DNA of 64,000 nucleotides. It comes from Candidatus Pacearchaeota archaeon (GTDB lineage Archaea; Nanobdellota; Nanobdellia; Pacearchaeales; GW2011-AR1). The stretch is taken from contig JBAZOZ010000002.1 of the NCBI GenBank assembly GCA_041648455.1, positions 1,531 to 65,530 on the forward strand. Direction: 5' to 3'. Every line of letters starts with the position of its first letter. The first letter of the stretch is position 1. Both the position numbers and the translations under genes were made by a program. The notes under the pieces are model-generated. The model was not told the DNA's origin and did no database searches. It saw nothing but the letters and a program-made list of their open reading frames with translations. Positions 1 to 64,000 of this stretch are shown here, piece by piece.

Positions 1-1173
1 TGTTCTTTCATCTACTCTTGTTGGTGGTGGTCCGGAAAATCTATCGTGAATCTTTACAAGAGAAGGCAATTTATCGACAATGTTAACTCTTTCTACAGAT
101 TTTTGCGCGTTTATAATTAAAGATACTTTTAATGCAAACTCTCCACCCTTTGTTCTGACAAAATTGACTTTTTTCTTTAACACTAAATCTGTTGTAGAAA
201 TTCTTTTTACCACTAAAACTATAACTACAATAAAGATAATAATCAGCAAGGGGAAAAGCCAATTTGTTTTTACTTTTATAATCAGCGTCTCGCCGGGTTT
301 TATCGCGTTTTCCCAAGTATAGGAAACTGTCATGCCTTTTCTTTCCACAATATCTGGTTCTGGGCTAAAACTTGTGAAAAGCCTAGAGATAATATTCTTC
401 TTAATTTGTGTTTCTGATTTTTGTATAACATTTCCTTCATTTTTCTTTTCAATTATTTTTGTTGTTACGACCCAGCCATATTCTCTTTTTGTTGTTACAG
501 CAATATCTTTCTCGACGAAATTTATATCCCCATTAATTTCCGTATTTATTTCACCAACATTTATTTCACCTTTTAAAGTATAATATCCAGCGACTAACTG
601 CTTGAAATCTTCCTTGTTCAAATTTATATCAAACTCTTTTTTTTCATACGAAGATAAGGAAAATGATTTTTCGAGCTTAAAGAACGGCGAAGAAATTTTT
701 GCGTTGATTTTTTCAAAATTAAAATTCTTTCTATTCTTGATAAATATTTTTATAGAATTTGATTCGGGGTTTATGTCGTCGGCGCCGATTTCAAAAGCAT
801 CCTTTAAATTAATTATTTCAAAAGTTAATTTTTCTTCTTGGTCTTGAGAGTCATGTCCTTTAATGAAATATTGAAGAGTGTAATATCCTAAGTAATTTGA
901 AAGATCTCTCGGATAAACTTTGAATTTTATTTCTTTTGTTTCTCCTGATTTTATTTGAATCGGTTCTTTTGGAAACATATCAAATCCGAAAAGATTGTAA
1001 AATGTAAATTCGTCCGTTGCTCCTGCATTATATATTTTTAAATCGAAACTCGCTGGCTCATTTAAATCGCTAATCATAATCTCGTCTTGTGAAGTTTTTT
1101 CTATTTTAACATTGACTGCTAAAATGGAAGGCAAGAATAACAAAATTAATACAAGTAAATATAATTTTCTCAT
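1..1173 (-). CDS. Secreted/membrane protein, 3'-truncated by window edge (N-terminal signal peptide MRKLYLLVLILLFLPSILA, internal TM segment)
   Basis: Hand translation of the minus strand from ATG at 1173 gives an uninterrupted frame through position 1 (about 391 aa). The ORF track omits it because there is no stop inside the window. Plus-strand track ORFs 80..322, 332..583 and 602..847 overlap it and look spurious. Confidence 0.6.
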   Translation of the reverse strand, partial: MRKLYLLVLILLFLPSILAVNVKIEKTSQDEIMISDLNEPASFDLKIYNAGATDEFTFYNLFGFDMFPKEPIQIKSGETKEIKFKVYPRDLSNYLGYYTLQYFIKGHDSQDQEEKLTFEIINLKDAFEIGADDINPESNSIKIFIKNRKNFNFEKINAKISSPFFKLEKSFSLSSYEKKEFDINLNKEDFKQLVAGYYTLKGEINVGEINTEINGDINFVEKDIAVTTKREYGWVVTTKIIEKKNEGNVIQKSETQIKKNIISRLFTSFSPEPDIVERKGMTVSYTWENAIKPGETLIIKVKTNWLFPLLIIIFIVVIVLVVKRISTTDLVLKKKVNFVRTKGGEFALKVSLIINAQKSVERVNIVDKLPSLVKIHDRFSGPPPTRVDERT

Positions 1174-1174
1174 T

Positions 1175-1275
1175 TTAAAAATTTCCTATTTTGAAAAGGC
1201 AAAAAACTTCCTGTTTTTCTTACTTTCAAAATTTCCTGCTTTGTAAGTGGTGAAAAACTTCCTGTTTTTCTCATG
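1175..1275 (-). repeat. AGGAA-core AT-rich tandem module array directly upstream of the start codon at 1173 (member of dispersed family)
   Basis: Reverse complement reads ...aaaacaggaagtttttcacc...gcaggaaattttgaaagtaagaaaaacaggaagttttttgcc...aaaataggaaatttttaaaATG. The same unit types are seen upstream of at least 12 other genes. Confidence 0.7.
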
Positions 1276-1317
1276 TTAGAATTATATTATCTCTATTTAA
1301 AAACTTTATTATATAAA

Positions 1318-1821
1318 TTATCTCTTTCCTTCTAAATCTAAATAAGCCTTTGCTTGGCCGAGAAATTCGTCGCAGCCGCCAATTATTTTGTCTTCCATCT
1401 GATCTACTCTGCTTGGAATGACCCATTTTTCATAAATACTTCTTAAAAATTTGTTGAACGCGTTTGTTTCGAATTTTCCTTTGTAATCTCTCGTCAGAGT
1501 TCCCTTGATTGAAATTTCTACTGAACCCTTGTTGGTGTTTACTTTTTTTCCACCCTCGGTTATTTCAACTTTTGTCAATCCGAGAATTTTGAAAGTTATC
1601 TTTGCATCAAACTTAAAATAATCTGTGATTTTTCTGAATCCAGTCCACATAATATCAATATTTTTCGAATCTCCTAGAATTTTTTCAACATATTTATCTT
1701 CATTCATTAAAAGAAGTGTCTCTTCAGTAAGCCAGTCATAACAGAATTTGTAAAAATCCGCGAAGTTAAAAACTCCATTATATTTTACCTTGCTTGAAAA
1801 TACTATGTCTTTTTCAGCCAT
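1318..1821 (-). CDS. Hypothetical protein (168 aa); start taken at MAEKD
   Basis: ORF 1318..1863 in track. The first 14 codons lie inside the conserved hairpin element, so ATG at 1821 (MAEKDIVF) is preferred. Confidence 0.45.
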   Translation of the reverse strand: MAEKDIVFSSKVKYNGVFNFADFYKFCYDWLTEETLLLMNEDKYVEKILGDSKNIDIMWTGFRKITDYFKFDAKITFKILGLTKVEITEGGKKVNTNKGSVEISIKGTLTRDYKGKFETNAFNKFLRSIYEKWVIPSRVDQMEDKIIGGCDEFLGQAKAYLDLEGKR

Positions 1822-2090
1822 TAAAAGAAACCCGCTGGTTTCTTTTGAACTTCCTCGAAACACTGAACGGTGGTATCTCTCTTTGCCTCCGAGGATACCA
1901 CGAAAAAGAAACTAAATTTATTTTGAATCTCCTCGAAATGCTGAACGGTGGTATCTCTCTTTGCCTCCGAGGATACCACGAAAAAGAAACTAAATTTATT
2001 TTGAATCTCCTCGAAATGCTGAACGGTGGCATCTTTATTAGCCTCCGAGGATACCACGAAAAAGAAACCATTGGTAAAATACCTCTGGTG
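1822..2090 (+). repeat. Conserved hairpin (AAAAGAAACCCGCTGGTTTCTTTT, 1822..1848) followed by three tandem copies of a 78-nt unit (period starts at 1853, 1931, 2009)
   Basis: Direct read: cctcgaaa(c/t)(a/g)ctgaacggtggtatctctctttgcctccgaggataccacgaaaaagaaactaaatttattttgaatct occurs three times, the third copy degenerate. 78 is a multiple of 3, so three ORF-track entries (1794..2102, 1814..2071, 1821..2138) are repeat artefacts. Confidence 0.85.
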
Positions 2091-2183
2091 AAAATCGTGT
2101 AAAAGAAACCCGTTATTTAATTCAATTAAATTTATCATTTTCCCCGTTTATATAATAAAAAAAGATTGTTTAAATATTTATTG

Positions 2184-2750
2184 TTAGAGAGAATTCCTGC
2201 AGTTTTCGCAGATTAACATTCCATTAAATCTGTACAAAAAATCGGTGTTTCCGCATTCTTCACAAATTCCTTCTATTATTCTTTCTTTTGCTTTTTTTAT
2301 TCTTTTTAATTTCTCAGATTCCTCTCTGATTTTTGAAAGTTCTTCTATTTCAGGGTAAATTTCTGGATTGAAGGTAAGTATATCTTTTATAGTTATAATT
2401 CCGACGAGCTCTCCTTCTTGAATTACCGGCAGTTTTTCAAATTTCAATTTTTTCATTTTGTTCAGTGCGTCATTGATTGTTGCATCCGGCCGGATTATTG
2501 CTATTTTTTTTGGAGAAATGTCACTCGCTTTTATTTTTGACAAATCTTCTTTTGATTTTTTAATAAGCGCCCATAGAATATCTTTTTGAGCAAGGAATCC
2601 GACAAGCTTCTTTTTTCTGGTTTTGTCGACGAGAAGAAGGCTACCAACTTTCTTTTTAATCATGGTTTTTGCGCAATCCAGAAGATTTGTGTCCGGACTC
2701 ACTATTATGGGATATTGAGTCATGACATCTGATACAAGGATGTTTTTCAT
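2184..2750 (-). CDS. CBS-domain pair protein with C-terminal CxxC...CxxC zinc ribbon
   Basis: Two CBS-like segments (VSDVMTQYPIIVSPDT...; IIRPDATINDALNKM...) and C-terminal CEECGNTDF...CENCRNS. Confidence 0.65.
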   Translation of the reverse strand: MKNILVSDVMTQYPIIVSPDTNLLDCAKTMIKKKVGSLLLVDKTRKKKLVGFLAQKDILWALIKKSKEDLSKIKASDISPKKIAIIRPDATINDALNKMKKLKFEKLPVIQEGELVGIITIKDILTFNPEIYPEIEELSKIREESEKLKRIKKAKERIIEGICEECGNTDFLYRFNGMLICENCRNSL

Positions 2751-3043
2751 CTTAGTTGATATTCTAAGGTATAAATTCCTTATAAAAGTTATTCAACACT
2801 GAATAGTTACTTTAAAGGACGACAATGTTTAAAAGAGGTCTTGCTCGACTTTGTCGAGAGATGAGTTGCTCAAATTTCTACTCACGACTTCGCACGAGTT
2901 ATTAATATTTCACATTTCTCTCTACCACAAAATCGTTCGACTTTATCAGGAATTTTCGTTGATAAAATTGTTAATCAAAAAATTCGGCATATATCTTTTA
3001 TATTTTATCTTATTTTCATCACAATAATCTTTAAATAGAAATT

Positions 3044-4666
3044 TTGAGAATTGATTTCATGACAGATAGACCAGTTGTTCTAATGCCGGAAGATATTCAA
3101 AGAATTATGGGAAAGGATGCGCAGAGAAATAATATTCTCGCTGCGAAGATGGTTGCTGAAATTGTAAAAACAACGCTCGGTCCGAAGGGAATGGATAAAA
3201 TGCTTGTTTCTCCGACGGGCGAGATTATTGTTACCAATGATGGCGTTACAATTTTGGAAGAAATGCAGATTGAACATCCCGCTGCAAAAATGATGGTTGA
3301 AATTGCGAGAACACAGGAAAGCGAAGTTGGCGACGGGACTACTACTGCGGTGATGATTGCAGGCAAACTTTTGGAAAACGCGGAAAAACTTTTAGATAAA
3401 AAAATTCATCCAACAATAATCACCAAAGGCTACAGAATTGCTGCTGAAAAATGCCAGGAAATTTTGAAAGATATTTCTTTGAGAATTACTGCGGATGATG
3501 AAGAAGTTTTGAAACAGATTGCGATGACGGCCATGACTGGAAAAGGCGCTGAAGATTCTCGGGAAAAATTTGCAGAAATTGTTGTTAAGGCTGTAAAGCA
3601 AATTGAAAATAACGGGCGGATTGATTTGAGGGATATTAAAATAGAAAAAGCAAAAGGAGACGGAATCAGCGACACAGAATTAATTTCTGGAATTGTTCTT
3701 GACAAAGAAAAAGTTTCATCTGAAATGCCTTCAATTATTCGGGCAGCAAGAATCGCTTTGATTGACTTTCCGTTGGAAATTAAAAATCCAGAGATTGACA
3801 CGAAAATTTCTATTTCTTCCCCCGAGCAATTGCAGAGTTTTTTGAATCAAGAAGAAACCACTATTAAAAACATGATTGAAAAAGTAAGGGAATCCGACGC
3901 GAATGTTGTTTTTTGCCAGAAAGGAATTGATGATTTTGCACAATATCTTTTAGCTAAGGTTGGAATTTATGCCTGCAGAAGAGTCGCTAAATCAGATATG
4001 GAAAAAATTGCAAAAGCGACACGCGGAAAAATTGTCAGTAATTTAAGTGAGTTGAGTTCTTTTGAATTAGGCGACGCTGAAGTTGTTGAAGAAGTAAAAC
4101 ATGGCGAAGATGTTTTAACTTACATTCGAGGATGCAAGAATCCAAAAGCTCTGACAATTTTAATTCACGGCGGGAGCGAACATGTTATCGACGAGATTAA
4201 ACGAGCGTTGATGGATGGATTAGGAGATGTTTCGTCTTCTTTGAAATCTGGGCTTGTTGTTCCTGGGGGAGGTGCGATTGAAATGGAACTTTCCAAAAGA
4301 TTGAGAGAGTTTTCTCAAGGGCTTAGTGGAAGAGAGCAGTTGGCTGTCGAGGAATTTGCTTCTGCTTTGGAATTTATTCCTGCAACTTTAGCTGAAAATG
4401 CCGGCATTGACCCAATTGATGTGCTTACTGAATTAAAATCTCGGCATGATTCTGGAGAAAAAAATGCAGGATTAAATTTATTTACAAATAAAGTTGAAAA
4501 TGTTTTGGAGGCGAGAATTATTGAGCCGTATAAAATTAAGAGCCAGGCAATTAATTCAGCGTCGGAAGTTGCAATTATGATTTTAAGAATTGATGATGTT
4601 ATTGCTTCGACTGGGAAAAAGAAAGGAATGAATTCTGCCGGAGGAATGCCGTCGATGGATTATTAA
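3044..4666 (+). CDS. ths: Thermosome subunit (group II chaperonin, Cpn60/TCP-1 family)
   Basis: 540 aa with [35 protein letters not shown] and VPGGGA motifs. Alternative start MTDRP at 3059. Confidence 0.9.
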
Positions 4667-4667
4667 A

Positions 4668-4862
4668 ATGAATACAATTGATAAAAAATTAAAAAATTTA
4701 GGAAGACGGGGAAAAAATTTAAAAGAAATTGAAGAGGAGATAGAATTAATAAAAAAAGAATATCCGTTAAAATCAAGTGAATGTGTGTTACCGCATGAAG
4801 ATTATAAATTTTCTAAGTTATTTTCATCATTACCAATTGATATACTCAATGATTTTTATTAA
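4668..4862 (+). CDS. Small hypothetical ORF (64 aa) immediately after the thermosome stop
   Basis: ORF track only; no recognisable motif. Confidence 0.25.
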   Translation: MNTIDKKLKNLGRRGKNLKEIEEEIELIKKEYPLKSSECVLPHEDYKFSKLFSSLPIDILNDFY

Positions 4863-5001
4863 ATTAATAAAATGCGCGAGTGATTTAGAGATAAATTATT
4901 ATTTTAATAAAGTAAATAATCCCCAAACCACCATAAAAACAATTATTGCTATTGCGATCATCTTGATTATTTCTAATATGTTATCAACTGAAGATGATTT
5001 T

Positions 5002-5286
5002 TTAGCCATGTTCTATTTTGTACAACCTCTTTTCTATATTTATTAATCTATCCTGCATTTTAAACTTTTCTTCTATTTTTCTTTCAATCTTTTCCTCAAC
5101 TGATGAATCAATTTCTGAAAATTTAGCTAAAATTATCCATACAATTAAAATTATTAGTATCGCTATGAGAAAGATTAGAGAATAGATTATTAGAAAAAAT
5201 ATTGAATCTGTTGTCTTTTGTATAAGAGAAATAAATATACCGCCAATTAATCCGATTAAGATACCAATTATTTCTGTAATTCTCAT
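5002..5286 (-). CDS. Small membrane protein (two TM helices, coiled C-terminus)
   Basis: Hydrophobic N-terminal half (ILIGLIGGIFISL...LIFLIAILIILIVWIIL). Confidence 0.4.
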   Translation of the reverse strand: MRITEIIGILIGLIGGIFISLIQKTTDSIFFLIIYSLIFLIAILIILIVWIILAKFSEIDSSVEEKIERKIEEKFKMQDRLINIEKRLYKIEHG

Positions 5287-5354
5287 TAATTAATTTAATT
5301 TTTTTATCTCTTAAATATTGTTGTGATTAATAAGGATTTTTATAAGGATTATAT

Positions 5355-5480
5355 CTGCATCTTGGAGTTGTCAAGAACCCTCGGAATAAATCCCAGGGCG
5401 TGTCTCGGGTTCTTGAACACCCCAAAAATTGTTTTTGCTTTCTCACGAATTAAAACAGGGAGTTTTACGCAAAAAACAAT
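5355..5480 (+). repeat. About 125-nt structured element, copy 1 (inverted copy at 40852..40977); candidate ncRNA or MITE-like element
   Basis: gtcaagaaccctcggaataaatcccagggcgtgtctcgggttcttgaacaccccaaaaattgtttttgctttctcacgaattaaaacagggagttttacgcaaaaaacaatttttgctg. It has a 9-bp stem CAAGAACCC/GGGTTCTTG and a roughly 16-bp stem CAAAAATTGTTTTTGC/GCAAAAAACAATTTTTG. The second copy carries compensatory substitutions. Confidence 0.7.
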
Positions 5481-5681
5481 TTTTGCTGTATTAATAAATA
5501 TTAAATTAAGAAACATCATCCATCCAAGATAATAAATTACACCTTTTTTGTTCATGAAAAAATAAAGAAAAGTTAATAAAAATTAGTATAGTGCAATTAA
5601 AAGACATTATTAATTTCCAATCCTATCTTTTGATATATTCGAGAAAACGAAATAGCAGATAGGAATTATTTTGATCTCTTA

Positions 5682-5990
5682 TTATAAATATTCTATTAAT
5701 TTATATATTTCATAACCAGCTCCTACGATACCGATAAGTAATGATAAACAACCTGTTGTTGCTTTACTATTTTTATTAACATTTGAAACGCAACTACAAT
5801 GGTCTTCACAATTACAGGTGTCCGCACATCTACAAACAATACAATCCTTATACTTATCATCGCTATTACACGGTGAAAATGTCTTATCCGAATTTAAATT
5901 TCTCTCTTTATTAAATTCATAAATTCCATTGATTTCTTGCTTTCCTAAAACTTCTCCATTCAAATCTTCTAATCTAAATTTATCTGTCAT
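5682..5990 (-). CDS. Cys-rich RiPP precursor-like peptide C (102 aa from MTDKF). Conserved leader plus a Cys-rich core (10 Cys) plus a C-terminal hydrophobic tail
   Basis: MTDKFRLEDLNGEVLGKQEINGIYEFNKERNLNSDKTFSPC...CIVCRCADTCNCEDHCSCV...TTGCLSLLIGIVGAGYEIYKLIEYL. The track ORF starts at a TTG at 6008; ATG at 5990 is preferred. Confidence 0.7.
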   Translation of the reverse strand: MTDKFRLEDLNGEVLGKQEINGIYEFNKERNLNSDKTFSPCNSDDKYKDCIVCRCADTCNCEDHCSCVSNVNKNSKATTGCLSLLIGIVGAGYEIYKLIEYL

Positions 5991-6004
5991 TTTATTTCTC
6001 GTTA

Positions 6005-6298
6005 TCAATATCTTATTAATTTATATATTTCATAACCAGCTCCTACGATTCCGCCAAGCAATAACAAACAACCAGTCGGTGATTTATGGTTTTGACTTTT
6101 ATTAACTCCATGATCTTCACAAACACAAGTATCTGCGCATCTACAAACAATCGGACAAGGGTTTTCATTTCTAGTACACGGCGAAAATGTCCTATCATCA
6201 TTTAATTCTCGTCGATTTTTAAACTGATAAACCCCATTAATTTCTTGTTCTCCTAAAACTCCTTCTTCTACATCTTCAAGTCTAAATTTGTTTTCCAT
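6005..6298 (-). CDS. Cys-rich RiPP precursor-like peptide B (97 aa). Same leader, a Cys-rich core (7 Cys) and a C-terminal hydrophobic tail
   Basis: MENKFRLEDVEEGVLGEQEINGVYQFKNRRELNDDRTFSPC...CPIVCRCADTCVCEDHG...TGCLLLLGGIVGAGYEIYKLIRY. Confidence 0.7.
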   Translation of the reverse strand: MENKFRLEDVEEGVLGEQEINGVYQFKNRRELNDDRTFSPCTRNENPCPIVCRCADTCVCEDHGVNKSQNHKSPTGCLLLLGGIVGAGYEIYKLIRY

Positions 6299-6315
6299 TT
6301 ATTTACGAATGGGTT

Positions 6316-6519
6316 TTAAATCGTTGCGCAGCCACAATGCTCTGAACAATAAGGTGAACAAACGTTAGGACAAGTTTTACCAGCACACTCACACATACCG
6401 GTACAGAATGTCCTATCTGAAACTAAGTTTCTTGTCGTTTTAAAATCATAAATTCCATTAATTTCTTGCTCTTCTTCAAATTCTTCACCAATATTATCTA
6501 ATCTAAATTTGTTTCCCAT
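6316..6519 (-). CDS. Cys-rich RiPP precursor-like peptide A (67 aa). Same leader and a 10-Cys core; no tail
   Basis: MGNKFRLDNIGEEFEEEQEINGIYDFKTTRNLVSDRTFCTGMCECAGKTCPNVCSPYCSEHCGCATI. Its start overlaps the maturase stop by 17 nt. Confidence 0.7.
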   Translation of the reverse strand: MGNKFRLDNIGEEFEEEQEINGIYDFKTTRNLVSDRTFCTGMCECAGKTCPNVCSPYCSEHCGCATI

Positions 6520-7876
6520 TTTGACCCCCTTTCAATTTTTGTTTTATTTCGTGAAATAAAATCCCCTGATTTATTGAACATCTTGAATTATTAATTGTGT
6601 CTTCTAAACTTCTTGATTGAGCATAGCCCTTCGCAAGACAATCACCACCACAATTATATTTCGCAAAACAATCTCTACAATTAGGAATATTTTCAACAAC
6701 TCTTCCTTGCAATCTTTTTATTTTTGTATCATCAAACTCAAATTGATTTTTATCAGGATTGTATTGCCCAACAATGAATATTTCAGCCATATCATCATCT
6801 TTTCTAGAGACCTCTAAGCACGTTGTAACTCTCCCTTCAGGAGATACAAGGAAGTTTTTCCCAGCAGCACCGCAAAAAGAATTATGGATTCCTTCTAATT
6901 TAGCTCCAGAATAATAAATCCCGACCTCTAATTTTTCAGCAGTTTGTTTAGCCTCAAGAAGATATTTTAGATAATCTTCTGGAGATGGTGCTCTTGCTTT
7001 TGTTGTTTTGCATCTTCCGCATTCAAACAAAGGCTCTAAATGAAAACTTTTATTTGAAGAAATTGAGTGAAAAAATTCTAAAATCTCAGACATTCTTGGT
7101 ACACTCTCTGCAGTAATTGTTGCCCTTATTCCATAAGGATATTTTTCTTCTTCTAATATTTTTATTGTCTCAACAACATAATCAGAAGAAGGCATAAACC
7201 GGTGGTTTGGTCCTGCCATTGGTCTCTGTGCATCTTGAATGTCTGCAGTACCGTCGAGAGAAATGTTTAATCTGTCAATATTTTTTAAAATCCATTCCAA
7301 ATCTCTATGATTTAAATTATTAAAAACACCGTTTGTTGCGCTTGAAACTCTTCCTTTCAAATTATTTTTTTCTGTCTGCTTATTAAAATATTCCACAGAT
7401 CTTTTTAAGAAATCTATATTTCCTCTTAAAAGAGGTTCTCCTCCCCCATGAAATCCAAGATGAATATCTTTGTTTCCGACTTTTAAACTATTTTTGACTA
7501 CTAAATCAATTGCAGATTTTGCAACATCAAATTCCATAATCTGTCCAACTCTTTCACCACCATGTGAATAACAATAAACACATCTGAGATTACAATTATA
7601 AGTTGGCATAAGTGTAATACTCGTAGGCTCATATTCAGAACCTTCTTTTTTTATATTGCAACTAGATTGAGATTCAACTAAAATTTTAGTCTTGATTAAT
7701 TGTTCTTTTATTTCTGGTTGTAAAGAAGATTCTTCTCCTTTTTTTATTTTTTTCAAAGCACCCACAACTCCCGAGCTCACAGAAACAACAGAACCCTCTA
7801 AAGGAACATAAAGAATAAATTTGTCTTCATCTGGGATAACAAAAAGCTCGTTATTGATTTCCATCTTATTTAACAC
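6503..7876 (-). CDS. Radical SAM / SPASM-domain peptide-modifying enzyme (anSME/sactisynthase-like) with N-terminal RRE/PqqD-like region
   Basis: CNLRCVYC (CX3CX2C) and GGGEPLL. The C-terminal SPASM pattern is FCGAAG...TTC...CRDCFAKYNCGGDC. The first 95 aa (FVIPDEDKFILYVPLEGSVVSV) resemble a peptide-binding RRE. Confidence 0.85.
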   Translation of the reverse strand: MLNKMEINNELFVIPDEDKFILYVPLEGSVVSVSSGVVGALKKIKKGEESSLQPEIKEQLIKTKILVESQSSCNIKKEGSEYEPTSITLMPTYNCNLRCVYCYSHGGERVGQIMEFDVAKSAIDLVVKNSLKVGNKDIHLGFHGGGEPLLRGNIDFLKRSVEYFNKQTEKNNLKGRVSSATNGVFNNLNHRDLEWILKNIDRLNISLDGTADIQDAQRPMAGPNHRFMPSSDYVVETIKILEEEKYPYGIRATITAESVPRMSEILEFFHSISSNKSFHLEPLFECGRCKTTKARAPSPEDYLKYLLEAKQTAEKLEVGIYYSGAKLEGIHNSFCGAAGKNFLVSPEGRVTTCLEVSRKDDDMAEIFIVGQYNPDKNQFEFDDTKIKRLQGRVVENIPNCRDCFAKYNCGGDCLAKGYAQSRSLEDTINNSRCSINQGILFHEIKQKLKGGQNGKQI

Positions 7877-7978
7877 TATTCTTATTTAATTAATATCTAA
7901 ACAAATTTCTTGATAAATAATCTTGGTTGAACAAAAATCAACCAAAAGGTTTAATAATTAAAAACAAAACCATTATTA

Positions 7979-8821
7979 ATGGTAATAGAATTCACTCTTC
8001 CGGAAATGAATACTGATAATAAATCACTCAAAGATTTAATAATTATTATTTTGGCAGATTGCTGGCCATTGACATTAAAAAAGATTCATAATTCATTAAA
8101 GAAAAATTATTCTGTTAATGTTAGCTATCAAGCAGTTCACAAAACAATAAATGAACTGAAAAATAAAAATATCTTAGATAAAAACAGAAAAGAGTATCGG
8201 CTAAATATTGATTGGATTAAAAGTATTGCAGAGTTTGGAGAGAAAATGAAAGATACATACCAAGAAAAGAAACCTTTAACAGACAAAATTCCATCAAGCT
8301 TTACAGTAAAAAACGCTTGGGAATTATATCCATTATTCATAGATCTCTTTAAGAGAGATATTTTTGACAGCAACGGAAGAAGTATTTGTTTCATTGGCAA
8401 TCAAGTATGGAATCCTATGATGGGTTCCGAGAAAGAAATGGAGAGCTATAAAGAATTATCAAAAAAATATAAATTTCTTCTTGCAGTAAGAAGAAACAAT
8501 CTTCTTAATAAGATGTGGAAAACTTATTGGGACAAATTAGGGGTTAAAGTTAAATTAAATTGTAAAATCTGGCCCAATGAGTTAATAGAATTATTTATCG
8601 TAGGTGATTTCTTTATTCAAAAAATTTATCCAAAAGAACTTATTAACCAGGAGAATAAGGTTGGGGAGAAGATTAAGAAAATTTCAGATGTTAATGTAAA
8701 AGAAGTAAATGACCTCTATTTTGAAAGCTATGGAGATATAAACATTATAATCACAAAAAATGTAGAACTGGCCGCATCTTGGAGAAAGAAGGTAGAAGAT
8801 CTATTTAAGCCAATAAAATAA
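7979..8821 (+). CDS. Hypothetical protein with N-terminal winged-helix-like DNA-binding region, divergent from the rSAM operon
   Basis: 280 aa. The N-terminal 80 aa (LTLKKIHNSLKKNYSVNVSYQAVHKTINELKNKNIL) are wHTH-like. Confidence 0.45.
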   Translation: MVIEFTLPEMNTDNKSLKDLIIIILADCWPLTLKKIHNSLKKNYSVNVSYQAVHKTINELKNKNILDKNRKEYRLNIDWIKSIAEFGEKMKDTYQEKKPLTDKIPSSFTVKNAWELYPLFIDLFKRDIFDSNGRSICFIGNQVWNPMMGSEKEMESYKELSKKYKFLLAVRRNNLLNKMWKTYWDKLGVKVKLNCKIWPNELIELFIVGDFFIQKIYPKELINQENKVGEKIKKISDVNVKEVNDLYFESYGDINIIITKNVELAASWRKKVEDLFKPIK

Positions 8822-8948
8822 ATCAAATTTCTTTCTGTGAAATCTTTTTAAAGATTAAATTTACAAATTTGTTTATCGCTCTTAATGGTATCTTGATAGT
8901 GGTAACATTATCAAAACATTTAAATATTGGTTATTATCTAATTTTTAT

Positions 8949-10223
8949 ATGACATCATGGAAAAATATTAAAAAGAATTTAGATGAGAAAGTAGCTAATT
9001 CAAAAATAGGAAGAACTATCTTTTCAAGAACAGCAAAAGCTATTGCTTTAGGTAGTCTTATTACTACGGCATTGGTTGGAGGAGTTAAATATCATAACTG
9101 GAGAAGTGAGCCAGTTTATAAACATGAAATAAGTGCTGTAGCACCAAGAAACTATAATCCTAACAAAGCAAGCTTAGCAAACAAATTATTACAAGATTTT
9201 CCTACTGAAATTCCTGGGGCTGCTCAAGTTGATAAATATGTTATACCAGAAGCGAAATATTGTTTAGTTCATGTTAGACAAAAACACGTTGTTAAAGGGG
9301 ATTTTAAATATATTTATCATCTAACTGAAAAAGAAATTGAAAATATGAGGAAATTTTTTGAATTAAGTGAAAAAGAAATTAGGGATTTAATCAAAGATGA
9401 TTCTAAAGAAAATGTTTTTGAAAGAACTAAACGATTAAAAAAAACAACAGAAGTTCAAGCAGATATTTATCGAATTTTGGAAAATTTAATTTTAAATAAG
9501 GGATTAAAAGAGGTTTATGATGAGGGATTAACTCCTGAATTTGAAGATTGGAATACTCAAAAATTTAAGACAGATAAATTATGGGATAAAGTCTATAGAA
9601 CTCTTGGAAGTAATGAAAAAAGAGTAAGGGGAGAAATAAGTGAACTTGAGAAAAAAATTAAAGAAGGTAAACAGAGTGTTTCTGTTGCTCTAGAAGCGGA
9701 TTTTGAATATCCTAATGATAAAAATTGTATTGATAAATATCTTTCTAAATTAAGTCAAGAACTTGAAGAACAAAGAAAAAAATTACCTGAAGTTATTGGA
9801 GAAGATAATAAACATGAGCAAGAAAAGAAAAATAGATATCAGTATGATGCAGTGGACAAAGCAGGATTTAATTATGGAATAAAAATTATTCCTGCTGAAA
9901 CTCTTAAGGGGAATATAAGGGCATCACTTGCTATGGATGAAATCAAGAGAGGAAATAAAGATCCGAAATTAGATGAAAAGATATTCGATAACAGAGAAGA
10001 TATTCTTCTTCAATACATCGCCGATCAGAATGAACCTCTTGCAATAAGTGTTTATGGTGGAGCTCATGCATGGGGAGGGAGAGAGTCCTTTGGTACTTCC
10101 TATCCTACAACTGAAAGGACATCTCTAAAAGATAAAGATAATATTGCAGAATGGAATAAAAAACATCCCGACAAAAAATTTTCATTAATAGAAATTACAC
10201 CGACACATTATGAAAAGAAGTGA
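8949..10223 (+). CDS. Membrane-anchored hypothetical protein (single N-terminal TM, about 380-aa soluble domain)
   Basis: TM segment AKAIALGSLITTALVGGV; no recognisable catalytic motif. Confidence 0.45.
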   Translation: MTSWKNIKKNLDEKVANSKIGRTIFSRTAKAIALGSLITTALVGGVKYHNWRSEPVYKHEISAVAPRNYNPNKASLANKLLQDFPTEIPGAAQVDKYVIPEAKYCLVHVRQKHVVKGDFKYIYHLTEKEIENMRKFFELSEKEIRDLIKDDSKENVFERTKRLKKTTEVQADIYRILENLILNKGLKEVYDEGLTPEFEDWNTQKFKTDKLWDKVYRTLGSNEKRVRGEISELEKKIKEGKQSVSVALEADFEYPNDKNCIDKYLSKLSQELEEQRKKLPEVIGEDNKHEQEKKNRYQYDAVDKAGFNYGIKIIPAETLKGNIRASLAMDEIKRGNKDPKLDEKIFDNREDILLQYIADQNEPLAISVYGGAHAWGGRESFGTSYPTTERTSLKDKDNIAEWNKKHPDKKFSLIEITPTHYEKK

Positions 10224-10331
10224 AGTTTGATGTGGTAAATGTGTGGACAGACTTAGATATCTTCGATTTCCAGTACATTCAATTCTCTTTAATATCGAAT
10301 TGAAGTGGCTCGAACCCTTCTCGTTCGAATA

Positions 10332-10501
10332 TGCGCGATACGAGAATCGAACTCGTGTCTCAACGTTTTTGCTTTCTCGCGATTTCCGTCGGAGGCAATT
10401 TAAGAAATCGCCTTACAGCGTCGAAAAAGGAAGGTGTGTGAGAGGAAACCATAGGTTTCCTTCATTGGCAACGTTACGTTCTACCACTAAACCAATCGCG
10501 C
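10332..10501 (-). tRNA. tRNA-Gly(GCC) with a 98-nt intron at canonical position 37/38 (intron 10367..10464)
   Basis: Minus-strand read GCGCGAT-TG-GTTT-AGTGGTA-GAAC-G-TAACG-TTGCCA[intron]A-CGTTG-AGAC-ACGAG-TTCGATT-CTCGT-ATCGCGC-A. Acceptor 7/7, anticodon stem 5/5 (one G-U), T-stem perfect. The intron holds an 8-bp hairpin GCGATTTC..GAAATCGC. Confidence 0.6.
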
Positions 10502-10564
10502 ATAAATAATTCATAGAAAAATAATATTTAAAAGTTGCTGTGGCAACTTTTAACTCTTCAAGAT

Positions 10565-10682
10565 CAGAAAAACGATGCGCCATTGCATTTTTTAAGATGC
10601 GGTTTATTCGGCGCTCGTTTTTTGGATGCTCAAGATTCTAACCACACATCCAGTGTGTGGTTTTTGTCAAGAATCTTGACAT
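10565..10682 (+). repeat. Left copy of an approximately 118-bp inverted-repeat pair (partner 11655..11773)
   Basis: cagaaaaacgatgcgcc...gatgcggtttattcggcgctcgttttttggatgctcaagattctaaccacacatccagtgtgtggtttttgtcaagaatcttgacat. The reverse complement of 11655..11773 matches over the full length with a few substitutions. Internal hairpins AACCACACA/TGTGTGGTT and GTCAAGA/TCTTGAC. Confidence 0.8.
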
Positions 10683-10704
10683 AAAAATCTTGAACATTTA
10701 AAGA

Positions 10705-10950
10705 TTAGTGTTTACGAATTTCCCTTCTAGGAACGAGAATAGGACTGCCTGCGTATTCTGGAACTAATTCTTCTTCTCTCATTGGATATATTATATTTCT
10801 TTGTTTTGGGGTTGAGAGAAAACTTTTTCCATATTCTCCTTTTTCTTCTTTAACTGGATTTCCATCTTCATCTAATATCATAGGGCCAGAAATAACTCTT
10901 TCAATGTTTCCTTTAGGATTTCCAATAAAAATTCTATCGAATCTCATCAT
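10705..10950 (-). CDS. Hypothetical small protein (81 aa)
   Basis: ORF track; sits with tsaC between the inverted repeats. Confidence 0.45.
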   Translation of the reverse strand: MMRFDRIFIGNPKGNIERVISGPMILDEDGNPVKEEKGEYGKSFLSTPKQRNIIYPMREEELVPEYAGSPILVPRREIRKH

Positions 10951-11020
10951 GTTATTAGAATTTTGAAGTTTAAAATCTTTATTGTGGTACTTTCTGATGA
11001 TTGTTTTGGCATATTTCTCT

Positions 11021-11602
11021 TCATCTTTTTATTTCTTTGCCGCCTATTATTAATGTTGATGGTCTGCCTTCTAATTTTCCAGCATCTATTATTATATCAA
11101 TTTTATCTTCGATTTCTTTTGGGATTTCATTTATAGATTCTATTGCAGATTCTCCAGAGAGATTTACAGAAGTTGTTATAAATGGTTTTCCAGAGTTTTG
11201 AATTATTTTTGTGAATTCATTATATGGAATTCTTATTCCTATTGAATCTGTATTAGAAACATGTTTTAAAAAATCAAGATTTTTCTTCTTTAAAATTATT
11301 GTATAGGGACCTGGAAGATATTTATTTAAATCTGTGTCAATTATCAAATTTTCCTCTATCCATTTTATATAAGGAGCAATAATTGATAATGGTTTATCTC
11401 TATCTCTTTGTTTTATTTGTTTTATTTTTTCAACAGAATCTTTATTTTCTGCATCACATCCAAGCCCATATATTGTATCTGTTGGATAAATAAATATTTT
11501 ACCTTCTTCAATTCCAATTAATATTTCTTCTTCATCTATTTCATTTATCTTTATTATTTTCATATATAATCCAGTAGACAATAGGTTAAAAAATTTAAGC
11601 AT
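11021..11602 (-). CDS. tsaC: L-threonylcarbamoyladenylate synthase, TsaC/YrdC/Sua5 family
   Basis: YPTDTIYGLGCDA, LPGPYTIIL, IGIRIP, ITTSVNLSG and STLI motifs. Likely start at MKIIKIN (11563). Confidence 0.8.
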   Translation of the reverse strand: MLKFFNLLSTGLYMKIIKINEIDEEEILIGIEEGKIFIYPTDTIYGLGCDAENKDSVEKIKQIKQRDRDKPLSIIAPYIKWIEENLIIDTDLNKYLPGPYTIILKKKNLDFLKHVSNTDSIGIRIPYNEFTKIIQNSGKPFITTSVNLSGESAIESINEIPKEIEDKIDIIIDAGKLEGRPSTLIIGGKEIKR

Positions 11603-11654
11603 TATTGTAATCGAGAAATATGGCCCTACGAGGGACTCACAAAAGCATTTTCAT

Positions 11655-11773
11655 GATGTCAAGATTCTTGACAAAACCACACACTTAAGTGTGTGTGGTT
11701 AGAATCTTGAACATCCAAAAAACGAGCGCCGAATAAACCGCATCTTTCAAGGTGCGGTGGCGCATCGTTTTTC
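11655..11773 (-). repeat. Right copy of the approximately 118-bp inverted-repeat pair
   Basis: atgtcaagattcttgacaaaaccacacacttaagtgtgtggttagaatcttgaacatccaaaaaacgagcgccgaataaaccgcatc...gcgcatcgtttttctg is the reverse complement of 10565..10682. Confidence 0.8.
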
Positions 11774-11807
11774 TGATTTATATATTTTAGTAAAAATGCT
11801 TTCGCTC

Positions 11808-11834
11808 GGTTGAACCTCGGACTACTCGGTGTAA
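11808..11834 (-). other. 27-nt duplicate of the tRNA-Val 3' portion (anticodon loop through T-loop), att-like fragment
   Basis: gttgaacctcggactactcggtgtaaac is identical to 12512..12538 inside tRNA-Val(TAC) and diverges on both sides. Confidence 0.6.
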
Positions 11835-11911
11835 ACTAATATATCATAAAGCATCTAAATAAAAAGAGCACTTTAAGATAGCTCGTTTAACACGAATGGT
11901 TTTTATTTAGT

Positions 11912-12484
11912 TTAGATATATTCCTTCATACTTTTAATTAACAACATTATGGCTTCATACTTGTCTTTCACTATTTCTTTAGCTTCTGGCAATGTCAGCT
12001 TAATATCCCAATTTCTTTGCATTTTTTTCTCTATTCTTATAACTGCATCTTCAAAAGAGTCTGTTGTTTTTAAAAAAACATTAAATAAATCTAAAAATGT
12101 ATCAAAGTGCGCCATTGCATCTGCACATGCAACAATTTTAGCTTCCAATGTTTCTGGATTTGGTTCAGCTCTTCCCCTATGAGCTAAAACACAATGAGCT
12201 ACTTTTTCTATAAATTCATTATCATACCCCAATTCTTTTAGAAATTTTTTACTTTGTTCTGCTCCGTCGATATGATGGGTATTTTCTTTTACAAATTCCT
12301 TTACATCATCTCTATTAAGTGAACGAGCAATATCATGTAAGTATGCTGCCATTTCTACAACATCTTTGTCAGCTTTTAATTTGTCTGCTAATAACATCGC
12401 ATTTTTTACAACAGCAGAAATATGGCACTTAAAATCTCCTTCTTCATATTTTTCCTTAATTAATCTTAATACTTTTTCTTCCAT
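11912..12484 (-). CDS. HD-domain phosphohydrolase
   Basis: H..HDIAR, ...H...H.. and CADAMAH motifs. The track start 12505 overlaps tRNA-Val, so ATG at 12484 (MEEKVL) is chosen. Confidence 0.7.
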   Translation of the reverse strand: MEEKVLRLIKEKYEEGDFKCHISAVVKNAMLLADKLKADKDVVEMAAYLHDIARSLNRDDVKEFVKENTHHIDGAEQSKKFLKELGYDNEFIEKVAHCVLAHRGRAEPNPETLEAKIVACADAMAHFDTFLDLFNVFLKTTDSFEDAVIRIEKKMQRNWDIKLTLPEAKEIVKDKYEAIMLLIKSMKEYI

Positions 12485-12497
12485 GTTATTGTTTGAA

Positions 12498-12568
12498 TGG
12501 CCCATCGAGGAGTTGAACCTCGGACTACTCGGTGTAAACGAGTCATTTTACCGCTAGACTAATAGGCC
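12498..12568 (-). tRNA. tRNA-Val(TAC)
   Basis: Minus-strand read GGCCTAT...ACTCG-TTTACAC-CGAGT-AGTC-CGAGG-TTCAACT-CCTCG-ATGGGCC-A. Acceptor 7/7 (one G-U), perfect anticodon and T stems, GG in D-loop, no encoded CCA. Confidence 0.7.
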
Positions 12569-12793
12569 GTAAAATAATATTATTAATTTTGATTAAAAAT
12601 GTTTCTGTTCTTAAAATTTCCCTTTCTTTTAAGTATAGACTATCTAAATATTTTCTATCTCTACAATTCACTAATTCATGACTTGCAGATATAGTGAAAG
12701 ATATAATTCTTCCCATCTAATCAACGACAAAATAAGGAAAAATAAGTCGTTGATTATAGTAACTTTTATAAATGGAAACTTCATTTTTTAATC

Positions 12794-14356
12794 ATGCAAA
12801 ATAAAACCTCTCAAACAAATGACGAAGAAATTCCTGGAATGGAGCTTGACAGGAAGTATGACAAAAAAAATATTCTTCCTGAAAATCCTACGGAAACGAA
12901 AAAAGAAATGGAGAAAACTAAAAAGGAATTGGATAAGTTTAAAAATTCTATTGTTAAAAAATATCCGTTCGTTCAGTCGCTCAGTATTTTGCCTCCACAA
13001 ACGATTAAAATGTTTATTGATGAAGAGGAAGTTCCCAAGGAAACTGAAAAGTATATTCATCTTTATATGATTCTTTCTGAGGATAAATTCAAGGAAATAC
13101 CGAAGGTAAAACAAGAAATTCTCGGAGAGATTGAAACTCTTCAGAAAAATATGAAACAAAAAATTTGGCTGCAAATTAAAACACCGGTTGATGTTTGGGA
13201 AGCATGTTTGGATTCAAAATTTGAAATCTCGTCGGCAATTGCAATTTCTTTCCCGTTATATGACAAGGGTTTTTTAGGCGCGTTGAGAGTTGCTGAAATT
13301 CATAAATCTCTGGTTTTGCAAAAGTTTGAAAAATATGTTGTCTCTTATGTTATTGGCGGAAGTCTTGTTAGAGGAGAAGCTATTCCAACTTCTGATGTTG
13401 ATGTTTTTATTGTTATAAATGACACCGACGTGAAACAAATGCCAAGATTGGAATTGAAAGAAAGACTTAGAGGAATTATTTACAAATATATCGGAGAGGC
13501 GACTGCTTTGGCTGGAGTAAAAAATGAATTGTCACCTCAGATTTATCTCTTGACAGATTTTTGGGAATCGGTTAAAGATGCTCATCCTGTAATTTTTACT
13601 TTTATCCGAGATGGAATCCCAATTTATGATCGTCATACTTTCCTTCCATGGAAAAATCTTTTAAGAATGGGAAAGTTGAAACCTTCTCCCGAGGCTATTG
13701 ACATGTTTATGAAAACTGCGGACAAGACAAAAGAAATGATTGAGAGAAGATTGATCGATGCTATGATTGATGTTTATTACGGAGTTTTGACTCCGAGCCA
13801 GGCGTTAGTTATGCTTTATGGTTTGCCTCCTCCGACGCACAAAGAGGCTCCTATTTTAATGAAGAAAATTTTTGTTGACAAGGAAAAAATGCTGGAGAAA
13901 AAATATGTTAATTTTCTTGACAAGGCAGTTAAGATGTTCAAGGCATATGAGCATGATCCAAAATACAAAGTTTCTGGAAAACAAATTGACGAGCTTGTGA
14001 AAGAATCTGAAGAATACATAAAAAGATTAAAAGAATTGAGAGAGCAAATTGAAAAAAGATCTCAGGAAAAAACTATCGAGCAAACTTACAAAGATGTTTT
14101 TGAACTCTTGAAAACAATTGTTGGAAATAAATCTCAGGAAAAAACTATCGAAGATTTTGAAAAAAATTTTGTGAAAAAAGGACAATTTTCTCCTCAAGAT
14201 TTAAGGATATTGAATGATATTGTAGGAGCCAGAAAAGAATTCAAGAAGGGAAAACTTGATTCGCATAAAGTAGATAATGCAAGAAAGAACGCGTCTATTT
14301 TAATTAGTGATTTAATTGAATATAATCAAAGATGTGAACTTGTGAAAAAAAAGTGA
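12794..14356 (+). CDS. Nucleotidyltransferase-domain protein (Pol-beta superfamily) with helical C-terminal extension; paralog of 17323..18180
   Basis: GGSLVRGEAIPTSDVDVFIV (GS...DxD) and shared block PVI..I..G..I.D......GK.K.SPEAI. Confidence 0.55.
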   Translation: MQNKTSQTNDEEIPGMELDRKYDKKNILPENPTETKKEMEKTKKELDKFKNSIVKKYPFVQSLSILPPQTIKMFIDEEEVPKETEKYIHLYMILSEDKFKEIPKVKQEILGEIETLQKNMKQKIWLQIKTPVDVWEACLDSKFEISSAIAISFPLYDKGFLGALRVAEIHKSLVLQKFEKYVVSYVIGGSLVRGEAIPTSDVDVFIVINDTDVKQMPRLELKERLRGIIYKYIGEATALAGVKNELSPQIYLLTDFWESVKDAHPVIFTFIRDGIPIYDRHTFLPWKNLLRMGKLKPSPEAIDMFMKTADKTKEMIERRLIDAMIDVYYGVLTPSQALVMLYGLPPPTHKEAPILMKKIFVDKEKMLEKKYVNFLDKAVKMFKAYEHDPKYKVSGKQIDELVKESEEYIKRLKELREQIEKRSQEKTIEQTYKDVFELLKTIVGNKSQEKTIEDFEKNFVKKGQFSPQDLRILNDIVGARKEFKKGKLDSHKVDNARKNASILISDLIEYNQRCELVKKK

Positions 14357-14427
14357 TTGGCTTCAGAGAAAAGTTCTGAATATAAAATGAAAAAAACAAG
14401 AAATTTTTTACCTCTTAAACACAGGAT

Positions 14428-14823
14428 GTGTTCAAGATGAGAAGACAAAGAAATTTGATTGTTGGTAAGGAAGAAGCCATTCCGGTTGGAGCGGTTTTTC
14501 AAAGAAGTAAATATTATTTTATCGTCGGGAATTCTGATGAGAATGGAATGATTAATTATTGTTCTATTGATAGATTTGCTTTTGCATCTGAAAGATTAAA
14601 ATATAATGATGGAATAGAACACCTCACAATTCAAGAAAGCCCGTTTTATTTTTCAAGGCAGCACATCAATTGGATTAGAAATTATCTTAATAATAACGAA
14701 GCCAAAAATCTTAGCAAAATAGAAATAGATAATCTTAAGCAAGATTTAGATGTTGCAGCCAGAGATGGATTAAAAAAGGATGTTAAGAAGTTGATTGAAA
14801 TTTGTTCTGAGAAGAAGATTTAA
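14428..14823 (+). CDS. Hypothetical protein (131 aa)
   Basis: ORF track only. Confidence 0.35.
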   Translation: MFKMRRQRNLIVGKEEAIPVGAVFQRSKYYFIVGNSDENGMINYCSIDRFAFASERLKYNDGIEHLTIQESPFYFSRQHINWIRNYLNNNEAKNLSKIEIDNLKQDLDVAARDGLKKDVKKLIEICSEKKI

Positions 14824-14882
14824 AAACTATTTTTCTTCTTGTTAATTATATAATAAAATTTAAATTTAAGGAAAAATTCAAA

Positions 14883-15140
14883 ATGAAAGCAAAAATTATT
14901 CAGTTCCGAAGGGGAAGGCACGTAATTCATGACAGACATTTTTTAATAGAAATAGAAGGAACTAAAAATAAAAAAGATGCTGAAAAATTCATCGGTAAAG
15001 ATGTTGAATGGAAATCACCTGCCGGGAAAATTATAAAAGGAAAAATTTCTGCTGCACATGGAAATAATGGAATTGTTCGTGCGATTTTTGAAAGGGGCTT
15101 GCCAGGACAAGCAATTACAAATGAGGTTGAGATAAAATGA
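14883..15140 (+). CDS. rpl35ae: Ribosomal protein L35Ae
   Basis: FRRGRH..H, IEIEG, GK.VEWKSP.GK.I.GKI...HGNNGIVRA.FE.GLPGQA. Confidence 0.8.
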   Translation: MKAKIIQFRRGRHVIHDRHFLIEIEGTKNKKDAEKFIGKDVEWKSPAGKIIKGKISAAHGNNGIVRAIFERGLPGQAITNEVEIK

Positions 15141-15343
15141 AGACAATAGAATTAATAGTGCCAATGATGTCTAGTTCTATTCCAGACCAAGTATTAAATA
15201 TAACTATCGATGATAAAGAATGCGATATCCCAGATAAATCTAAGGTGATATTAGCGGGTAATAGTTCCAATCTTTTTTATGCTATTGCTCAATTAAATGA
15301 TAAAGAATATCTTATTTCAAGTTTAGGAGTTAAAAAAAGATAA
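15137..15343 (+). CDS. Hypothetical small protein between L35Ae and L10e (ATGA overlap)
   Basis: ORF track; the operonic position suggests it is real. Confidence 0.35.
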   Translation: MKTIELIVPMMSSSIPDQVLNITIDDKECDIPDKSKVILAGNSSNLFYAIAQLNDKEYLISSLGVKKR

Positions 15344-15344
15344 C

Positions 15345-15893
15345 ATGGCTGCACTAAGAAAAGCAAATGCATATTCGAAGAGGATAGTTGTTCCATATAC
15401 TAGAATTAGCAAGAAAAAAAATAAATCGTATATAAAAACAGTTCCGCCTCAAAAAATTGTAAAATTCACTATGGGAAATGAAAATTTAATTAGTCAAGGA
15501 AAACTTCCGCACACATTGACTGTTGTTTCTGAAGATAATGTTCAGATTAGGCACAACGCTCTCGAGGCGTGCAGACAATTTGTTAATAAAAAATTAGAGA
15601 CAGAACTTGCAGGAAATTATGTCTTCAAGGTTATTCCTTTTCCGCATCACATTCAAAGGGAAAATAAGATGCTTACTGGTGCTGGAGCAGATAGAATGCA
15701 GACAGGAATGCAGTTATCTTTTGGAAAATCTATTGGTAAGGCAGCGATTATAAAAAAAGGAAGCAAGATATTTTTCGTTGCTGTTGCAAATGAAAAAGCA
15801 GTAAGTCTTGCCCGAGAAGCGTTAAAGCAAATTAAGTCAAAACTTCCATGCAGGACAAGAATTATTTACCAAGATTTATCTAAAAAGAAATAA
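15345..15893 (+). CDS. rpl10e: Ribosomal protein L10e (uL16)
   Basis: AYSKR, RHNALEACR, FKVIPFPHH and MLTGAGADRMQTGM motifs. Confidence 0.9.
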   Translation: MAALRKANAYSKRIVVPYTRISKKKNKSYIKTVPPQKIVKFTMGNENLISQGKLPHTLTVVSEDNVQIRHNALEACRQFVNKKLETELAGNYVFKVIPFPHHIQRENKMLTGAGADRMQTGMQLSFGKSIGKAAIIKKGSKIFFVAVANEKAVSLAREALKQIKSKLPCRTRIIYQDLSKKK

Positions 15894-16177
15894 AATTAGC
15901 ACTTCGTGAATTAGTTGTTCAGAATTAGACTTTCGTCATAATTCTTCGCTAAGAAATACTCTTAACGCATAAATTAAATACTAGGTTCAGCTGTAATTTT
16001 TGTTGAATTAATAGTTTTTCCGACGGAGAAATCAAATGAAGCGGATTTCCGAGTTAAAGTAAATTTAAGAACTTGTTGTGAAGTAAGTCTTTTGTCTGGA
16101 TATTCTTATCCATTGTTACTTCTTATTAGTTATAACAATATAGAAAAGTTTATAAATATGGAAATTGTTGGAAAAAT

Positions 16178-16534
16178 ATGAAAGACGAATACACAAAATT
16201 TGAAGAGGAAGCAAAAAGATTGGGTAGTGGAACGAATACTAAGGGCGTATCAGATGAAGAGAACCAATACTTCTCAAGAGCCTCAAAGAGAATATCATAT
16301 AAAGTTGAAGAATCTAGGAGAATATTTAATGAGATAAGACGGTATGCACTTTTAGGAATTACGGCTGTTGAAATGTATAAAAAAGTAAAACACAATCCAG
16401 AAGCAGAAAGAAAATTCCTATCACAATTAAAATTCGCATTAGAAAGACTTGTTCAGGAAAATCCAGAATTAGGAACAAAAATTCCTGCAGCATTTAAATC
16501 TGAAACACTAAGACAAATCCCAATTTCACAATAA
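16178..16534 (+). CDS. Hypothetical protein (118 aa)
   Basis: ORF track; helical/charged. Confidence 0.4.
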   Translation: MKDEYTKFEEEAKRLGSGTNTKGVSDEENQYFSRASKRISYKVEESRRIFNEIRRYALLGITAVEMYKKVKHNPEAERKFLSQLKFALERLVQENPELGTKIPAAFKSETLRQIPISQ

Positions 16535-16565
16535 AATATTTAAATTAATAAAACAAACAAAAAAC

Positions 16566-17162
16566 ATGGCAGATTTAAGACGATATGAACTTGCTCCAAT
16601 TGGTTTGGAGTATTTTGAAAGAAAAGACATTGGTGCAGCGAAGGCTTCGTTAGACAACTTATTAAAAAGTATTTCTGCAACAGTTACAGATCCTAATTTA
16701 AAAGATGATTTTAAAATCATTGGAGAAGGTTCAGAAGCAAGTAAAGAAGGAATAGCAACCGCACTTTCTGGTTATGGAAAAAAATATTTAGATGCAGTAA
16801 AAAATTCTAATTTGGGGGATTTTTGGGATGTTTACAAAGATGAATTTAACGACGCTGAAAAAAGAGTTTATGGAGCTAAAATCTCGAGATTCTCTGGTCT
16901 TAAATTAGAGGAATTAGAAAAGGAAATTAAGACAAGGCAGGATAGACTTGCAGAAATCTTGGACAATAATTTGAATGTTCCTGCTGCAGAAATAAATACT
17001 TTAAATGACGAATTAAATCATTATAACGAAGCTTATCAGCTTATAGCAAAAGCACAGGAAATTAGAGTTGGCAATTTGAAATTGAAGGTATATACTGATG
17101 CAAGAAAAGAAGAGAATGACAATTCTAAAAAAGAAATGAGATCTATAATAGGAATTAAATAA
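16566..17162 (+). CDS. Hypothetical protein (198 aa), coiled-coil rich
   Basis: ORF track. Confidence 0.45.
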   Translation: MADLRRYELAPIGLEYFERKDIGAAKASLDNLLKSISATVTDPNLKDDFKIIGEGSEASKEGIATALSGYGKKYLDAVKNSNLGDFWDVYKDEFNDAEKRVYGAKISRFSGLKLEELEKEIKTRQDRLAEILDNNLNVPAAEINTLNDELNHYNEAYQLIAKAQEIRVGNLKLKVYTDARKEENDNSKKEMRSIIGIK

Positions 17163-17322
17163 TTAATTGTCTCGATATAATTGCTCCGAATCGGCTATTC
17201 GTCATTAGTCGCAATTTCGCACGAGAATTAATAATAAATTATTCTCTACCACAAAATCGTTCGGCTCCGCCAGAAAATTATTAATGCAATAAGAATTTCA
17301 AGATATTTATTCAACGATTTAA

Positions 17323-18180
17323 TTATTTTATGATATCCTTAACTAATTGCACCATGACATCCAAAAAATCTTGAGTTTTTTTCTGCCATTCGTCTATTTC
17401 AACACCTTTCAAATCGGTTACTTCCCCATGAGAAATTTTTTTATGAAGCAAGAATAAATCTCTGTAATCAATGACATATTTCATTTTTAATTTTCCTGTA
17501 TTCACAAAAGTTTCTTTCAAATCAATTGGAATGTGTTCTGGCGACGGAGGAAGAACGTTTGATGCAATCAACGCCGCGTGAGAAGAATCAACCATTGCCC
17601 AAAATAATCCTTCTATAGAATTTAATTCTGATGCTTTGCTTCTTGCTAAATGCTGGGGTGCTCTTTCAAGACAGCTGTAAATTGCTTCGGGGGTTGATTT
17701 TATTTTTCCCGTAATTAATAAATATTTTAATGGTTCAAAAAATCCTGCGAAGTCAATCAGAGATTCTCCATATCGCAATATATTTATAATGACGGGGTCG
17801 CCCCTCATCAAATCTTCCCACCAGGTGCTTAATTTCACCGTGTTTATGTGCAGTTCTCTGCTGTAAGGATTTGCTCTTACCATCTTATCGAGCTCTTCTC
17901 TATACCAGGCAATTAGCTCTTGGTCCCATTTTATTGAAACGTCGTCTATAACAATGATTATATCAATATCAGAGCCTTTGGTGCTTGTTTGCTTTATTGT
18001 CGAGCCGAATAGAATTGTTGATTTTACTATTTTGTTGAATTTTTGGTAAACCTTTGTTGCAAAGTCCATTGCTATTTCAGATTCTGTTTTCAAATTCAAT
18101 GTTGAAACATTTTTTTTATTAGTTATTTTAGGTTTGTCTACAACTTTAGAAATTTTCTTCACACTCTTTTCTTTTTTCAT
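17323..18180 (-). CDS. Nucleotidyltransferase-domain protein (MNT-like N-terminus plus HEPN-like C-terminus); paralog of 12794..14356
   Basis: ILFGSTIKQTSTKGSDIDIIIVIDD and DPVIINILRYGESLID...GKIKSTPEAI. An AGGAA-type array lies upstream at 18181..18236. Confidence 0.55.
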   Translation of the reverse strand: MKKEKSVKKISKVVDKPKITNKKNVSTLNLKTESEIAMDFATKVYQKFNKIVKSTILFGSTIKQTSTKGSDIDIIIVIDDVSIKWDQELIAWYREELDKMVRANPYSRELHINTVKLSTWWEDLMRGDPVIINILRYGESLIDFAGFFEPLKYLLITGKIKSTPEAIYSCLERAPQHLARSKASELNSIEGLFWAMVDSSHAALIASNVLPPSPEHIPIDLKETFVNTGKLKMKYVIDYRDLFLLHKKISHGEVTDLKGVEIDEWQKKTQDFLDVMVQLVKDIIK

Positions 18181-18813
18181 TTTGAAAAATTCCTGTTTTT
18201 GAAAGGCAAAAAACTTCTTGTTTTTTTCATTTTCTTTTTATTAACATCATTTCAACAATGACAGAAAATATTAGTGCTCCTATTGAGAGATTAATATCCA
18301 CTGCGTTGAAACATGCGGTTTTTAATGTTCTTATTCCTATGAGGAATATCACTGCAAAGTCAATTAGCAAAGGCAGTATTCTTAACATCCTAAATTATTC
18401 CAAATGCCCTCGCTAATAAAACCACAATGATTATTATTCCTATTATCCATAATATCTTATCTAAATTTCTTTGCAACCAATTAGTCTTCTTCACCATCTT
18501 TTATAATTTTGTTATGTCAATATAGTTTTTAAATTTGTTTATTTTAATCGTGCTTGTAAACTCGCAGATTCTCTTTCCCACCCAACCCGCGCCTGTGATT
18601 TGTTATTATCTTTAAATTTGTCAAATCACAAATGCTCTGCTCCCATTTCGAATTTATTATTTAATTTAAAGACGGTAAATTCAAAATGTTCGCCAACCCA
18701 GATAACGTCAACAAATGTTTTATCATTATTATCTAAATACATTAATTAGTTAAACAAATTATCTCAAGAGTTTTTATGTGATCTTCTTTTCTTCAAATTC
18801 AAAAACCAAAATC

Positions 18814-20586
18814 TTATTCCATTCTATTTCCGCTTAATCTGCTTCCTTGCTGTCCAGGTGTTTGACCGCCGAGTTCCGACGGCAATTGTGAAAAACCTGC
18901 ACCGAAAATATTATAATTTCCTTGAGGCAACATTGTTCCATAACCCGAAAAATATCCTTGTTGAAATCCGGTTGATTGATTCCAATATGGAGCCATTTTC
19001 ATTGAATAAATTGGAGAACCGAAAGCTTCTAGAGATTCCTGAACTGGCGGAGATTTAAAATGCTGCCACCAACTTGCTGCTTCTATAACTTTTTTCGCTT
19101 CAAAACCTTCCTTGCCTAATTTTTCCATCATTTCTTTTATCGGAACATTTCCCATACCCATCGGCAATTCAGTATGTTCAAATCCAAAATTATCAGAAAG
19201 ATGAATATGTTTCAGAAGCGGTTTTATTTTTTCTGTTTCTTCAACAATATCTTTTGATTCGTAACCGTATTTTCTCATCATATTTATATGGCCGACATCC
19301 CAAGTTACTCCGATTAATTTTTCTGCCTGACTTTTTGCTTCGCTTTCCGAAAGACCTTTTTCTCTTCCTATTTTAACAAATTCATCTCTTGCTTTCTCTA
19401 CGATTTCTTTAAGTTCATGTCCCCTTGAAAAAGCTCCGCCAGCAGGAGGATTTTCAATTGCGATTATCGGTGCTGCTTTCCACTTTCCTTCTCTAACTTT
19501 TTCATAAGAATCCCAAGCAACATTCGCAAAAGTCTTTATTGTTTTTTCTTTTGCAAATTCATCGAGGGGTTTATAAATTTCTGGAATTGAAATCCTATTA
19601 TTTAAAGTTTCTAATCCACTTGCAAGAATTTCTTTGGTTAATTCTACTCTTCTCAAACTATCTTGAGGTAATTCATTGATTTTAGTTACCTTAGATTCTA
19701 TTTCTTTTTTAAGTGCATCTAATTTTGGTTTATCTTCGTGTGTTGCATTATTGTATGCTAAATTATAAAGTTCTTTTAATTCCCTGTAAGAATCATTTAA
19801 AAATGCTGTTCCAATATTATAATTTGAAAGAGCTTTTTTTTCTTCTGGCAATAATTCTTTTCCTGCTTCTTTTTCTGCTTTTGCTCCTAATCTAAGATAT
19901 TTTGTTGACTCAATAAATTCTCCTGCCCTTTCAGTATTGTAGGCCAAGTGTGATAGTGAAGAACGCCAAGTTTGTTCATTTTGCTTCTTAATTTCATTTT
20001 TTATTTCTTTGGATTCTTCTCCCGGGAAATTTCTTTCTTTTAAGGAAATTCTATTGATTGAACCTGTTTCTGGATTTATCATCAATCCTTCTTCAACTTC
20101 TCCTCTCTTGGGTTTTATTTGTCCGGGAAGAATTGCAGAAGAATGAAATACAATTGGAGAATTTCCGTCTGGATTTATTTCATGTGCTCTCTCTACGGCA
20201 AATTTCATTTGCCTTTCTGCTGCCTGTCTGCCCGTTTCACTCCACCCTTCTTTTGTAAAACCGGAAGCCTCAATCAGAGGACCGTGAACAGTTACATCGA
20301 CGCCAGTTAGTTTTGAAAGCCTGTTAATTTCTTTCAAATGTTGTTGAGGAATAGATTCAAAAACTTCGGGACTAACTCCTTCCAACTCAATATGTTTTAC
20401 TCCGGTTGATAATTTAGAAGACATTTCTTGAAGCCAGTTCGCATTTCTTGGGTCTGTTGTTAATGCAAATTGTCCTGCGGGGATATGAGTTCCAACGAAA
20501 CCATATCCATAACCTTTTTCAGGGTCGAGAGAAGAATATCCTCCCTGATATAAATCGCTTGTTTTATACTCTTTTTTTTCTACCAC
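18814..20586 (-). CDS. Xylose-isomerase-like TIM-barrel (sugar-phosphate isomerase/epimerase family) protein with large insertion and Q/G/Y-rich low-complexity C-terminal tail
   Basis: IELEGVSPEVFE near the N-terminus and VTWDVGHINMM...HIHLSDN near the C-terminus. Tail YWNQSTGFQQGYFSGYGTMLPQGNYNIFGAGFSQLP. Confidence 0.45.
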   Translation of the reverse strand: MVEKKEYKTSDLYQGGYSSLDPEKGYGYGFVGTHIPAGQFALTTDPRNANWLQEMSSKLSTGVKHIELEGVSPEVFESIPQQHLKEINRLSKLTGVDVTVHGPLIEASGFTKEGWSETGRQAAERQMKFAVERAHEINPDGNSPIVFHSSAILPGQIKPKRGEVEEGLMINPETGSINRISLKERNFPGEESKEIKNEIKKQNEQTWRSSLSHLAYNTERAGEFIESTKYLRLGAKAEKEAGKELLPEEKKALSNYNIGTAFLNDSYRELKELYNLAYNNATHEDKPKLDALKKEIESKVTKINELPQDSLRRVELTKEILASGLETLNNRISIPEIYKPLDEFAKEKTIKTFANVAWDSYEKVREGKWKAAPIIAIENPPAGGAFSRGHELKEIVEKARDEFVKIGREKGLSESEAKSQAEKLIGVTWDVGHINMMRKYGYESKDIVEETEKIKPLLKHIHLSDNFGFEHTELPMGMGNVPIKEMMEKLGKEGFEAKKVIEAASWWQHFKSPPVQESLEAFGSPIYSMKMAPYWNQSTGFQQGYFSGYGTMLPQGNYNIFGAGFSQLPSELGGQTPGQQGSRLSGNRME

Positions 20587-20648
20587 TTTGAATTTTTCCT
20601 AAATTTAAAGGACAGAAAATTTTCTTAAATTTTCTGTATGTTTATATT

Positions 20649-20876
20649 TTATTTAATGTGTTTTTTAAAATCATTTGCTAAATGTGAAAAGGAGTTCTCT
20701 AATGATAAAAATCGTGATTCTAATTTAATAAGTCTTGTATTAATTGTAAACAGAAAAGTGATAATCAATATCAATAATGCCTGCTCAAATGTGGGTGAGT
20801 GACCAAAGATATACCATAAAGATACAATTATTGAAATTATAAATAAAATCCAAATTATTATATCTATTATTTTCAT
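20649..20876 (-). CDS. Small membrane protein (75 aa)
   Basis: N-terminal TM IIIWILFIISIIVSLWYIF. Confidence 0.35.
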   Translation of the reverse strand: MKIIDIIIWILFIISIIVSLWYIFGHSPTFEQALLILIITFLFTINTRLIKLESRFLSLENSFSHLANDFKKHIK

Positions 20877-21204
20877 ATTATCCTCCCTTGAAAAATGAGA
20901 CCACCCATACAGTTAACGCTAAAGCAAGCAATATCCAAGCAATTATTTTCATCCAATCAAATCTCATTTTATTATTAGTAATTTTTAATTTATATATTTA
21001 TTGAATTAGATATTGATAATTTAATAGTTAAACAAATATACCTTTTCCCGCCCAACTCGCGCCCGTGATTTGTTATTATATTTAATTTGTCAAATCACAA
21101 ACGCTCGCCCAACCCAGATAATCTATTTTTATGATTTATACATTAACAATTTTCAGCAAAGAGCCTTAGATTTATCTTGGTTCGAGGCGATTAATTTCTA
21201 CTTT

Positions 21205-21756
21205 TCACAGCCTTGTTTTCTTATATTTCCTTTCTTCTCTTTCAAATGGGAGATTTCTTTCATGCTCAAGAAATTCCGCACCGATAAATCTTGAATTTAT
21301 TGTTTCTTTTTCTGAAAGATTCATTTGTTCCATAGGATTGACAAAATGAGCCTGCCTCATCGTATTTTCCCTCGGAGTTAAGACTGGAGCTTCGATTCTT
21401 GATTCATATCTTTTTTCTAAATTTTCTATTTGCCTTATATTGTAATCGTTTGTATTTCTTATATCATAGTTTCTTATTCCGGTTTCTCTATTTTCTGTTG
21501 CGGGGGTTGTTGGAATTTCTTGTTCAGGAGGAATATTTTGTCTCGGATTTGATTCTAAAATTGGAGTGATTAATTTTCCTGTTGAGTGCATAAATTCCTG
21601 AAATTGCTCTGTTTGAATTTCCTTGGTTTCTTTTACAATTTCTTTTTCAAGATTTTCTTTTTCAGGAATTTCGATTTGAGTTTTTTGAAGTTTAGAAAAT
21701 AATTCATTGAGTTGTTTTTTATTCAGCTTTATCTTTTTATCGCTCTTTTTTTTCAT
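21205..21756 (-). CDS. Hypothetical low-complexity protein (183 aa)
   Basis: ORF track. Confidence 0.35.
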   Translation of the reverse strand: MKKKSDKKIKLNKKQLNELFSKLQKTQIEIPEKENLEKEIVKETKEIQTEQFQEFMHSTGKLITPILESNPRQNIPPEQEIPTTPATENRETGIRNYDIRNTNDYNIRQIENLEKRYESRIEAPVLTPRENTMRQAHFVNPMEQMNLSEKETINSRFIGAEFLEHERNLPFEREERKYKKTRL

Positions 21757-21982
21757 AAGCTTAAGAAGAATGAGAAATATTTAAGGTTGGTGGTTTGGGG
21801 AATAAATTTAAATAAGATGTTTGGTTTATTGTTAAAAAGTAGGGGAAGATGAAAATAAATGCCGGATTTAAATGAAATGTTGAAACCAACCTGGAAGCAT
21901 ATGGCAGGAACTGGCCTCATTTCTGAAGAAGTTAGAAAAAAAGATATAAAGAAACAATACAATTAGGCCTCTTCAAGAATTT

Positions 21983-22119
21983 TACGTGTAGCTCACCATT
22001 GAAGACAACCTACGGGTTTCTCTCACACACTCTCCCTCTCGTATCGGATGGGCGATTTCTTTCCAATGCCTCCGATAAAAATCGCATCGCCTTCGCTGCA
22101 CTACGTGTAGCTCACCATT
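21983..22119 (+). repeat. Insertion-like element: 18-nt direct repeats (tacgtgtagctcaccatt at 21983..22000 and 22102..22119) flanking a hairpin GCGATTTC...TGCCTCCGA...AAAATCGC (22052..22084)
   Basis: The direct repeat encodes the C-terminus plus stop (MVSYT*) of gene 22101..23513, which is duplicated. The hairpin is the same family as the tRNA-Gly intron hairpin. Confidence 0.6.
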
Positions 22120-23513
22120 CCATGAGATTTCTTGTAAATATCGAATAAATTAAATATTGTATCAGATGCCTTTTTTGCGGCTAATGGACGGACATGCTCT
22201 TTTTCAACCCAGTCGTCAACTTTTACTATTACATCTTTTTTGTTTTCTTTTTTATCTGATTTTTTTCCTTCTTTTTTGTCATAACCACCGATTAAAGCCA
22301 TGAAAGGATTTGAATTATCTTTTGATTTTTCTTTTTCCTTATCTTCTTTTTCTTCCAAAAATTCATTTATTTCTTCCTGCATTTGATCAAGACTTTCTGT
22401 TGTTGTGCCCTCAATTAAAGACAAAACATCTCCTAAATCGGATTTTTCCAATTCATAATTTAATTTTTTTAGTTCATCTTCGTTTAACGCGTAAGCCCGG
22501 AAAGTTATTTCAGATTTTCCTATAAAATTTCCCTGCTGTGGAACTGCTAAAAAAACAAAATCCACCAATACGCAAGAATAATATTTTCTTTTTCCCTTTA
22601 ATGATCTGGACTTGTAAAAATCCTGCGGCAAATCGCCTGCGAGCGCAGCGTCGTCAACTTTCATTTCTGATTTTCCTAGCAAGGTTAATTCAAGAATAGT
22701 TCTGTTAAATGCATTTACTGCGTAAGGATTTCTTCCTTGTTCTTTCATCTCGAGTTTTTGTGCTGCTAATAAATATGGTCTTACCCAACGAGAATAAAGT
22801 TTTACATTATTAACCTGGCTTCTTAAATAAGTTCTTTCAATTTCGTATCTTTTCCTCAATTCTTTTTCAGATTGCGTGAGCCATAAATTAAATTCAAGAA
22901 TTCTCGGTTTCAGAATTCTTTTTACTCTATCATTCAAATCAATTTTATCTACATCTTTCTCATCTTTTACTGCAAGAAATGCGTCTCTTAGCGTCTGGAA
23001 TCCTAATTGCCCGGTTGTCATTGCATGAATGCTACCCTGGCTTCTCTGTAAATCAACTTTGTCAAGCCAGATTTGTTTTAAAGAAAGCTTTGCGGCTTCC
23101 GAAGTATTTTCATTTTTTGATTTCAAATCGTCGTAAACTTGCAGTCTTATTTTAAATTCTTTCAAATCGTAAATTATATTTAAAATGCTTCGTGTTAAAA
23201 CTCCGACGCTCTGCATCATCTTTGAAGCTTCTTCTTGCATTCTCGCCATCTTCATTCCAGATTCTGAAAAGTGCGGGCCTCCAGGCATTGAAGAAAAATT
23301 ATCAATAAGCTTTTCGGTTGATAATCCAAAATCATTCATTAAGTCAATTATAAAATAATAAATCGGCTCGAGGGTTTCTGCGTATGACTCGTAAGATAAG
23401 GAGTGTTCGGACTCGGGCACAGAATCAATTAAACCTTTTTTCTTTTTTTCTATTCTTTTTTTGTAATAAGGAGAAATTTCTTCGATTATGCCGTGAATTG
23501 TTTTTACTTCCAT
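22101..23513 (-). CDS. Hypothetical protein (470 aa)
   Basis: ORF track; no recognisable motif. Confidence 0.45.
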   Translation of the reverse strand: MEVKTIHGIIEEISPYYKKRIEKKKKGLIDSVPESEHSLSYESYAETLEPIYYFIIDLMNDFGLSTEKLIDNFSSMPGGPHFSESGMKMARMQEEASKMMQSVGVLTRSILNIIYDLKEFKIRLQVYDDLKSKNENTSEAAKLSLKQIWLDKVDLQRSQGSIHAMTTGQLGFQTLRDAFLAVKDEKDVDKIDLNDRVKRILKPRILEFNLWLTQSEKELRKRYEIERTYLRSQVNNVKLYSRWVRPYLLAAQKLEMKEQGRNPYAVNAFNRTILELTLLGKSEMKVDDAALAGDLPQDFYKSRSLKGKRKYYSCVLVDFVFLAVPQQGNFIGKSEITFRAYALNEDELKKLNYELEKSDLGDVLSLIEGTTTESLDQMQEEINEFLEEKEDKEKEKSKDNSNPFMALIGGYDKKEGKKSDKKENKKDVIVKVDDWVEKEHVRPLAAKKASDTIFNLFDIYKKSHGMVSYT

Positions 23514-23642
23514 ACTTATATTGAGTAATCAAGATATTTAAAATGTTTTGCTTGTCACTTTATACAATAATACTTAAAAATGAGGGGCACCAAGGTTCCC
23601 CTTACACTAACCCCTCCTTATAATAATACTTAAAAACATCTG

Positions 23643-24020
23643 TTGTTTAACTTATTCATGGGTTTGTTTGGACTTGGTAAAAAAAGGGTTGTCGATTTGA
23701 CTGAAAATTATAAACAGCAGGAGCGTGCGAAAAAGATTATGGAAAATTCCGCAAAATCAAAACAAACGCCGTCTAAGTACGAAAATTCTATCAGTTCAGA
23801 TGCTTTGGATTTTTTTGCGAATAAAATGTCCACAAATGAAGTTTCTAACGACGATAGTTCTGATTATTCTGACGATTCTGGAGAAGATAAAAAGAAAAAA
23901 CTTGCGAAAAGATTAATGGATATGACAGATAAAATAGAGGATTTGTCAAACCAGATTTATCATCTTCAACAGCGGATTGAAGTTCTTGAACAAAAGCTAA
24001 GAGTCGGACTTAAAAATTAG
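23643..24020 (+). CDS. Hypothetical acidic/coiled-coil protein (125 aa)
   Basis: ORF track. Confidence 0.35.
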   Translation: MFNLFMGLFGLGKKRVVDLTENYKQQERAKKIMENSAKSKQTPSKYENSISSDALDFFANKMSTNEVSNDDSSDYSDDSGEDKKKKLAKRLMDMTDKIEDLSNQIYHLQQRIEVLEQKLRVGLKN

Positions 24021-24029
24021 ATTTATCTA

Positions 24030-24323
24030 TCACTCTTGACTCTTGCAACAATGACATGCACACTTCAGATTAGTTATAAATCCTAAATCAGTTTCTCCGG
24101 CTAAACAGGAAGTTGTTTTAAAATCCTGTGCTGTTCTTACAACGCCACCGATGCCAATACAATCCGCCTCGGAATTTATATTCTGACTATCATTAAAATC
24201 TGGAATATTGTTTTCGGATGGAGAAGACTTGATAAAGAAAAAATAAGCGATAAAAATTGCAGAAACAACCAATATTGCAATAATAACAAAGATGGTGATT
24301 TGGCTTTTTTTGACTTTTTTCAT
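24030..24323 (-). CDS. Small secreted Cys-rich protein (N-terminal TM/signal, 7 Cys)
   Basis: QITIFVIIAILVVSAIFIAYFFF then ...CIGIGG...CLAG...CACHCC. Confidence 0.45.
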   Translation of the reverse strand: MKKVKKSQITIFVIIAILVVSAIFIAYFFFIKSSPSENNIPDFNDSQNINSEADCIGIGGVVRTAQDFKTTSCLAGETDLGFITNLKCACHCCKSQE

Positions 24324-24452
24324 ATATGTTTTAATATCTTCAAGTTTTTAAATCTAATGCAGAAAACAAATTTTGTTTTCTGCCTCACAAACTTTTAAAG
24401 AAAATGAAAAGTTCGTGATGGTAACTTTTATTAACTAATTTATTTTTATTGT

Positions 24453-24709
24453 TTGATGAATATGAAAATACAAAAATTTCTAATTTTTGTCCTTCAAAAA
24501 CAAGAAGTTTTAGAAGAAATAGGAAATTTTTTACCTTTTACAGAAATTAGAAATTTCTGTCCTACGGAAAATAGGAAAAACAAAAAAGTTTTTCATCTCT
24601 CCAAATCAAGAAGATTTGAAGATAAGAAATTTTCCGTCCCGTTCAAAACGGGAGATTTTGAAGGTTACAAAACAGGAAGTTTTGAAAGTAAAAATAGGAA
24701 ATTTGAAAA
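24453..24709 (+). repeat. AGGAA-core module array upstream of the GluRS-like gene; the first 80 nt are a conserved block shared with 39489.. and 62373..
   Basis: atgaaaatacaaaaatttctaatttttgtccttcaaaaacaagaagttttagaagaaataggaaattttttacctttta...aacaggaagttttgaaagtaaaaataggaaatttgaaaaATG. Confidence 0.8.
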
Positions 24710-25906
24710 ATGAAAAATCTCGATAAAAAAATTCGTGCTTACGCTTTGAAGAATGCAATTGCTTATGAAGGAAAGGCACGACAGGGTGCGGTTATTTCTG
24801 GATTGTTTGCTGAGGGTTTGAAGAAAGAAGATGTGAAGAAAATTATTAAAGATGTCTCAAAAATTGTTAATGAAGTAAACAAACTTTCTCTGGAAGAACA
24901 GGAAAAAGAATTTGAAAAATTAAAAAAAGAGACTCACGAAAGAGAGCATAGAGAAGGTTTGGAAGAATTGCCGAATGCAAATAAGGGAGTTGTTATGAGA
25001 TTCAGGCCATCTCCTTCCGGACCATTACATATTGGGCACATAATTTCAAATATAGTTAATTCTCTTTACGTTAAAAAATATGGCGGAAAATTTTATGTAA
25101 TTATCGACGATACAAACCCAGAAAATGTTTTGAAGGATTCTTATAAAAAAATCAAGGAAGATTGCGACTGGGTTTTTGGAAATGTCACAAAATATCTTAA
25201 TTCTTCGGATAGAATGGTATTGTATTACAGGTATGCAGAAGATTTAATTAATAAAAAATTTGCTTATGTCTGCACTTGTTCTGCTGAAAGATTTAGAAAG
25301 TTTTCTGAATTTCAAGAAGATTGTCCGTGCAGAAATAATGAACTGAAAGAAAATATTTATAGATGGAAAAAGATGTTTGATGAATATAAAGAAGGCGAAG
25401 CAGTTTTGAGATTTAAAACTCAAGAAGGAATGAAACATCCAAATCCTGCGATGCGAGATTTTCCTCTTGCAAGAATAAATCTGACAGAGCATCCCTTGCA
25501 AAAGAAAAAATATCGAGTTTGGCCGTTGATGAATCTTGCCGTCGCTGTCGATGATATTGAATTGAAGACCACGCATATTATTAGAGGAAAGGACCACAGA
25601 GATAATGCAGAGAGGCAGAAAATGATTTTTGAAGTTTTTGGAAAGAAATATCCGTGGAGTTTTTTTATGGGAAGAATAAAATTTAAAGATTTAGTTTTGT
25701 CAAAGAGAAAGATTACGCAGGCAATCGAATCAGGTGAGTTTTCTGGAGTCGAGGATGAAAGACTTCCAACTATTGCATCTTTAAGAAAAAGAAAATACAA
25801 TATGAAAGTTTTCGAGAGATTTGCAGAACAGAGAGGACTTACAGAAGTGGACAAAGTTGTTGATTCAAAAGAATTTTTCTTGATTTTGGATAGTTTTAAC
25901 AAGTAA
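24710..25906 (+). CDS. gltX: Archaeal/eukaryal-type GluRS-like catalytic domain with N-terminal GatB/YqeY-like helical domain; canonical C-terminal anticodon-binding domain absent (398 aa)
   Basis: RFRPSPSGPLHIGH (HIGH motif) and VLSKRK (KMSKS variant); only about 65 aa follow the KMSKS. The N-terminal 90 aa (IRAYALKNAIAYEGKARQGAVISGLFAEG) are YqeY-like. Confidence 0.7.
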   Translation: MKNLDKKIRAYALKNAIAYEGKARQGAVISGLFAEGLKKEDVKKIIKDVSKIVNEVNKLSLEEQEKEFEKLKKETHEREHREGLEELPNANKGVVMRFRPSPSGPLHIGHIISNIVNSLYVKKYGGKFYVIIDDTNPENVLKDSYKKIKEDCDWVFGNVTKYLNSSDRMVLYYRYAEDLINKKFAYVCTCSAERFRKFSEFQEDCPCRNNELKENIYRWKKMFDEYKEGEAVLRFKTQEGMKHPNPAMRDFPLARINLTEHPLQKKKYRVWPLMNLAVAVDDIELKTTHIIRGKDHRDNAERQKMIFEVFGKKYPWSFFMGRIKFKDLVLSKRKITQAIESGEFSGVEDERLPTIASLRKRKYNMKVFERFAEQRGLTEVDKVVDSKEFFLILDSFNK

Positions 25907-26111
25907 CTAAATGTAAATCCCCAACATAAGATTTTTATACTGGATTTCCTTGCGTAAATATATCGTTTGAGAATTACAATTCAATTTGAATTGAATAAAA
26001 TGAATATTCGGCAAAATCAAAAACACAAGATTTTGCTGGCGCAGAAAACCTTCGGTTTTCTGAGAATTCATTTTTGAAATAAGACGAAAGATGAATTTGA
26101 AAGGAGGTAAG

Positions 26112-26576
26112 ATGATAACTAACAAAAAGGGTTTGTCAACAGTTGTGACAACACTGATACTAATTCTTTTGGTTTTAGTAGCTATAGGAATTGTTTGGGT
26201 TGTTGTTCGTGGATTAATTGGAACTACAGAATCCCAAATTGATATTCAGAAGAAGTGTATTGGAATTGATTTAGAAATAACAAGTGCTAGTTGCATTCAA
26301 GATGTTGGATTAACAACATATACTTGTAGAGCTAAAGTTGGAAAGAGTGGTGGTGAAACACCGAGTGGAATCTTAGCAAGTTTCAGCGATGCTACTCAAA
26401 CTGTAGGGAGTGGGAGAATAACAACAGGGATTAGTTTAACAAATAATATCCAAGCAACTGGAGTGACTGCAAATCCAAACAAAATTACTGTTGCTGCGTA
26501 TTTCACGGATCCAAATGATGCAACTAAGGAATCTTTTTGCTCGCAGACAGTGGATTCAAGAGTTCCGTATCCTTAA
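26112..26576 (+). CDS. Archaeal type IV pilin-like protein (class III signal peptide)
   Basis: MITNKKG|LSTVVTTLILILLVLVAIGIVW with GGAGGT 4 nt upstream of ATG 26112. The track ORF starts 7 codons earlier. Confidence 0.5.
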   Translation: MITNKKGLSTVVTTLILILLVLVAIGIVWVVVRGLIGTTESQIDIQKKCIGIDLEITSASCIQDVGLTTYTCRAKVGKSGGETPSGILASFSDATQTVGSGRITTGISLTNNIQATGVTANPNKITVAAYFTDPNDATKESFCSQTVDSRVPYP

Positions 26577-26713
26577 TTTTTATCTTTTTATAATTCTTAT
26601 TTTTTATTATTTTAAAAGACTTAGTTGGAAATGGGCTCGTAAACTCGCATATTGACTACGAAATCGACTTTGTCAGATTTCTCCGTCGAGAAAATTGTTA
26701 ATGCAAAAAGAAT

Positions 26714-27013
26714 TTATGGAATTATTAATGGTTTCTCTTCTTTTTGAGTTAGGTATCTGTGAACTGATTTGAATGTTGGGAATTCTGTAAATTCATATCT
26801 TAATAATCCCAATACTGCCTTTAATGCTGTTGGTTCATCAACAATATCCTGAGGTCGAAGAAACGCCTTATTACATTCTTCTGTATAAATAGTACTGTCC
26901 TCTCTTGCAAACATTAGATAAGCACAATCGGCAACTTTGAGAGCAGCTAGACCTTCAAGAGCAATAATTCCACCAACAATAATAGTTGGGATTACCATTG
27001 ATTCTAATTCCAT
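26714..27013 (-). CDS. Hypothetical small protein (99 aa)
   Basis: ORF track. Confidence 0.35.
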   Translation of the reverse strand: MELESMVIPTIIVGGIIALEGLAALKVADCAYLMFAREDSTIYTEECNKAFLRPQDIVDEPTALKAVLGLLRYEFTEFPTFKSVHRYLTQKEEKPLIIP

Positions 27014-27035
27014 TCTTTAAAATAATTAATCTAGT

Positions 27036-28310
27036 TTATAATTTTTGCGGTAAATTTTTGATTAAATAAACTTCATCGCCTTTTCGAACTAAAAGAATTT
27101 TGATTCCAACTTCCTGTCCTTTATTTGCGGTTTTAATTGGCTTGTTTTTTATTTCCATAGTTTCTATCTTTGAATTCAAGATTCCGGTTGTGTTTCCAAT
27201 TACGGAAATTTTATCTCCAATTTTAACTGAAGAAGATAATTTTATTGCGGCTACATTTATTTTTGGATAGTAATGCAGGACTTTTCCTACGAAATGTTTT
27301 TTTTCTGTTGCTTCGGAATGTTCAATTCTTGCAAAATCGTCTGGCGTCGGTAAACCAAGGTAAAATCCAGAGGAGAATCCTTTATTGTAAACTTTTTTTA
27401 ATTCTTCTAGAGATTCCCGAATTTCTCTTTCAGAAAGTTTTTTGTCGAGGGCTTTTCTATAAATTCTAATAACTGTTTCAACATATCTTGGGTCACGATT
27501 TCTTCCTTCAATTTTGAAAGATTTTATTCCTGCTTTTTTCATTTCTTCAATAAAAGGCAAGGTGCATAAATCTTTTGCTGACATTATCTTATCGTTTTCT
27601 AATTCTAATTCATAGCCTTCTTGCTTGTCTTTTACAATGTAGCCTCTTCTGCATGGATGCAAACACTCCCCGCGATTTGCAGATTTATTGAATAAGAATT
27701 GAGAAGTGAAACATCTTCCGGAAATTGAGACGCACATTGCTCCGTGTGCAAAACATTCTATGTCAATTATTTTTGAGATTTTCTTAATTTGTTTTAGATT
27801 TAATTCTCTTGCTAAGATAATTCTTTTTGCTCCGAGTTTTTTGTAGAATCTCGCTGTTTCTGAATTTGCAACAGATGCTTGAGTTGAAATAAAGAAAGGA
27901 ATTTTGTATTTTTTGCAGAGTTGAACAACAGCCAAATCCCAGCAAATCACAGCATCGACTTTTCCTTTAATTTCTTTAATTATTTTCTCAATTTTCTCCA
28001 ATTCTTCATCGTAGATTATTGTGTTCAGAGTCAAATACATTTTTACTTTTCTTTTGTCTTTTCCATTGCTGCAGATTTTTCTTATTTCATCTAAATCATT
28101 CAATGTGAAATTTTTTGCATTTGCCCGCATTGAGAAATCTTGCAGTCCGAAATAAACTGCGTCAGCTCCGGCATTCACCGCTGCAATTAAATTTGGAAAA
28201 CTTCCTGCTGGTGCGAGCAATTCAAAACCTCGCGGTTTTGTATCCCGACGCGAATTCTTTTCTTTGCCTCCGATAGAATTCTTCACAGCAAATTCGTATT
28301 TGGATTTCAT
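27036..28310 (-). CDS. Peptidase U32 family protein
   Basis: ELLAPAGS, AGADAVYFG, ...DAVI..D and CFAHGAMC motifs. Confidence 0.8.
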   Translation of the reverse strand: MKSKYEFAVKNSIGGKEKNSRRDTKPRGFELLAPAGSFPNLIAAVNAGADAVYFGLQDFSMRANAKNFTLNDLDEIRKICSNGKDKRKVKMYLTLNTIIYDEELEKIEKIIKEIKGKVDAVICWDLAVVQLCKKYKIPFFISTQASVANSETARFYKKLGAKRIILARELNLKQIKKISKIIDIECFAHGAMCVSISGRCFTSQFLFNKSANRGECLHPCRRGYIVKDKQEGYELELENDKIMSAKDLCTLPFIEEMKKAGIKSFKIEGRNRDPRYVETVIRIYRKALDKKLSEREIRESLEELKKVYNKGFSSGFYLGLPTPDDFARIEHSEATEKKHFVGKVLHYYPKINVAAIKLSSSVKIGDKISVIGNTTGILNSKIETMEIKNKPIKTANKGQEVGIKILLVRKGDEVYLIKNLPQKL

Positions 28311-28408
28311 AAATCAACTAGAATGAGAAGATTTAAAAATTTATTCAAATAAAATTAAATGAAATAATTAAAAACAAACCCCTTTTCTTTAATCTATGAA
28401 TAAAAAAA

Positions 28409-28753
28409 TTGGTGCTAAAATGTCTCAATCACCTAAATTTATTTCCAAATTATTCCACACTTTCTTTTCCAATTAAAAAATCATCTCCTGAATCAGTAAG
28501 AACAAAATTTATTTTTGCTGAAAGTGATCCTATTATTTATCGGGCGTCTCCTAAAGAAGGTGTTATGAAAAGATTCGTAAATTATTTTTCTGGGGTTCCG
28601 AATTCAGAGGTAGTGGTAATTCCTGGAGATCATGGATTTAATAATTCAAATAATCCAAGTGGTCCAAATAGAAAGAGAGTACAACAATTCAATATAAATA
28701 ATACAGATAGATTGATTAACGAAATAAGAGATTATATAGAAAAAGTTAAATAG
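28409..28753 (+). pseudogene. Possible alpha/beta-hydrolase C-terminal fragment (VVVIPGDHGF); likely a remnant
   Basis: ORF track; only a weak motif. Confidence 0.2.
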
Positions 28754-29022
28754 TCTATTTTCTAAGATTTTTTATGACAGCTAATTATCGGCATCACGAG
28801 TAGAGAATTTGATTTCTTTAGCTGTGCGTTTTCTGAAGACAATATTTTTATACCATATTCAACTGAATTAAATGATAGATGCTTTGCGATTTCCAGCGGA
28901 GGCAATTTAAGAAATCGTTTTCCGCGTCGAGAAGGAAGTTGATTGCCTCAAGAATGAAAATTCTTGATGGTGTTCAGGAATCTTTGATTCCTGACATAAA
29001 GAAACCGCAGGTATCTTACAAT

Positions 29023-29094
29023 GGCGATTGTAGTTTAACGGTAGAATGTGTGACTGTGGCTCGCAAGACGAGGGTTCGACTCCCTCCTTTCGCC
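29023..29094 (+). tRNA. tRNA-His(GTG) with encoded G-1 and C73
   Basis: g-GCGATTG-TA-GTTT-AACGGTA-GAAT-G-TGTGA-CTGTGGC-TCGCA-AGAC-GAGGG-TTCGACT-CCCTC-CTTTCGC-C. Anticodon and T stems pair; the acceptor has two U-U mismatches (5-68, 6-67). Confidence 0.55.
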
Positions 29095-29305
29095 CTTTCA
29101 GTCGTGAGTCGAATAAAAAAGGAGAAACAAAGATGAAAAAAATAAAATATTCAATTGCAAAATCTGGGCTGTGCCTTTGCACAGACGGAATTAAAGATTT
29201 TGCAAATATAGAAAATACAGAAATCGAAGATTTCTGTCCTTACAAAACAGGAAGTTTTGAAAGTAGGAAATTTTCTATCTCATTAAAATTCAGGAGAATT
29301 TTAAG

Positions 29306-29707
29306 ATGAAAATCTTATTTGTCTGCAAGCACAACAGATTTAGAAGCAAGGTAGCTGAAGCATATTTCAATAAAATAAATAAAAACAAGAATATTAAAGT
29401 AGCAAGTGCCGGAATTTTCAAGGGGTTTCCAACTGAACCCATCGTCGTTAAAATTGGAAAAAGATACGGATTAAATATAAACAAAAATACAAATGGGTTA
29501 AAAGAAGAAGCAGTTAAAAAGATTGATTTATTGATAATTGTAGCGAATGACGTTCCTGCATATTTATTTAAAAGCAAAGTAAAGAATATCCTTGTCTGGA
29601 AAATTCGTGATGCAAATTCCCTCGATAAAAAAGAAATTGAAAAGATTATGAAAAAAATATTTAAGAAGATTGATGAATTAAATAGAAAAATAGGGAAACT
29701 AAAATGA
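29306..29707 (+). CDS. Low-molecular-weight protein tyrosine phosphatase / ArsC-like
   Basis: ILFVCKHNRFRS (CX5R P-loop) at the N-terminus. Confidence 0.75.
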   Translation: MKILFVCKHNRFRSKVAEAYFNKINKNKNIKVASAGIFKGFPTEPIVVKIGKRYGLNINKNTNGLKEEAVKKIDLLIIVANDVPAYLFKSKVKNILVWKIRDANSLDKKEIEKIMKKIFKKIDELNRKIGKLK

Positions 29708-30840
29708 CAAACACCGATGCTGTTAAAGGATTCAAAGATTATACTGGAGAAGAAGCAATTAAGAGAGAAGAAATCAGAAAAATATTAGTTGGAACTTTTG
29801 AAAATTATGGATTTGAGCCTGCCGAAACTCCGATAATCGAATATGAAGAATTTGTCAAAGGTGATAATAAACACGACGAGGCTGTTTCAGATATTTTCAG
29901 ATTAGAAGATAAGGGAAAAAGAAAGCTCGCACTAAGATATGAATTTACATTTCAATTAAAAAGAATTATGCAAAATAAAAAACTCCCATACAAGAGATAT
30001 CAAATCGGTCCGGTGTTTAGAGATGAGCCAATATCTGCCAATAGGTTTAGACAATTTATTGCGTGTGATGCAGATATTATTGGGAGCGATATAAAAGATG
30101 AAGCAGAAATTTTAGCAATTATAAAGACTATTTTAGAAAAATTAGGAATTAATTTTATTATTTATTTTAATAATAGAAAATTATTGAACGAAATCCTTGA
30201 TAAATATAAAGTTAAAGAAAATAACAAAGACGATGTTATTCGAGAATTGGACAAATTGGATAAGATTTCTGAGGAAGAAGTAAAAAAGGGATTAAAAAAG
30301 TATAATGCAGAGAAAATTATTGATATTTTAAAAAATAAGGAAAGCTTTTTTGAAAAATTCTCTAACTATAAAGAAGTTGAAGAGCTTAAAAGATATTGTA
30401 AATATTATGGTGTAGAAGTTAAATTTTTACCGATGCTGGCGAGAGGTTTGAGCTATTATAACGGGAATGTTTTTGAAGTTAAATCGAGTATAAAAGAAAC
30501 AATCTGTGGTGGTGGGAGTTTTATGTTCAATGGAGTTCAAGCAACAGGATTCGGAACCGGTTTGGAGAGACTGGAAATCTTATCGAATTTAAAAAATGAA
30601 AAAGAAAGATTCTTGATTGTCTCTCTTGGAAAAGATAAAAAAGCAATTGAATTAGCGGAAAAATTTAGAGAAAAAAATAAAATAATTTCAATTTATTACG
30701 GCAAACCATCGAAAGCGCTGGATTATGCAAATGCTTATAATTTTAATAAAGTAATCTTCGTCGGAGAAAAGGAAGTAAAATCCAAGAAATTCAAGATTAA
30801 GGATATGAAAACTGGAAAAGAAAGTTTGTTGAATATTTAG
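29704..30840 (+). CDS. hisS: Histidyl-tRNA synthetase
   Basis: Class II motifs (GFKDY..EE, FE.YGFEPAETPIIE, RYEFTF) and GLERL. Confidence 0.85.
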   Translation: MTNTDAVKGFKDYTGEEAIKREEIRKILVGTFENYGFEPAETPIIEYEEFVKGDNKHDEAVSDIFRLEDKGKRKLALRYEFTFQLKRIMQNKKLPYKRYQIGPVFRDEPISANRFRQFIACDADIIGSDIKDEAEILAIIKTILEKLGINFIIYFNNRKLLNEILDKYKVKENNKDDVIRELDKLDKISEEEVKKGLKKYNAEKIIDILKNKESFFEKFSNYKEVEELKRYCKYYGVEVKFLPMLARGLSYYNGNVFEVKSSIKETICGGGSFMFNGVQATGFGTGLERLEILSNLKNEKERFLIVSLGKDKKAIELAEKFREKNKIISIYYGKPSKALDYANAYNFNKVIFVGEKEVKSKKFKIKDMKTGKESLLNI

Positions 30841-30853
30841 CGGAGAAAAATCA

Positions 30854-31519
30854 CTAATCTATATCTAATTCCATTCTCCAAGAATTCTTTTCTCCGGAAA
30901 TTTTCTTATCTATTATTTTTAAAGATTTTTCAAAAAGCGGGCAATCCAGGACAAAGGTTTCAAATTCGCCACCTTCGCCTGCAGGATGAATTTTATACTT
31001 TTCTTTAAGTATTATAGCATCATCTATGAATTTTCTATTAATTTCTCTTCCGAGCCATTTGTCATCGAGGGGATATGCAGCAACCCCAATAATTATGATT
31101 TTAAATTTCGCTTCGACGAGTTCGTTAAGATATTCTATCTCATCTTTTTGCCAAAGAGGATTTAAGTTTTTTAATCCTAATTTATCACAGATTTTCTTGA
31201 TTCTCGAAGATTGATAAACGCTTTTCAGTGCACCTGTAACAATTCCTTCAATTTTGTATTTTTTAATTGCTAATTTAATTGATTTTTCTAAATCCTTTAA
31301 TTCTAATTCTTTTTCTCCTTCAGTTTTTTGAATTATCAATGGAATGTTCATAACCTCTGCCTGTTTTTTTGTCATTTTTATCGACGGAGTATGAAACATA
31401 AATGAATCTTTATTCTCTGAGAAAATTGATATAAGACAAGCTATTTCGTTTCCAAATTTTTTTGCTAAATAAGCAGCGTAAGTTGAATCTTTTCCGCCAG
31501 AAAAGAGAATGCCGAGTTT
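30854..31519 (-). CDS. PP-loop ATPase of the diphthine-ammonia ligase (Dph6/MJ0570) family
   Basis: LFSGGKDS and EGGEFETFV motifs; start at MKLGILF (31519). Confidence 0.7.
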   Translation of the reverse strand, partial: KLGILFSGGKDSTYAAYLAKKFGNEIACLISIFSENKDSFMFHTPSIKMTKKQAEVMNIPLIIQKTEGEKELELKDLEKSIKLAIKKYKIEGIVTGALKSVYQSSRIKKICDKLGLKNLNPLWQKDEIEYLNELVEAKFKIIIIGVAAYPLDDKWLGREINRKFIDDAIILKEKYKIHPAGEGGEFETFVLDCPLFEKSLKIIDKKISGEKNSWRMELDID

Positions 31520-31735
31520 CATAAATTGAAAAATGAAGCAGGGATTTAAAAATATTGCTCCTCTCATGTCTTAATTTTATTATTGATTAAGATTGCAAAA
31601 TCAAAACACTCGGCCAGAAAGTTCAAGGCTTTCCACTAAAAGATTGTTAATGGATTAATTCTTTGTATGCTTTGCTACTATCGGTTATCTAATTAATATT
31701 TCAAACAAAAAACTCTTATCTAAATTGAATGATTC

Positions 31736-32644
31736 TTAAACATTTCCAATTGGATTTTCAAACTTTTCTTCTATTTCCTCTAACCTTTCCATTTGTTCTT
31801 CGTCTAAATTCTCGAGTTCTTTTTCAAGTTCTTCTTTCAAATCGGCAAATGGATCGCCATTATATTCAATATAAGTTTGTTTCATCCAAATATCGATTTC
31901 TCCAAAATGTTCTTTCTGGTCCAGCCATATTTTTTTCTGGTTTTCTAAATGCAAAAGGGGAGAAAAAGAAACAATTCTCTCTTCTTTGTTATCTCCTATA
32001 AAATTGGTGTAAGAAATCTTTTTTCTTGCCTCATCTTCTTTAAAATGTTTTAAAAGATTCTCGTATATTTCTCTTATTTTATTTTTTATAGAGAAATTTA
32101 TTTTTGGCAGAGAAATTGAAGATTCTCTTAACGCGTTTTTGTTTATAATTTCCTTTTTTATTCTTCTATTTTCGGTAATTATCGCCTTGTTAAGAGATTC
32201 CATTAATTCTTTTAATGTAACTTTTTTGAACCGAGGCATTGGACTTCTCGGAATAAGTTCAGGAATTTCTTCTTCTAGTTCTATTCTTTCCATAAGATAT
32301 TTTTTTTCTTCTTTTTTTCCAAAAAGAATTTCGTCAACGCTTTTGATGTATTTGTTCAAAAGTATTTCGGATTTGATTCTTAGCAAAAGTGCGGCCGCTA
32401 ACAAGACTTTGCTTGATATAAAAAAATCCATTTCTTCCAATTCTTCTATCTTTTTCAAATATTTATCTGTTAAAATAATTATATTTACATCCCACGGATC
32501 TAATTGTTCTGTATTTATTAAATCATAAATAATTTCCTGCCAGCCAATTTCTCTGCTAAAAAGTAAATCTTGAATTTGATCTTGTTTTATATTTCGTTTT
32601 TCTGCAGAAACACTCTCTTTTATCATATATGTTAAAGAAGACAA
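31736..32644 (-). CDS. scpA: Segregation and condensation protein A (ScpA kleisin)
   Basis: N-terminus WQEIIYDLINTEQLDPWDVNI. Confidence 0.7.
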   Translation of the reverse strand: MSSLTYMIKESVSAEKRNIKQDQIQDLLFSREIGWQEIIYDLINTEQLDPWDVNIIILTDKYLKKIEELEEMDFFISSKVLLAAALLLRIKSEILLNKYIKSVDEILFGKKEEKKYLMERIELEEEIPELIPRSPMPRFKKVTLKELMESLNKAIITENRRIKKEIINKNALRESSISLPKINFSIKNKIREIYENLLKHFKEDEARKKISYTNFIGDNKEERIVSFSPLLHLENQKKIWLDQKEHFGEIDIWMKQTYIEYNGDPFADLKEELEKELENLDEEQMERLEEIEEKFENPIGNV

Positions 32645-32966
32645 GGTTTTATAAAATGTTTGTGTTTTAAATGATAGATTAATTATTTAGTAGTTTGTAT
32701 ATTAAATTAAAGTAGTTAGTATATTCGAATGTTCAAATTGTAACTTCGAAAGGGCTAACAAACAAATATTTACTACTATATATTGAAAACCCTATGTCAT
32801 TTTATAAGAGTAACATAAGCGAAAGATTTATATACTATTAAGTGTTATGAAATCTATCACCTCTTTTTCCCCAGGAGAAGCTTCAGGTCGTACTATTTGT
32901 TTGGCTTGAAGAATCTCCCAGGGTTTATCGCATGCAGACGAGAGTCTCGAAGAATTTGATAAAAAT

Positions 32967-33209
32967 ATGAGGGAAAATATTTCTGAAAAAGTTTTTAAAG
33001 ATGAGAAGATTAGAAATAGGATGGAAGTAATGGATAGTAATTCTGTTGAAAGATTAAAAGAAGAAAATAAAGAACTAAAGATAGCTCTTAGTCTTTGTTT
33101 GAACAAGCCACTTGTAAAAAGATTATCTGAGGCTGTTAAAAGAATTGATGACGGAGAATATTATTCCGAAGAAGAATTTTTTAAGAATTCTCGTCAATTA
33201 GCTGCTTAA
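32967..33209 (+). CDS. Possible antitoxin-like small protein, convergent and overlapping the RelE-like gene
   Basis: C-terminus KRLSEAVKRIDDGEYYSEEEFF is typical of RelB/ParD-type antitoxins. Orientation is atypical. Confidence 0.3.
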   Translation: MRENISEKVFKDEKIRNRMEVMDSNSVERLKEENKELKIALSLCLNKPLVKRLSEAVKRIDDGEYYSEEEFFKNSRQLAA

Positions 33210-33501
33210 TTTTATCTTTAGTTAATTGTTTAAGATATTTATTACATTCGTCTTTATGCTCCAAACCAATTAATAAAACTCTGACTTCATTATCCTGAAC
33301 AAGATAAAAAATTCTAAACATTTGAACATGCAACTCATAAAGATTTGCAAAATATCTCAAGGGTTTTCCAATTTCTTTTGGATATTCTTTTAATCTTCTT
33401 ATTTTCTTTTCTGCTTCTATTTGTATTGAATTATCTAATTTCCAAAACTCTTTTGCAAATTTCTTGTCGAATATTAATTTATATTCCATCTCTAACCTCA
33501 T
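33181..33501 (-). CDS. RelE/ParE-family toxin
   Basis: MEYKLIFDKKFAKEFWKLD...FRIFYLVQDNEVRVLLIGLEHKDE. Confidence 0.65.
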   Translation of the reverse strand: MRLEMEYKLIFDKKFAKEFWKLDNSIQIEAEKKIRRLKEYPKEIGKPLRYFANLYELHVQMFRIFYLVQDNEVRVLLIGLEHKDECNKYLKQLTKDKIKQLIDENS

Positions 33502-33740
33502 TTAATTTTAGGATTAAGATTGAGAGATTTATAAAATATTTGTATGATGAAATTGAAGAAGTGAAAAAGAACAATAATGTTATACTTGTTTACACAAAGT
33601 AGATATGTTTTTTGACCAGACTTTTAAACACATTTTATCTTACAGGTTTTAAGTAAATTCTTACTAGAATGTTTAACAATCAACGTTATTTCATATGAGA
33701 CAAAAATACACACTTCTTTGCTTCTTTTTTAAAAGAAGAT

Positions 33741-34298
33741 TTAACTGGCAACTTGATTTAGATACTCGGCTAATTGCTTCATATCGTCTGGCTTTCCTTC
33801 TAATTCTGAATAATATTTGTTATCCATCTCAAAATAAAATTTATTTACAAAATCAATAGTTTTCCTGTAATTCTCCCCGCCTTCTTTCTCTACTAATTTA
33901 TTAAAAAGCGCAATATACTTCATTAAATCTTCAATTAGTTCTTTTATCTCTGTTTCTTCTCTAAAATTAGACTTGTTGTCAAGTTCTAAATACAACTTAT
34001 CTAAGAACTCAATAGTTTCTTTGTAATTTTCAATTCCCCTCTTTCGCACTAGCTTATAAAAAGCACAAGCATATTCAGTCAAAGCCCTTGTTAATTCTCT
34101 AATTTCAGGATTCTTGATTCTAGGTATTTCCTTTTGGAATCTGTCCATATCATCAAGTTCTTTCTTGATTGTTTCTTGAAAAGTTTGATTTTTAATTTTT
34201 GAGCGCAAAATAATCCCATGCTCCACTAGACCTTTGTGAAACCCTTTTAGTCCTTTCAGCATTCTTTCGTTCAATTTTGGCGTTTGTATTTTATGCAT
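33741..34298 (-). CDS. Hypothetical protein with internal repeats (185 aa)
   Basis: Repeated blocks ENYKETIEFLDKLYLELDNK and ENYRKTIDFVNKFYFEMDNK. Confidence 0.4.
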   Translation of the reverse strand: MHKIQTPKLNERMLKGLKGFHKGLVEHGIILRSKIKNQTFQETIKKELDDMDRFQKEIPRIKNPEIRELTRALTEYACAFYKLVRKRGIENYKETIEFLDKLYLELDNKSNFREETEIKELIEDLMKYIALFNKLVEKEGGENYRKTIDFVNKFYFEMDNKYYSELEGKPDDMKQLAEYLNQVAS

Positions 34299-34475
34299 TT
34301 TACCAGTTCCAACTACCCTTATTTGCTTCCAAGAAAGACAAAAAGAAATTATCTTTCTTCAGATTCTGCCTTAAGCTCAGAAAACTTCTCGTTTGACATA
34401 GATGTTTCTACCAAACCAACATGGAAGTTTTCAAGACCTTCCAGCATTTCCCGATTAAATCCACAAAAGGGCATT

Positions 34476-34790
34476 TTATTTTTTCTCCTCGTTTCTCTTA
34501 TCGATTTCGTCGAGCCACTCTTGATGAGAATTACTATAATATCCACCTTTCTCTTTGGAGTATCTTGAATCTTCCATTGCAACAGCTATTGCTAAAGGAG
34601 CAAGTATAGAAGCCAGAAGCATATGTGATACTGGTCCAACATATCCAATCATTCTTTCTGCAAAGTTTGAAGATTTACGTAACCTTGCACCATTCTCCAG
34701 ATGGGATCTATTTACCTCATTGAATCTATTTAATGCAAACTCCAATCTTGAATTGAATACTCTTAGTTCTGGTCTGTCTTCATTTAACAT
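34476..34790 (-). CDS. Hypothetical protein (104 aa)
   Basis: ORF track. Overlapping ORF 34349..34582 may instead be real, since its N-terminus resembles that of 33741..34298. Confidence 0.3.
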   Translation of the reverse strand: MLNEDRPELRVFNSRLEFALNRFNEVNRSHLENGARLRKSSNFAERMIGYVGPVSHMLLASILAPLAIAVAMEDSRYSKEKGGYYSNSHQEWLDEIDKRNEEKK

Positions 34791-34908
34791 TTCATTTCTC
34801 TATACATTTAATTAATATTCTAATATTATTCCTATATATAAAACCTTCTTAGTTATTATCTTACAAAAACGAAATATTTATATACTAATAATGATTATAT
34901 GTATAATT

Positions 34909-35877
34909 ATGATTAAATTGGATGCTTTTGATAGAAAAATCTTAGAAATTCTTCTGAAAAATGCAAGAGAGCAAATAACAACAATAGCAAAGAAAATAAA
35001 ATTGGGAAGGGAAAATGTTAATTACAAAATTAATAGATTGATTAAAGAAGGAATAATAAAAGAACCCTTGACTATTTTTGATGAGGATAACTTAAGGTTA
35101 TCCCGTTATGTTTTGTTTGTTGAACTGATAAAGTTACAAGAAGATTCAGAAAGAAAAATAATTGGGGATTTAAAAAATTCTAAATATATTAGTTGGATTG
35201 GAATTAACGCTGGAAAATGGAGCCTGATTTTTGATGTAATTATAAAAGAAAAAGATGATTTAGATAAAATTGTAAATGATTTTCTAGACAAATTTGGCAG
35301 ATTTATTGGAGATTATGTAATCCTAAATTCAAAAGAAATGGGATATTATCCTGAAAAAATGTTAGAATTGAATTATAAAGAGCAGGCTATTAAAAAAACT
35401 AAAAATGTAAAACTTGATAAAACAGACATTGGGATATTATCTATTTTGAATGAAGATGCGTGGAGAAATTATGTTAAAATTGCTGAAAAGATTGGATTAA
35501 CACCTAATGCGATTAATAATAGGATTAAAAATTTAGAGCGAAATGGGGTTATTATTGGTTATACAATCTCACTTGATTGGAAAAAATTGGGATGGGAATT
35601 GTATGGTCTACAGTTAAAGATTATAGGATTTAAAAACGATATTAATAATAAGTTAATCTCTCATTTCAAGAAGAATAGTAAAGTCATTTTCTACTACAAG
35701 TATCTTGGTGGTGTTTGGGATTATGATATAGGAATTATTGTAAAAGATTCTGAAGAATTGAGGGAATATATTAATGAATTTAGGGCTTCTTTTTCTGATT
35801 TTGTTAAAATCTCAGATGCATCTGCAATATTAAAAGAAGTTACTGGGTATAAGCTTCCGAAAGGAGTTTTTGATTAA
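34909..35877 (+). CDS. Tandem Lrp/AsnC-like transcription regulator (two HTH plus RAM-like modules)
   Basis: LDAFDRKILEILLKNAREQITTIAKKIKL...VNYKINRLIKEGII and DKTDIGILSILNEDAW...NAINNRIKNLERNGVIIGY. Confidence 0.6.
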   Translation: MIKLDAFDRKILEILLKNAREQITTIAKKIKLGRENVNYKINRLIKEGIIKEPLTIFDEDNLRLSRYVLFVELIKLQEDSERKIIGDLKNSKYISWIGINAGKWSLIFDVIIKEKDDLDKIVNDFLDKFGRFIGDYVILNSKEMGYYPEKMLELNYKEQAIKKTKNVKLDKTDIGILSILNEDAWRNYVKIAEKIGLTPNAINNRIKNLERNGVIIGYTISLDWKKLGWELYGLQLKIIGFKNDINNKLISHFKKNSKVIFYYKYLGGVWDYDIGIIVKDSEELREYINEFRASFSDFVKISDASAILKEVTGYKLPKGVFD

Positions 35878-35978
35878 AATGTAAGGCAAGATCTAAGATA
35901 TTTAGAACAAAAGTTCTTAATTTTATGGTAAAAAATAGTATACGCTCGTTTACACCGAGCATATCAAAAAGATTTTAT

Positions 35979-36194
35979 TTATTCTTTTTTACTTGTGAAT
36001 TCTGAATAATGACATTTACCGCAATACAATCTTTCTTTAGAATTCATTAAAAATACCCCCGGACCGCATCTTGGACAAGTTCTCTCTCGTATTATTTTAT
36101 TGCCTTCAATTTTATATTTAGTATATTTCTTGCTTGTTGGTTTGTTCTTGTGCTTTTTCTTTCCTTTTTTGTTTGATTTTTTTGTTTTTGCCAT
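35979..36194 (-). CDS. rps27ae: Ribosomal protein S27ae
   Basis: [24 protein letters not shown]. Confidence 0.8.
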
Positions 36195-36206
36195 GCTATT
36201 TTATTT

Positions 36207-36488
36207 TCATCCTAAAAATTCTCCAAATATCTTTTCACCTTTTTCATACCAATTCTCCCTATTAAATGCCAATCCATATCCCTGAAGTGAAATCGCTTTC
36301 CATCCGTTTTTTGTTATTTCTAAATCTTTTGATCTATTAAATAATAATGATGAAGCAAGATTTGTTATTAAATAGGCTGGCGCCGGTAAAATTGTTATTA
36401 ACCCCCCAATAGTTATTCTTTCTAAAAGATTAAAGTGGTTTGCTGTCCATTCTTTTCTTCCAACCCCCGTTCCTGTTCCTTCACCCAT
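36207..36488 (-). CDS. Hypothetical protein inserted between S24e and S27ae genes
   Basis: ORF track; start adjusted to MGEGTG to limit overlap. Confidence 0.4.
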   Translation of the reverse strand: MGEGTGTGVGRKEWTANHFNLLERITIGGLITILPAPAYLITNLASSLLFNRSKDLEITKNGWKAISLQGYGLAFNRENWYEKGEKIFGEFLG

Positions 36489-36489
36489 T

Positions 36490-36831
36490 TTATTCATTAA
36501 CCTCTTCAGATTTATTTTCTTCAATCACATTTTTTTTCATTCTTTCCATCCTAGTTTTCTTTTCAGCTTCTCTTTGCTTTTTAGTTTTTATTTCACTTTT
36601 TTCCTTATCTTCCATTGATTCGTAGATATTCGCTTTAATTTTGAATGTTTTTGATCCGAATCTTCCCTCGATCTTTTGTGTTTTTATGTTCTCCACAGGT
36701 TTTGAAAATCTCTCTGATAATTTTTTATCAATTTCGATTATCTTTGGCGTGGTTTCCGAGTTTATCTCTGCTATTATTTCATTTCTTTTGAAAAGAGGAT
36801 TTTCTTTTTCATGAATAATTTTTAATTCCAT
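36490..36831 (-). CDS. rps24e: Ribosomal protein S24e
   Basis: MELKIIHEKENPLFKRNEI...GRFGSKTFKIKANIY. Confidence 0.8.
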   Translation of the reverse strand: MELKIIHEKENPLFKRNEIIAEINSETTPKIIEIDKKLSERFSKPVENIKTQKIEGRFGSKTFKIKANIYESMEDKEKSEIKTKKQREAEKKTRMERMKKNVIEENKSEEVNE

Positions 36832-36838
36832 TTTAGAA

Positions 36839-37027
36839 TTAACGAGTTTTGATTGCAAACTCGCCCTTGCTTTTTAATTTTAATTTCTGCGCGATTTCGG
36901 ATTTTTCTGGATCTAAAATAATTACTCTTCCTTTGAATCCTTCTGTTGATTCACGAGATTCACATTTAGGACATTTTTCTAATTCATGTATTGTACTGCA
37001 AATTTTGCATGCTTTTTGTTTTGCCAT
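36839..37027 (-). CDS. spt4: Transcription elongation factor Spt4 / RNAP subunit E''
   Basis: MAKQKACKICSTIHELEKCPKCES...GRVIILDPEKSEIAQKL. Confidence 0.8.
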   Translation of the reverse strand: MAKQKACKICSTIHELEKCPKCESRESTEGFKGRVIILDPEKSEIAQKLKLKSKGEFAIKTR

Positions 37028-37215
37028 TAAAAGAACCCCGCTGGTTTCCTCAGAAATTGAAAATTTCTGGGACATTCAAAATTTGCATTTTGAAGTTTTT
37101 GAACTTCCTCAAATTGTGGAACGGCGATATGAAAAACTTTATTGTTTTTCATCCTTCCGAAACAAGAAGTTTCGAAAGTTTTCAGAAATGCCTCCGACGA
37201 AAATTGCATAAGAAA
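37028..37215 (+). repeat. Second locus of the hairpin-plus-78-nt-unit element family, abutting the spt4 start codon
   Basis: ttaaaagaaccccgctggtttcc...tgaacttcctcaaattgtggaacggcgatatg...gcctccgacgaaaattgcataagaaaca parallels 1822..1940. Confidence 0.65.
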
Positions 37216-37235
37216 CAATTTATTTAATTTAATTA

Positions 37236-37850
37236 TCATTTTTTCTTTACCTTTTTTTCTTTTCCTTTAACTGCTTTCTCCTCGAATTTTGCGGCTTTAA
37301 CAGCTTCTTTTTGTTTTTTTATTGCATCTTCTTTAGTCCATTCTAATTTTCCAAGTCCGGGCTGGCGCATTGTCAATCCTATTTTTGGCTCGTCTCCCTT
37401 GTAACTTATTGCAACAACTCTTGCCAAACAAGTATCTCCTGATTTTAAAATTCTTTTTGAAGTTTTCCCAGTTAGCGTATTTGACTTGCTGAAAGTCACA
37501 TAATCATCCATTGTTTGAGAAATATGAATCATTCCCTGCATAACCCCCATATTTACAAAAGCTCCGAAATTAGTTATTTCTGAAATTGTTCCGTAAACTA
37601 GTTCTTGAAGTTCTGGCTTCCACGCAAGTAGTTTGAATGTTGATTTGTAATAAGTTGCACCGTCTCCCGGAATTATCACTCCCTCTCCGACGCTTAAAAC
37701 TTCAATTACTGCGACGGCTTTTCCGATTTCTCTATCATAATAATTTTTGTAAGTTTCGTGCAGCTGGTTTTCAACAGCCTCACCAGTTGGCATACCAAAT
37801 AGTTTCGGTTCAACTCTTACATAATCTTCAACTTCTGTTACATAGAACAT
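37236..37850 (-). CDS. rpoE: DNA-directed RNA polymerase subunit E' (Rpo7) with S1 domain
   Basis: MFYVTEVEDYVRVEPKLFG, then an S1 domain and a basic tail. Confidence 0.75.
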   Translation of the reverse strand: MFYVTEVEDYVRVEPKLFGMPTGEAVENQLHETYKNYYDREIGKAVAVIEVLSVGEGVIIPGDGATYYKSTFKLLAWKPELQELVYGTISEITNFGAFVNMGVMQGMIHISQTMDDYVTFSKSNTLTGKTSKRILKSGDTCLARVVAISYKGDEPKIGLTMRQPGLGKLEWTKEDAIKKQKEAVKAAKFEEKAVKGKEKKVKKK

Positions 37851-37972
37851 AAAAAAAGTAGTGAAAAATGGCTTAAAAACCTTTTTGTTAAAGATTTTTG
37901 GGCCACGAAATTTAGAATTGCGCCTACACACAAAAGTGAAACAAAAATTTCGTCGGTTTTTAAAATTTCCGA

Positions 37973-38326
37973 CTAGATAATCTCCAACTTCTTTTTATTT
38001 CGGATAATCAATTTTGGGCTTTTGACTTTTGATTTTATTTCTCTGTCGAGTGTTGCTACAATGACATTTGGATTTTTCTTAGAATAATTAATAATTGCGT
38101 TGTCTGTATTTTTTCCTGGAAGTCCAATAATTTTCGGCTTGTTTATTTTTATTAATTTTAATGCTAATTTTGCTTCTATTCTTGAATGTGAAATTCCTTC
38201 AATTTCCTTAATTACTTGTTTTGGAATTAAAATTCTAATTCCATCTAATTTAAGCTGTTCAAAGAAATCAATTTTATTTCTTATGCATGTTAAAATAAAC
38301 GAGGTGTCCAAGATTATTTCTTTCAT
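37973..38326 (-). CDS. PIN-domain protein
   Basis: ILDTSFIL...D residues at PIN positions. Confidence 0.55.
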   Translation of the reverse strand: MKEIILDTSFILTCIRNKIDFFEQLKLDGIRILIPKQVIKEIEGISHSRIEAKLALKLIKINKPKIIGLPGKNTDNAIINYSKKNPNVIVATLDREIKSKVKSPKLIIRNKKKLEII

Positions 38327-38376
38327 GAACTAAATAAGATATTAAGGTTTAAATAATCTTTTTTCTTTGTTATTTT

Positions 38377-38940
38377 ATGCAAGAGGTTGATAATGTTCTT
38401 AGAATTCTGAAAGAGACAAAAGAATCTATAAATAACAAAGATGCTGTTGCATTAAAAACTCTCAGCAATCAAACAATCCATACGGCTGCAGTGAGTCAAG
38501 ATCCCGATAATATTGCCGTGGCAGTTATTGTCTATTCAATTGGGAAAATTATTGAAAGAAGTAATAATGGGGAAGAAAAAAAATATGCCGGGCTTTATAA
38601 CAGATTGTCGGTTATGATTGATAAAACTATTTTTGAACTTAAAAGTGGAAATCAAGACAAAGTCAGAAAAAATTTAAATTACATTCGAAAAGATATTGAA
38701 CGTGGCTCTGGAGATTTTAAAAGGCACATTCAAGATGTTTTTAGAAAAGCTTCAATAAATAAAGCATCTAAAATTTACGAACATGGAATTTCAATGGAAA
38801 CGACAGCTTCGCTTTTAGGAATTACAATGTTCGAACTTGCGAGTTATGCTGGACAAAAACAAGTTATCAGCGAGGAAAAAGAAGAAAAAACAATTTCTGC
38901 CAAAGAAAGAATTAAAATTGCAATGGAGATGTTTGAATAG
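38377..38940 (+). CDS. Hypothetical protein (187 aa)
   Basis: ORF track. Confidence 0.45.
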   Translation: MQEVDNVLRILKETKESINNKDAVALKTLSNQTIHTAAVSQDPDNIAVAVIVYSIGKIIERSNNGEEKKYAGLYNRLSVMIDKTIFELKSGNQDKVRKNLNYIRKDIERGSGDFKRHIQDVFRKASINKASKIYEHGISMETTASLLGITMFELASYAGQKQVISEEKEEKTISAKERIKIAMEMFE

Positions 38941-38941
38941 T

Positions 38942-39487
38942 ATGGATATAATCTTAGTTAGACATGGTGAATCTGAACATAATGCTAAATTAAGTGAAGA
39001 TAATGATTCTGCTTTGACTAAAAAAGGGAGAAAACAGGCAGAATATGTAGGTAAAAAATTGCAAAAAATAAAGATATCTAAAATTTACACAAGCGGATTA
39101 ATAAGAGCTAAACAGACGGCGCAAATTATCTCCAAAATTAATAAAATATCTAAGATAAAATATTTTGATGGATTAAATGAATATCCTGGAAGATATTTGA
39201 AGCAAAAATGGAGATGGTTATTTAATAAAAGATTAAAATTATTAAAAAAATTAATAAAAGATATTTCTAAAGACAAAAAAAAAGATAAGACAATATTAAT
39301 TGTTGCTCATGGAATTACTAATAGAATTATAATAGGTTATCTTTTACAGATTCCTCTGAAAAAACAGCTCCTATTTTTCAGACAACACAATACAGGTGTT
39401 AATATTTTGATATGGGATAATGATTTTAAAAACTGGAAGCTGGAATCTATGAATGATATTTCACATTTGCCGGAGAGGTTAAGATGA
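38942..39487 (+). CDS. Histidine phosphatase (phosphoglycerate-mutase-like) family protein
   Basis: ILVRHGESEHN, ...R...T and VAHG motifs. Confidence 0.75.
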   Translation: MDIILVRHGESEHNAKLSEDNDSALTKKGRKQAEYVGKKLQKIKISKIYTSGLIRAKQTAQIISKINKISKIKYFDGLNEYPGRYLKQKWRWLFNKRLKLLKKLIKDISKDKKKDKTILIVAHGITNRIIIGYLLQIPLKKQLLFFRQHNTGVNILIWDNDFKNWKLESMNDISHLPERLR

Positions 39488-39632
39488 AAATACAAAAATT
39501 AAAAATTTTTGTCCTTCAAGATGGAAAACAAAAAAGTTTTCCATCCCTAAAAATCAGGAAGATTTTAAGGAAACAAGAATTTTTAGAAGAAATAAGAAAT
39601 TTTTTACCTTTTAAAAACAGGAAATTTTTAAA
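39488..39632 (+). repeat. AGGAA-core module array upstream of 39633
   Basis: atgaaaatacaaaaattaaaaatttttgtccttcaaga...aatcaggaagattttaagg...aaataagaaattttttaccttttaaaaacaggaaatttttaaaATG. Confidence 0.8.
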
Positions 39633-40316
39633 ATGAACAAAGCAATAATTTTCGACTCGGGAACTTTGATTAGTTTATCAATGAGTGGTTTACTTGATAG
39701 TATTCGTGATTTAAAAAGAATATTCAATGGACATTTTTTAATTACAAAAGATGTCAAAGAAGAAATTATTGACAAACCACTTACAATAAAAAAATTTGAA
39801 CTTGAAGCTTTGAGAATTAAACAGCTTCTTGACGACGGCGTATTGGAGAGTTCAGATGTAATGAAAATCAGCAAAGAAGAAATTGATGCCGAAAAAAATA
39901 AATTTATAAATATTGCAAACGCAACTTTTTACGCAAGGGGGAAAGAAATTCATATAATTGATTTTGGTGAAGCGTCCTGTTTGGCTCTTAGCAAAATTCT
40001 AAGTGAAAAGAAAATTGAAAATGTTATTGCTGTCGATGAAAGAACTACAAGACTTCTTGGGGAAAAACCAGACAACATAAAAAAGATTATGGGGAATAAA
40101 TTACATACAAATATAAATTCCAATAAGGAAAACTACAAATTATTTCAGGGGTTTAAATTTATTAGATCGACCGAATTAATTTATGTTGCATATAAAAAAG
40201 GTTTTATTAACATAAAAGATGGTACAACTGTTCTTGACGCATTGCTTTATGCTTTAATGTTCAGCGGATGTTCTATTTCTTCTACAGAAATTAATGATAT
40301 AAAAAAAATGAAGTAA
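39633..40316 (+). CDS. Hypothetical protein, possibly PIN-like nuclease fold
   Basis: AIIFDSGTLISL...VDERTTRLL; weak. Confidence 0.4.
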   Translation: MNKAIIFDSGTLISLSMSGLLDSIRDLKRIFNGHFLITKDVKEEIIDKPLTIKKFELEALRIKQLLDDGVLESSDVMKISKEEIDAEKNKFINIANATFYARGKEIHIIDFGEASCLALSKILSEKKIENVIAVDERTTRLLGEKPDNIKKIMGNKLHTNINSNKENYKLFQGFKFIRSTELIYVAYKKGFINIKDGTTVLDALLYALMFSGCSISSTEINDIKKMK

Positions 40317-40321
40317 TAAAT

Positions 40322-40564
40322 TTAATGAGGAGTTAATATTTCTAGAGCAGTTGGGAGATTATTTCTTAGGAAAAATTCTGGATGAAATGTTAATAAAAGA
40401 GTGGCGTCCCATAAACTCGGGTCGTCTGTTTGAGCAAGATATTTTCTGCAGCTGCAATTTTTCTCAGAACATACTCGATAATACGTGCATAGGTAAGGAT
40501 CTTTAAAATCTATGATGGGTTCAATCTCTTTTTCTAATGCTAATATAGACATTTCAATTATCAT
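40322..40564 (-). CDS. Hypothetical small Cys-containing protein (80 aa)
   Basis: ORF track. Confidence 0.3.
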   Translation of the reverse strand: MIIEMSILALEKEIEPIIDFKDPYLCTYYRVCSEKNCSCRKYLAQTDDPSLWDATLLLTFHPEFFLRNNLPTALEILTPH

Positions 40565-40632
40565 TTTATTATCACAAAACTATTTAAATATTCTTATATC
40601 AGGATAGATAAAGAAAACAAAAGTTTCTATTG

Positions 40633-40703
40633 GGGTCTGTAGTTCATCGTTAGAATATCTGCCTCCAGAGCAGAAGAGGGGGGTTAAATTCCCTCCAGGC
40701 CCA
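40633..40703 (+). tRNA. Putative tRNA-Trp(CCA) with non-canonical D-loop (no GG) and T-loop (TTAAATT)
   Basis: GGGTCTG-TA-GTTC-ATCGTTA-GAAT-A-TCTGC-CTCCAGA-GCAGA-AGAG-GGGGG-TTAAATT-CCCTC-CAGGCCC-A. All four stems pair with G-U allowed. Missing G18G19 and C56 lowers confidence. Confidence 0.35.
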
Positions 40704-40830
40704 TTAAAAAGAACCCGCTGGTTCTTTTTAGAAATCTCCTCTAATGCTGAACGACGATTTCTAAATGCCTCCGGTGAAATCGTATAAAAGAACCCAAATA
40801 TTTTTCCTCTGGTAGAATCGCATAAAAGAT
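40704..40830 (+). repeat. Third, degenerate locus of the hairpin-plus-78-nt-unit element, abutting the tRNA 3' end
   Basis: ttaaaaagaacccgctggttctttttagaaatctcctctaatgctgaacgacgatttctaaatgcctccggtgaaatcg. Confidence 0.6.
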
Positions 40831-40851
40831 TATAATTATTTTATATACTAA

Positions 40852-40977
40852 TACAGCAAAAATTGTTTTTTGCGTAAACTCCCCGTTTTAACTCGTGAGA
40901 AAGCGAAAACAATTTTTGGGGTGTTCAAGAACCTGAGACACGCCCCGGAATTTATTCCGAGGGTTCTTGACATACTA
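40852..40977 (-). repeat. About 125-nt structured element, copy 2 (inverted relative to 5355..5480)
   Basis: Reverse complement reads gtcaagaaccctcggaataaattccggggcgtgtctcaggttcttgaacaccccaaaaattgttttcgctttctcacgagttaaaacggggagtttacgcaaaaaacaatttttgctgta. Confidence 0.7.
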
Positions 40978-41110
40978 AAAAATTCTGAAAGAATTTTTGG
41001 TAAGTTTTAAAAAGCAATTTCGGAACCTTAAAGATAAAATCTTTAACTCATTCGTTTTTACAAACGAAGATTTTAAAAACATCTTTTTCTTGTAGGTTAT
41101 AACAAAATAT

Positions 41111-41330
41111 GGGGCTGTGCTTTCGCACAGACTGAGTTTAATATTTTGTTATTACAGAAAATATGAAAAATAAAAAGTTTTTCATCCTGTTCACATGGAA
41201 AACAAAGAAGTTTTCCATTCCTCAAAATCAGAAAGATTTTAAGGAAACAGGAAGTTTTGAAGGTAAAAAAATTTTCTGTCCCTTAAATTTCAAGGGGATA
41301 ATATGAAATTAAAGGTGAAAGGAGGGTGAA
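41111..41330 (+). repeat. Hairpin GGGGCTGTGCTTTCGCACAGAC followed by AGGAA-core module array upstream of 41331
   Basis: Same hairpin-plus-array architecture as 29166..29305. Confidence 0.7.
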
Positions 41331-41711
41331 ATGGAAAAGAGTTTGAAAATTGGTTTGATTGTTGTCGCAGGAATTGTAATAATTGCTATTGTAGCAATGA
41401 ATGGTTCTCAATCAACAGGACAAGCAACATCAACATTTACTTCTGGTGCGAATTACGGGGCAATTAATCCAGGATTTAATGTACAAACACAATGTACTTA
41501 CGTTGATGAAAATGATGGATGGGATGTATTGAAAAAAACAACTGTTAGGTTTTATGACAGAACTTCCGGGAAGTATATTAAGTATAGCGATGCATGTTCG
41601 GGTCAGAACAGCGTATCTGAAAATCATTGTGAAGATGGATATAGAAAAACAAGATTAGTTAATTGTCCGTCGGAAACTGCTTGTATTGATGGTGCGTGTG
41701 TTTCTAGATGA
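41331..41711 (+). CDS. Small secreted Cys-rich protein (N-terminal TM/signal; 8 Cys)
   Basis: IGLIVVAGIVIIAIVAM...CTYVDEN...CSGQNS...CEDG...CPSETACIDGACV; GGAGGGTGA SD. Confidence 0.45.
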   Translation: MEKSLKIGLIVVAGIVIIAIVAMNGSQSTGQATSTFTSGANYGAINPGFNVQTQCTYVDENDGWDVLKKTTVRFYDRTSGKYIKYSDACSGQNSVSENHCEDGYRKTRLVNCPSETACIDGACVSR

Positions 41712-42447
41712 TTTTATTCTTAATTAATTTTTTTATTTTTTCAAATTTATATATTTTGTTGTCTCCTATAGTGTGAACTGTGAAATTCATTAGATCTTTC
41801 TTTTGCATAATAGAAAAACAATCTTCGTATTCTTCGCTGTAATTATTAATTGGAGAACCTTCGATTGTTGATAAAAAACTTGGCAGGATAATTATCTCCT
41901 TACCCTTAAATTTCCCAACAAGAAAACACTTGAATATTTCTTCTTTTATTCCTTGCTTGTCGGAAAGAATTATTGAAGGATGAATATGCCCTATAACAAT
42001 TGTTTTTATTCTTGAATCGAATACTTCTGAAAAAAATTTATCTCCATGAAGAAATGCTATATCTTTTTCAATGTAATAATCTTTTAATTTTTTATCAAAA
42101 GTATAATCTATCGTGTCATGATTTCCCTTAATGAAAATTATATCTTTCTCTTTAAGGTTCTCCTTTAAAAAATTTAACACCTTATTAAAATAATTTTTTT
42201 CTTTCCATTCGTAAGCAAAAGAATGCTTTAAGTCTCCGATGAAAACTATCTTTCTTAATTTTTGTTTTTTTGATTTCATTTTATTAAAGATATTCTTTAA
42301 TTCAATTATAATTTCTTCAACCTGTCTTTCCGGAATTAAAACTCCAGATTGTTGAATCATATAATCGTACCCTAAGTGCAAATCCCCGACGGCTAGAATT
42401 CCATGCTGAGGGAAAAAGAGAGTTTTGTCAAGAAATTTAAATTTCAT
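41704..42447 (-). CDS. Metallophosphoesterase (Lhr-associated MPE family)
   Basis: VGDLHLG, GDL.H, GNHD and GHIH motifs; stop overlaps the lhr start. Confidence 0.75.
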   Translation of the reverse strand: MKFKFLDKTLFFPQHGILAVGDLHLGYDYMIQQSGVLIPERQVEEIIIELKNIFNKMKSKKQKLRKIVFIGDLKHSFAYEWKEKNYFNKVLNFLKENLKEKDIIFIKGNHDTIDYTFDKKLKDYYIEKDIAFLHGDKFFSEVFDSRIKTIVIGHIHPSIILSDKQGIKEEIFKCFLVGKFKGKEIIILPSFLSTIEGSPINNYSEEYEDCFSIMQKKDLMNFTVHTIGDNKIYKFEKIKKLIKNKII

Positions 42448-45035
42448 CTTTCTCCGATAATTCTCAAATGTTCCTTATGCATTCTTTGAAGGAATTCCTG
42501 TTTATCTTCTATTCTAATTAAATCTGTGTGGCCTTGGATAATCAGGTTCAATGCGAATGGACTTGGAATTGAAGTATCTTTAATCTTGAATTTTAACTTT
42601 CCTAATTCTATCCATTCTAAAACTTGTTTTGCAGATGAAATGTCCATCAAATCTTCCAAAACTTCCCGTCTTGCTTCACGAAGAATTGGAAACTCTGAAG
42701 TTATTTTCTTAACTGCATTAATTAAGAAATGAGATTTCATTTGCTGTTTTCCGACGGTCTTGCTTCTTCCTTTGTAATTTCTTAGAATCATTAAAGAACG
42801 AGTTGCACAATGCCTGAATCTTCTTGCAAGAACGTCTGTTTTCTCAATCGCTTCTTTTAAAATTTCCTCAAGATTATCTTTCTTAAGAAAATTAATTGCT
42901 TTTTCAATCTTCATTTTTTCTCCTGCAAGATAAAATCCGTTGTCGTTTATTCCTATTTGAATATCCCTGCCTCCGGCTCTTGCAATTAAAAAAGCGAATG
43001 CCCTCGACAACGCATCATTGACTCTTCTTCCATACATGCTGTGAAATAAAAGATAATTTTTTTCTGACTTGTATCTTTCTATAAGAATTGTTTTTGAATC
43101 AGGAATCTCAAGAAAATTATATTGTTCCTTAAAATAATTATAGATTACCTCCGCAGTAGACTTGCTTTTTTCATCGAGATAAAGATGATTAGAGATAAAA
43201 TTAATTATTTCTTCCTTATTTTTGCCGGAATTTAATCTCTCTTTCATTAATGTTCTGAAGCGATTCACTTCATTTGCAGAATCAAAACTTAATGGAAGCA
43301 TTTCAGAAAACCACGAAGGAATTGTCGGAGACTTTTCTATTGTAGATTTAACATAAAGATTCATTCCCCGAGTATATAAGTAAATATATTTTTTTCCTCC
43401 GAGTACAAAAACATCTCCTTTTTTCATCCGCTCTAAAAATCCTTCATCGATGTGTCCGACTTGTTCTCCGTTAGGAGCTATTTTTACGGTAATAAAAGAT
43501 TCTTCGGGTATTGTCCCTATGTTTGTCAAATAGAGCATCCTTGCAAGTTTTCCTCTTTTTCCAATTTGTTTGGTATCTTTATCATACCATATTTTTCCAT
43601 AAATATAATTTTTTTCCAGAGAATATTCGCCAGATAAATAACTTATAACGTCGAGGAAATCATTTCTTGTTAAATTTGAATAACAATAACTTTTTCTTAT
43701 TAATGAAAACATTTCTTCGATGTCCCATATCTTGTAAATTGACATCCCGTAAATTTGCTGACTTAAAACATCCAGGGCGTTTTTAGGAAAATAAATTTTG
43801 TTTATTTTTTTTTCAATCATTTCTTTTTGAATCACGCTGCACTCAACTAAATCATCCCTGTCCATTACAATAAATCTCCCTTTTGCCGTATCGTGCAGTC
43901 TGTGGCCGGCCCTTCCTAATCTTTGCAGGGCTCTTGCGGAAGATTTCGGAGAGCCAATCATTAAAACCAAATCAATATATCCTATATCAATTCCAAGTTC
44001 CAAGGAAGTTGAACAAACAACAACCTTTAGTTTTCCGTCTCGAAGTTTTTCTTCTATATCAAAACGATGTAATTTGCTCAGAGAGGAATGATGTGCAGCA
44101 ATATTGTCGTCGCCATATTCGGTTGGAAATTTTTCTTTAAGATGATTTACAACTCTCTCCGTCGCTGAACGAGTGTTTGTAAAAATCAATGTGGTTTTAT
44201 GTTCCTTAATTAAATTGTCCAAGAGAGAATACATTCCAAGTTTTAAATCAGAATCATTAATTAAATCTTCAACAGGAGCAAGAACTTTTATGTCTATATT
44301 TTTAACCATAGGAACTTTTGCAATGTGGACTGTCCTTTCTTTGTCAATTCCAACCAAATATTTTGCAACCTCTTCTAATGGTTCTATCGTTGCTGAAAGC
44401 CCGATTTTTACCGGATAAATTTTGCTTACTTCGTTAAGCCGTTCTAAAGTTAAACTAAGATATGTTCCTCTTTTATTATCTAACGCATGAATTTCGTCAA
44501 CGATACAAAATTCTAGTTCTTTTAAATTTTCAACGAATTTTTTTGTTGTCAAAATTATTGCAAGTGACTCTGGAGTTGTAATTAAAATGTGGGGAGGTTT
44601 ACGCGCCATTTTTGCCCTTTCACTTTGAGTTGTATCTCCGGTTCTTAGCGCCACTCTAATTTTTTGGAGTTTAATATTTTTTTTCTCTGCTAGCTCTCCA
44701 ATTTCTTCTAATGGTTCAATAAGATTTTTGTGAATGTCATTGCTCAACGCCTTTAAGGGGGAAGTATATAACGCATAAATCTTATCGTCTAAAGTTCCTT
44801 TTTCTGCTTGAATAATTAGATAATTTAAAACAGACAAAAAAGCGGTTAAAGTTTTGGTTCCTCCTGTCGGAGCGGAAATAAGAATATCTTTTCTTTCCCA
44901 AATATTTAATACGCCGTATTTTTGAGTTAAAGAAAAATCATTGAATTTTGAAAAAAACCATTCGCTAACAAGAGGGTGCAGAATCTTTTTTATATCCTCC
45001 ATATTTCTTTCTTGAGCATTTAGAATTTCAGTCAT
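42444..45035 (-). CDS. lhr: Lhr-like large ATP-dependent helicase (superfamily 2)
   Basis: APTGGTKT (Walker A), DEIH, SAT, ...RAGR; 863 aa. Confidence 0.8.
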   Translation of the reverse strand: MTEILNAQERNMEDIKKILHPLVSEWFFSKFNDFSLTQKYGVLNIWERKDILISAPTGGTKTLTAFLSVLNYLIIQAEKGTLDDKIYALYTSPLKALSNDIHKNLIEPLEEIGELAEKKNIKLQKIRVALRTGDTTQSERAKMARKPPHILITTPESLAIILTTKKFVENLKELEFCIVDEIHALDNKRGTYLSLTLERLNEVSKIYPVKIGLSATIEPLEEVAKYLVGIDKERTVHIAKVPMVKNIDIKVLAPVEDLINDSDLKLGMYSLLDNLIKEHKTTLIFTNTRSATERVVNHLKEKFPTEYGDDNIAAHHSSLSKLHRFDIEEKLRDGKLKVVVCSTSLELGIDIGYIDLVLMIGSPKSSARALQRLGRAGHRLHDTAKGRFIVMDRDDLVECSVIQKEMIEKKINKIYFPKNALDVLSQQIYGMSIYKIWDIEEMFSLIRKSYCYSNLTRNDFLDVISYLSGEYSLEKNYIYGKIWYDKDTKQIGKRGKLARMLYLTNIGTIPEESFITVKIAPNGEQVGHIDEGFLERMKKGDVFVLGGKKYIYLYTRGMNLYVKSTIEKSPTIPSWFSEMLPLSFDSANEVNRFRTLMKERLNSGKNKEEIINFISNHLYLDEKSKSTAEVIYNYFKEQYNFLEIPDSKTILIERYKSEKNYLLFHSMYGRRVNDALSRAFAFLIARAGGRDIQIGINDNGFYLAGEKMKIEKAINFLKKDNLEEILKEAIEKTDVLARRFRHCATRSLMILRNYKGRSKTVGKQQMKSHFLINAVKKITSEFPILREARREVLEDLMDISSAKQVLEWIELGKLKFKIKDTSIPSPFALNLIIQGHTDLIRIEDKQEFLQRMHKEHLRIIGER

Positions 45036-45402
45036 ATAAAAACAACCTCGCGTTTTCCGCGAGAATCATAGATTCTCGGGGTCTGAAAAATCCATTTTGG
45101 ATTTTTCTGATTTTGCATTTTCCCTTTCGTGTCGGAAGGGCGATTTTTTTCAACTCGAGCCCAGGTTTGCTTCAAGTTTGCCTTCGAAATAAATGCAAAC
45201 CTAAACTCTCGACTCGAGCATTGGAAAGCCGTTATGGATTAAAAATATTTGTCGCATTCCAATACTCTCGACCTCCTATGAAAATCGCATAGCAATAAAT
45301 CTTATTAAAAAATAGTTATTTAATTAGTTATAAATCTGATGTTCGTGGGTTTATTAATTTATTGGAGGAAAAGTATTTAATATAATCTCCCGAATAAAAT
45401 TT
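45036..45402. promoter_or_regulatory. Highly structured 367-bp divergent intergenic region (multiple perfect palindromes)
   Basis: CTCGCG-ttttc-CGCGAG; CAGAAAAATCCA-tttt-TGGATTTTTCTG (12-bp perfect); AGGTTTGC...GCAAACCT; repeated CTCGAG. Confidence 0.5.
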
Positions 45403-46845
45403 ATGAGTATAGGGAAAAAAGTTAGTGATAAGATTAATACAGAAAATAGGAAATTTTCTGCCTCTAAAACTTCTAAGGGAAAACAAGAAGTTCGTGAAAA
45501 AGAAAAAACACTCAAGATTTCAATTAAAGAGGCCAGTGCTGCTTCTGTTATGACTGGTGCAGGAGATGCGTATGTTGTTCCTTATGCTCTTGCCTTAAAT
45601 GCGAATAATGCTCAAATAGGATATTTAACAAGTCTTGCGGGTTTGATCGGGCCGAGTTCACAAATTATTGGAAGTAGATTTATGTATAAATATTCTAGAA
45701 AGAGATTGGTAATTAGTTCTGTTTTTTTACATGCCCTTATGTGGGTGGTTTTTTTGTTATTGGGACTGTTATACTGGCAAGGATTTTTAGAAGGAGAAAA
45801 TGTTGCAATGATTTTTATTATATTATATTGTGCATATGCTCTTTTTGGTTCTCTCGGAGGACCTGCATGGTTTTCATTAATGGGAGATTTAGTTGACGCG
45901 AAAGAAAGAGGAAGATATTTTGGAAAAAGAAATAGAATTGCAGGAATAGTTAATATTTCTGTAACGCTTGTCGCTGCCTTTATTCTAGATTATACAAAAA
46001 ATTATAATTTGGTTATATTCGGATTTATAATAATATTTAGTTTTGCGGCAATTGGGAGGTTTGTTTCTTGTTATCTTTTGACAAAACATTATTATCCTAA
46101 AATGAATATGAAAAGGGAAGATTATTTTTCTTTTTGGGAATTTATAAAAAAGGCTCCGAAAAACAATTTTGGCAAATTTGTTATTTTTGTCAGCCTTGTA
46201 ACGCTTGGAACAAATTTTGCCGCTCCTTTTTTTGGAGTTTATATGTTAGAAGAACTGCATTATAGTTATACTTGGTTTACAATAGTTACATTGTCTGGGG
46301 GAGTGTTCACACTTCTTAGCATGCCGTTTTGGGGAAAAATTGGAGATAAATATGGAAACAGACAACTTATGAAAATAGGGATGTTTATGATTCCGGTCCT
46401 GCCTCTGCCTTGGATTATCTTTAAAAGTCCTGTTGCTTTAATTCTTACAGCCCAGTTGTTATCTGGACTTGGTTGGGCTGCGTTTAACTTGGGGTTATCA
46501 AATTATATTTACGACGCTGTTACTCCGGGAAGAAGAGGTTTTTGTGTTGCATATTTTAATGTAATTAATGGTGTTGGTGTTTTTATCGGTGCAATTTTAG
46601 GCGGATTATTTGCTCAATATATTCATATTTCATTCATAAATACTTTTTTCCTAATCTTCTTAATCTCAGCTATACTTAGGGTTTTGCCGGGATTTATTTT
46701 ATTTCCAAAGATTAAGGAAGTTCGAGCGACTTCAAATAAAAAAGAAAATGTCTTGACTTCGATTTTATCTCCAGCAAGGCCATTGATTGATATGTTTCGT
46801 GGAGTAGTTTCAGTATTTAATTTTAAAATTTCAAAGAAAAAATAA
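45403..46845 (+). CDS. MFS transporter (12 TM)
   Basis: Hydrophobic profile and MFS signature GKIGDKYGNRQ. The first 40 codons are encoded by an AGGAA array, so the true start may be downstream near 45550. Confidence 0.7.
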   Translation: MSIGKKVSDKINTENRKFSASKTSKGKQEVREKEKTLKISIKEASAASVMTGAGDAYVVPYALALNANNAQIGYLTSLAGLIGPSSQIIGSRFMYKYSRKRLVISSVFLHALMWVVFLLLGLLYWQGFLEGENVAMIFIILYCAYALFGSLGGPAWFSLMGDLVDAKERGRYFGKRNRIAGIVNISVTLVAAFILDYTKNYNLVIFGFIIIFSFAAIGRFVSCYLLTKHYYPKMNMKREDYFSFWEFIKKAPKNNFGKFVIFVSLVTLGTNFAAPFFGVYMLEELHYSYTWFTIVTLSGGVFTLLSMPFWGKIGDKYGNRQLMKIGMFMIPVLPLPWIIFKSPVALILTAQLLSGLGWAAFNLGLSNYIYDAVTPGRRGFCVAYFNVINGVGVFIGAILGGLFAQYIHISFINTFFLIFLISAILRVLPGFILFPKIKEVRATSNKKENVLTSILSPARPLIDMFRGVVSVFNFKISKKK

Positions 46846-46906
46846 GCAGGCGTGCTATTGAGAGATGCTCCGCAAAGTATATAAACAGGTATGAATACAA
46901 TTTCAT

Positions 46907-47215
46907 ATGACTACATGTGCATACTATATATTTTTCACTAATCTTTCAAATAAACTAAAAATAAATATTATTCAGTCTTTAAGAAAAAAAGAGAGGAGTG
47001 TTGGTGAAATTGTTAATGGATTAAAAATGGAACAAAGTAAGGTATCTCATGCGCTGGCATCTTTAAAGTACTGTAGTATTGTTAAATCAAAACAGAAAGG
47101 GAAACAAAGGATATATTACTTAAATAAAGAAACAATAATACCTATTTTAAATTTAATAGATAGACATGAGAAGAAATCTTGCAAATTGTGCATGAAGAAG
47201 AGGTTGGGGAAATGA
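46907..47215 (+). CDS. ArsR-like HTH transcription regulator
   Basis: SVGEIVNGLKMEQSKVSHALASLKYCSIVKSKQKGKQRIYYL. Confidence 0.5.
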   Translation: MTTCAYYIFFTNLSNKLKINIIQSLRKKERSVGEIVNGLKMEQSKVSHALASLKYCSIVKSKQKGKQRIYYLNKETIIPILNLIDRHEKKSCKLCMKKRLGK

Positions 47216-47772
47216 AAATAATTTATTTAATTCATGGATGGGGAGAAAGCCCTAAAAGTGAAGCGTGGTTTAAATGGCTCAACGAAGAATCTAAAAAAAG
47301 AAATTATAAATTAATAATTCCTGAAATGCCGAATACAAATAATCCAAAAATTGATGAATGGTTAAATAAACTTAATAATATTATTAAACCAAATGAAGAT
47401 ACTTACTTAATAGGTCATAGTATTGGTTGTCGGACAATTATGAGATATCTGGAAAAACTTCCAAAAGAAATTAAGTTCAGATGGATAATCTTCGTTGCTG
47501 GATGGTTTAATTTATTAGAATCTGCTTATGAAGATAATCAAGAAAAATATATAGCAAAACCTTGGTTAGAAATTCCAATTAATGCTGAAAAAGTTAAACA
47601 ACACACTGATAAAGTTCTTGCTATCTTTTCTGACAATGACCCTTGTGTTCCATTAAGCGATTCAAAGATTTTTAGAGAAAAACTTGGTGCAAAAGTAATT
47701 ATTAAAAAGAATGAGGAACATTTTAATGATACTATTAAAATTAAAGAAATGCTAAATTTTATAGAAAGATGA
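47212..47772 (+). CDS. Alpha/beta hydrolase (YdeN/DUF1234-like serine hydrolase)
   Basis: MKIIYLIHGWGE and GHSIG motifs. Confidence 0.65.
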   Translation: MKIIYLIHGWGESPKSEAWFKWLNEESKKRNYKLIIPEMPNTNNPKIDEWLNKLNNIIKPNEDTYLIGHSIGCRTIMRYLEKLPKEIKFRWIIFVAGWFNLLESAYEDNQEKYIAKPWLEIPINAEKVKQHTDKVLAIFSDNDPCVPLSDSKIFREKLGAKVIIKKNEEHFNDTIKIKEMLNFIER

Positions 47773-48923
47773 AACAAATCTATCTCGACAATGCAGCTAC
47801 GACAAAAGTTGATGGAAAAGTTTTGAAAGCCATGATTCCGTATTTTAATGAAAAATATGGAAATGCGTCTTCACAACATCAAGTCGGACAAGAAGCAAAA
47901 AATGCGTTAGAGAAAAGCAGAAAGATAATTGCAAAGTCAATAAATGCAAAAACTAATGAAATAATCTTCACGTCGGGTGGAACAGAATCAAATAATCTTG
48001 CATTAAAGGGCTTATTTTTTGCAAACAGAGAGACTAACACAGGAAAAAATCATATTATAACAACAAGAATTGAACACGATTGTATTTTAAATTCTTGCAA
48101 ATGGCTCGAAACTCAGGGAGCAAAAGTAACTTACCTTGACGTCGATAAAGAAGGTTTTGTTAATCCGAAAGATATTGAAAATGCAATCACAAACAAAACA
48201 ATTCTTGTTTCAGTTATTCATGGAAATAACGAAATTGGAACAATTCAGGATTTGGAAGCAATTGGAAAAATATGCAAAGAAAAAAAAGTATTGTTTCATA
48301 CAGATGCCTGTCAGAGTTACACAAAAACAGATTTGAATGTTAAAAAAATGAATTTAGATTTAGTTACATTGAACAGCCATAAAATTCACGGGCCGAAAGG
48401 TGTAGGTGCTTTATATATTCGAGAGGGGGTTAAGATAATTCCATTGTTCCATGGTGGAGGACACGAAAAAAAAATACGAAGCGGAACGGAAAATGTTCCT
48501 GGAATTATTGGATTTGCCGAAGCTGTTGAAACAATTGGAAAAAAAGATTTGAAAAGAATGGAAGAATTGAGAGATAAATTAATTGATAGTGTATTAAAAA
48601 TTCCCAATACAAAATTAAACGGAGCAAGAAAAAAAAGATTATGCAATAATATTAATATTTCGTTTATGAATATTGAAGGCGAAGCGATTGGCGGGTATTT
48701 GGAAAATGAAGGAATTTATACGTCGACTGGAAGCGCGTGCCAGTCACATACTTTAGAATCAAGCCATGTTTTGAAAGCCATAAATTTGAGCCCGTTAGAA
48801 GCAAATAGTTCAATAAGAATGAGTTTAAGCAAATTTACAACGGAAGAAGAAATTGATTATGTTCTTAAAGTTCTTCCAAAAGTTGTTGAAAAATTAAGGA
48901 GGCTTAGCCCGCTTGTGAATTAA
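47769..48923 (+). CDS. iscS: Cysteine desulfurase (NifS/IscS)
   Basis: NSHKIHGPKGVGALYIR (PLP-Lys), ...C...GSAC. Confidence 0.85.
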   Translation: MKQIYLDNAATTKVDGKVLKAMIPYFNEKYGNASSQHQVGQEAKNALEKSRKIIAKSINAKTNEIIFTSGGTESNNLALKGLFFANRETNTGKNHIITTRIEHDCILNSCKWLETQGAKVTYLDVDKEGFVNPKDIENAITNKTILVSVIHGNNEIGTIQDLEAIGKICKEKKVLFHTDACQSYTKTDLNVKKMNLDLVTLNSHKIHGPKGVGALYIREGVKIIPLFHGGGHEKKIRSGTENVPGIIGFAEAVETIGKKDLKRMEELRDKLIDSVLKIPNTKLNGARKKRLCNNINISFMNIEGEAIGGYLENEGIYTSTGSACQSHTLESSHVLKAINLSPLEANSSIRMSLSKFTTEEEIDYVLKVLPKVVEKLRRLSPLVN

Positions 48924-48924
48924 A

Positions 48925-49989
48925 ATGAAAAAAATAAAATTTCCTAAAGATGAACAATCTCATGATAACATAATTGAGTGGTGGTATTTTAACGGAAATT
49001 TGAAAGACAAAAAAGGGAATAAGTATGCTTTTATGAATTGTCTATTTAAAGTTGATGTAAATCGTGTAAATATTCCCTTTCTAAAAATCCCTTTTAAAAC
49101 AGCTTATTTCTCCCACTCTCTTTTATCAGATATCAAAAATAATAAATTTTATCCAAGGGTTAGCCCCTTATCAATTGTTTCTACTGATAGTTTTTCAAAA
49201 CCCTTGCTTTTTATTAATTATACTAACCCTTCTTTAGAAGGATATACTAATTACATAATTGAGAATATTGAAAAATCCAGATATCATATAAAAACTAAGG
49301 ATATAGATTTAATACTGACTTCAATAAAAAAACCATTATTAGAGGGGGGCAAGGGATTTATAAATCTCAATCCAAAAAAAACATATTATTATTCTTTAAC
49401 TAATTTACAAACTAAAGGGAGAATAAAAATCAAAAATAAATGGATAGAAATTACAGGAAAGTCATGGATGGATCATCAGTGGGCAGATGTTCCTTATAGT
49501 GAAAATGAAAACAAATGGACTTGGTTTTCAATACAATTGCATAATAATATGGAAATTGTCTGTTTTGAATATGATGATGGAAAAAATAAAACATATTTTG
49601 CTAGTATCTCTTACCCAGATAATAAACAAAAGCATTTCTCTAAAATTGAATTTAAACCTCTCGGAAAAAAATGGAAAAGTAAAAAAACCGGAACAATATA
49701 TCCTCTTTCTTGGGAAATTAAAATCCCTAAAGAAAAAATTACCTTAGAAGTTGAGCCACTAATTAATAATCAAGAGGTGAATTTTGGAACGATTAATTAT
49801 TGGGAAGGTCCATTAAATGTAAAAGGAAAAATAGGCAAGAAGAATATTAAAGGAGAAGGATTTATGGAACTGGTTGGTTATCCTTCTGATTACACTAAAA
49901 TAAAATTCTTAAGGGATGAGGCTGCTTGGGTTTTAAAGAAATCTTTATCTTTTGTTAAAAAAGAAATCAAAAAAAATATTGGATATTGA
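48925..49989 (+). CDS. AttH/CrtC-like lipocalin-fold protein (COG5621-like)
   Basis: EWWYFNGNL...G.KYAF motif. Confidence 0.4.
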   Translation: MKKIKFPKDEQSHDNIIEWWYFNGNLKDKKGNKYAFMNCLFKVDVNRVNIPFLKIPFKTAYFSHSLLSDIKNNKFYPRVSPLSIVSTDSFSKPLLFINYTNPSLEGYTNYIIENIEKSRYHIKTKDIDLILTSIKKPLLEGGKGFINLNPKKTYYYSLTNLQTKGRIKIKNKWIEITGKSWMDHQWADVPYSENENKWTWFSIQLHNNMEIVCFEYDDGKNKTYFASISYPDNKQKHFSKIEFKPLGKKWKSKKTGTIYPLSWEIKIPKEKITLEVEPLINNQEVNFGTINYWEGPLNVKGKIGKKNIKGEGFMELVGYPSDYTKIKFLRDEAAWVLKKSLSFVKKEIKKNIGY

Positions 49990-50134
49990 AATGGGAAAAA
50001 ATAAAATTAAAGACAAATTTGAGGAAATTGGATGTGAATTTAAAAATGAAACTGCATGTGATGAAGACCTTGAGGAAGAAGATGTAGATATTGATGATGC
50101 AGAATCATCCAATTACGAAGATGAAGAATAAAAA

Positions 50135-50332
50135 ATGAAAAAGATAACAGGAAAAGAAAAAATATCTGAATTAATTGGAGACAAAAGAGTTGTTGAAGTA
50201 TTATTTGAAAATGGAATTATGTGTATGGGTTGCCATGCGGCTCCATTTGAAACTTTAGAACAAGGATGCAAAGCTCATGGAATGAGTAAAAAAGAAATTG
50301 ATAAATTAATTGATAAGTTGAACAAAGAATAA
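50135..50332 (+). CDS. Small Cys-motif redox protein (DUF1858-like)
   Basis: CMGCHAAPFETLEQGCKAHG. Confidence 0.45.
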   Translation: MKKITGKEKISELIGDKRVVEVLFENGIMCMGCHAAPFETLEQGCKAHGMSKKEIDKLIDKLNKE

Positions 50333-50333
50333 A

Positions 50334-50732
50334 ATGTCGCTACAATATTCAAAAAAATTAATGAAGCATTTCAAGAATCCGAAGTTTGTCAAGAAATTGA
50401 AGAACCCCGATGCTGTTGGCGAAGTTGGAAATATAAGATGCGGCGACATAATGAGATTAGAATTGAAAATTGATCCCAAAACTCGCAAGATAAAAGATAT
50501 TGGATTTCAAACTTTTGGGTGTCCGGCGGCAGTTGCAAGTTCAGATGTTGTTTGTGAAATTGTAAAAGGAAAAACATTGAAACAAGCAGAAAAAGTGGGC
50601 AAGGATGATATTGTAAAAAAACTCGGTGGAATGCCTCCAATAAAAATTCATTGTTCTATTTTAGGTATTGAAGCATTGAGAAAAGCAATTAAGAACTATG
50701 AGGAAAAAAATAAATTGGAAGGGAAAAAGTAA
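50334..50732 (+). CDS. iscU: Fe-S cluster scaffold IscU/NifU-like
   Basis: CGDIM.L, ..FGCPAAVASS and ...H.. motifs. Confidence 0.8.
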   Translation: MSLQYSKKLMKHFKNPKFVKKLKNPDAVGEVGNIRCGDIMRLELKIDPKTRKIKDIGFQTFGCPAAVASSDVVCEIVKGKTLKQAEKVGKDDIVKKLGGMPPIKIHCSILGIEALRKAIKNYEEKNKLEGKK

Positions 50733-50747
50733 GATGAAATATAAAAG

Positions 50748-51305
50748 ATGATAAATAAAAAGGCACCGGATATTGAATTGAGAGCTTTCCATGAAGGAAA
50801 GATAAAGAAGATTGACTTATTTGATTATCGCGGAAAATGGGTTGTATTATTTTTTTATCCTGCGGATTTTTCATTTATCTGCCCGACAGAACTCAGTGAG
50901 TTGGCCGAAAATTATGAATTGTTAAAAAAAATGAATGTAGAAGTTTTATCTATAAGCACAGATACTGAATTTGCCCATAAGGCCTGGCACGAAACATCCG
51001 AGATAATAAAAAAAGTTAAATTTCCGATGCTAGCAGATCCGACAGGCAGAATCTCCAAAATTTATGGCACCTATATTGAAGAAGAAGGACTAAGTGTAAG
51101 GGCAACTTTTATTATAGATCCCGAGGGAGTTATTAAGGCTTATGAATTTCATAATAATGATATTGGTAGAAGTATTGAAGAATTGATTAGAAAAATCCAG
51201 GCCGCGCAATTTGTAAAAGATAATAAAGGATTTGTTTGTCCCATGAATTGGAAACCTGGAAAAGAAGCACTGAAGCCAGAATTAAATATTATTGAAAAGA
51301 TATAA
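50748..51305 (+). CDS. Peroxiredoxin (2-Cys Prx, AhpC/TSA family)
   Basis: FYPADFSFICPTEL. Confidence 0.85.
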   Translation: MINKKAPDIELRAFHEGKIKKIDLFDYRGKWVVLFFYPADFSFICPTELSELAENYELLKKMNVEVLSISTDTEFAHKAWHETSEIIKKVKFPMLADPTGRISKIYGTYIEEEGLSVRATFIIDPEGVIKAYEFHNNDIGRSIEELIRKIQAAQFVKDNKGFVCPMNWKPGKEALKPELNIIEKI

Positions 51306-51556
51306 TTAGAAACTGGAATATAAATAAAATTGTAAGAATAAAAATATGGCAGATAGAAAACGCAGAAGTTTATTGAAAGCAATAAGTTGGTGATTCGTTG
51401 CAGTGTTAATTACATTTGTAATAAGTTTTATTATAACTAAAGAAATCCTTATTGCAGCAACAATCGGCTTAACTGACAGCTTTATTAAGATATTTGCATA
51501 TTATTCCCATGAAAGACTTTGGGAGAAGATAAATATTTGGAGAGTTAAAAACTAAG

Positions 51557-52222
51557 ATGAAAAAAATAGGAAATTTTTTACCCCATTCAAATCAAGAAAA
51601 TTTGAAGGTGAAGAAAATTGAACTTTCAAAATTAGAATATCCCTATGATAGTCTGGAGTCATACATCGACGAGAAAACAATGGAAATTCATCACGACAAA
51701 CATCATCAAACTTATGTTGATAAATTCAATGCACTAATCGAAGCGAATAAAGAATTAGAAGGAAGAACACCCAAAGAGATAATTATGGATATTGAAGATG
51801 TTGACGAGAAAATAAGAACTGCTGTAAGAAATCATGGTGGCGGAGTTATTAATCATAATTTTCTCTGGAAAATCTTGAAAAAGAATACAGAACCTAAGGG
51901 AAATATTCTTAAGGAAATAGAAAAAGAATTTGGAAATATTGATAAATTTAAAGAAGAATTTAAAAAATCTGCCATGAGTTTATTTGGAAGTGGCTGGACT
52001 TGGCTAGTTCTTGACGACGGCAAATTAAATATCATTAACACATCAAATCAGGATTCTCCATTAAGTATGGGAATGATTCCATTATTAACAATTGATTTGT
52101 GGGAACATGCATATTATTTGAAATATCAAAATAGAAGAGCAGATTATATTGATAATTTTTTTCATGTGATTAATTGGGAGAAAGTAAATGAAATATTCTT
52201 GGAGGAAAATGTGAATGGATAA
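51557..52222 (+). CDS. sod: Fe/Mn superoxide dismutase
   Basis: HHDKHHQTYV and DLWEHAYY motifs. The first 20 codons lie in an AGGAA array, so the true start may be GTG at 51617. Confidence 0.85.
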   Translation: MKKIGNFLPHSNQENLKVKKIELSKLEYPYDSLESYIDEKTMEIHHDKHHQTYVDKFNALIEANKELEGRTPKEIIMDIEDVDEKIRTAVRNHGGGVINHNFLWKILKKNTEPKGNILKEIEKEFGNIDKFKEEFKKSAMSLFGSGWTWLVLDDGKLNIINTSNQDSPLSMGMIPLLTIDLWEHAYYLKYQNRRADYIDNFFHVINWEKVNEIFLEENVNG

Positions 52223-52739
52223 AGCGATAAAAATTCTTGTTGACGAGCATAAAAATATCTTAAAACTAGCTGATGCTCTTGAAAAAGAATGTAATAAGAT
52301 TAAATCTGGAGAAAAAGTTAATGAAGATTTCTTTAAGAAAGTTATAGATTTTATAAGGAATTATGCGGATAAATTTCACCATGCTAAAGAGGAAGATATT
52401 TTATTTAAAGAATTCTGCAAGACTGCAGAAAAAGGATGTTTGCATTGTAATCCTGTTGAACAAATGTTATATGAACATGATATTGGAAGAAAATTTGTTA
52501 GGGGAATTGAAGAAGGAATAAAAGAGAAGGATAAAAGAAAAATTGTAGAGAACTCACTTGGTTATGTCAATTTAATAAGAGAGCATATTTTCAAAGAAGA
52601 TAATATTTTGTATCCTATGGCAGAAAATTCATTTGATAAAAGAACCAAGGAAGAAATTCTAAAAAAGTTTAATAAAATAAGTAAAGATAAAAAAATTGAA
52701 GAAAGGAAATATTTTTTATTTGTGAGGGGATTAAATTGA
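52215..52739 (+). CDS. Hemerythrin-like HHE cation-binding domain protein
   Basis: H..I...A..L, FHHAKEE, YEHDIGR and REHIFKEDNILYPMAE motifs. Confidence 0.65.
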   Translation: MDKAIKILVDEHKNILKLADALEKECNKIKSGEKVNEDFFKKVIDFIRNYADKFHHAKEEDILFKEFCKTAEKGCLHCNPVEQMLYEHDIGRKFVRGIEEGIKEKDKRKIVENSLGYVNLIREHIFKEDNILYPMAENSFDKRTKEEILKKFNKISKDKKIEERKYFLFVRGLN

Positions 52740-53032
52740 ACAAGAATATCTATGAGTTAATCGAATATCCAAAAGAAGGAATCTTAAGCAAGAATATTCA
52801 TAAAGATAACAAATCAGATGTAACATTATTTTGCATGACAAAGGATGCAGAGATGTTAGAACATACTTCAACAAGAGAAGGATTTATTTATGTTTTAGAA
52901 GGTGAAGGTATCTTTAATTTAGAAGGGAAAGATATTAAAATGAAAAAAGGGACACTTATAATTATGAATAAAAATGAAAAGCACTCTTTAGGTGCTAATA
53001 AAAATCTGTCATTTTTATTGACTTTAATTTAA
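52736..53032 (+). CDS. Cupin-domain protein
   Basis: G..H.H....IYVLEGEG.F...G and H motifs. Confidence 0.55.
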   Translation: MNKNIYELIEYPKEGILSKNIHKDNKSDVTLFCMTKDAEMLEHTSTREGFIYVLEGEGIFNLEGKDIKMKKGTLIIMNKNEKHSLGANKNLSFLLTLI

Positions 53033-53038
53033 TAAAAA

Positions 53039-53509
53039 ATGGAAAACAAATCTGTAGGATTATTAATTATTGGAATTGCAGTTGTAATGGTAATTATAGT
53101 TATTATTTTTAATTTTGCATTAAATTCTATTGTTGGAGTATCATGCAGTATGGGGTCATCATGCACGATGTATGATACAATAAAGGTTCAGACATGGATA
53201 AGTCTTGCAATTGTTGCAGTTATATTTATAATAGGTTTAATTATAATGTTCTCAAAACCAAAAGAGAAAATAGTAATTAAGACAATAAAAGAAAAGAAGA
53301 AAAAACTAAATCTTGATGGGTTGGATAATAAAGAAAAAGAAGTTGTGAAAATTCTTGAAGAAGAAAATGGAACAATATTTCAAGCAACATTAATGGAAAA
53401 GATTGGAATTGGAAAAGTTGGAATTACTCGCTTGTTAGATAAGCTTGAAGCAAAACAAATTATTGAAAGAAAACGACGTGGGATGAATAATGTTGTTGTT
53501 TTACGCTAA
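53039..53509 (+). CDS. Membrane-anchored winged-helix transcription regulator
   Basis: Two TM segments then KEKEVVKILEEENGTIFQATLMEKIGIGKVGITRLLDKLEAKQIIER. Confidence 0.5.
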   Translation: MENKSVGLLIIGIAVVMVIIVIIFNFALNSIVGVSCSMGSSCTMYDTIKVQTWISLAIVAVIFIIGLIIMFSKPKEKIVIKTIKEKKKKLNLDGLDNKEKEVVKILEEENGTIFQATLMEKIGIGKVGITRLLDKLEAKQIIERKRRGMNNVVVLR

Positions 53510-53517
53510 AAAATAGA

Positions 53518-53907
53518 GTGAATATGACAAAGAAAAAAAAGAATGAGATTTATTGGAGAAAGTATATTTCTATATTCTTTATTGTATTTCTAATAATATT
53601 AATACTCACTTTTATTGATTTCTTAATTCACTCCTTAAGTAAAGAATATGCTGTTCCAGATTATTATTTCAGAAATAAGATAATCTTCGGAACAATTATA
53701 GGTTTGATAATCTATTTCCTTGTTAAAAATAAAAATCCGTTAATTAAATCACTAACTTTTTCTGTGGTTGTAAGTGTATTGTTGCAGATAAGATATTTCT
53801 TAGAAGGATATCCAATAAGATTTGTGATAGAATTTCTTGCAATTCATTTCATAATCTTATTTATTGTTTCTATAATAACGTTTAAATATTTAAAGAGATT
53901 AATATAA
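53518..53907 (+). CDS. Integral membrane protein (129 aa)
   Basis: Hydrophobic. Confidence 0.4.
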   Translation: MNMTKKKKNEIYWRKYISIFFIVFLIILILTFIDFLIHSLSKEYAVPDYYFRNKIIFGTIIGLIIYFLVKNKNPLIKSLTFSVVVSVLLQIRYFLEGYPIRFVIEFLAIHFIILFIVSIITFKYLKRLI

Positions 53908-53922
53908 AAAGAGATAAATAAT

Positions 53923-54351
53923 ATGAAAAGCTCAATAGTTATTTTATTAGTAATTGTAGCGATACTGGTAATTGGTGGTGTTTTTTACATTGCTATAGGT
54001 AGCAATCCTTCTTCTAAGAATATTGAAGGAACTGGCACTCAGAATTCTGGAAATGAAATAGATAGTAATACTCCAAGTGAAACTAATACTAACACTCCAA
54101 AAACATATAATACAGAGATAAAGAATTTTGCATTTAATCCTATAACTTTAACTATAAAAAAAGGAGATAGTGTTAAATGGACTAATATAGATTCTGCAAA
54201 ACATACAGTAACTTCTGATTCTGGAAATGAATTAGATTCTGAATTGCTGACGAATGGAGAAACATACTCACATACATTTAATGAAGTTGGAACCTATAAT
54301 TATCATTGTGCACCACATCCTATGATGAAAGCAAAAATAATTGTTCAATAA
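53923..54351 (+). CDS. Plastocyanin/azurin-like blue copper protein (cupredoxin), membrane anchored
   Basis: N-terminal TM; H...NYHCAPHPMMKAKIIV (Cys-X2-His-X2-3-Met type 1 Cu site). Confidence 0.7.
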   Translation: MKSSIVILLVIVAILVIGGVFYIAIGSNPSSKNIEGTGTQNSGNEIDSNTPSETNTNTPKTYNTEIKNFAFNPITLTIKKGDSVKWTNIDSAKHTVTSDSGNELDSELLTNGETYSHTFNEVGTYNYHCAPHPMMKAKIIVQ

Positions 54352-54553
54352 TTTACAGAGAAAATTATAAATCCTAAGGAAATTGTATTTGAATGATATT
54401 TGAGATACCGTTAGTAATTATCCTTGGAATCGCTACAATAGTTTCAGTTTTTATAACTGCAAGTTTTGGTATGGCAATGCATATCTTCAAAAAAGATGTT
54501 TTCAAATATCATAAACTTTTTGCATCTTTAACAATCACTCTAGCAATATAAAA

Positions 54554-54982
54554 ATGGAAAAAATATCAGAAGCGATGTTAATTGAGCATCAAAGATTGTA
54601 TAATCTCTTGGAAAGATTAGAAAAAAATTTAGATGGTAATGACAAAAATTGGAAAGAATTATTTAATGAATTTAAATGGAATTTAGAAAAACATTTTTTT
54701 GTTGAGGAGAAAGCAATATTTGACTTGTGCAATTCTGATTGTGGAGAAAGAATTCCAGAGATATTTGATTTAATGAAAGAACATGGGGAAATTATTTATT
54801 TGATGAATGAAATTGATGATGAATTAGATGATAATCTTAAAAAAAACTTGTTGGAGATTAAGAGAATGTTAATTAAACATTCTAATTCTGAAGACGAGAG
54901 TTTTTATCCATTATTAGATGAAGAATTAAGCGAAGAAAGAAAGTTAGAAATTTTATCTCGAATTAAAGAAATTGTTCATTAA
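54554..54982 (+). CDS. Hemerythrin-like domain protein
   Basis: EHQRL..LL, LEKHFFVEE and HSNSED motifs. Confidence 0.55.
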   Translation: MEKISEAMLIEHQRLYNLLERLEKNLDGNDKNWKELFNEFKWNLEKHFFVEEKAIFDLCNSDCGERIPEIFDLMKEHGEIIYLMNEIDDELDDNLKKNLLEIKRMLIKHSNSEDESFYPLLDEELSEERKLEILSRIKEIVH

Positions 54983-55382
54983 GAATTCTAAAAATATAAA
55001 TTGAAATTATTGCCGTTGTTGCCAATTGTATTAATGGGCTTATTCCAATTCCAAAAATTGTTGGCATTAATTTTGTATAGGCCCATCTTCCAAGATTAAG
55101 ATTTACTTTCTCAATTATTGATGCAGTAATTAAACCTAAGATTATAATTAAGAAATAATCATTCTTCTTTGGTTTATTAATCCAATTTATGCTTTTATTT
55201 CTTAGAGATATTATTAAGAATATTCCTAAGATTATTAACATATCTGTGAATGATGCTAAAAGTAGATGAAGAATCGGAGAAATTCCAGATTTATCAATGT
55301 ATAAAAAATAATGAGACAATTCCCAAATTAGATTTATTACTAAGATTATCGACGAGAGGATAAAAATATTCCTGATTTTCAT
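54963..55382 (-). CDS. Integral membrane protein (139 aa)
   Basis: Four predicted TM segments. Confidence 0.45.
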   Translation of the reverse strand: MKIRNIFILSSIILVINLIWELSHYFLYIDKSGISPILHLLLASFTDMLIILGIFLIISLRNKSINWINKPKKNDYFLIIILGLITASIIEKVNLNLGRWAYTKLMPTIFGIGISPLIQLATTAIISIYIFRILNEQFL

Positions 55383-55487
55383 AATTAAATTAGGATCTTC
55401 TTCTTTAAATTTTTATCTGAAACTAGTTTCTCCAAAGAGAATATATAATATCTTTTTCTTGAAATACTAATTAAATTTGGAGTTAAA

Positions 55488-56147
55488 ATGGACGAACAAA
55501 AAAACAATGCAGTAATTGTAAAGAAAACTGATTGGGAGTTTTTCCTTCAGGTAGGAATAGTTATTGTGCTCGCAGTACTGTTGTTTTATAATGTTAATAA
55601 GACAGGAAATGTTACTGGTGGAGTTATCGGAACAGTATCTGCTTCAGAAATAATTCCTAAGGGAGTTCCAGAGATTTACGGAAAAGAATTAGGAGTTAGT
55701 TACGACGGTGTTTCTACAAGTAATCCGCAATTGGCAGATACAACTATTGAAATTCTTTCTAATATTGATAGAACTGTGACCTTGACAGGAGATGATTTGC
55801 AGAGATACATTAAGATTGGAAGTATGATTGCATGTGAATATTGTTGTGGTGCAGAGACATTAGTTTTTAGCAATGGACAACCTGCATGTGGATGTGCTCA
55901 TAGTTATTCTATGAGAGGATTAGCTAAATATCTTATCAAAAACCATGGAGATGAATTTACAGATGATCAAATCCTTGAAGAGCTTGGAAAATGGAAGGTT
56001 TTATTTTTTCCAGGGGTGCATGAACAAAAAGCAGCGATATTGAAAAGTCAAGGAATTGAACTTAGTTATATCAATTTAGCAAGCAACAAATACCGTGGAA
56101 TTGAACAAGGACAAACATCTGACGGAGCAATGGTAGGTGGCTGTTAA
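55488..56147 (+). CDS. Membrane-anchored Cys-rich protein ending in MVGGC (CEYCCG...CGC motif)
   Basis: TM LQVGIVIVLAVLLFY; CEYCCGAETLVFSNGQPACGCAHS; C-terminus ...GQTSDGAMVGGC. Confidence 0.5.
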   Translation: MDEQKNNAVIVKKTDWEFFLQVGIVIVLAVLLFYNVNKTGNVTGGVIGTVSASEIIPKGVPEIYGKELGVSYDGVSTSNPQLADTTIEILSNIDRTVTLTGDDLQRYIKIGSMIACEYCCGAETLVFSNGQPACGCAHSYSMRGLAKYLIKNHGDEFTDDQILEELGKWKVLFFPGVHEQKAAILKSQGIELSYINLASNKYRGIEQGQTSDGAMVGGC

Positions 56148-56189
56148 AGTGGATTGCTATTGCACAAATGAAAACAAGGAGAGAAAACA

Positions 56190-56420
56190 ATGGATACAAA
56201 GAAATTAATTTTATGGATTGTTATTGCTATACTTGCAATTGCAATAGTTTATGTAGTGTTTTTCAAAACAAGTGGCACAGCAGCTGCAGTATCTGGTGGG
56301 AAAATTGATACAACTGGTTGGACAGAGAATGAAAAGATGAACTATGAAATGCATGGGACAATCCCTGCACGAGTTGGAAGCAGTACATCGAGCGGATCAG
56401 GTATGGTGGGAGGTTGTTAA
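56190..56420 (+). CDS. Small membrane peptide with C-terminal ...SGSGMVGGC
   Basis: AAGGAGA SD; TM ILWIVIAILAIAIVYVVFF; ends GSGMVGGC. Confidence 0.5.
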   Translation: MDTKKLILWIVIAILAIAIVYVVFFKTSGTAAAVSGGKIDTTGWTENEKMNYEMHGTIPARVGSSTSSGSGMVGGC

Positions 56421-56488
56421 TTTGAAAGATTGTTGTTCTCCCACACCTAATAACAAAGAAATGAAAGGAGGAAAAATTCATATATAAA

Positions 56489-56644
56489 ATGGACAAAAAA
56501 ATCATTTTGTGGATAATAATAGCTATCCTTGTAGTTGCAGTGATATACATAACCTTTTTTAGAGGCGGTTCAACAGGAAGTGCAATAAGTGCTGTACAAT
56601 CTGCTGGGCAAACTGCATCTAGTGGAATGGTTGGTGGCTGCTAA
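56489..56644 (+). CDS. Small membrane peptide (51 aa) with C-terminal ...SSGMVGGC (not in ORF track, below 60 aa)
   Basis: Hand translation MDKKIILWIIIAILVVAVIYITFFRGGSTGSAISAVQSAGQTASSGMVGGC*. Confidence 0.45.
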   Translation: MDKKIILWIIIAILVVAVIYITFFRGGSTGSAISAVQSAGQTASSGMVGGC

Positions 56645-56914
56645 AATATTTATTTTTTTGATTTTTTATTTTTCATAATTAGTAAAGAAATTGCTTAAAA
56701 ATTCACAATCCCACCGTTCGCTGATGCTCACTTCGGAGCAAGCTCGGGAGTATTTGTGAATTTTTTGCTTTGCACCAGCAATTTCAGTCTCCAGGAAAAA
56801 ATAGATATTTTTTCAGGGCCATTCAAAATCATAGATTTTGAAGGTTCCAAATCTGGCACAGCAAGCTGTGGGGTATTGACCCAGATTTAGAAACAAAGAA
56901 AATGCAAATATAGA

Positions 56915-57121
56915 AAACAAAATAGTTTTCTATCCCTAAAAATTGAGAAAGTCTTAAGGAAACAGGAAATTTTTAAGATGAAAAAAATAACAAATTTTTT
57001 ACCTTTTCAAATCAGGAAAAATTTAAGATGCGGAAAACAGGAATTTTCCGTCTCGTTAAAAACAGGAAATTTTTAAGATGAAAAAAATAACAAATTTTTT
57101 ACCTTTTCAAATCAGGAAAAT
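56915..57121 (+). repeat. AGGAA-core module array containing a 101-nt direct duplication (56957..57017 and 57058..57118), upstream of 57122
   Basis: aaacaggaaatttttaagatgaaaaaaataacaaattttttaccttttcaaatcaggaaaa occurs twice. Confidence 0.8.
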
Positions 57122-57574
57122 TTGAAAATGAACAAAAAAATAACGATTATAATATTAGTAATTTTATTAACTGTGTTTGTTGGAGCATATTTAATAAAAC
57201 AAAAAGATCCAAGAATCCCCATTACTATTTATAAAACCCAAAGTTGCGGATGTTGCGAAGGTTTTATATCTGAATTAACTAAAGGTGGATTTGATGTTAA
57301 AATGAATGTTGAGGATAATATAGATATAAAAGGAAAATATAACATTCCAGAAGAAATGCGAAGTTGTCATACTTCTTTTGTTAAGGGTTATTTTGTAGAA
57401 GGACATGTTCCTCTTGAAGCTATAAATAAATTAATTGAAGAATCTCCTGAAATTGATGGGATTGCATTACCTGGAATGCCTTCTGGTTCTTTGGGAATGC
57501 CAGGAATAAAAGATGGACGACTTAAAATATATTCTATCACCAATGGAACAGCTTCTATTTTTATGGAAATATGA
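57122..57574 (+). CDS. CopG/DUF411-like metal-binding protein (membrane anchored)
   Basis: N-terminal TM; CGCCEGF and CH motifs. Confidence 0.55.
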   Translation: MKMNKKITIIILVILLTVFVGAYLIKQKDPRIPITIYKTQSCGCCEGFISELTKGGFDVKMNVEDNIDIKGKYNIPEEMRSCHTSFVKGYFVEGHVPLEAINKLIEESPEIDGIALPGMPSGSLGMPGIKDGRLKIYSITNGTASIFMEI

Positions 57575-57712
57575 AAGAATTTCCTACTTTCAACATGGAA
57601 AATAAGAGATTTTCCATGCCATTCAAAACAAAAAGTTTTGAAGGAAACAGGAAGTTTTCAAAATGTGAAAAACTTCCTATTTTTCACCTTTTAAATTCAG
57701 GAAGAATTCAAA

Positions 57713-59224
57713 ATGAATGCAATTAACAATCTTTTAAAGAAAAGGTGGAATCCATTTGCTTTCAGAGTTGTTTCTCTTATTGTTTTTATCTTTATAATAA
57801 TTATTCTTTATCTTGGATCTTTGAAATTAATTTTTAATTTTAATAGTAATTCAGTTATGTTCATTTTGTGGACTTTGTGGTGGCCATTTTTGTATATTAG
57901 TTTATTATTTCTTGGGAGATTTTGGTGTGGTTTTATTTGCCCGATTGGGTTGTCAAATGAAATGGGAAATTCTATTAGAAAGACAAAAAAAGATTATCTG
58001 ATAAAATATGGATTTATTCCTTTTGTGATATTCTTTCTAATTGTGTTCTGGGAGCAGGTTTCTGGATTGTTCTCGTCGACAAAAATAACTTTAATTTTTC
58101 TGGCAACTTTTCTTATCTCCTCTTTTATTGCAGGTATTTTAATGCCTAGATGGGGATTTTGCAAACATTTTTGTCCTATTGGTTCTTTGTTTGGACCCTT
58201 TAGCAGACTTTCTTTTTTAAGTATCAGAACAAATAGAGAAATTTGTAAGTCGTGCAAAACGAAAGAATGTATTAGAGGAGGAAAAGTTGAGCCATGTCCA
58301 ATGTTTAATGATGTTCCTAATTTAAACAGCAATAAAGATTGTCTTTTATGCACTAATTGTATAAAAAATTGCCCGTATGATTCTGCTAAATTAAGTTTTG
58401 TAAAACCAGGAGAGGAATTAATTAAGAAATCAGGATTTAATCTTCCGGAATCTTTGTTTATTATAGCCTTGCTTGGATTTAGTGTTTTATTGACGACAAG
58501 AGGAACCAATATTTTTAGATTAATTGAATTTAGCGGAGTTTGGATAAGAGCGTTTGATTTTGTATTTGGAATCGGGTTCTTTATTTTGGCTTATTTTATT
58601 ATAACCTATATTTCGACTAACTTAGACAAAGGAAATAAAAATTTTAAAATCAATTTAATAAATGGAGGATATGTATTTTTACCTTTGGTTTTTTCTTTAA
58701 TGTTTTTCTTAATTGTCTTTGGATTTATAACTCCCTTAACCAATATAGATGGAAATATAATTGCTTTGAGTAAATATACTCTCTTAGGCATCGGAGGAAT
58801 TTGGGGCTGGAAACTTGCAAAAGATATTTTTGAAAAAAGAAATTTTGTTTATAGAATTTCAATAATCTTGATTATATTATTCTGGGTTTTGGCTTTAATT
58901 CCAGGTCCATTAAATATTTTTCCAGATAATACCGGAATTTATTTTGCAAAAAGAGGCGAAACAATTAATATGAGAGCGTTTAGTATGGGATTTGATCCTA
59001 CAGTAATTAAGATTGAATCCGGAGAAGGATTTGATATAAATGTGACAAACCAAGATATGGTTCATTCCTTTGTTATTAATGAATTAAATATCAGTGTTAA
59101 TATTCCTAGCGGGAAAAATAGGCTTATAAGGTTTGGTAATCTTGAAAAAGGAAAGTATGAATATTATTGTGCAATTCCAGGACATAAGGAAGCTGGAATG
59201 AAAGGAGTGTTAATTGTGGAATAA
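57713..59224 (+). CDS. Polytopic membrane protein with 4Fe-4S ferredoxin motifs (NapH/CcoG-like polyferredoxin) fused to a C-terminal cupredoxin domain
   Basis: CLLCTNCIKNCP (Cx2Cx2Cx3CP) and CKSCKTKEC. C-terminus GKYEYYCAIPGHKEAGMKGVLIV. Confidence 0.65.
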   Translation: MNAINNLLKKRWNPFAFRVVSLIVFIFIIIILYLGSLKLIFNFNSNSVMFILWTLWWPFLYISLLFLGRFWCGFICPIGLSNEMGNSIRKTKKDYLIKYGFIPFVIFFLIVFWEQVSGLFSSTKITLIFLATFLISSFIAGILMPRWGFCKHFCPIGSLFGPFSRLSFLSIRTNREICKSCKTKECIRGGKVEPCPMFNDVPNLNSNKDCLLCTNCIKNCPYDSAKLSFVKPGEELIKKSGFNLPESLFIIALLGFSVLLTTRGTNIFRLIEFSGVWIRAFDFVFGIGFFILAYFIITYISTNLDKGNKNFKINLINGGYVFLPLVFSLMFFLIVFGFITPLTNIDGNIIALSKYTLLGIGGIWGWKLAKDIFEKRNFVYRISIILIILFWVLALIPGPLNIFPDNTGIYFAKRGETINMRAFSMGFDPTVIKIESGEGFDINVTNQDMVHSFVINELNISVNIPSGKNRLIRFGNLEKGKYEYYCAIPGHKEAGMKGVLIVE

Positions 59225-59271
59225 AGAAAACAGGAAGTTTTCTAATTCTCCATTTTTGGAGAATATAAAAA

Positions 59272-60354
59272 ATGGATAATAAAATGTATAAAAAATATAT
59301 TCGCCAAAGATTATTTAAGTCTGATCCTGAAAGTATTCACAATTTAATAATCTATTTAGGAAGAGTTATGGCTTTCACTAAGCTCTCAAGATTATTAAGA
59401 TTTAATTTTGTTTTTAAGGATAAAAGACTGGAAAATGAAATTATGGGAATCAAATTTGAAAATCCCGTCGGACTTTCTGCTGGTTTTGATAAAAATGCGC
59501 AACTTACAGATTTTATTCCTGATTTAGGATTTGGATTTATAGAGATAGGGAGTGTTACTGCAAATTTTTGTGAAGGAAATCCAAAGCCAAGACTTCATCG
59601 GCTTGTAAAAGATAATGCAATTATTGTTCATTATGGTTTAGCAAATCAAGGTGCAGAGAAAATTTATCAAAGATTGAAATATAAATGTTTTAGAATCCCT
59701 CTTGGAATTAGTATTGCGAAAACAAATGATTCTACAATAAAAGGGGAGAAAAGTGTGGAAGATTATTTTAAGAGTTTTGAATTGTTAAAGAATATTGGAG
59801 ATTATATTACAATAAATATAAGTTGTCCTAATTCAGGAGACGGGAGAAGTTTTGAAGATCCTTTTTTACTGGAGTCCCTATTAAAAAAAATTGAAAAGGT
59901 TAGAAGGAATGAGAAGATAGTATTAAAAATTTCTCCAGATATTAATGAGGGAGATTTAAATTCTATTATTAACCTTTCAAAGCGATACAAAATAAATGGA
60001 TTTATTATTAGTAATCTATCAAAAAAAAGAGAAAATCTCAGCGAAGATGAAAATCTAAAATATGTTGGTGGAATTAGCGGAAGGCCCGTTCAATATAAAT
60101 CAGATGAGTTAATAAAGAAAGTTTATAAGAAAACAAAAGGAAAATTTGTGATTATTGGCTCTGGAGGAATATTTAGTGGAGAAGACGCCTATAGAAAAAT
60201 AAAAAACGGAGCAAGTTTAATTCAATTAATAACCGGAATGATTTATGAGGGCCCAGGAATTGTAAAAAAGATTAATCGGGAAATAGTTGAATTGCTAGAA
60301 AAAGATGGGTTTAATAATATTCAGGAAGCTATAGGAATAAATGCTCGAAACTAG
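59272..60354 (+). CDS. pyrD: Dihydroorotate dehydrogenase (quinone-type, PyrD family)
   Basis: FENPVGLSAGFDKNA, IEIGSVT, ...NISCPN and GSGGI motifs. Confidence 0.8.
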   Translation: MDNKMYKKYIRQRLFKSDPESIHNLIIYLGRVMAFTKLSRLLRFNFVFKDKRLENEIMGIKFENPVGLSAGFDKNAQLTDFIPDLGFGFIEIGSVTANFCEGNPKPRLHRLVKDNAIIVHYGLANQGAEKIYQRLKYKCFRIPLGISIAKTNDSTIKGEKSVEDYFKSFELLKNIGDYITINISCPNSGDGRSFEDPFLLESLLKKIEKVRRNEKIVLKISPDINEGDLNSIINLSKRYKINGFIISNLSKKRENLSEDENLKYVGGISGRPVQYKSDELIKKVYKKTKGKFVIIGSGGIFSGEDAYRKIKNGASLIQLITGMIYEGPGIVKKINREIVELLEKDGFNNIQEAIGINARN

Positions 60355-60614
60355 TTACACCAAACCTTTTATAATAACTATTGATTAAGTTGATTAATGA
60401 AAAGAAGGTATTCGTTCCCCTCAAATGAGACAAAGATTAATGAGAGACAAAGTAATTCAGAATATTGAACGAAAATTAAATTTATCGTAAATAAACAAAG
60501 AAGGAGAAAGTTAAATGAAAAAAATAGAAATTTTTTACCTCTCAAACTTAGGAAAAGTTCAAGATACAGAAAATAGGAAATTTTCTGTCTCATTAAGAAT
60601 AGGAAATTTTTAAG

Positions 60615-61691
60615 ATGAAGATAAAGAATATATTAAAAGATGAAAAAATATTGACAATTATAATTGCTGTTTTGGTTGTTTTATTTGCAATTTTATTATC
60701 GTTTCCAAACATGACTAGTCCTATAAAAGATATTATGAGTAAAGAAAAAATTTATTCTGTTGATATTATTAAAATTAATGGGTGTGATGATTGTTTTGAT
60801 TTAAATAGGGTATTAACTGTTGTGAAAAAAGATAATAGCATAGAGATAAAAGAAATTAAAGACTTAGATTACAAAAGCAAAGAAGCAGAATCATTAATAA
60901 AAGAATATGGAATAAAAACAACCCCTGCCCTAATAGTAAAATCAAGGGGAATAGAAAAAAGAGAATTCAACAAAGAAATATTTTCCTCAGGTAAAAATTA
61001 TCTTCTTTTCGATAAGTCAGTTCCATATTTAGATTTGTCTTCTGGAGAAATTAAAGGAAAGGTTGATTTTAAAGAGATTCAGGATAGTTCGTGTAAAGAA
61101 TGCCCAAGTTTATCCTCGCTAGAAAAACAATTAGAAGCCCTTGGTATTAAAAAGAAAAATTATGAAATAATTGATTCATCACAAGAAGAAGGAAAGAAGT
61201 TAATAAAAGATAATAACATTAGATTTTACAATAATTTAATTATAGGAAAAGAAATTAAGGCATATTGGTGGATATTTCCAAGTTTGAGTAAGGCATTGAC
61301 AGAAGAGAAGGATTATTATGTATTTTCAGAGCCGATTGTGTATCCTTATAAAGATGCAATTACGGGTATGATTAAAGGAAAAGTAGAAGTAATTTATGTT
61401 ACAGCAAATGACTGTAATGATTGTTCTAATGTTTCAGTTTTAAAAGAAGATTTTGAAAAATCCGGCGTTTATATTGCTAAAGATAAATATATTGATTACT
61501 CGTCGGGAGAAGGGAAACAGATAACTTCTAATTATAATATAAATGCTGTGCCAACAATTATACTTTCAAAAGAGATATTAGATTATCCCAGATTATCAGA
61601 AACCTTGAAAGAATTAGGGACTTTTGAAAAAGACGATTCTTTTGTTTTTAGAGAATTAAAAAAATTAAATCTAAAATATAAAGAAATATGA
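60615..61691 (+). CDS. Membrane-anchored protein with two thioredoxin-fold CxxC domains (extracytoplasmic thiol-disulfide oxidoreductase)
   Basis: N-terminal TM; INGCDDC...TTPALIV and VTANDCNDC...NAVPTIIL. Confidence 0.55.
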   Translation: MKIKNILKDEKILTIIIAVLVVLFAILLSFPNMTSPIKDIMSKEKIYSVDIIKINGCDDCFDLNRVLTVVKKDNSIEIKEIKDLDYKSKEAESLIKEYGIKTTPALIVKSRGIEKREFNKEIFSSGKNYLLFDKSVPYLDLSSGEIKGKVDFKEIQDSSCKECPSLSSLEKQLEALGIKKKNYEIIDSSQEEGKKLIKDNNIRFYNNLIIGKEIKAYWWIFPSLSKALTEEKDYYVFSEPIVYPYKDAITGMIKGKVEVIYVTANDCNDCSNVSVLKEDFEKSGVYIAKDKYIDYSSGEGKQITSNYNINAVPTIILSKEILDYPRLSETLKELGTFEKDDSFVFRELKKLNLKYKEI

Positions 61692-62131
61692 ATTTAAAAA
61701 CAAAAGCCGTGAGTTATGGAGTTTTGGCAATTGTTATAGTTTTGGGTTTGAATTTTACAATTTTATATTTATTGAATTTCCCTTCGATGGCAACTGAAAT
61801 AATTCAAAAATATTGGATTCTCATAGTTTTATTAATTGGAGGTTTTGGTTTGCAGATAGGATTATTTACTTATTTCCGAGGATTGAATGCAATAAGCTGT
61901 TCCACAACTGTTGCTTCTGGAAGTATATCCAGTGTGAGTATGATCTTGTGTTGTTCTCACTATTTACTAAATATACTTCCTTTTTTAGGAGCGGTCGCTG
62001 GAATTTCAGGATTAACCGCGTTATCAAAATATACTTTACAATTTTTAATTATCGGAATAGTTTCTAACATCTTTGGTGTGGGGGTTATTTTTTATCAATC
62101 AAATAAATTTAGGAAGTTGAGGAAATATTAA
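61688..62131 (+). CDS. Integral membrane protein (possible disulfide-bond formation partner)
   Basis: Four TM segments; CC pair (MILCCSHY). ATGA overlap with the upstream gene. Confidence 0.45.
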   Translation: MNLKTKAVSYGVLAIVIVLGLNFTILYLLNFPSMATEIIQKYWILIVLLIGGFGLQIGLFTYFRGLNAISCSTTVASGSISSVSMILCCSHYLLNILPFLGAVAGISGLTALSKYTLQFLIIGIVSNIFGVGVIFYQSNKFRKLRKY

Positions 62132-62368
62132 ATGGAAAATAAATTTTTAATTTTTGGTGTTGTTTCTTTAGTTGTCCTGTTAAGTATTGCGGTTGTTATA
62201 AAATTAAATAGAACTGGAGATGCAATCAACAACGAAGATTTAAACAAATATAGGTCTGAGAAAATTCCGCAGGAGTGCAGACTTTCACAAGGAGAAAATC
62301 TCCAATCATGGAAAGAACATTTGGGACATCATCAGGATACACTTTACTGTCTAGATTATTATAAATGA
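62132..62368 (+). CDS. Small membrane protein (78 aa)
   Basis: N-terminal TM. Confidence 0.35.
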   Translation: MENKFLIFGVVSLVVLLSIAVVIKLNRTGDAINNEDLNKYRSEKIPQECRLSQGENLQSWKEHLGHHQDTLYCLDYYK

Positions 62369-62496
62369 AAATACAAAAATTTCTAATTTTTGTCCTTCAA
62401 AAACAAGAAGTTTTAGAAGAAATAAGAAATTTTTTGTCTTTTACAAATAGGAAATTTGAAAAATAAAAATGGAAAAATTGAAAGGAGGTAAACAAC

Positions 62497-62652
62497 ATGG
62501 ATAAGACTGCTTGGATTTTGTTAATAATTTTATTAGTTGTTATTGGTGTTTTTGCAATTATCTCGTTTGGATCTGATGGGGGAGGTAGTACTGGGAGCTC
62601 AATTGCCTACTCATCTGCAAATCAGTACAGTGGGGGCGGATGTGGTAGATAA
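62497..62652 (+). CDS. Small membrane peptide (51 aa) ending ...SGGGCGR, related to the MVGGC family (not in ORF track)
   Basis: GAAAGGAGGTAAA SD; MDKTAWILLIILLVVIGVFAIISFGSDGGGSTGSSIAYSSANQYSGGGCGR*. Confidence 0.4.
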   Translation: MDKTAWILLIILLVVIGVFAIISFGSDGGGSTGSSIAYSSANQYSGGGCGR

Positions 62653-62667
62653 TTAATCTAATTTAAA

Positions 62668-63123
62668 ATGGAATTTAAATGCAATATTTGTAATAGAAAT
62701 TTTAATTCAGAAGAAAGTCTGAGACAGCATAATGAAATGAAACATCGTATTGAAGAAAAAAAGGCGAAAATAAATATGAGAAAATATATTATAATATCTT
62801 TATTTGTATTAATTGTTCTCTTTTCTATTCTTACAATTAGCTCTTATATGAAAAAACCTGGGAAATTTGATGAGTTTGCACAATGTCTGACTGAAAAAGG
62901 CGCTGTGATTTATGGGAATGATTACTGTCAATATACTCTAAAACAGTTTGGAATGTTTGGAAAATCCAAGAAATATCTTAATTATGTAAAATGTATAGAT
63001 AATGAAACATTATGCGACACTAAAGGAGTTAAAATAACTCCAACATGGGAAATTAAAGGACAGACGTATGAACAAGTTCAAAGTTTTGAAAAATTATCTG
63101 TTTTAAGCGGATGTGAAATATAA
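62668..63123 (+). CDS. C2H2 zinc-finger plus TM plus thioredoxin-like domain protein
   Basis: FKCNICNRNFNSEESLRQHNEMKH, TM, ...ITPTWEI. Confidence 0.45.
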   Translation: MEFKCNICNRNFNSEESLRQHNEMKHRIEEKKAKINMRKYIIISLFVLIVLFSILTISSYMKKPGKFDEFAQCLTEKGAVIYGNDYCQYTLKQFGMFGKSKKYLNYVKCIDNETLCDTKGVKITPTWEIKGQTYEQVQSFEKLSVLSGCEI

Positions 63124-63259
63124 ATGGAAAAATTGAAAGGAGGTAAATAAAATGAGTTGTTGTGGCGGAAAAAAGAAAGGAAAGAAGAAGTAGAAGAGAT
63201 TAAAAAATATGTCTAATTGTACAAAAGATATTTAAATATTAGAGTATTCTAATATACTT

Positions 63260-63574
63260 ATGGATAAACTTTATGAAATTCATGCGGAAATGTGTAAAAT
63301 CTTCTCTAATCCAATTAGATTGGAAATCTTAAATTTATTGAGAGATAAAGAAATGTCTGTAACCGAGATTATAAATAAATCAAAATTAAGTCAAGCGAAT
63401 ATATCTCAACATTTGTCAATAATGAAATCGAGGGGGATTGTTGCAGCAAATAGAAAAGGCAAGAATATATACTATCGGATTACAAATCCAAAGATTATCA
63501 AAGCATTTGATATTATAAGAGAGGTTCTAGTTGAAAAATTAAAAAGAGATAGGAAATTGTTAATTAAATTATAA
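63260..63574 (+). CDS. ArsR/SmtB-family transcription regulator
   Basis: FSNPIRLEILNLL...MSVTEI...LSQANISQHLSIMKSRGIV. Confidence 0.75.
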   Translation: MDKLYEIHAEMCKIFSNPIRLEILNLLRDKEMSVTEIINKSKLSQANISQHLSIMKSRGIVAANRKGKNIYYRITNPKIIKAFDIIREVLVEKLKRDRKLLIKL

Positions 63575-63575
63575 A

Positions 63576-64000
63576 ATGCAAGATAATCTAACAAAATTAG
63601 ATAATGTAACAAAAATATTGTTGATTGTGTTAGTTGTAGCTATAACTTACTTTTTTGTATTTTTAATAATGGGTTCTTTTTTTATTAAACAACCCACATC
63701 TATGATGGAGGTGATGAATCAAACGATATATGGAAGCAATAGGACAAGCATACTTATTTTTTCATTGATTATTGCTTTATCTATTGGAATTATTTTTTCA
63801 TTTTACTTATCTAAAATTCAAACAAAAGATAAAGAGTATCATATCATTAAAAAAGCCTTATCAAAAGATGAAAGAACAATCTTAGACGAAATAAAAAAAG
63901 CCGGCGAGGTAACACAAGATTCATTAAGATTTAGATTAAATTGGAGTAAAGCAAAGATTTCAACTATTCTAACCAATCTTGATAAAATGAGTCTAATTCA
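63576..64000 (+). CDS. Membrane-anchored winged-helix regulator, 3'-truncated by window edge (same architecture as 53039..53509)
   Basis: ATG 63576, two TM segments, then DERTILDEIKKAGEVTQDSLRFRLNWSKAKISTILTNLDKM. Confidence 0.45.
   Translation, partial: MQDNLTKLDNVTKILLIVLVVAITYFFVFLIMGSFFIKQPTSMMEVMNQTIYGSNRTSILIFSLIIALSIGIIFSFYLSKIQTKDKEYHIIKKALSKDERTILDEIKKAGEVTQDSLRFRLNWSKAKISTILTNLDKMSLI

Follow-up and report, generated by a model that had tools for sequence, protein, structure and literature searches.

The two inverted-repeat arms that bracket the tsaC gene in the 64,000-nt stretch of DNA analysed here (the window), which comes from a Candidatus Pacearchaeota MAG, both belong to a family of dispersed, non-coding repeats with two hairpins, which we name E-element. 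The E-element is a previously uncatalogued constituent of the intergenic DNA of Pacearchaeota/Woesearchaeota-type DPANN archaea, and literature on DPANN MITEs and ncRNAs and on archaeal RAYT yielded no description of it. We consider it fairly probable that the arms are dispersed MITE/REP-like elements with possible terminator features and that the tRNA-Val fragment next to them is a separate, older att-type scar. The locus is composed of the following features:

10332..10501, minus strand: tRNA-Gly(GCC) (Rfam RF00005, 50.2 bits)
10558..10683, minus strand: E-element copy A, the left arm (IR-A)
10705..10950, minus strand: 81-aa ORF, no Pfam family
11021..11563, minus strand: tsaC, YrdC-type threonylcarbamoyl-AMP synthase (Sua5_yciO_yrdC; Pfam PF01300, 1.4e-41)
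11655..11782, plus strand: E-element copy B, the right arm (IR-B)
11809..11836, minus strand: tRNA-Val fragment, anticodon loop to T loop (28/28 identical to 12512-12539)
11912..12484, minus strand: HD-domain phosphohydrolase gene (Pfam HD, 3e-17)
12498..12568, minus strand: intact tRNA-Val(TAC) (ARAGORN; Rfam 58.4 bits)
12794..14356, plus strand: 520-aa nucleotidyltransferase-domain gene, used as synteny anchor

Within the window, a repeat search paired 10563-10648 with 11692-11777 (86 nt, 92% identity) and 10662-10682 with 11656-11676 (21 nt, 100% identity), while BLAST and MAFFT matched the whole arms, 10563-10682 and 11656-11777, over 123 columns at 89.4% identity (E ~1e-38). The near-identical inverted repeats described in the first-pass annotation are therefore real, as inverted copies of 89% identity, and they bracket tsaC and the 81-aa ORF. 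Their exact subtype has only two copies in the 64 kb. Each arm forms two strong hairpins, on either strand, with minimum free energies of -42 to -62 kcal/mol and z-scores from -5.6 to -10.8 (-5.6 and -7.2 for copy A; -10.8 for copy B, at -62 kcal/mol), and folds of this strength were reached by 0 of 200 shuffles, which bears out the earlier observation of two hairpins per repeat. The compensatory differences that were said to distinguish the two copies had been overstated, since the differences between copy A and copy B are indels in the loops and C/U changes on one side only, opposite G, so that one strand has wobble pairs and the other has C-A mismatches. Both-sided compensatory changes are seen only against homologues from other genomes, for copy B those on L084, L083 and L009. 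The sense ('AUGUC') strand of copy A is the minus strand of the window, where the element follows the 81-aa ORF and precedes tRNA-Gly; copy B has its sense strand on the plus strand and is located between the tRNA-Val fragment and HD 3' end on one side and the start of tsaC on the other.

The core of the E-element consists of (U)AUGUCAAGA, a variable hairpin, UCUUG[A]ACAUCC, A5-7, a second variable hairpin, U5-8 and (Y)UGAU, with (A)TGTCAAGA as the conserved 5' end. For a covariance model, R1, 10 elements from other genomes were used, with the window sequences excluded. Applied to the 64 kb with filters off, it returned copy B (54.4 bits, E = 2.5e-8) and copy A (52.0 bits, E = 7e-8) as the top two matches and detected four further copies:

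5367..5494, plus strand: E-element, class I subtype (~125 nt; R1 34.5 bits)
28939..28998, minus strand: hybrid copy (R1 22.6 bits, E = 0.037; also motif match and alignment)
40848..40974, minus strand: E-element, class I subtype (R1 36.8 bits), 147 nt from tRNA-Trp
45055..45116, plus strand: diverged small E-like element (R1 22.9 bits, E = 0.033)

The copy at 5367..5494 is 93% identical to 40842-40972, and this subtype is common to 30+ copies on metagenome contigs. In the hybrid copy, an E-type hairpin 1 (AUGUCAGGAAUC..GAUUCCUGAACACC) is fused to an 'M module', which also forms the tRNA-Gly intron. The diverged element at 45055..45116 lacks the AUGUCAAGA base, keeps A5..U5-CUGAUUU and resembles an element nested in the L014 copy. 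Among the 185,579 GTDB species genomes scanned, the motif GTCAAGA-N12-42-TCTTGAACAYCCMAAAA occurred at 8 places, all in Woese-, Pace- or Nanoarchaeota MAGs and three of them in one MAG. The motif GTCARGA-N8-38-TCYTGAACAYCCMAAAA was found at no fewer than 118 metagenome loci, roughly a third to half of them DPANN-type and the remainder an unrelated moss repeat; 'Class II' metagenome matches (GGGGGGTCAAGAACTCAAAAC...), which represent an unrelated repeat on ORF-poor, moss-associated contigs and a chance motif match, were excluded. Viral contigs gave no matches to the N12-42 form of the degenerate GTCARGA motif. An Infernal search against Rfam 15, proposed in the first-pass annotation as a check, brought only tRNA to threshold in the window, at the locus itself and likewise in 17 related loci, in gathering as well as permissive searches; the best non-tRNA matches in the window were miRNA models at 19-20 bits, compared to gathering scores of 89-90.

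The hairpins are maintained across the family. In the class I alignment, 98.1% of cells are paired and both-sided changes occur at 10 of 28 pairs, a level reached by 0 of 500 shuffles, with slid-partner controls giving at most 3. Comparison of the IR-type copies with L084, L083 and L009 revealed 12 pairs with both-sided changes, and these copies keep 5' bulges of 6-7 nt in both hairpins. A single bulged A in the 3' arm of hairpin 2 is retained in the copies in which this hairpin is expanded (IR-A, IR-B, L084 and L083). At the foot of hairpin 2, the A-U pairs do not vary, in contrast to the covarying pairs next to them. The hairpin interiors, in turn, undergo expansion, shrinkage, inversion and nesting across the family, as seen from a nested copy in L014 (compared with L087) and an inverted interior in L032. 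Two candidate readings were rejected: a 41-codon ORF across the class I consensus (ATG...TAA) runs into early stops in other members, and assignments of the hairpins as C/D or H/ACA sRNA, K-turn or BHB failed because the boxes are not conserved and no pocket is present across the family.

The strong conservation of the core and of the asymmetric bulges from genome to genome is equally compatible with a functional RNA or with a binding site for a protein. We weighed the explanation that E-elements are functional structured RNA genes or modules (stable sRNA, protein-binding 3'-UTR element or processing signal) and that the arms are paralogues kept by selection, and regard it as possible but clearly less probable than dispersal. 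Besides the conserved core, the covarying stems and the persistent asymmetry of the bulges (6-7 nt on the 5' side; bulged A in 3' arms), it draws on a conserved AUC...GAU able to close hairpin 2 in 3 of 5 folded copies, on the copies in L005 and L085, each of which comes immediately after a tRNA gene of the same strand (+9 and +8 nt, respectively), and on the presence of a related hairpin together with the M module within tRNA introns, which are certainly transcribed. However, neither a conserved 5' flank nor a conserved upstream promoter was detected across class I copies, orientation is random with respect to neighbouring genes and includes placement between divergent starts, and copy number is uneven, with 2-3 copies per 10 kb in some places and none in ~100 kb of close relatives. 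Furthermore, some copies have lost the interior of hairpin 2, carry it inverted or have another copy within it, neither strand is favoured by the G-U versus A-C counts, and the Rfam searches returned no matching family.

The link to tRNA introns comes from tRNA-Gly(GCC), whose earlier assignment at 10332..10501 is upheld by Rfam although ARAGORN does not call it at default settings. It carries a 101-nt intron in the anticodon loop at position 37/38, whereas L135 and L131 carry intron-less tRNA-Gly(GCC). Introns of ~100 nt that are homologous to each other reside in this tRNA-Gly(GCC) and in the tRNA-Lys(UUU) of L085, with free-standing copies elsewhere. A more far-reaching idea, which we put forward only tentatively, is that E-elements might constitute a new DPANN-specific class of hairpin-recognised elements, either mobile DNA without TIRs and TSDs that is served by a single-strand-specific enzyme or a functional RNA module, whose hairpin/M-module relatives insert into tRNA anticodon loops or originate there. 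If this were true, these relatives would tie dispersed repeats to archaeal tRNA intron gain.

The reading of the E-elements as dispersed DNA is grounded in their genomic distribution. Class I copies have sharp ends and 33 distinct flank pairs with unrelated flanks. None of 74 copies lies inside an ORF of at least 100 aa, copies occur in either orientation, and all four configurations of neighbouring genes are represented, with ~18% of the fully resolved copies located between divergent gene starts. L017, L085, L095, L122 and L125 contain 2-3 copies each, with up to three per 10 kb, and where copies are paired outside the window, they lie 1.2-35 kb from each other in every relative orientation. 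By contrast, ~100 kb of close relatives (L128, L131, L132, L135, L136, L139, L140, L142 and L143) are free of E-elements. A tRNA gene is present within 300 nt of only 4 of 61 copies; the proximity to tRNA genes in the window is therefore not a family property, and a general tRNA association was rejected.

We additionally searched for hallmarks of transposition. Target-site duplications did not exceed background among 33 class I copies (offsets 0-4, k = 2-8), and terminal inverted repeats were looked for and not found, the nearest approach being a weak match by eye, in class I only, of 7 out of 10 positions between the AUGUCAAGAA 5' end and the reverse complement of the 3' end. Neither an insertion sequence with E-element-like ends nor an empty orthologous site occurred in ~1.2 Mb of loci. 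In agreement with the first-pass annotation, which had reported no transposase, the Pfam scan of window ORFs of at least 110 aa contained no transposase, integrase or invertase domain; several of these ORFs have no Pfam match, and two ORFs at 62668-63998 fall outside the scan. Among the recurrent neighbour proteins of 54 loci there was likewise no transposase, including Y1 HUH enzymes (RAYT/TnpA). Since no empty site, TIR, TSD or partner transposase was found, we infer mobility from distribution only. On this basis, E-elements would be MITE/REP-like DNA that is mobile without being autonomous or that spreads by recombination, and an enzyme encoded elsewhere would probably recognise them in the form of single-stranded hairpins.

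In all copies, the base of hairpin 2 is flanked by an A-tract and a T-tract; read on either strand, the element thus presents a hairpin followed by oligo-T. A consensus pattern scan of 10200-12700 found 7 terminator-like sites, mostly inside the arms, compared to 0.8 expected. The pattern makes it plausible that the E-element stops archaeal RNA polymerase in both directions or acts as an insulator; copy B (antisense) would then terminate the transcript of HD, and copy A (sense) that of tsaC-81aa. Termination as the only explanation was discarded, as the configurations of neighbouring genes look random. Placement for termination is doubtful because the ~18% of resolved copies between divergent starts need no terminator and because the G-U versus A-C counts point to neither strand.

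With the arms assigned to a dispersed family, the arrangement around tsaC looks incidental, arising from two insertions or from a local duplication. A specific form of the latter, in which both arms stem from one local inverted duplication of a resident E-element and the tRNA-Val fragment from a local partial duplication, appears improbable to us. It would account for the arms being mutually closest and sharing subtype-specific expansions of both hairpins, and for a fragment that is 100% identical to the adjacent tRNA, without the tRNA 3' end and without an integrase. But the IR subtype is also present on the unrelated contigs L084 and L083, and the subtype itself is therefore dispersed; moreover, the junction and flank of the fragment recur in L128 and L146, and the L128 copy reaches the tRNA 3' end in a classical att layout.

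The three readings which the first-pass annotation had offered for the repeats (termini of a decayed integrated element, an invertible segment or paralogous structured RNAs) did not fare equally: paralogous structured copies stood, widened to a dispersed multi-copy DPANN family, and the other two fell. The first of these, a decayed integrated element or composite transposon that imported tsaC and the 81-aa ORF between tRNA-Gly and tRNA-Val, is largely refuted, and we rate it as very improbable. It was suggested by inverted repeats of 120 bp around a 1-kb cassette beside tRNA genes and a tRNA fragment, by the hypervariability, among relatives, of the interval from Cpn60 to the 520-aa gene, and by the rarity of the 81-aa ORF, which has six matches in 1.84 billion representatives besides the identical (self) entry, three of them small proteins of 74-103 aa with 40-45% identity. 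However, tsaC is, judged by its homologues, a single-domain housekeeping gene conserved by vertical descent, with identities that appear to grade accordingly; it has >2000 homologues, and the 120 matches listed show 62-87% identity, with named sources all from DPANN (mostly Pace-/Nanoarchaeota). In L135-L138, a tRNA-Gly, tRNA-Val, tsaC, DUF7670, 513aa, L35Ae arrangement occurs without E-element. The synteny comparison that had been suggested thus shows tsaC, in the closest syntenic relative, beside both tRNA genes and the 520-aa gene without the repeats, though gene order and orientation differ in L135. The DUF7670 gene after tsaC in L135 has no homology to the 81-aa ORF. The conserved block around the anchor is 520aa-128aa-L35Ae-L10e, and L142 and L143 have other neighbours around tsaC. 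Family copies are mostly single, in dozens of unrelated contexts, with pairs elsewhere in all orientations, and the Pfam-scanned ORFs of the window lack transposase and integrase domains.

The remaining alternative, a programmed switch that inverts the 1-kb tsaC segment with the arms as recombination sites, can cite the inverted orientation and 89% identity of the repeats and the opposite orientation of tsaC relative to the 520-aa gene in the window and L135, yet we deem it highly unlikely, as no invertase or recombinase domain was found nearby, the window and the independent assembly L001 are collinear with the same orientation, an arm divergence of 11% argues against frequent exchange, and L135 also has both tRNA genes flipped and reordered, which therefore reflects larger or multiple rearrangements rather than simple inversion of a repeat-bounded segment. 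The segment is a possible substrate for homologous inversion; none is seen in the window or L001.

The tRNA-Val fragment is unrelated to the inverted repeats and represents a separate, older event. It is located 661 nt from the intact tRNA-Val (703 nt start to start) on the same strand, with the HD gene between them at 11912-12484, as the first-pass annotation had stated; the duplication itself is equally sound at 28/28 identities, with the coordinates given there off by 1-2 nt. Its junction, ATTA/GTTTACAC, is common to L128 (8672-8728) and L146 (~3161-3190), and the 5' junction is shared with these two together with ~14 nt of flank. In the window the fragment ends in the T loop (GGTTCAAC/CGAGCG), without the tRNA 3' end. 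L128, in comparison, has the tRNA-Val 3' half in full at a distance of 1.06 kb from the tRNA, reaching ...ATGGACCA, with the same junction and P-arm (TTTATGGTAAATTA/GTTTACAC) and an MNT/HEPN-type cargo between the repeats (an NTP_transf_2 gene and a 136-aa gene). L146 has the layout tRNA-Val-HD-ATTAGTTTACAC, and L144/L145 have yet another gene after tRNA-Val. On the other side, the junction of tRNA-Val (minus) and the 520-aa gene (plus) is also present in L128, L132 and L144/L145, while the downstream cargo differs, placing the intact tRNA-Val at the edge of a hypervariable region. HD homologues grade in identity from 95% to 40% across DPANN, and the gene adjoins tRNA-Val in L146 too.

From the sequences compared, the fragment fits an old att-type scar. 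It is probably the remnant of a duplication of the tRNA-Val 3' part at a tRNA-linked hypervariable site, shared by descent with related lineages, in which the cargo between tRNA and scar differs. The earlier proposal of an integration scar consequently holds in outline, through the same junction with different cargo in relatives, and is weakened by the missing 3' end, by the absence of integrase and mobile-element genes between the tRNA-Val repeats, where HD is the only gene, and by HD not being typical mobile cargo. attL/attR tRNA-fragment scars mark archaeal and bacterial integrative elements. The site resembles them in the direct repeat of a tRNA 3' part starting in the anticodon loop, in a junction conserved across lineages with variable cargo and in its position at a synteny break; it differs in that the window repeat stops in the T loop instead of the tRNA 3' end and in that the 'island' is only 0.7 kb, has no integrase and contains as sole gene an HD gene conserved in DPANN. 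tRNA gene fragments are discussed in PMC9897764.

What looked like a cassette is thus a housekeeping gene that by chance lies between two members of a common repeat family. DPANN genomes are tiny and streamlined, so that a conserved multi-copy intergenic element, with about six copies in 64 kb, is unexpected. If E-elements are mobile, they would point to an unrecognised transposition system in uncultured archaea and to a source of gene-order scrambling around tRNA genes; if they are functional RNAs or terminators, they would be among the first lineage-specific regulatory elements defined for Pace-/Woesearchaeota. In practical terms, repeats and tRNA-fragment scars are spots of MAG assembly breaks or mis-joins and of mis-calls by tRNA finders.

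Compared with known systems, the likeness to archaeal sRNAs is limited. A conserved ACA one nucleotide after hairpin 1 recalls box H/ACA sRNA, and IR-B happens to begin with AUGAUGU and end with CUGA, which recalls box C/D sRNA, but the C-box-like string is confined to IR-B and missing from copy A and from all other members, and the E-element has no pseudouridylation pocket, K-turn, K-loop or Rfam match. With bidirectional terminators and archaeal oligo-T signals it shares the constant A5-7 and T5-8 flanks of hairpin 2; ordinary intrinsic terminators, however, do not form sequence families in which a second hairpin and a linker are conserved, and E-element copies also lie between divergent promoters. 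MITEs and the MITE-like Correia/NEMIS, ERIC/IRU, RUP and BOX repeats are likewise dispersed non-coding repeats of 60-180 nt that fold as RNA, can carry promoters or terminators, form subfamilies by internal indels and contain nested copies, whereas the TIRs and TSDs that define MITEs were not found in the E-element and no related autonomous IS was identified.

REP/REPIN elements and PATEs often double as terminators or mRNA stabilisers. The E-element departs from them in several respects: no RAYT/TnpA (Y1 HUH) gene was found near its copies (neighbours of 54 loci) or in the Pfam-scanned ORFs of the window, it starts with (A)UGUC without the GTAG/CGTC tag of REP/REPIN, its two hairpins are unlike each other, as opposed to IS200/IS605 LE/RE, and its core is modular, with fixed A/T tracts and loops accepting large insertions. 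Its hosts are DPANN archaea, for which no literature report of such elements was found. REP/REPIN and IS200/IS605-derived PATEs, as reviewed in PMC3116915, PMC2817692, PMC3733652 and PMC6006769, nonetheless share with the E-element that they are short, non-coding, multi-copy and strictly intergenic, that they form imperfect palindromes with extrahelical bases, and that they occur without TIR or TSD in either orientation, with patchy, lineage-specific expansion.

The locus lies in an AT-rich window (30.8% GC), which is archaeal as it encodes the ribosomal proteins L35Ae and L10e, and a second assembly, L001 (ENA ERZ27249422), is collinear with it at 99.9% identity across 21.5 kb. The 520-aa and tsaC proteins of the window match, without any difference, NCBI entries labelled as a Candidatus Pacearchaeota MAG. 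The first-pass annotation had described near-identical inverted repeats with two strong hairpins each, bracketing tsaC and an 81-aa ORF, and a duplicated piece of tRNA-Val beside the right arm, followed by an HD gene and the intact tRNA. This layout was recovered, with folding z-scores of -5.6 to -10.8 for the hairpins:

10563-10682 and 11656-11777, inverted: the arms, copy A (IR-A, left) and copy B (IR-B, right), 89.4% identity across 123 columns
Between the arms: tsaC (Pfam Sua5_yciO_yrdC, 1.4e-41), with the 81-aa ORF alongside
10332-10501 (-), left flank: tRNA-Gly(GCC), Rfam 50.2 bits, with a 101-nt anticodon-loop insert (missed by ARAGORN)
10528-10553 (-), between copy A and tRNA-Gly: perfect 11-bp hairpin UUAAAAGUUGC CACA GCAACUUUUAA, followed by a T-rich tail
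11809-11836, right flank: exact 28-nt copy of tRNA-Val(TAC), anticodon loop to T loop; then the HD gene and the intact tRNA

Compensatory differences between the copies, as had been claimed, were not observed; the arms differ instead by loop indels and one-sided C/U changes.

Both arms are members of a dispersed family of non-coding two-hairpin repeats, which we call E-elements. Comparing the window with itself brought out a further inverted pair (5369-5500 and 40842-40972, 93% identity; hereafter class I), which differs from the arms in sequence but shares their layout and short conserved strings, as well as a partial third type at 28939-28998. The motif GTCAAGA-N12-42-TCTTGAACAYCCMAAAA, scanned against 185,579 species with one genome each, gave eight matches, all in Woesearchaeota, Pacearchaeota or Nanoarchaeota MAGs and three of them within a single MAG; a degenerate N12-42 form of the motif had no viral matches. 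With the motif relaxed slightly, at least 118 metagenome loci matched. About half of them belong to an unrelated repeat, found on moss-associated contigs with few ORFs, and were dropped; the remainder lie on gene-dense contigs consistent with DPANN archaea. The discarded repeat, GGGGGGTCAAGAACTCAAAACAACAAACC... (L010, L011, L016, L019, L044 and many Ga0116xxx, Ga0209208 and Ga0209611 loci), is a chance match to the motif from a large family on probably eukaryotic contigs, and is part of a longer repeat, since the homology continues into its flanks for hundreds of bases. The E-element core reads (U)AUGUCAAGA - variable hairpin - UCUUG[A]ACAUCC - A5-7 - variable hairpin - U5-8 - (Y)UGAU. When the whole window was searched, filters off, with a covariance model (R1) built from ten E-elements of other genomes only, the top matches were the two arms (54.4 bits, E = 2.5e-8, and 52.0 bits), followed by the two class I copies (36.8 and 34.5 bits) and weak, diverged copies at 45055-45116 and 28939-28998. 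The Rfam search proposed for the repeat matched no family.

We consider the E-element structure to be selected. Across an alignment of 29 class I copies, pairing is kept in 98.1% of cells and 10 of 28 pairs show both-sided changes, values that none of 500 shuffles reached, with at most three both-sided pairs in slid-partner controls. The arm subtype likewise shows both-sided changes at 12 pairs relative to L084, L083 and L009; even the "conserved" base CAAGA/UCUUG becomes CGGGA/UCCCG in L084. A 6-7-nt 5'-side bulge in hairpin 1 is kept in all five folded copies, and in the four copies whose hairpin 2 is expanded (both arms, L084 and L083) that hairpin likewise has a 5'-side bulge of 6-7 nt, with one A bulging from its 3' arm. 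The A-U pairs that form the base of hairpin 2 are invariant, although adjacent pairs covary, and G-U versus A-C counts give no strand preference. Selection on the structure is thus evident, but the data do not distinguish RNA from single-stranded DNA.

The distribution is that of an intergenic, multi-copy repeat. None of 74 copies lies within an ORF of at least 100 aa, all four neighbour-gene configurations occur in roughly random proportions, and only 4 of 61 copies have a tRNA within 300 nt. Flanks are unrelated among 33 class I copies (33 distinct pairs), and the ends are sharp (TGTCAAGA ... GTATYAA), with neither a target-site duplication nor a conserved upstream promoter. Two to three copies each occur on contigs L017, L085, L095, L122 and L125. 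Presence is patchy: the closest relatives of this locus have no E-element in about 100 kb of sequence. Among the fetched loci no empty site was seen, and no recurrent transposase-like neighbour was found. Interiors are modular, as in three class I variants:

L032 4578-4691 (-): hairpin 2 interior inverted
L014 816-990 (+): another small element inserted within the loop of hairpin 2 (cf. L087)
L020 1638-1717 (-): interior deleted

We therefore propose that E-elements are non-autonomous DNA that spreads in the way of MITEs or REPs, probably via hairpin recognition on single strands. The nearest rival is a functional RNA. The earlier suggestion of two paralogous structured RNAs holds in so far as the arms belong to one structured family; this family is widely dispersed, and its structure fits single-stranded DNA equally well. 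As a local duplication the arms would have arisen in place, but the arm subtype itself also occurs on the unrelated contigs L084 and L083, and hairpin 1 of the arms is common to L009, L012 and L105.

Two further rivals read the arms as termini of a decayed element carrying tsaC or as a switch inverting it. The synteny comparison suggested in the first-pass annotation bears on both. The block 520aa-128aa-L35Ae-L10e is kept in relatives, and everything upstream of the 520-aa gene differs. A tRNA-Val (-) abuts that gene in the window, L128, L132 and L144/L145, and is followed by HD in the window, by an NTP_transf_2 gene and a 136-aa gene in L128, by tandem tRNA-end repeats in L132 and, in L144/L145, by a small ORF that looks membrane-protein-like by eye. 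In L135-L138 (tsaC protein 86% identity) the order is tRNA-Gly (no intron), tRNA-Val, tsaC, DUF7670, 513aa, L35Ae, with all genes on one strand and no E-element; in L142 and L143 tsaC has yet other neighbours. HD is conserved across DPANN and adjoins tRNA-Val already in L146 (HD 95% identity). The same landmarks are thus linked in relatives, but reshuffled. As tsaC is a conserved core gene and L135-L138 hold the same landmarks without E-elements, the arms are not the ends of an inserted tsaC element. Inversion fares no better, since the difference between the window and L135 also involves tRNA genes and is therefore not the repeat-bounded segment, L001 is collinear, and the Pfam-scanned ORFs of the window contain no transposase, integrase or invertase domain. 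The inverted arrangement around tsaC is most likely incidental.

L001 carries a 13-nt tandem duplication, ATTTATCTTTATT, at window position 11542 (tsaC codons ~4-8; L001 ~8749), which frameshifts tsaC just past its start and leaves a gene call of 108 aa only; either the population includes a variant whose tsaC is broken, or the assembly is wrong here. Within the 424-aa ORF 8949-10223, the 135 nt at 9437-9571 differ from L001 by ten substitutions, six of them at A, and one indel that splits the ORF in L001, versus three substitutions and one 13-nt insertion in the remaining 21.4 kb. A DGR-type origin is only a thought, because the window holds no template repeat for this cluster.

The tRNA-Val fragment has a history of its own, with no demonstrable link to the inverted repeats. 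L128 holds the full tRNA-Val 3' half, 1.06 kb from its intact tRNA, with the same junction and flank (TTTATGGTAAATTA|GTTTACAC versus TTTATGATATATTA|GTTTACAC in the window); L146 has a decayed copy directly after HD, and L132 and L135 have further tRNA-end repeats. Judged from this sequence layout, the fragment appears to be an att-type scar, left at a tRNA site that has been used repeatedly, and seems older than the split of these lineages. The integration scar proposed earlier thus gains from the shared layout and junction, but a simple integrated element at tRNA-Val is made less likely by a window copy without the tRNA 3' end, by the missing integrase and by a "cargo" that is a housekeeping gene. 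In both L135 and L132, tRNA genes are surrounded by partial copies of themselves: at L135 5000-5700, the tRNA-Gly 3' end TCCCGGTCCGCGCA is repeated past an 80-nt insert, and tRNA-Val has two repeats of its 5' part upstream and one of its 3' end downstream; L132 9350-9590 comprises tandem ~108-nt units, each ending in tRNA-Val T arm and acceptor.

Other repeats accompany these features. The 101-nt tRNA-Gly(GCC) intron is made up of a hairpin, the string ACACC and an "M module" (GCGAUUUCUUAAAUUGCCUCCGACGGAAAUCGC), and is homologous to the tRNA-Lys(UUU) intron on contig L085 (2753-2930, -) and to free-standing intergenic copies, one of them fused to an E-type hairpin 1. Sites listed with it are window 28880-28998 (-) and 40760-40800 (+) and L106 5281-5306 and 5479-5508. 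The tRNA-Gly(GCC) of L135 and L131 is intron-less, and the comparison suggests an intron gained from, or lost to, a dispersed repeat. About 12 copies of gaaaaaaatagGAAAttttttacc...caGGAAAtttttaaRATG, sometimes in tandem, end at start codons and look like a shared promoter/5'-UTR/ribosome-binding module (1165-1283, 14383-14454, 18168-18234, 24459-24700, 29240-29313, 39481-39653, 41153-41308, 51549-51618, 56907-57143, 57574-57715, 60507-60634 and 62365-62499). The window also contains a tandem repeat of 78-nt period (1839-2068), a small gene of ~97-102 aa present in three or four diverged tandem copies (5670-6522) and two short dispersed pairs of 90-93% identity (18574-18637 with 21044-21106; 24462-24556 with 62365-62457).

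Archaeal RNA polymerase is known to terminate at oligo-T tracts. Given the fixed A and T tracts, either strand of an E-element copy would read as a hairpin plus oligo-T signal, and the locus has 7 terminator-like sites versus 0.8 expected. The HD transcript would end at copy B, and that of tsaC and the 81-aa ORF at copy A. As an account of the "tsaC cassette" the E-element reading is ordinary; of moderate interest is that DPANN archaea carry a structurally conserved repeat family that had not been catalogued. E-elements do not qualify as MITEs, because they have neither TIR nor TSD, and differ from REPs in having no REP tag and no known RAYT, but they appear to work in the manner of REP/PATE or MITE-type repeats.

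Follow-up and report, generated by a model that had tools for sequence, protein, structure and literature searches.

Archaeal tRNA introns are removed by the splicing endonuclease and lie classically between nucleotides 37 and 38, and the strict recognition motif consists of a helix, a 3-nt bulge, a 4-bp helix, a second 3-nt bulge, and another helix. Paralogous or "transposed" introns occur in Thermoproteales, intron gain has been linked to mobile elements, and the gain of archaeal tRNA introns is a long-standing question. In bacteria, hairpin-forming repeats of about 100 nt occur between genes in high copy number, such as REP/BIME sequences, the Correia elements of Neisseria, and the palindromic elements of Rickettsia. 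Here we describe a repeat unit of about 80-105 bases with two hairpins, of which about ten copies were found in a 64-kb window (the whole stretch of archaeal DNA that was analysed); these copies were intergenic, inside one gene, or present as a tRNA intron. The unit resembles the bacterial repeats in its apparent promoters and terminators, its in-frame and RNA-gene copies, its variation among close relatives, and its nesting, but it is archaeal, has neither terminal inverted repeats nor a TA or fixed duplication, and conserves the loop instead of the stem. Unlike them, it also appears to follow an archaeal promoter logic (TATA at -29, leaderless genes) and to be tolerated in tRNA genes through protein-dependent splicing. 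With known archaeal introns it shares the 37/38 position, an outer helix made by the anticodon stem, the 3-nt bulges, the 4-bp helix with the anticodon, and the occurrence of related introns across tRNA genes. It differs in that the other members of the family are intergenic, tandem, or coding and for the most part lie opposite to the intron copy, in that the intron interior has been exchanged from one subtype to another among sister genomes, and in that there is no inner helix, which leaves a relaxed motif.

Among the products encoded in the window are a thermosome, RpoE, Spt4, ribosomal proteins, and aminoacyl-tRNA synthetases, and the public record of a 470-aa protein encoded in it is labelled "Candidatus Pacearchaeota archaeon". 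Genes in the window were mostly leaderless, and TATA-like hexamers clustered at -29 to -27 from the ATG of 62 window genes. Relatives (L129 to L190 below) were reached through their proteins and include L189 (GCA_964365295.1), L132 (GCA_964368215.1), L129 and L188 (ERZ1292629), and a sequence of ERZ27249422; the 424-aa neighbour of tRNA-Gly gave no close relatives as a homologue query, and an exact look-up of Spt4 gave no match. Copies were located by motif and profile (nhmmer) searches with hand-defined arms of the first hairpin (H1), and these were used instead of a covariance model because the MAFFT alignments of H1 were not structure-consistent. Pattern scans of genome and metagenome collections, for which the patterns were short and GC-rich, returned chance matches only (GC-rich bacteria, a transporter gene), as did those of viral contigs. 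In Rfam, no family matched the module at gathering or relaxed thresholds, even at E = 10.

The original prediction described a hairpin occurring three times, in the intron of tRNA-Gly, upstream of tRNA-His, and at a gene end at 22 kb. All three hairpins were present, each within 1 nt of its predicted position. Their extent and number had been underestimated: the hairpins are parts of homologous modules of 85-140 nt, the similarity covers about 100 nt and goes beyond the hairpin alone, and further copies were found at 37.1, 40.7, 28.25, and 45.1 kb (Table 1). The loop word GCCTCCGA occurred seven times in the window against 0.34 expected and, as had been claimed, was also located in the loops of three 78-nt tandem units. 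The module profile recovered the copies at E = 1e-10 to 1e-20, with F45 a weak match at E about 0.05. The similarity thus exceeds AT-rich chance.

The forward orientation was defined as the strand on which the loop reads TCGGAGGC. In this orientation, the unit consists of a T-rich leader, H1, the spacer CGTTCAGCATTTCGAGGAG, a TATA-like TTYAAAAAG box, the palindrome H2 (GAAACC-n3-4-GGTTTC), and the end CTTTTA, often followed by ATGG. H1 has the invariant loop YCGGAGGCA on stems that vary among copies yet stay paired. The 78-nt tandem units are B-type, whereas an A-type variant, represented by the tRNA-Gly intron (A1) and the 22-kb copy (A2), has GTGTGTGAGAG in place of the B-type TATA-like box and no T-tracts. 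RNAalifold recovered both H1 and H2, with compensatory changes at 10 of the 17 pairs. Among 14 H1 copies with 10 distinct 5' arms, 106 of 112 pairs were Watson-Crick, six were G.T in the forward orientation, and none was A.C, although only three internal wobbles carry weight because the arms were defined with G.T allowed. The invariant loop, the covarying stems, and the wobbles in one orientation point to selection on RNA or single-strand structure, and a purely selfish model fits them poorly.

Table 1 Coordinates of the modules and neighbouring features in the 64-kb window.
Feature	Position	Strand	Remarks
tRNA-Gly(GCC)	10332..10501	-	99-nt intron 10367-10465 at position 37/38 = A1, antisense
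A1	10367-10465	antisense to tRNA	tRNA-Gly intron; H1 10379-10411 (8 bp, all Watson-Crick)
A2	22001..22085	-	A-type, 22-kb copy
A2 parts	H1 22052-22085; GTGTGTGAGAG 22020-30; H2 ~22005-22021	-	H1 of 9 bp, one G.T; 3' end CTTCA
A3	28882..29022	+	H1 28886-28918 (8 bp, one G.T); extra ~65-nt insert
Array B	1822..2100	-	three 78-nt tandem units (1839-2068) and one degenerate
C37	37028..37210	-	between rpoE and spt4; nested 60-nt element; ends TTTTA-ATG at spt4 start
D40 and degenerate unit	40705..40825	-	adjoins 3' end of tRNA-Trp (40633-40703, +), opposite orientation
E28	28221..28281	-	short (H1 and H2); in frame, in variable N-terminal extension of Peptidase_U32 gene 27036-28310
F45	45036..45290	-	degraded; ends at ATG of Lhr helicase gene; nested elements interrupt H1 loop
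18-nt repeat TACGTGTAGCTCACCATT, gene-distal copy	21983..22000		minus-strand reading A-ATG-GTG-AGC-TAC-ACG-TA, then A giving TAA
Native 3' flank (linker) of 470-aa gene	22086..22101	-	16 nt; same flank at the L138 empty site
18-nt repeat, gene-proximal copy	22102..22119		true gene end: M-V-S-Y-T codons and TA of the TAG stop
470-aa hypothetical protein, Pacearchaeota/Nanoarchaeota	22101..23513	-	no Pfam domain; conserved C-terminus HGM(V/P)SYT
Second repeat family	1165-1273, 24644-24717, 56960-57138		upstream of ATGs 14437, 17323(-), 24710, 39633, 57128, 57713, 59272, 60615

All copies beside or within protein genes were co-directional with those genes, and most copies were opposite in orientation to the tRNA-Gly intron copy. 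The subtypes did not follow orthology: A2 resembles A1 of the same window through the common GTGTGTGAGAG, and the orthologous copies elsewhere are B-type. Furthermore, the copy at the array B locus (B locus) of L189 and C37 of the window have a nested 60-nt element in common, and the H1 stem arms of the L188 tRNA-Gly intron are those of the third array unit of the window. The 60-nt element (CAGAAATTGAAAATTTCTGGGACATTCAAAATTTGCATTTTGAAG...) was nested in modules at three different loci (window 37051-37110; L189 2445-2504 and 174-221). Other nested elements, starting with CGAGAGT and ending with CTCGAGT, were located in H1 loops just past GGAGG (window ~45150-45270, L189 ~2530-2590), and their position suggests that the H1 loop itself is an insertion target. 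Two more repeat pairs were also observed, at 5366-5500 and 40842-40976 and at 24462-24556 and 62365-62457, with about 93% identity over 136 and 95 nt; one member adjoins D40.

Orthologous empty sites, proposed as a check in the original prediction, were found for four different insertion sites. The profile search detected modules in L129, L130, L132, L188, and L189, none in L133, L138, and L190 (about 47 kb), and a single match in L135 (a further 21 kb), which was weak and decayed. The 137-nt module upstream of tRNA-His in the window has 20 nt as its counterpart in L135, an empty site. The 3' end of A3 (...CTTACAATG) adjoins G-1/+1 of tRNA-His (29024-29095), and its ATAAAGAA stands 27 nt before the tRNA, the same spacing as that of ATAAATTA in L135. 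This tRNA-His and that of L135 (4778-4848), a relative of 64% identity, both have adjacent U.U mismatches (5-68 and 6-67) in the acceptor stem. L135 also contains a decayed piece of the module spacer (CCGTTCAGCGCTTCAAGGAA) at 5249-5390, in the N-terminal extension of the Peptidase_U32 gene, from which the family may predate its current expansion.

The B locus is empty in L190 (thermosome 88% identical), where it reads CBS stop, TATTTAAAC, 22 nt, and ATG, and it is occupied in the window and in L189 (90%), where the native TATA box and ATG are kept and the array directly follows. In the window, the insertion point of the array immediately follows the native ATG (2138-2136) of gene 1318-1821; a restart is available at the module-terminal ATG (1821-1819), 28 nt past TTCAAAAG of the last array unit. 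The 78-nt units are 94% identical along their full length, and the array is shorter by exactly one unit in a strain of 99.8% identity to the window. In the internal units, a TATA-like box lies about 26 nt before the next H1, with a T5 tract just before H1. A complete module was also found between the CBS and thermosome genes of L189, where the window has unrelated sequence. On the minus strand, 1821-2138 forms a 105-codon open frame running from the native ATG through the array and ending in TAATG, which overlaps the real gene start; one array unit is 26 codons, and gene callers will annotate this frame as a protein.

Taken together, these findings are probably best explained by a lineage-specific DNA repeat that is amplified in tandem and tolerated by means of its own terminator and leaderless promoter or, in tRNA genes, by means of splicing. 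It would behave as selfish DNA through local tandem amplification, sequence exchange between copies, and mutual nesting, with the harmless copies persisting. Before protein genes, the oligo-T tracts would end incoming transcription and the TATA box would restart a leaderless downstream gene, as the geometry and the B locus indicate; insertions there would be harmless because the unit terminates and then re-initiates transcription. Indeed, the TATA-like box of the module lies 28-29 nt before the ATG that it adjoins, which is the spacing of the leaderless promoters of this genome, but C37, F45, A1, and A2 have no TATA box at -29, which counts against a promoter role. Spread as DNA, rather than as spliced RNA, is indicated because most copies are opposite to the tRNA-Gly intron and co-directional with protein genes. 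A broader reading, which we put forward only tentatively, is that of an active family that may become, replace, or derive from tRNA introns and elsewhere may serve as a portable terminator, leaderless promoter, and start codon. A second, unrelated repeat family of ~25-nt units (AAACAGGAAATTTTGAAA), often tandem, ends at start codons and is preceded by TTTTTACCTTT, which replaces the normal TATA box (Table 1).

The most serious alternative is a host function for H1 as RNA, which would be compatible with the reading as selfish DNA. H1 would then present the Shine-Dalgarno-like GGAGG of its loop in 3' or 5' UTRs, or in a small RNA made from each 78-nt unit, to a protein or the small ribosomal subunit, and the copies in tRNA introns would be secondary. 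The invariant loop and covarying stems would be expected from such a function, as would the fact that all six non-Watson-Crick pairs of H1 are G.U in the forward orientation, the uniform direction of the gene-associated copies, and the TATA-like box and T5 tract before each following H1 in the array; moreover, operon-internal genes of the window genome use GGAGG. However, presence differs among close relatives and the copy number even between strains of 99.8% identity, the downstream genes are unrelated, nested elements break H1 loops, one copy is coding and in frame, tRNA introns contain both orientations, and Rfam has no counterpart. We therefore consider a host RNA unlikely as the explanation of the family.

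The 22-kb copy had been read in the original prediction as an inserted element flanked by a target-site duplication. The 18-nt repeats are indeed perfect and consist of the last five codons (MVSYT) of the 470-aa gene and two bases of its stop codon, but their arrangement does not support that reading as it was stated. The gene-proximal copy is the true gene end, because this C-terminus is kept in all orthologues, and it is separated from the module by the native flank, which L138 also keeps (TATAGTGAAGGCG) after the stop codon of its empty site. The same layout was found in L129, L130/131, and L132, whose 470-aa orthologues are 88, 83, and 76% identical: the gene end is followed by a short flank, by H1 on another covarying stem, then by a B-type spacer and H2, and finally by a second ATG-GTG/CCG-AGY-TAY-ACN-TAR. 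In L129 the second gene-end copy is followed by a native-type flank and the start of another H1, and in L132 another H2 and a third gene-end copy are added. Neither module nor duplicate was found in L133, L135, and L138 (64-66% identity), in which the next gene follows within 25-37 nt. Module and duplicate accordingly arose together in one sub-clade, since both are present in the relatives of 76-88% identity and both are absent at 64-66%.

At the level of sequence, the 22-kb locus behaves like a short decaying tandem array, the unit of which comprises gene end, flank, and module. The 18-nt repeat would be the start of a truncated second tandem unit whose period, by coincidence, takes in the final 18 nt of the gene; it thus appears to be the partial second unit of a local tandem duplication and neither a simple target-site duplication nor a transposase footprint. 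In four genomes, nearly all differences between the distal and the proximal gene-end copies are at third codon positions, and every distal copy closes with a stop codon. This pattern looks like constraint and may be due to concerted evolution in the mini-array or to pairing with the GTGYAGC flank. GCTGCAC (22095-22101) can pair with GTGTAGC of either repeat copy to form a hairpin spanning the stop codon, and such GCTACAC/GTGYAGC pairing may contribute because the pairing persists as G.U after C-to-T changes. The 22-kb copy is not within any tRNA or Rfam RNA, and the copy that had been singled out seems to be ordinary repetitive DNA, a bystander in the 3' flank of the gene.

The tRNA-Gly gene scored 50.2 bits with the Rfam tRNA model, with a single insertion in the anticodon loop, and its exons rejoin to a 71-nt tRNA. 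The hairpin is inside the intron as predicted, although the intron measures 99 nt, not 98. Three genomes have an intron at this 37/38 site, of 63 nt in L190, 99 nt in the window, and 120 nt in L188; that of L190 has no H1 and retains a homologous H2 and flanks, and that of L188 consists of a B-type and a degenerate unit. All three are antisense to the forward orientation and have the common end ...AAAGCAAAA followed by A. The junctions were scanned with a script for a helix, a 3-nt bulge, a 4-bp helix, and a 3-nt bulge. In the window, the tRNA-Gly junction forms the outer helix UAACG/CGUUG, the bulge AAA, the central helix UUGC/GCAA, the second bulge CAA, and an inner helix of 1 bp (relaxed motif). 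The same helix-bulge motif was found in L188 and L190 despite their differing interiors and anticodon stem, which was changed by compensation in L190. In the tRNA sense, the L188 intron includes a T6 tract, which would be expected to impede transcription.

A second tRNA gene with an intron of this family, tRNA-Tyr(GUA) of L189 (~100-445, minus strand), was missed by Rfam at the gathering threshold. Its intron is composite and about 195 nt long; it includes a B-type module in forward orientation, and its end, ACAAAA, fits the anticodon GUA (U35), as GCAAAA in tRNA-Gly fits GCC (C35). Just upstream of this tRNA, an H1-deleted A-type module lies between 15-nt repeats of the tRNA 5' end (ACCCCGCATAGCTCA), which end with TAGCTCA. 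Judged from these sequences, the tRNA-Gly intron is a true member of the dispersed repeat family, and the family is genuinely intron-capable in both orientations, with splicing predicted from the junctions. Survival at 37/38 would be due to the ends of the module, which form the 4-bp helix and the 3-nt bulge needed by the splicing endonuclease; copies in tRNA genes would last only at sites from which this enzyme can excise them, and the A-type would be a version purged of T-tracts for the tRNA context. A box C/D small RNA in the intron was rejected, as there was no UGAUGA (box C) and no Rfam small-RNA match above noise.

Several other duplications were observed near tRNA genes. Two copies of a 27-nt stretch of tRNA-Val(TAC), about 700 nt from each other (11809-11835, 12515-12541), flank an HD-domain gene whose ATG is inside the tRNA, an arrangement that looks like the attachment-site repeat of an integrated element. 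In L188 (3088-3245), 150 nt separate the thermosome gene from tRNA-Gly, the 3' end of which is repeated over 15 nt (AAATGCGCGATACGA), and in the window a ATGCGCGA remnant follows the thermosome gene (4872-4881), 5.5 kb from tRNA-Gly. Because of this remnant and the layout of L188, the region from 4.9 to 10.3 kb may be an insertion at tRNA-Gly. An inverted repeat of about 120 nt with 89% identity (10563-10682 and 11656-11777) surrounds the Sua5/YrdC gene.

That one copy is a tRNA intron raised the further possibility, suggested in the original prediction, of a mobile bulge-helix-bulge intron. In one form of this reading, the excised circular RNA of the tRNA-Gly intron would reverse-splice into other RNAs and then be copied into DNA, and the 22-kb copy would be an insertion into a tRNA-like antisense transcript (plus strand GTAGCTCA, D-arm-like). 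The occurrence of the family as introns at 37/38, in tRNA-Gly (three genomes) and in tRNA-Tyr (one genome), with 3' ends matched to the anticodon, would fit this mechanism, as would the TAGCTCA-ending repeats around the A-type copy of L189; moreover, L190 showed no dispersed copies and yet has an intron of the family, one that lacks H1, and the intron could therefore predate the expansion. At the repeat copies, the plus strand of the 22-kb locus can fold into an outer helix of 6 bp (UACGUG/UACGUG), the bulge CAC, and a 4-bp helix (UAGC/GCUG). However, the strict form is absent there, with no inner helix, and the relaxed motif is at chance level, since 89% of shuffles also gave one (mean 2.8 per shuffle); cleavage at this motif would also fail to regenerate one single copy of the repeat. 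Bulge-helix-bulge geometry is thus unsupported at 22 kb. Besides the opposite orientation of most copies and the two orientations within introns, tandem arrays and an in-frame coding copy would be unexpected from reverse splicing, and no reverse transcriptase was seen in the window or related loci. We regard a mobile intron as improbable; what stands of the earlier view is a small, dispersed, evidently spreading non-autonomous element with one copy serving as a tRNA intron, whereas its mobility by bulge-helix-bulge at 22 kb does not.

A classical non-autonomous transposon or integrase substrate, for which the 18-nt and 13-15-nt repeats would be insertion duplications made by an enzyme encoded elsewhere, appears equally doubtful. 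Direct repeats do surround several copies (18 nt at 22 kb, 13 nt at array B, 15 nt at the tRNA-Tyr of L189), and partial tRNA duplications of integrase type are present, namely the tRNA-Val fragment and the tRNA-Gly end in L188. Such duplications are typical of integrase action at tRNA genes (PMC3293823), and the repeats of 15-27 nt from gene ends around inserts, with the gene kept intact, agree with that description. Unlike those insertions, the 22-kb insert is only about 100 nt long and duplicates the end of a protein gene, and no integrase was found. The repeats vary in length, with other copies having none or 13-15 nt; at 22 kb the left repeat copy does not adjoin the module; and the 13-nt repeat of array B (CGGGTTTCTTTTA) belongs to the unit itself. 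There were no terminal inverted repeats, the ends of 22001-22101 being non-complementary and the internal hairpins the only inverted repeats, and no transposase, integrase, or other mobilising gene was detected in the 64-kb window or the fetched related loci. A duplication-generating insertion mechanism is nevertheless possible, because two other loci have 15-nt tRNA-end repeats around small inserts.

The remaining candidates were rejected: a guide RNA with a scaffold and a guide matching the 18-nt repeat (what follows each copy is simply the local gene or tRNA, and the neighbourhood contains no nuclease gene), a CRISPR or tandem guide array (the 78-nt units have no variable spacers), a transcription-factor regulon (downstream genes are unrelated and some copies point into tRNAs antisense), a miniature inverted-repeat transposon (no terminal inverted repeats and no abutting duplication of fixed length), and a REP/BIME sequence (stems vary and the loop is conserved, and no cognate tyrosine transposase gene was seen).

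If the broader, tentative reading of an active family that may become or replace tRNA introns is true, the invariant GGAGG loop would be the handle for some recognition factor. The family also illustrates how a repeat can spread in a compact genome of leaderless genes without killing them, since it brings a terminator, a TATA box, and a start codon. For annotation, the modules matter in that they mask tRNA genes, as with tRNA-Gly and tRNA-Tyr, which standard scans overlooked, and give rise to spurious open reading frames. The family illustrates that dispersed repeats can be a source of tRNA introns: a tRNA-Gly intron belonging to a dispersed DNA repeat family, together with empty and occupied sites and differing versions in sister genomes, offers a concrete route for intron gain and turnover. 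On the broader reading, it would provide a natural system in which the gain and turnover of archaeal tRNA introns by DNA repeats, and not by mobility at the RNA level, could be watched.

Follow-up and report, generated by a model that had tools for sequence, protein, structure and literature searches.

The window analysed here is a 64,000-nt stretch of DNA from a Candidatus Pacearchaeota MAG of groundwater origin. At 24456..24713 on its plus strand, directly ahead of the GluRS gene, lies an array of about nine hairpins that is annotated in the MAG as a hypothetical protein. The array can be read as an 85-codon mini-ORF (ATG 24456, TGA 24711-24713), the stop codon of which overlaps the GluRS start at 24710 in the tetranucleotide ATGA. 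Relative to homologous arrays, it carries a 51-nt insertion of two hairpins. A sequence-only reading had described it as one of 13 arrays of 20-nt units with an AGGAA core, placed in front of start codons. In Rfam 15, the region 24300-24760 has no significant match (the only echo is CRISPR-DR27 with 26.6 bits, below the 35-bit cut-off), and tRNAs are the only hits across the whole window.

The repeats are indeed present where they had been reported, and far beyond chance: AGGAA enclosed by a perfect stem of at least 5 bp occurs 25 times on the two strands of the window, against about 2 expected from shuffles. The 20-nt units recur, but they are not plain words. They are short AT-rich hairpins, which are paired into two-hairpin modules of 48-51 nt. 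Each module consists of a first hairpin H1 (ACGGAAAAT-loop-ATTTTCCGT), the dinucleotide CC, and a second hairpin H2 (TTCAAAAC-A[G/A]GAA-GTTTTGAA), with a GC content of about 25-30%. The purine loop of H2, A(G/A)GAA, is conserved, the loops of H1 are seen both ways round (TTCTA and TAGAA), and the AT-rich stems begin with ACAG, ACGG, ATGG or ATGA. Modules are joined head to tail into mosaic arrays, in which units abut without spacers. The first six positions flanking A[AG]GAA are paired in 57-82% of cases in arrays, compared to 21-31% elsewhere in the window. A repeat finder and TRF each recover the families independently.

The modules were cast into a covariance model, termed R1, and searched on both strands with filters off and a cut-off of E<1e-3. 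The model was built from 8 seeds of equal geometry, since a first alignment of 19 modules with MAFFT did not bring their structures into register. R1 identifies 26 modules in the window, all of them within array regions, and has 68 matches across 23 loci in related groundwater metagenome contigs (loci in relatives are denoted by L and a number below), against one marginal match in 11 control loci. BLAST and R1 replaced an earlier k-mer expansion, which drifted into low-complexity sequence. The stems covary: 17 of 19 pairs show double (compensatory) changes, 92% of the cells are paired, and there are 214 compensatory cells, a count that none of 500 shuffles reached, against 70 in shuffles. When the partners are slid out of register, pairing falls to 38-59%. 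A 22-mer scan of GTDB representative genomes gave a single chance match, in a Lachnospiraceae genome, and literature searches returned no described repeat family of this kind from Pacearchaeota or other archaea. The modules are lineage-specific, copy-number-variable interspersed repeats of Pacearchaeota, and this one family takes up about 3% of the window.

Eleven of the 13 arrays originally listed have strong R1 matches, including the focal one (24469-24516 and 24617-24664). The remaining two are weaker. The region 45425-45500 holds a partial module (45437..45490 (+), 25.9 bits), which lies in frame within the N-terminal coding region of an MFS transporter (ATG 45403), and 59225..59271 (+) contains one AGGAA hairpin (R1 E=0.002) before the DHODH gene at 59272, together with a gene-specific hairpin at 59245-59264. 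The list was also incomplete, since it missed 14387-14440 (+), 20586-20640 (-), 56790-56844 (+) and an orphan pair at 37049-37178. The first of these is a single 50-nt module, which amounts to a mini-ORF of 17 codons (MKKTRNFLPLKHRMCSR) and overlaps the gene at 14437 in an ATGA; an array of about 175 nt with the same terminal hairpin stands before an unrelated ORF in a relative (L040). The second, again one module, immediately precedes the GTG start codon (20586) of a 590-aa AP_endonuc_2 protein.

Elsewhere on the minus strand, two modules at 1170..1275 form a 34-codon mini-ORF (ATG 1274, preceded at -27 by the canonical TATA box TTTAAATA), the stop of which overlaps ATG 1173 of a signal-peptide gene running off the window, and one module at 18181..18236, a 17-codon mini-ORF, has an ATGA overlap on a nucleotidyltransferase start at 18180. 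On the plus strand, the array at 29195..29309 follows tRNA-His and a GC hairpin (29166-29186); its open frame ends in ATGA at 29306, the start of an LMWPc phosphatase / HisRS operon, and lacks a plausible ATG of its own. The array at 41136..41305 likewise follows a GC hairpin (41111-41132), and the claim that both begin with the same hairpin GGGCTGTGC..GCACAGAC is confirmed. It contains a 47-codon ORF ending at 41305 and is separated from the real gene start at 41331 by a spacer of about 40 nt with a GGAGG Shine-Dalgarno sequence. The same arrangement is seen at 62365..62466 (+), where a 33-codon mini-ORF, with its ATG overlapping the upstream stop, is followed by a GGAGG-containing spacer of about 30 nt and a 51-codon membrane ORF at 62497. 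Contrary to the earlier description, these two arrays do not end at the gene start. At 39484..39636 (+), the ATG of a 50-codon mini-ORF overlaps the stop of an upstream His_Phos_1 gene and its TGA overlaps ATG 39633. The 80-nt block said to be shared by three arrays is real for two of them (24462-24542 and 62365-62445, 81 nt at 96% identity), but the third, at 39484, shares only the first 39 nt and then has a 51-nt insertion.

The longest array, 56790..57127 (+), has five to six modules, including two identical 50-nt copies, and consists of tandem mini-ORFs (MKKITNFLPFQIRKI), the last stop being 2 nt before ATG 57128 of a DUF411 gene. Between this gene and the next, the array 57571..57726 (+) begins with a mini-ORF ATG that overlaps the DUF411 stop, and its terminal hairpin ends at ATG 57713 of a cupredoxin/Fer4 protein. 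The two modules at 60515..60614 (+) form a 32-codon mini-ORF with its own AAGGAG upstream and a stop 1 nt before ATG 60615 of a thioredoxin-like protein. At 51557..51608 (+), one complete 51-nt module (72 bits) is in frame with superoxide dismutase (SOD). It is free of stops and has its own ATG, and the Pfam SOD domain begins at residue 22. GTG 51608 is a possible ancestral SOD start, and it is equally likely that the module serves as an N-terminal extension or that translation begins at this GTG. Finally, 37027..37239 contains two degenerate plus-strand modules (37049-37096 and 37128-37178) antisense to an rpo7/spt4-like operon, where the spacer is nevertheless bridged by a minus-strand ORF of 70 codons, the overlaps being ATGA and TAATG.

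The arrays are placed within transcription units, either downstream of the presumed transcription start and ahead of the first gene, or in the gaps between successive genes. The claim that they always follow gene orientation holds for 24 of the 26 R1 modules, which are co-oriented with the gene immediately downstream (relatives are alike in this respect), but not for the two antisense modules at 37049-37178, nor for an inverted unit at 57665-57687 in the intercistronic array before the cupredoxin gene. Other orphan arrays lacking a co-oriented gene are found at L002, L011 and L015. Of 38 genes behind arrays, 29 have an upstream ORF that starts with ATG and ends between -5 and +17 nt from the start codon. 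About 24 of these 29 ORFs cover most of their array, and at 19 of the 38 genes the stop is the TGA of an ATGA overlap. Mini-ORF start codons overlap or abut upstream stops at 39484, 57571, 62365 and L037. The bridging ORF is incomplete in about a third of the arrays, as at 29195, with its missing ATG, and at 56908, where the series is broken; at 41136 and 62367, the arrays end before a Shine-Dalgarno-led gene.

Array lengths also respect the reading frame. Among the distinct indels of at least 45 nt between arrays, 15 of 18 are multiples of 3, and ten measure 51 nt. Modules are 51 nt (n=31), 48 nt (n=17), 50 nt (n=14) or 49 nt (n=9) long, and modules that run on their own from ATG to stop are concentrated in the 49/50-nt class (10 of 23, against 3 of 48 in the 48/51-nt class). 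Internal modules of 51 or 48 nt thus keep the frame, and self-contained modules have about 50 nt. When units were permuted, longer arrays kept an open frame in 9-34% of the trials and short ones in either none or all of them (0 or 100%), so that ORF continuity is enriched, though not overwhelmingly; as the arrays had been chosen for having ORFs, the test is biased and lends moderate support only. The antisense strands of arrays are at times also free of stops, and ORF compatibility alone therefore cannot explain the strict orientation. The window contains another repeat family, unrelated to this one, with a like arrangement of bridging ORFs, which was counted as independent support.

The suggestion that the arrays are copies of larger elements, which have spread like mobile repeats, is borne out by the comparison with relatives. 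A composite of about 95 nt precedes unrelated genes in different genomes, with similarity stopping at the ATGA, and orthologous junctions differ in the presence of arrays. At L028, an exact 50-nt insertion has occurred at the TTGA stop/start overlap that corresponds to window position 52736, and both overlaps are regenerated. TGAA is found on either side of the insertion in this filled/empty pair, and there are several further sites of variable presence. The module at 20586..20640 is absent from the orthologous junction at L002, which has a 9-nt spacer instead. Direct repeats flanking the arrays, taken as the prefix and suffix common to an array start and its own gene start, are no longer than those of non-cognate pairs (p=0.24).

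Transcription and translation of the arrays, re-initiation behind them and the origin of new copies are what we infer beyond these observations. We think it rather probable that the modules are a MIRU-like family of hairpin repeats, which is tolerated by means of translational coupling. An array would be transcribed together with its gene. The ribosome would start at the 5' ATG of the array, either at a leaderless 5' end or by re-initiation at the stop of the upstream gene, would pass the weak hairpins and terminate at the stop codon overlapping or adjoining the start of the downstream gene (ATGA), and would then re-initiate at this start. The AGGA in the loop of the last hairpin, exactly 10 nt upstream, may help as a weak Shine-Dalgarno sequence. 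According to this proposal, an array may be inserted or expand in tandem only where downstream expression is preserved, which limits it to this position, orientation and phase. In archaea, coupling by termination-reinitiation depends on genes that overlap or are separated by very short gaps (PMC6728339, PMC10666635). The array-gene junctions have the same ATGA/TGATG overlaps as the coupled archaeal gene pairs in these studies, which are however ordinary gene pairs and not genes preceded by repeat-encoded bridging ORFs.

The same logic, tolerance through preserved expression, has been proposed for the mycobacterial MIRUs, described by Supply et al. in 1997 and summarised in PMC12548453 and PMC3184786. 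As presented there, MIRUs are 40-100 bp long, often form tandems and vary in number; they are intergenic in operons and directed along the genes, as are 24/26 of our modules. Their ORF ends overlap the flanking stop and start codons with a -4 spacing, which corresponds to the ATGA found in half of the cases here, and filled and empty sites are seen between relatives, with tolerance again attributed to coupling. There are also clear differences. The host is an AT-rich DPANN archaeon rather than a Mycobacterium, and there is no sequence similarity; MIRUs are GC-rich (PMC3184786), unlike the AT-rich modules, which consist of two short hairpins with covarying stems and a conserved AGGAA loop. The modules come in two length phases (3n for internal and 3n+2 for self-contained ones), many copies are at leaderless 5' ends, and a tetranucleotide direct repeat was seen only once (TGAA).

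Alternatively, the modules may be portable translation-initiation or regulatory RNA elements with a function for the host, so that the hairpins are selected as RNA and the mini-ORFs are secondary. The AGGA of H2 would then be a Shine-Dalgarno mimic, or a binding site for an RNA-binding protein, at a fixed distance from the start, and arrays could be sites of standby or titration, or attenuators by which expression of the downstream gene is tuned. Apart from the conserved purine loop, the geometry speaks for this explanation: in 30 of 38 array genes, against 2 of 63 control genes, the distance from the end of the xGGA core to the start codon is exactly 10 nt; the last hairpin has a 3' arm that adjoins the A of the ATG or takes it in; and orientation is strict. 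Moreover, arrays are kept in highly expressed ribosomal-protein operons, and canonical Shine-Dalgarno sequences (GAAAGGAGG) are present in the genome, so that the ribosomes can use such signals. However, AGGA matches the anti-Shine-Dalgarno sequence over 4 nt only, the upstream copies in an array have no obvious target, and the downstream genes (GluRS, phosphatase with HisRS, MFS, SOD, DUF411, cupredoxin protein, DHODH, thioredoxin-like protein) have no common function. The gain and loss of arrays at orthologous genes of close relatives is also unexpected for an essential control element. RNA folds beat shuffles for two arrays (z = -3.5 and -4.3), but a third array does no better than shuffles (z = -1.1). 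G.U pairs make up about 1% and are no commoner than A.C (14 against 54 overall, and about 11 against 9 without loop-closing and systematic mismatch positions), which gives no positive sign of selection at the RNA level. All considered, we regard an RNA control module as unlikely.

In the bacterial Csr system, the targets have several short hairpins with (C)AGGA(A/U) loops, the last of them overlapping the ribosome-binding region. The arrays resemble the targets of CsrA/RsmA in their AGGAA loops and in the last core 10 nt before the start, but this is a resemblance of motif only. CsrA, a known binder of GGA loops, is a bacterial protein and is not known in archaea; no CsrA domain is present among the window ORFs scanned, and no candidate protein was identified.

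It is quite improbable, in our estimate, that the repeats are instead palindromic elements at the DNA level, of REP/BIME or MITE type, which multiply through an enzyme that recognises hairpins in single-stranded DNA, or through template switching, with their relation to start codons and frame as a by-product of purifying selection. This explanation would fit the strict Watson-Crick complementarity of the stems (11 one-sided cells against the 214 double changes), the lack of G.U preference, the H1 loops in both orientations, the mosaic arrays, as in BIMEs, and the existence of orphan copies. Like REPs and BIMEs (PMC3733652), the modules are short interspersed hairpins in mosaic clusters, with structure conserved over sequence. 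Yet REPs are GC-rich, carry a GTAG/CGTC tag, and are found mostly on the 3' side of genes, in alternating orientation and linked to a RAYT (PMC3733652). The modules have neither tag nor GC-rich stem, lie on the 5' side in one orientation and have phase-specific lengths, and no RAYT, IS200 or other transposase was detected among the 40 window ORFs scanned with Pfam. MITEs, archaeal ones included (PMC10969869, PMC11602168), share with the modules a small size, non-autonomy, interspersion and variable presence. In contrast to MITEs, the arrays are head-to-tail and lack terminal inverted repeats (the 5' ends, ATGAAAA..., and the 3' ends, ...TTTAAAATG, are not inverted copies); they have neither a parent insertion sequence nor a consistent duplication of the target site. 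The in-frame modules of SOD (51557-51608) and MFS (45437-90) recall the Rickettsia palindromic elements (RPEs; PMC3184786), which are in-frame palindromic repeats too. RPEs, however, are single elements of 100-150 bp located anywhere in ORFs (PMC3184786), whereas most modules form separate, coupled mini-ORFs upstream of genes.

The sequence-only reading had suggested a modular promoter for leaderless transcripts, or a shared operator of a regulon. We consider a tandem series of archaeal BRE/TATA promoters, or of operators bound by a regulator, very improbable, despite the TTTTAAA-like words in the 3' arms and a unit period of about 25 nt, which resembles the distance from TATA box to start. 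An archaeal TATA box is expected about 26-27 nt upstream of the transcription start, which in leaderless genes is the ATG. The host mostly uses leaderless mRNAs, and the TATA box of its ordinary genes, TTTAAATA, begins at -29 to -27 from the ATG. In arrays, this position is occupied by TTGAAAGT, with a score of 3.5. TATA-like words of the form TTTAAA(A/T)(A/T) precede 3 of 28 main start codons behind arrays and are at -23, too close to the start. Scores from a TATA position weight matrix favour neither a promoter within arrays (3/28) nor a general one directly upstream of them (3/28). Where a canonical TATA box is present, it stands ahead of the first ATG of the array itself, as at 1274 on the minus strand, L025 and L033. 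Many arrays are inside operons, and in one relative (L023) they are found between ribosomal-protein genes, where no promoter is needed. An operator is at odds with half-sites that covary rather than keep their sequence, and with the heterogeneity of the downstream genes. We read the modules as a new repeat family that probably lies inside messenger RNAs, and not as a promoter.

That the arrays are true genes for small proteins, or peptide repeats at N-termini that serve some function themselves, is hardly credible, although gene callers annotate them as hypothetical proteins, the frames are open, and related "proteins" exist in other samples: one nucleotide unit is read in all three frames, even within a single array (KTGSF, NRKF, KQEV), compensatory changes in the stems alter two residues at once, only K and F, from runs of A and T, are conserved, and there is no Pfam match. 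Integron attC sites were rejected for want of an R''/R' core at the stem base, with arrays lying within a ribosomal-protein operon and sites differing with no change in gene content. CRISPR arrays were dismissed because the units abut, without unique spacers of about 30-40 nt, and no supporting evidence was found for programmed frameshift signals (A-runs followed by a hairpin).

Within the preferred explanation of coupled, MIRU-like repeats, the conservation of the loop and the exact AGGA-N10-ATG spacing are hints of some role that goes further than being tolerated. Tentatively, and with rather low expectation, one may think of the module as a self-spreading translation-coupling cassette of about 50 nt that brings along a start codon, an open frame, a stop overlapping the next ATG and, exactly 10 nt upstream, a Shine-Dalgarno-like AGGA in a hairpin loop. 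Copy number would then tune downstream translation, and a hairpin-specific protein would mobilise or bind the modules. If this were true, the cassette would be neutral or beneficial for expression in a leaderless-type archaeon, it would represent the first MIRU-type system in Archaea, and a streamlined DPANN genome would possess a bicistronic-design element of natural origin.

The repeats affect genome annotation, as arrays are called as hypothetical proteins and the N-termini of SOD and MFS are doubtful; the sequence-only reading had already suspected the start codons of these two genes. The arrays could also become strain markers of the VNTR type for uncultured Pacearchaeota. DPANN archaea have genomes that are among the smallest and most streamlined, yet a single repeat family occupies about 3% of this window. 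The family would offer a natural example of repeats that invade transcription units without silencing them, ribosomes being kept engaged by the overlaps of stop and start codons, and the rules of re-initiation would thus become testable in an archaeon dominated by leaderless transcripts.

All arrays listed in the sequence-only reading were found in the window, and the recurrence of units of about 20 nt was borne out. The units are not plain words, however, but hairpins, in which AT-rich complementary arms (e.g. AAAAC/GTTTT, AAAAT/ATTTT, AAATC/GATTT or AATTC/GAATT) surround AGGAA or AAGAA. AGGAA is enclosed by a perfect stem of at least 5 bp in 25 cases, against about 2 in shuffles, and in 171 distinct array units the flanks of A[AG]GAA pair at rates of 57-82% over positions 1-6, compared with 21-31% in 976 non-array occurrences. 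Two hairpin types alternate in the arrays and make up a bipartite module. H1 (A-Y-R-G/A-AAAA-Y, a variable loop and the complementary arm) is followed by a CC(Y) linker and by H2, with (Y)TTCAAAAY, an A(G/A)GAA loop and RTTTTGAA(GG); in H2 a mismatch (A.A or C.A) is frequent, as are outer C-G pairs. The repeat families were also recovered by TRF and by a second repeat search, the repeat periods being close to 25 and 50 nt. Of three arrays thought to begin with a common block, two share 81 nt (96%), whereas the third shares only the first 39 nt, followed by a 51-nt insertion.

R1, a covariance model of the module built from eight examples of equal geometry, has 26 matches in the window at E<1e-3 (both strands, filters off), every one in arrays. 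The supposed invariable gene orientation holds for 24 of the 26, which lie on the strand of the immediate downstream gene, but not for the rest. The model matches 68 times in 23 related groundwater metagenome loci, and once, marginally, in 11 unrelated control loci, chosen only for containing a chance 20-mer. In the 68-match alignment, 92% of the stem cells are paired, versus 76% in shuffled alignments and 38-59% with slid partners; two-sided changes occur in 17 of 19 stem pairs, and compensatory cells number 214 against 70 expected, a value reached in 0 of 500 shuffles. Although the alignment was fitted to R1 itself, the unbiased flank-pairing count of the 171 units and the slid controls concur. 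One-sided changes are rare. Because the stems are strict Watson-Crick, and the rare G.U pairs are no commoner than A.C, selection at the RNA level is not distinguishable from selection at the DNA level.

The arrays are more than bare leaders: in most of them one frame is open, beginning with an ATG at the array's 5' end and closing with a stop codon where the downstream gene starts. In the window and its relatives together, this stop is the TGA of an ATGA overlap for 19 of 38 array-preceded genes, and for most of the others it is found between -5 and +17 nt relative to the start. At the window arrays starting at 39484, 57571 and 62365 and in the related loci L037 and L023, the 5' ATG lies on or directly beside the preceding gene's stop codon; at 1274 (minus strand), L025 and L033 it follows a canonical TATA at leaderless distance. 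The xGGA core of the terminal hairpin is placed exactly 10 nt 5' of the start codon in 30 of the 38 genes, but in only 2 of 63 controls. A Shine-Dalgarno-like or protein-binding function may lie behind the conservation of the AGGAA loop and its constant spacing to the start. As had been noticed, some arrays run into annotated N-termini: modules lie in frame within those of SOD (51557-51608; 51 nt, 72 bits) and MFS (45437-45490). The GluRS ORF downstream of the focal array (24710-25906, forward strand) encodes only 398 amino acids. Its catalytic domain takes up residues 94-383, and there is little of an anticodon-binding region at the C-terminus; the 419-aa orthologue in L002 resembles it.

Among 18 distinct inter-array indels of at least 45 nt, which are non-independent events, 15 have lengths divisible by three, 10 of them being exactly 51 nt; one such insertion of 51 nt sets the focal array (24456..24713) itself apart from four homologous arrays. 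Module lengths are 51 (n=31), 48 (n=17), 50 (n=14) and 49 nt (n=9). Staying in frame needs a 3n unit, and chaining of ATGA overlaps a 3n+2 unit; an ATG and stop of their own are present in 10 of 23 modules of the 49/50-nt class and 3 of 48 others. The same nucleotide unit is read in three frames at different places (KTGSF, NRKF, KQEV), and only the openness of the frame, not the peptide, is conserved. When the units of the longer arrays are permuted, a frame stays open in 9-34% of the trials, so that ORF continuity is enriched but alone is no proof. The focal-array product is identical to hypothetical protein WC584_00635 of a Candidatus Pacearchaeota archaeon MAG (contig source: ENA assembly ERZ27249422).

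At orthologous junctions, relatives with 61-86% protein identity differ in their arrays. L028 has a clean 50-nt insertion, flanked by TGAA, at a TTGA stop/start overlap (window 52736), which again gives a 17-codon mini-ORF (TTG start) and a new ATGA. In L028, arrays also precede a 156-aa gene and separate SOD from the gene that follows it; at these places the window shows 6 nt or an overlap. An AP-endonuclease-like gene is preceded by a module in the window versus a 9-nt spacer in L002, and conversely L002 has a module at a site that in the window carries a canonical TATA and leaderless start. The terminal hairpin of the array at 14387 also ends a much longer L040 array before an unrelated ORF, and L023 arrays sit among S14, L6, L19e, L18 and SecY. 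The suggestion that larger elements had been copied proved correct: a composite of about 95 nt precedes GluRS in the window and unrelated genes in L013 and L037, with similarity ending at the ATGA. The junction 5' of GluRS is a probable insertion hotspot; the focal array occupies it in the window (24330-24710), and an NTase/HepT toxin-antitoxin pair in L002 (7831-8752). Orphan arrays without a co-oriented gene occur in L002 (5237-5460), L011 (4325-4450) and L015 (about 2500-2600). They share the non-repeat 3' flank TATCAGCGTCCTTGACTATAAT and may be part of a larger composite element; the one in L002 adjoins a Fic gene absent from the window.

The layout fits the published picture of MIRUs: start codons are the insertion sites of these mobile repeats, and their internal ORF couples to the gene at -4 spacing, minimising the effect on expression (PMC12548453 section 11; PMC3184786). 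The junctions also fit the overlaps or very short gaps required for archaeal termination-reinitiation (PMC6728339, PMC10666635). We infer that the arrays are transcribed and the mini-ORFs translated. No transposase was found among 40 window ORFs scanned with Pfam, the arrays have no terminal inverted repeats, a direct-repeat test at the arrays was negative, and neither Rfam nor the searchable literature yielded a comparable family. A shared regulon operator, as had also been proposed, is unlikely, since the half-sites covary and the downstream genes are functionally unrelated. A promoter for leaderless transcripts can be rejected, as array-preceded genes show TTGAAAGT instead of a TATA at the genome's usual distance, the TATA-like word said to precede many ATGs is found in only 3 of 28 of them (at -23), and some arrays lie inside operons. 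The window has 31% G+C, and its genes for a thermosome, Rpo7, ribosomal protein L10e, diphthamide synthase and class-I GluRS mark it as archaeal. In its ordinary genes, TTTAAATA begins 29-27 nt 5' of the ATG, which points to leaderless mRNAs as the main type in this host.

Some other features of the window deserve mention. The hairpin reported before two arrays, GGGCTGTGC(C)TTT(C)GCACAGAC, is present at 29166-29186 and 41111-41132 (forward strand). It is GC-rich, lies 3' of a tRNA gene (His at one site, Trp at the other) and just 5' of the array, and has a related copy in L036; it may act as terminator or processing site, or may mark the boundary of an element. The gene-specific hairpin ATTCTCCA-TTTT-TGGAGAAT (59245-59264, forward strand) precedes a DHODH-type gene (MDNK...) and is kept with covarying stems in L028 (about 2076-2100), L036 and L016. 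The tRNA that Rfam places at 10332-10501 (minus strand) is 170 nt long, so it must hold an intron or other insertion of about 100 nt; ARAGORN made no call there. At 5682-7876 (minus strand), the gene of a radical SAM enzyme (457 aa) precedes three small, Cys-rich paralogous ORFs (67, 97 and 108 aa) with a common leader-like N-terminus (xNKFRLE..EQEINGIY.F); the arrangement resembles that of a RiPP maturase and its precursor peptides in tandem.

A second family, unrelated to the modules, consists of three tandem 78-nt (26-codon) repeats at 1821-2138 (minus strand), with related copies at 37016-37130 and 40693-40735. The repeats form a 105-codon ORF, the TAA of which overlaps the ATG of the gene at 1821 (minus strand) as TAATG. 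Its terminal hairpin, AAAAGAAACC-AGCG-GGTTTCTTTT, is found again ahead of the Spt4-like start (37027) and immediately downstream of tRNA-Trp. A 70-codon ORF (37027-37239, minus strand) bridges rpo7 (37236-37931) and the Zn-ribbon Spt4-like ORF by ATGA and TAATG overlaps, and shares the C-terminus ..KPAGFF with the 105-codon ORF; two R1 modules (37049-37178) lie within it on the opposite strand, antisense to rpo7/spt4. As the 78-nt family and the bridging ORF are laid out like the arrays, the data suggest that a general pressure in this genome keeps spacers translated.
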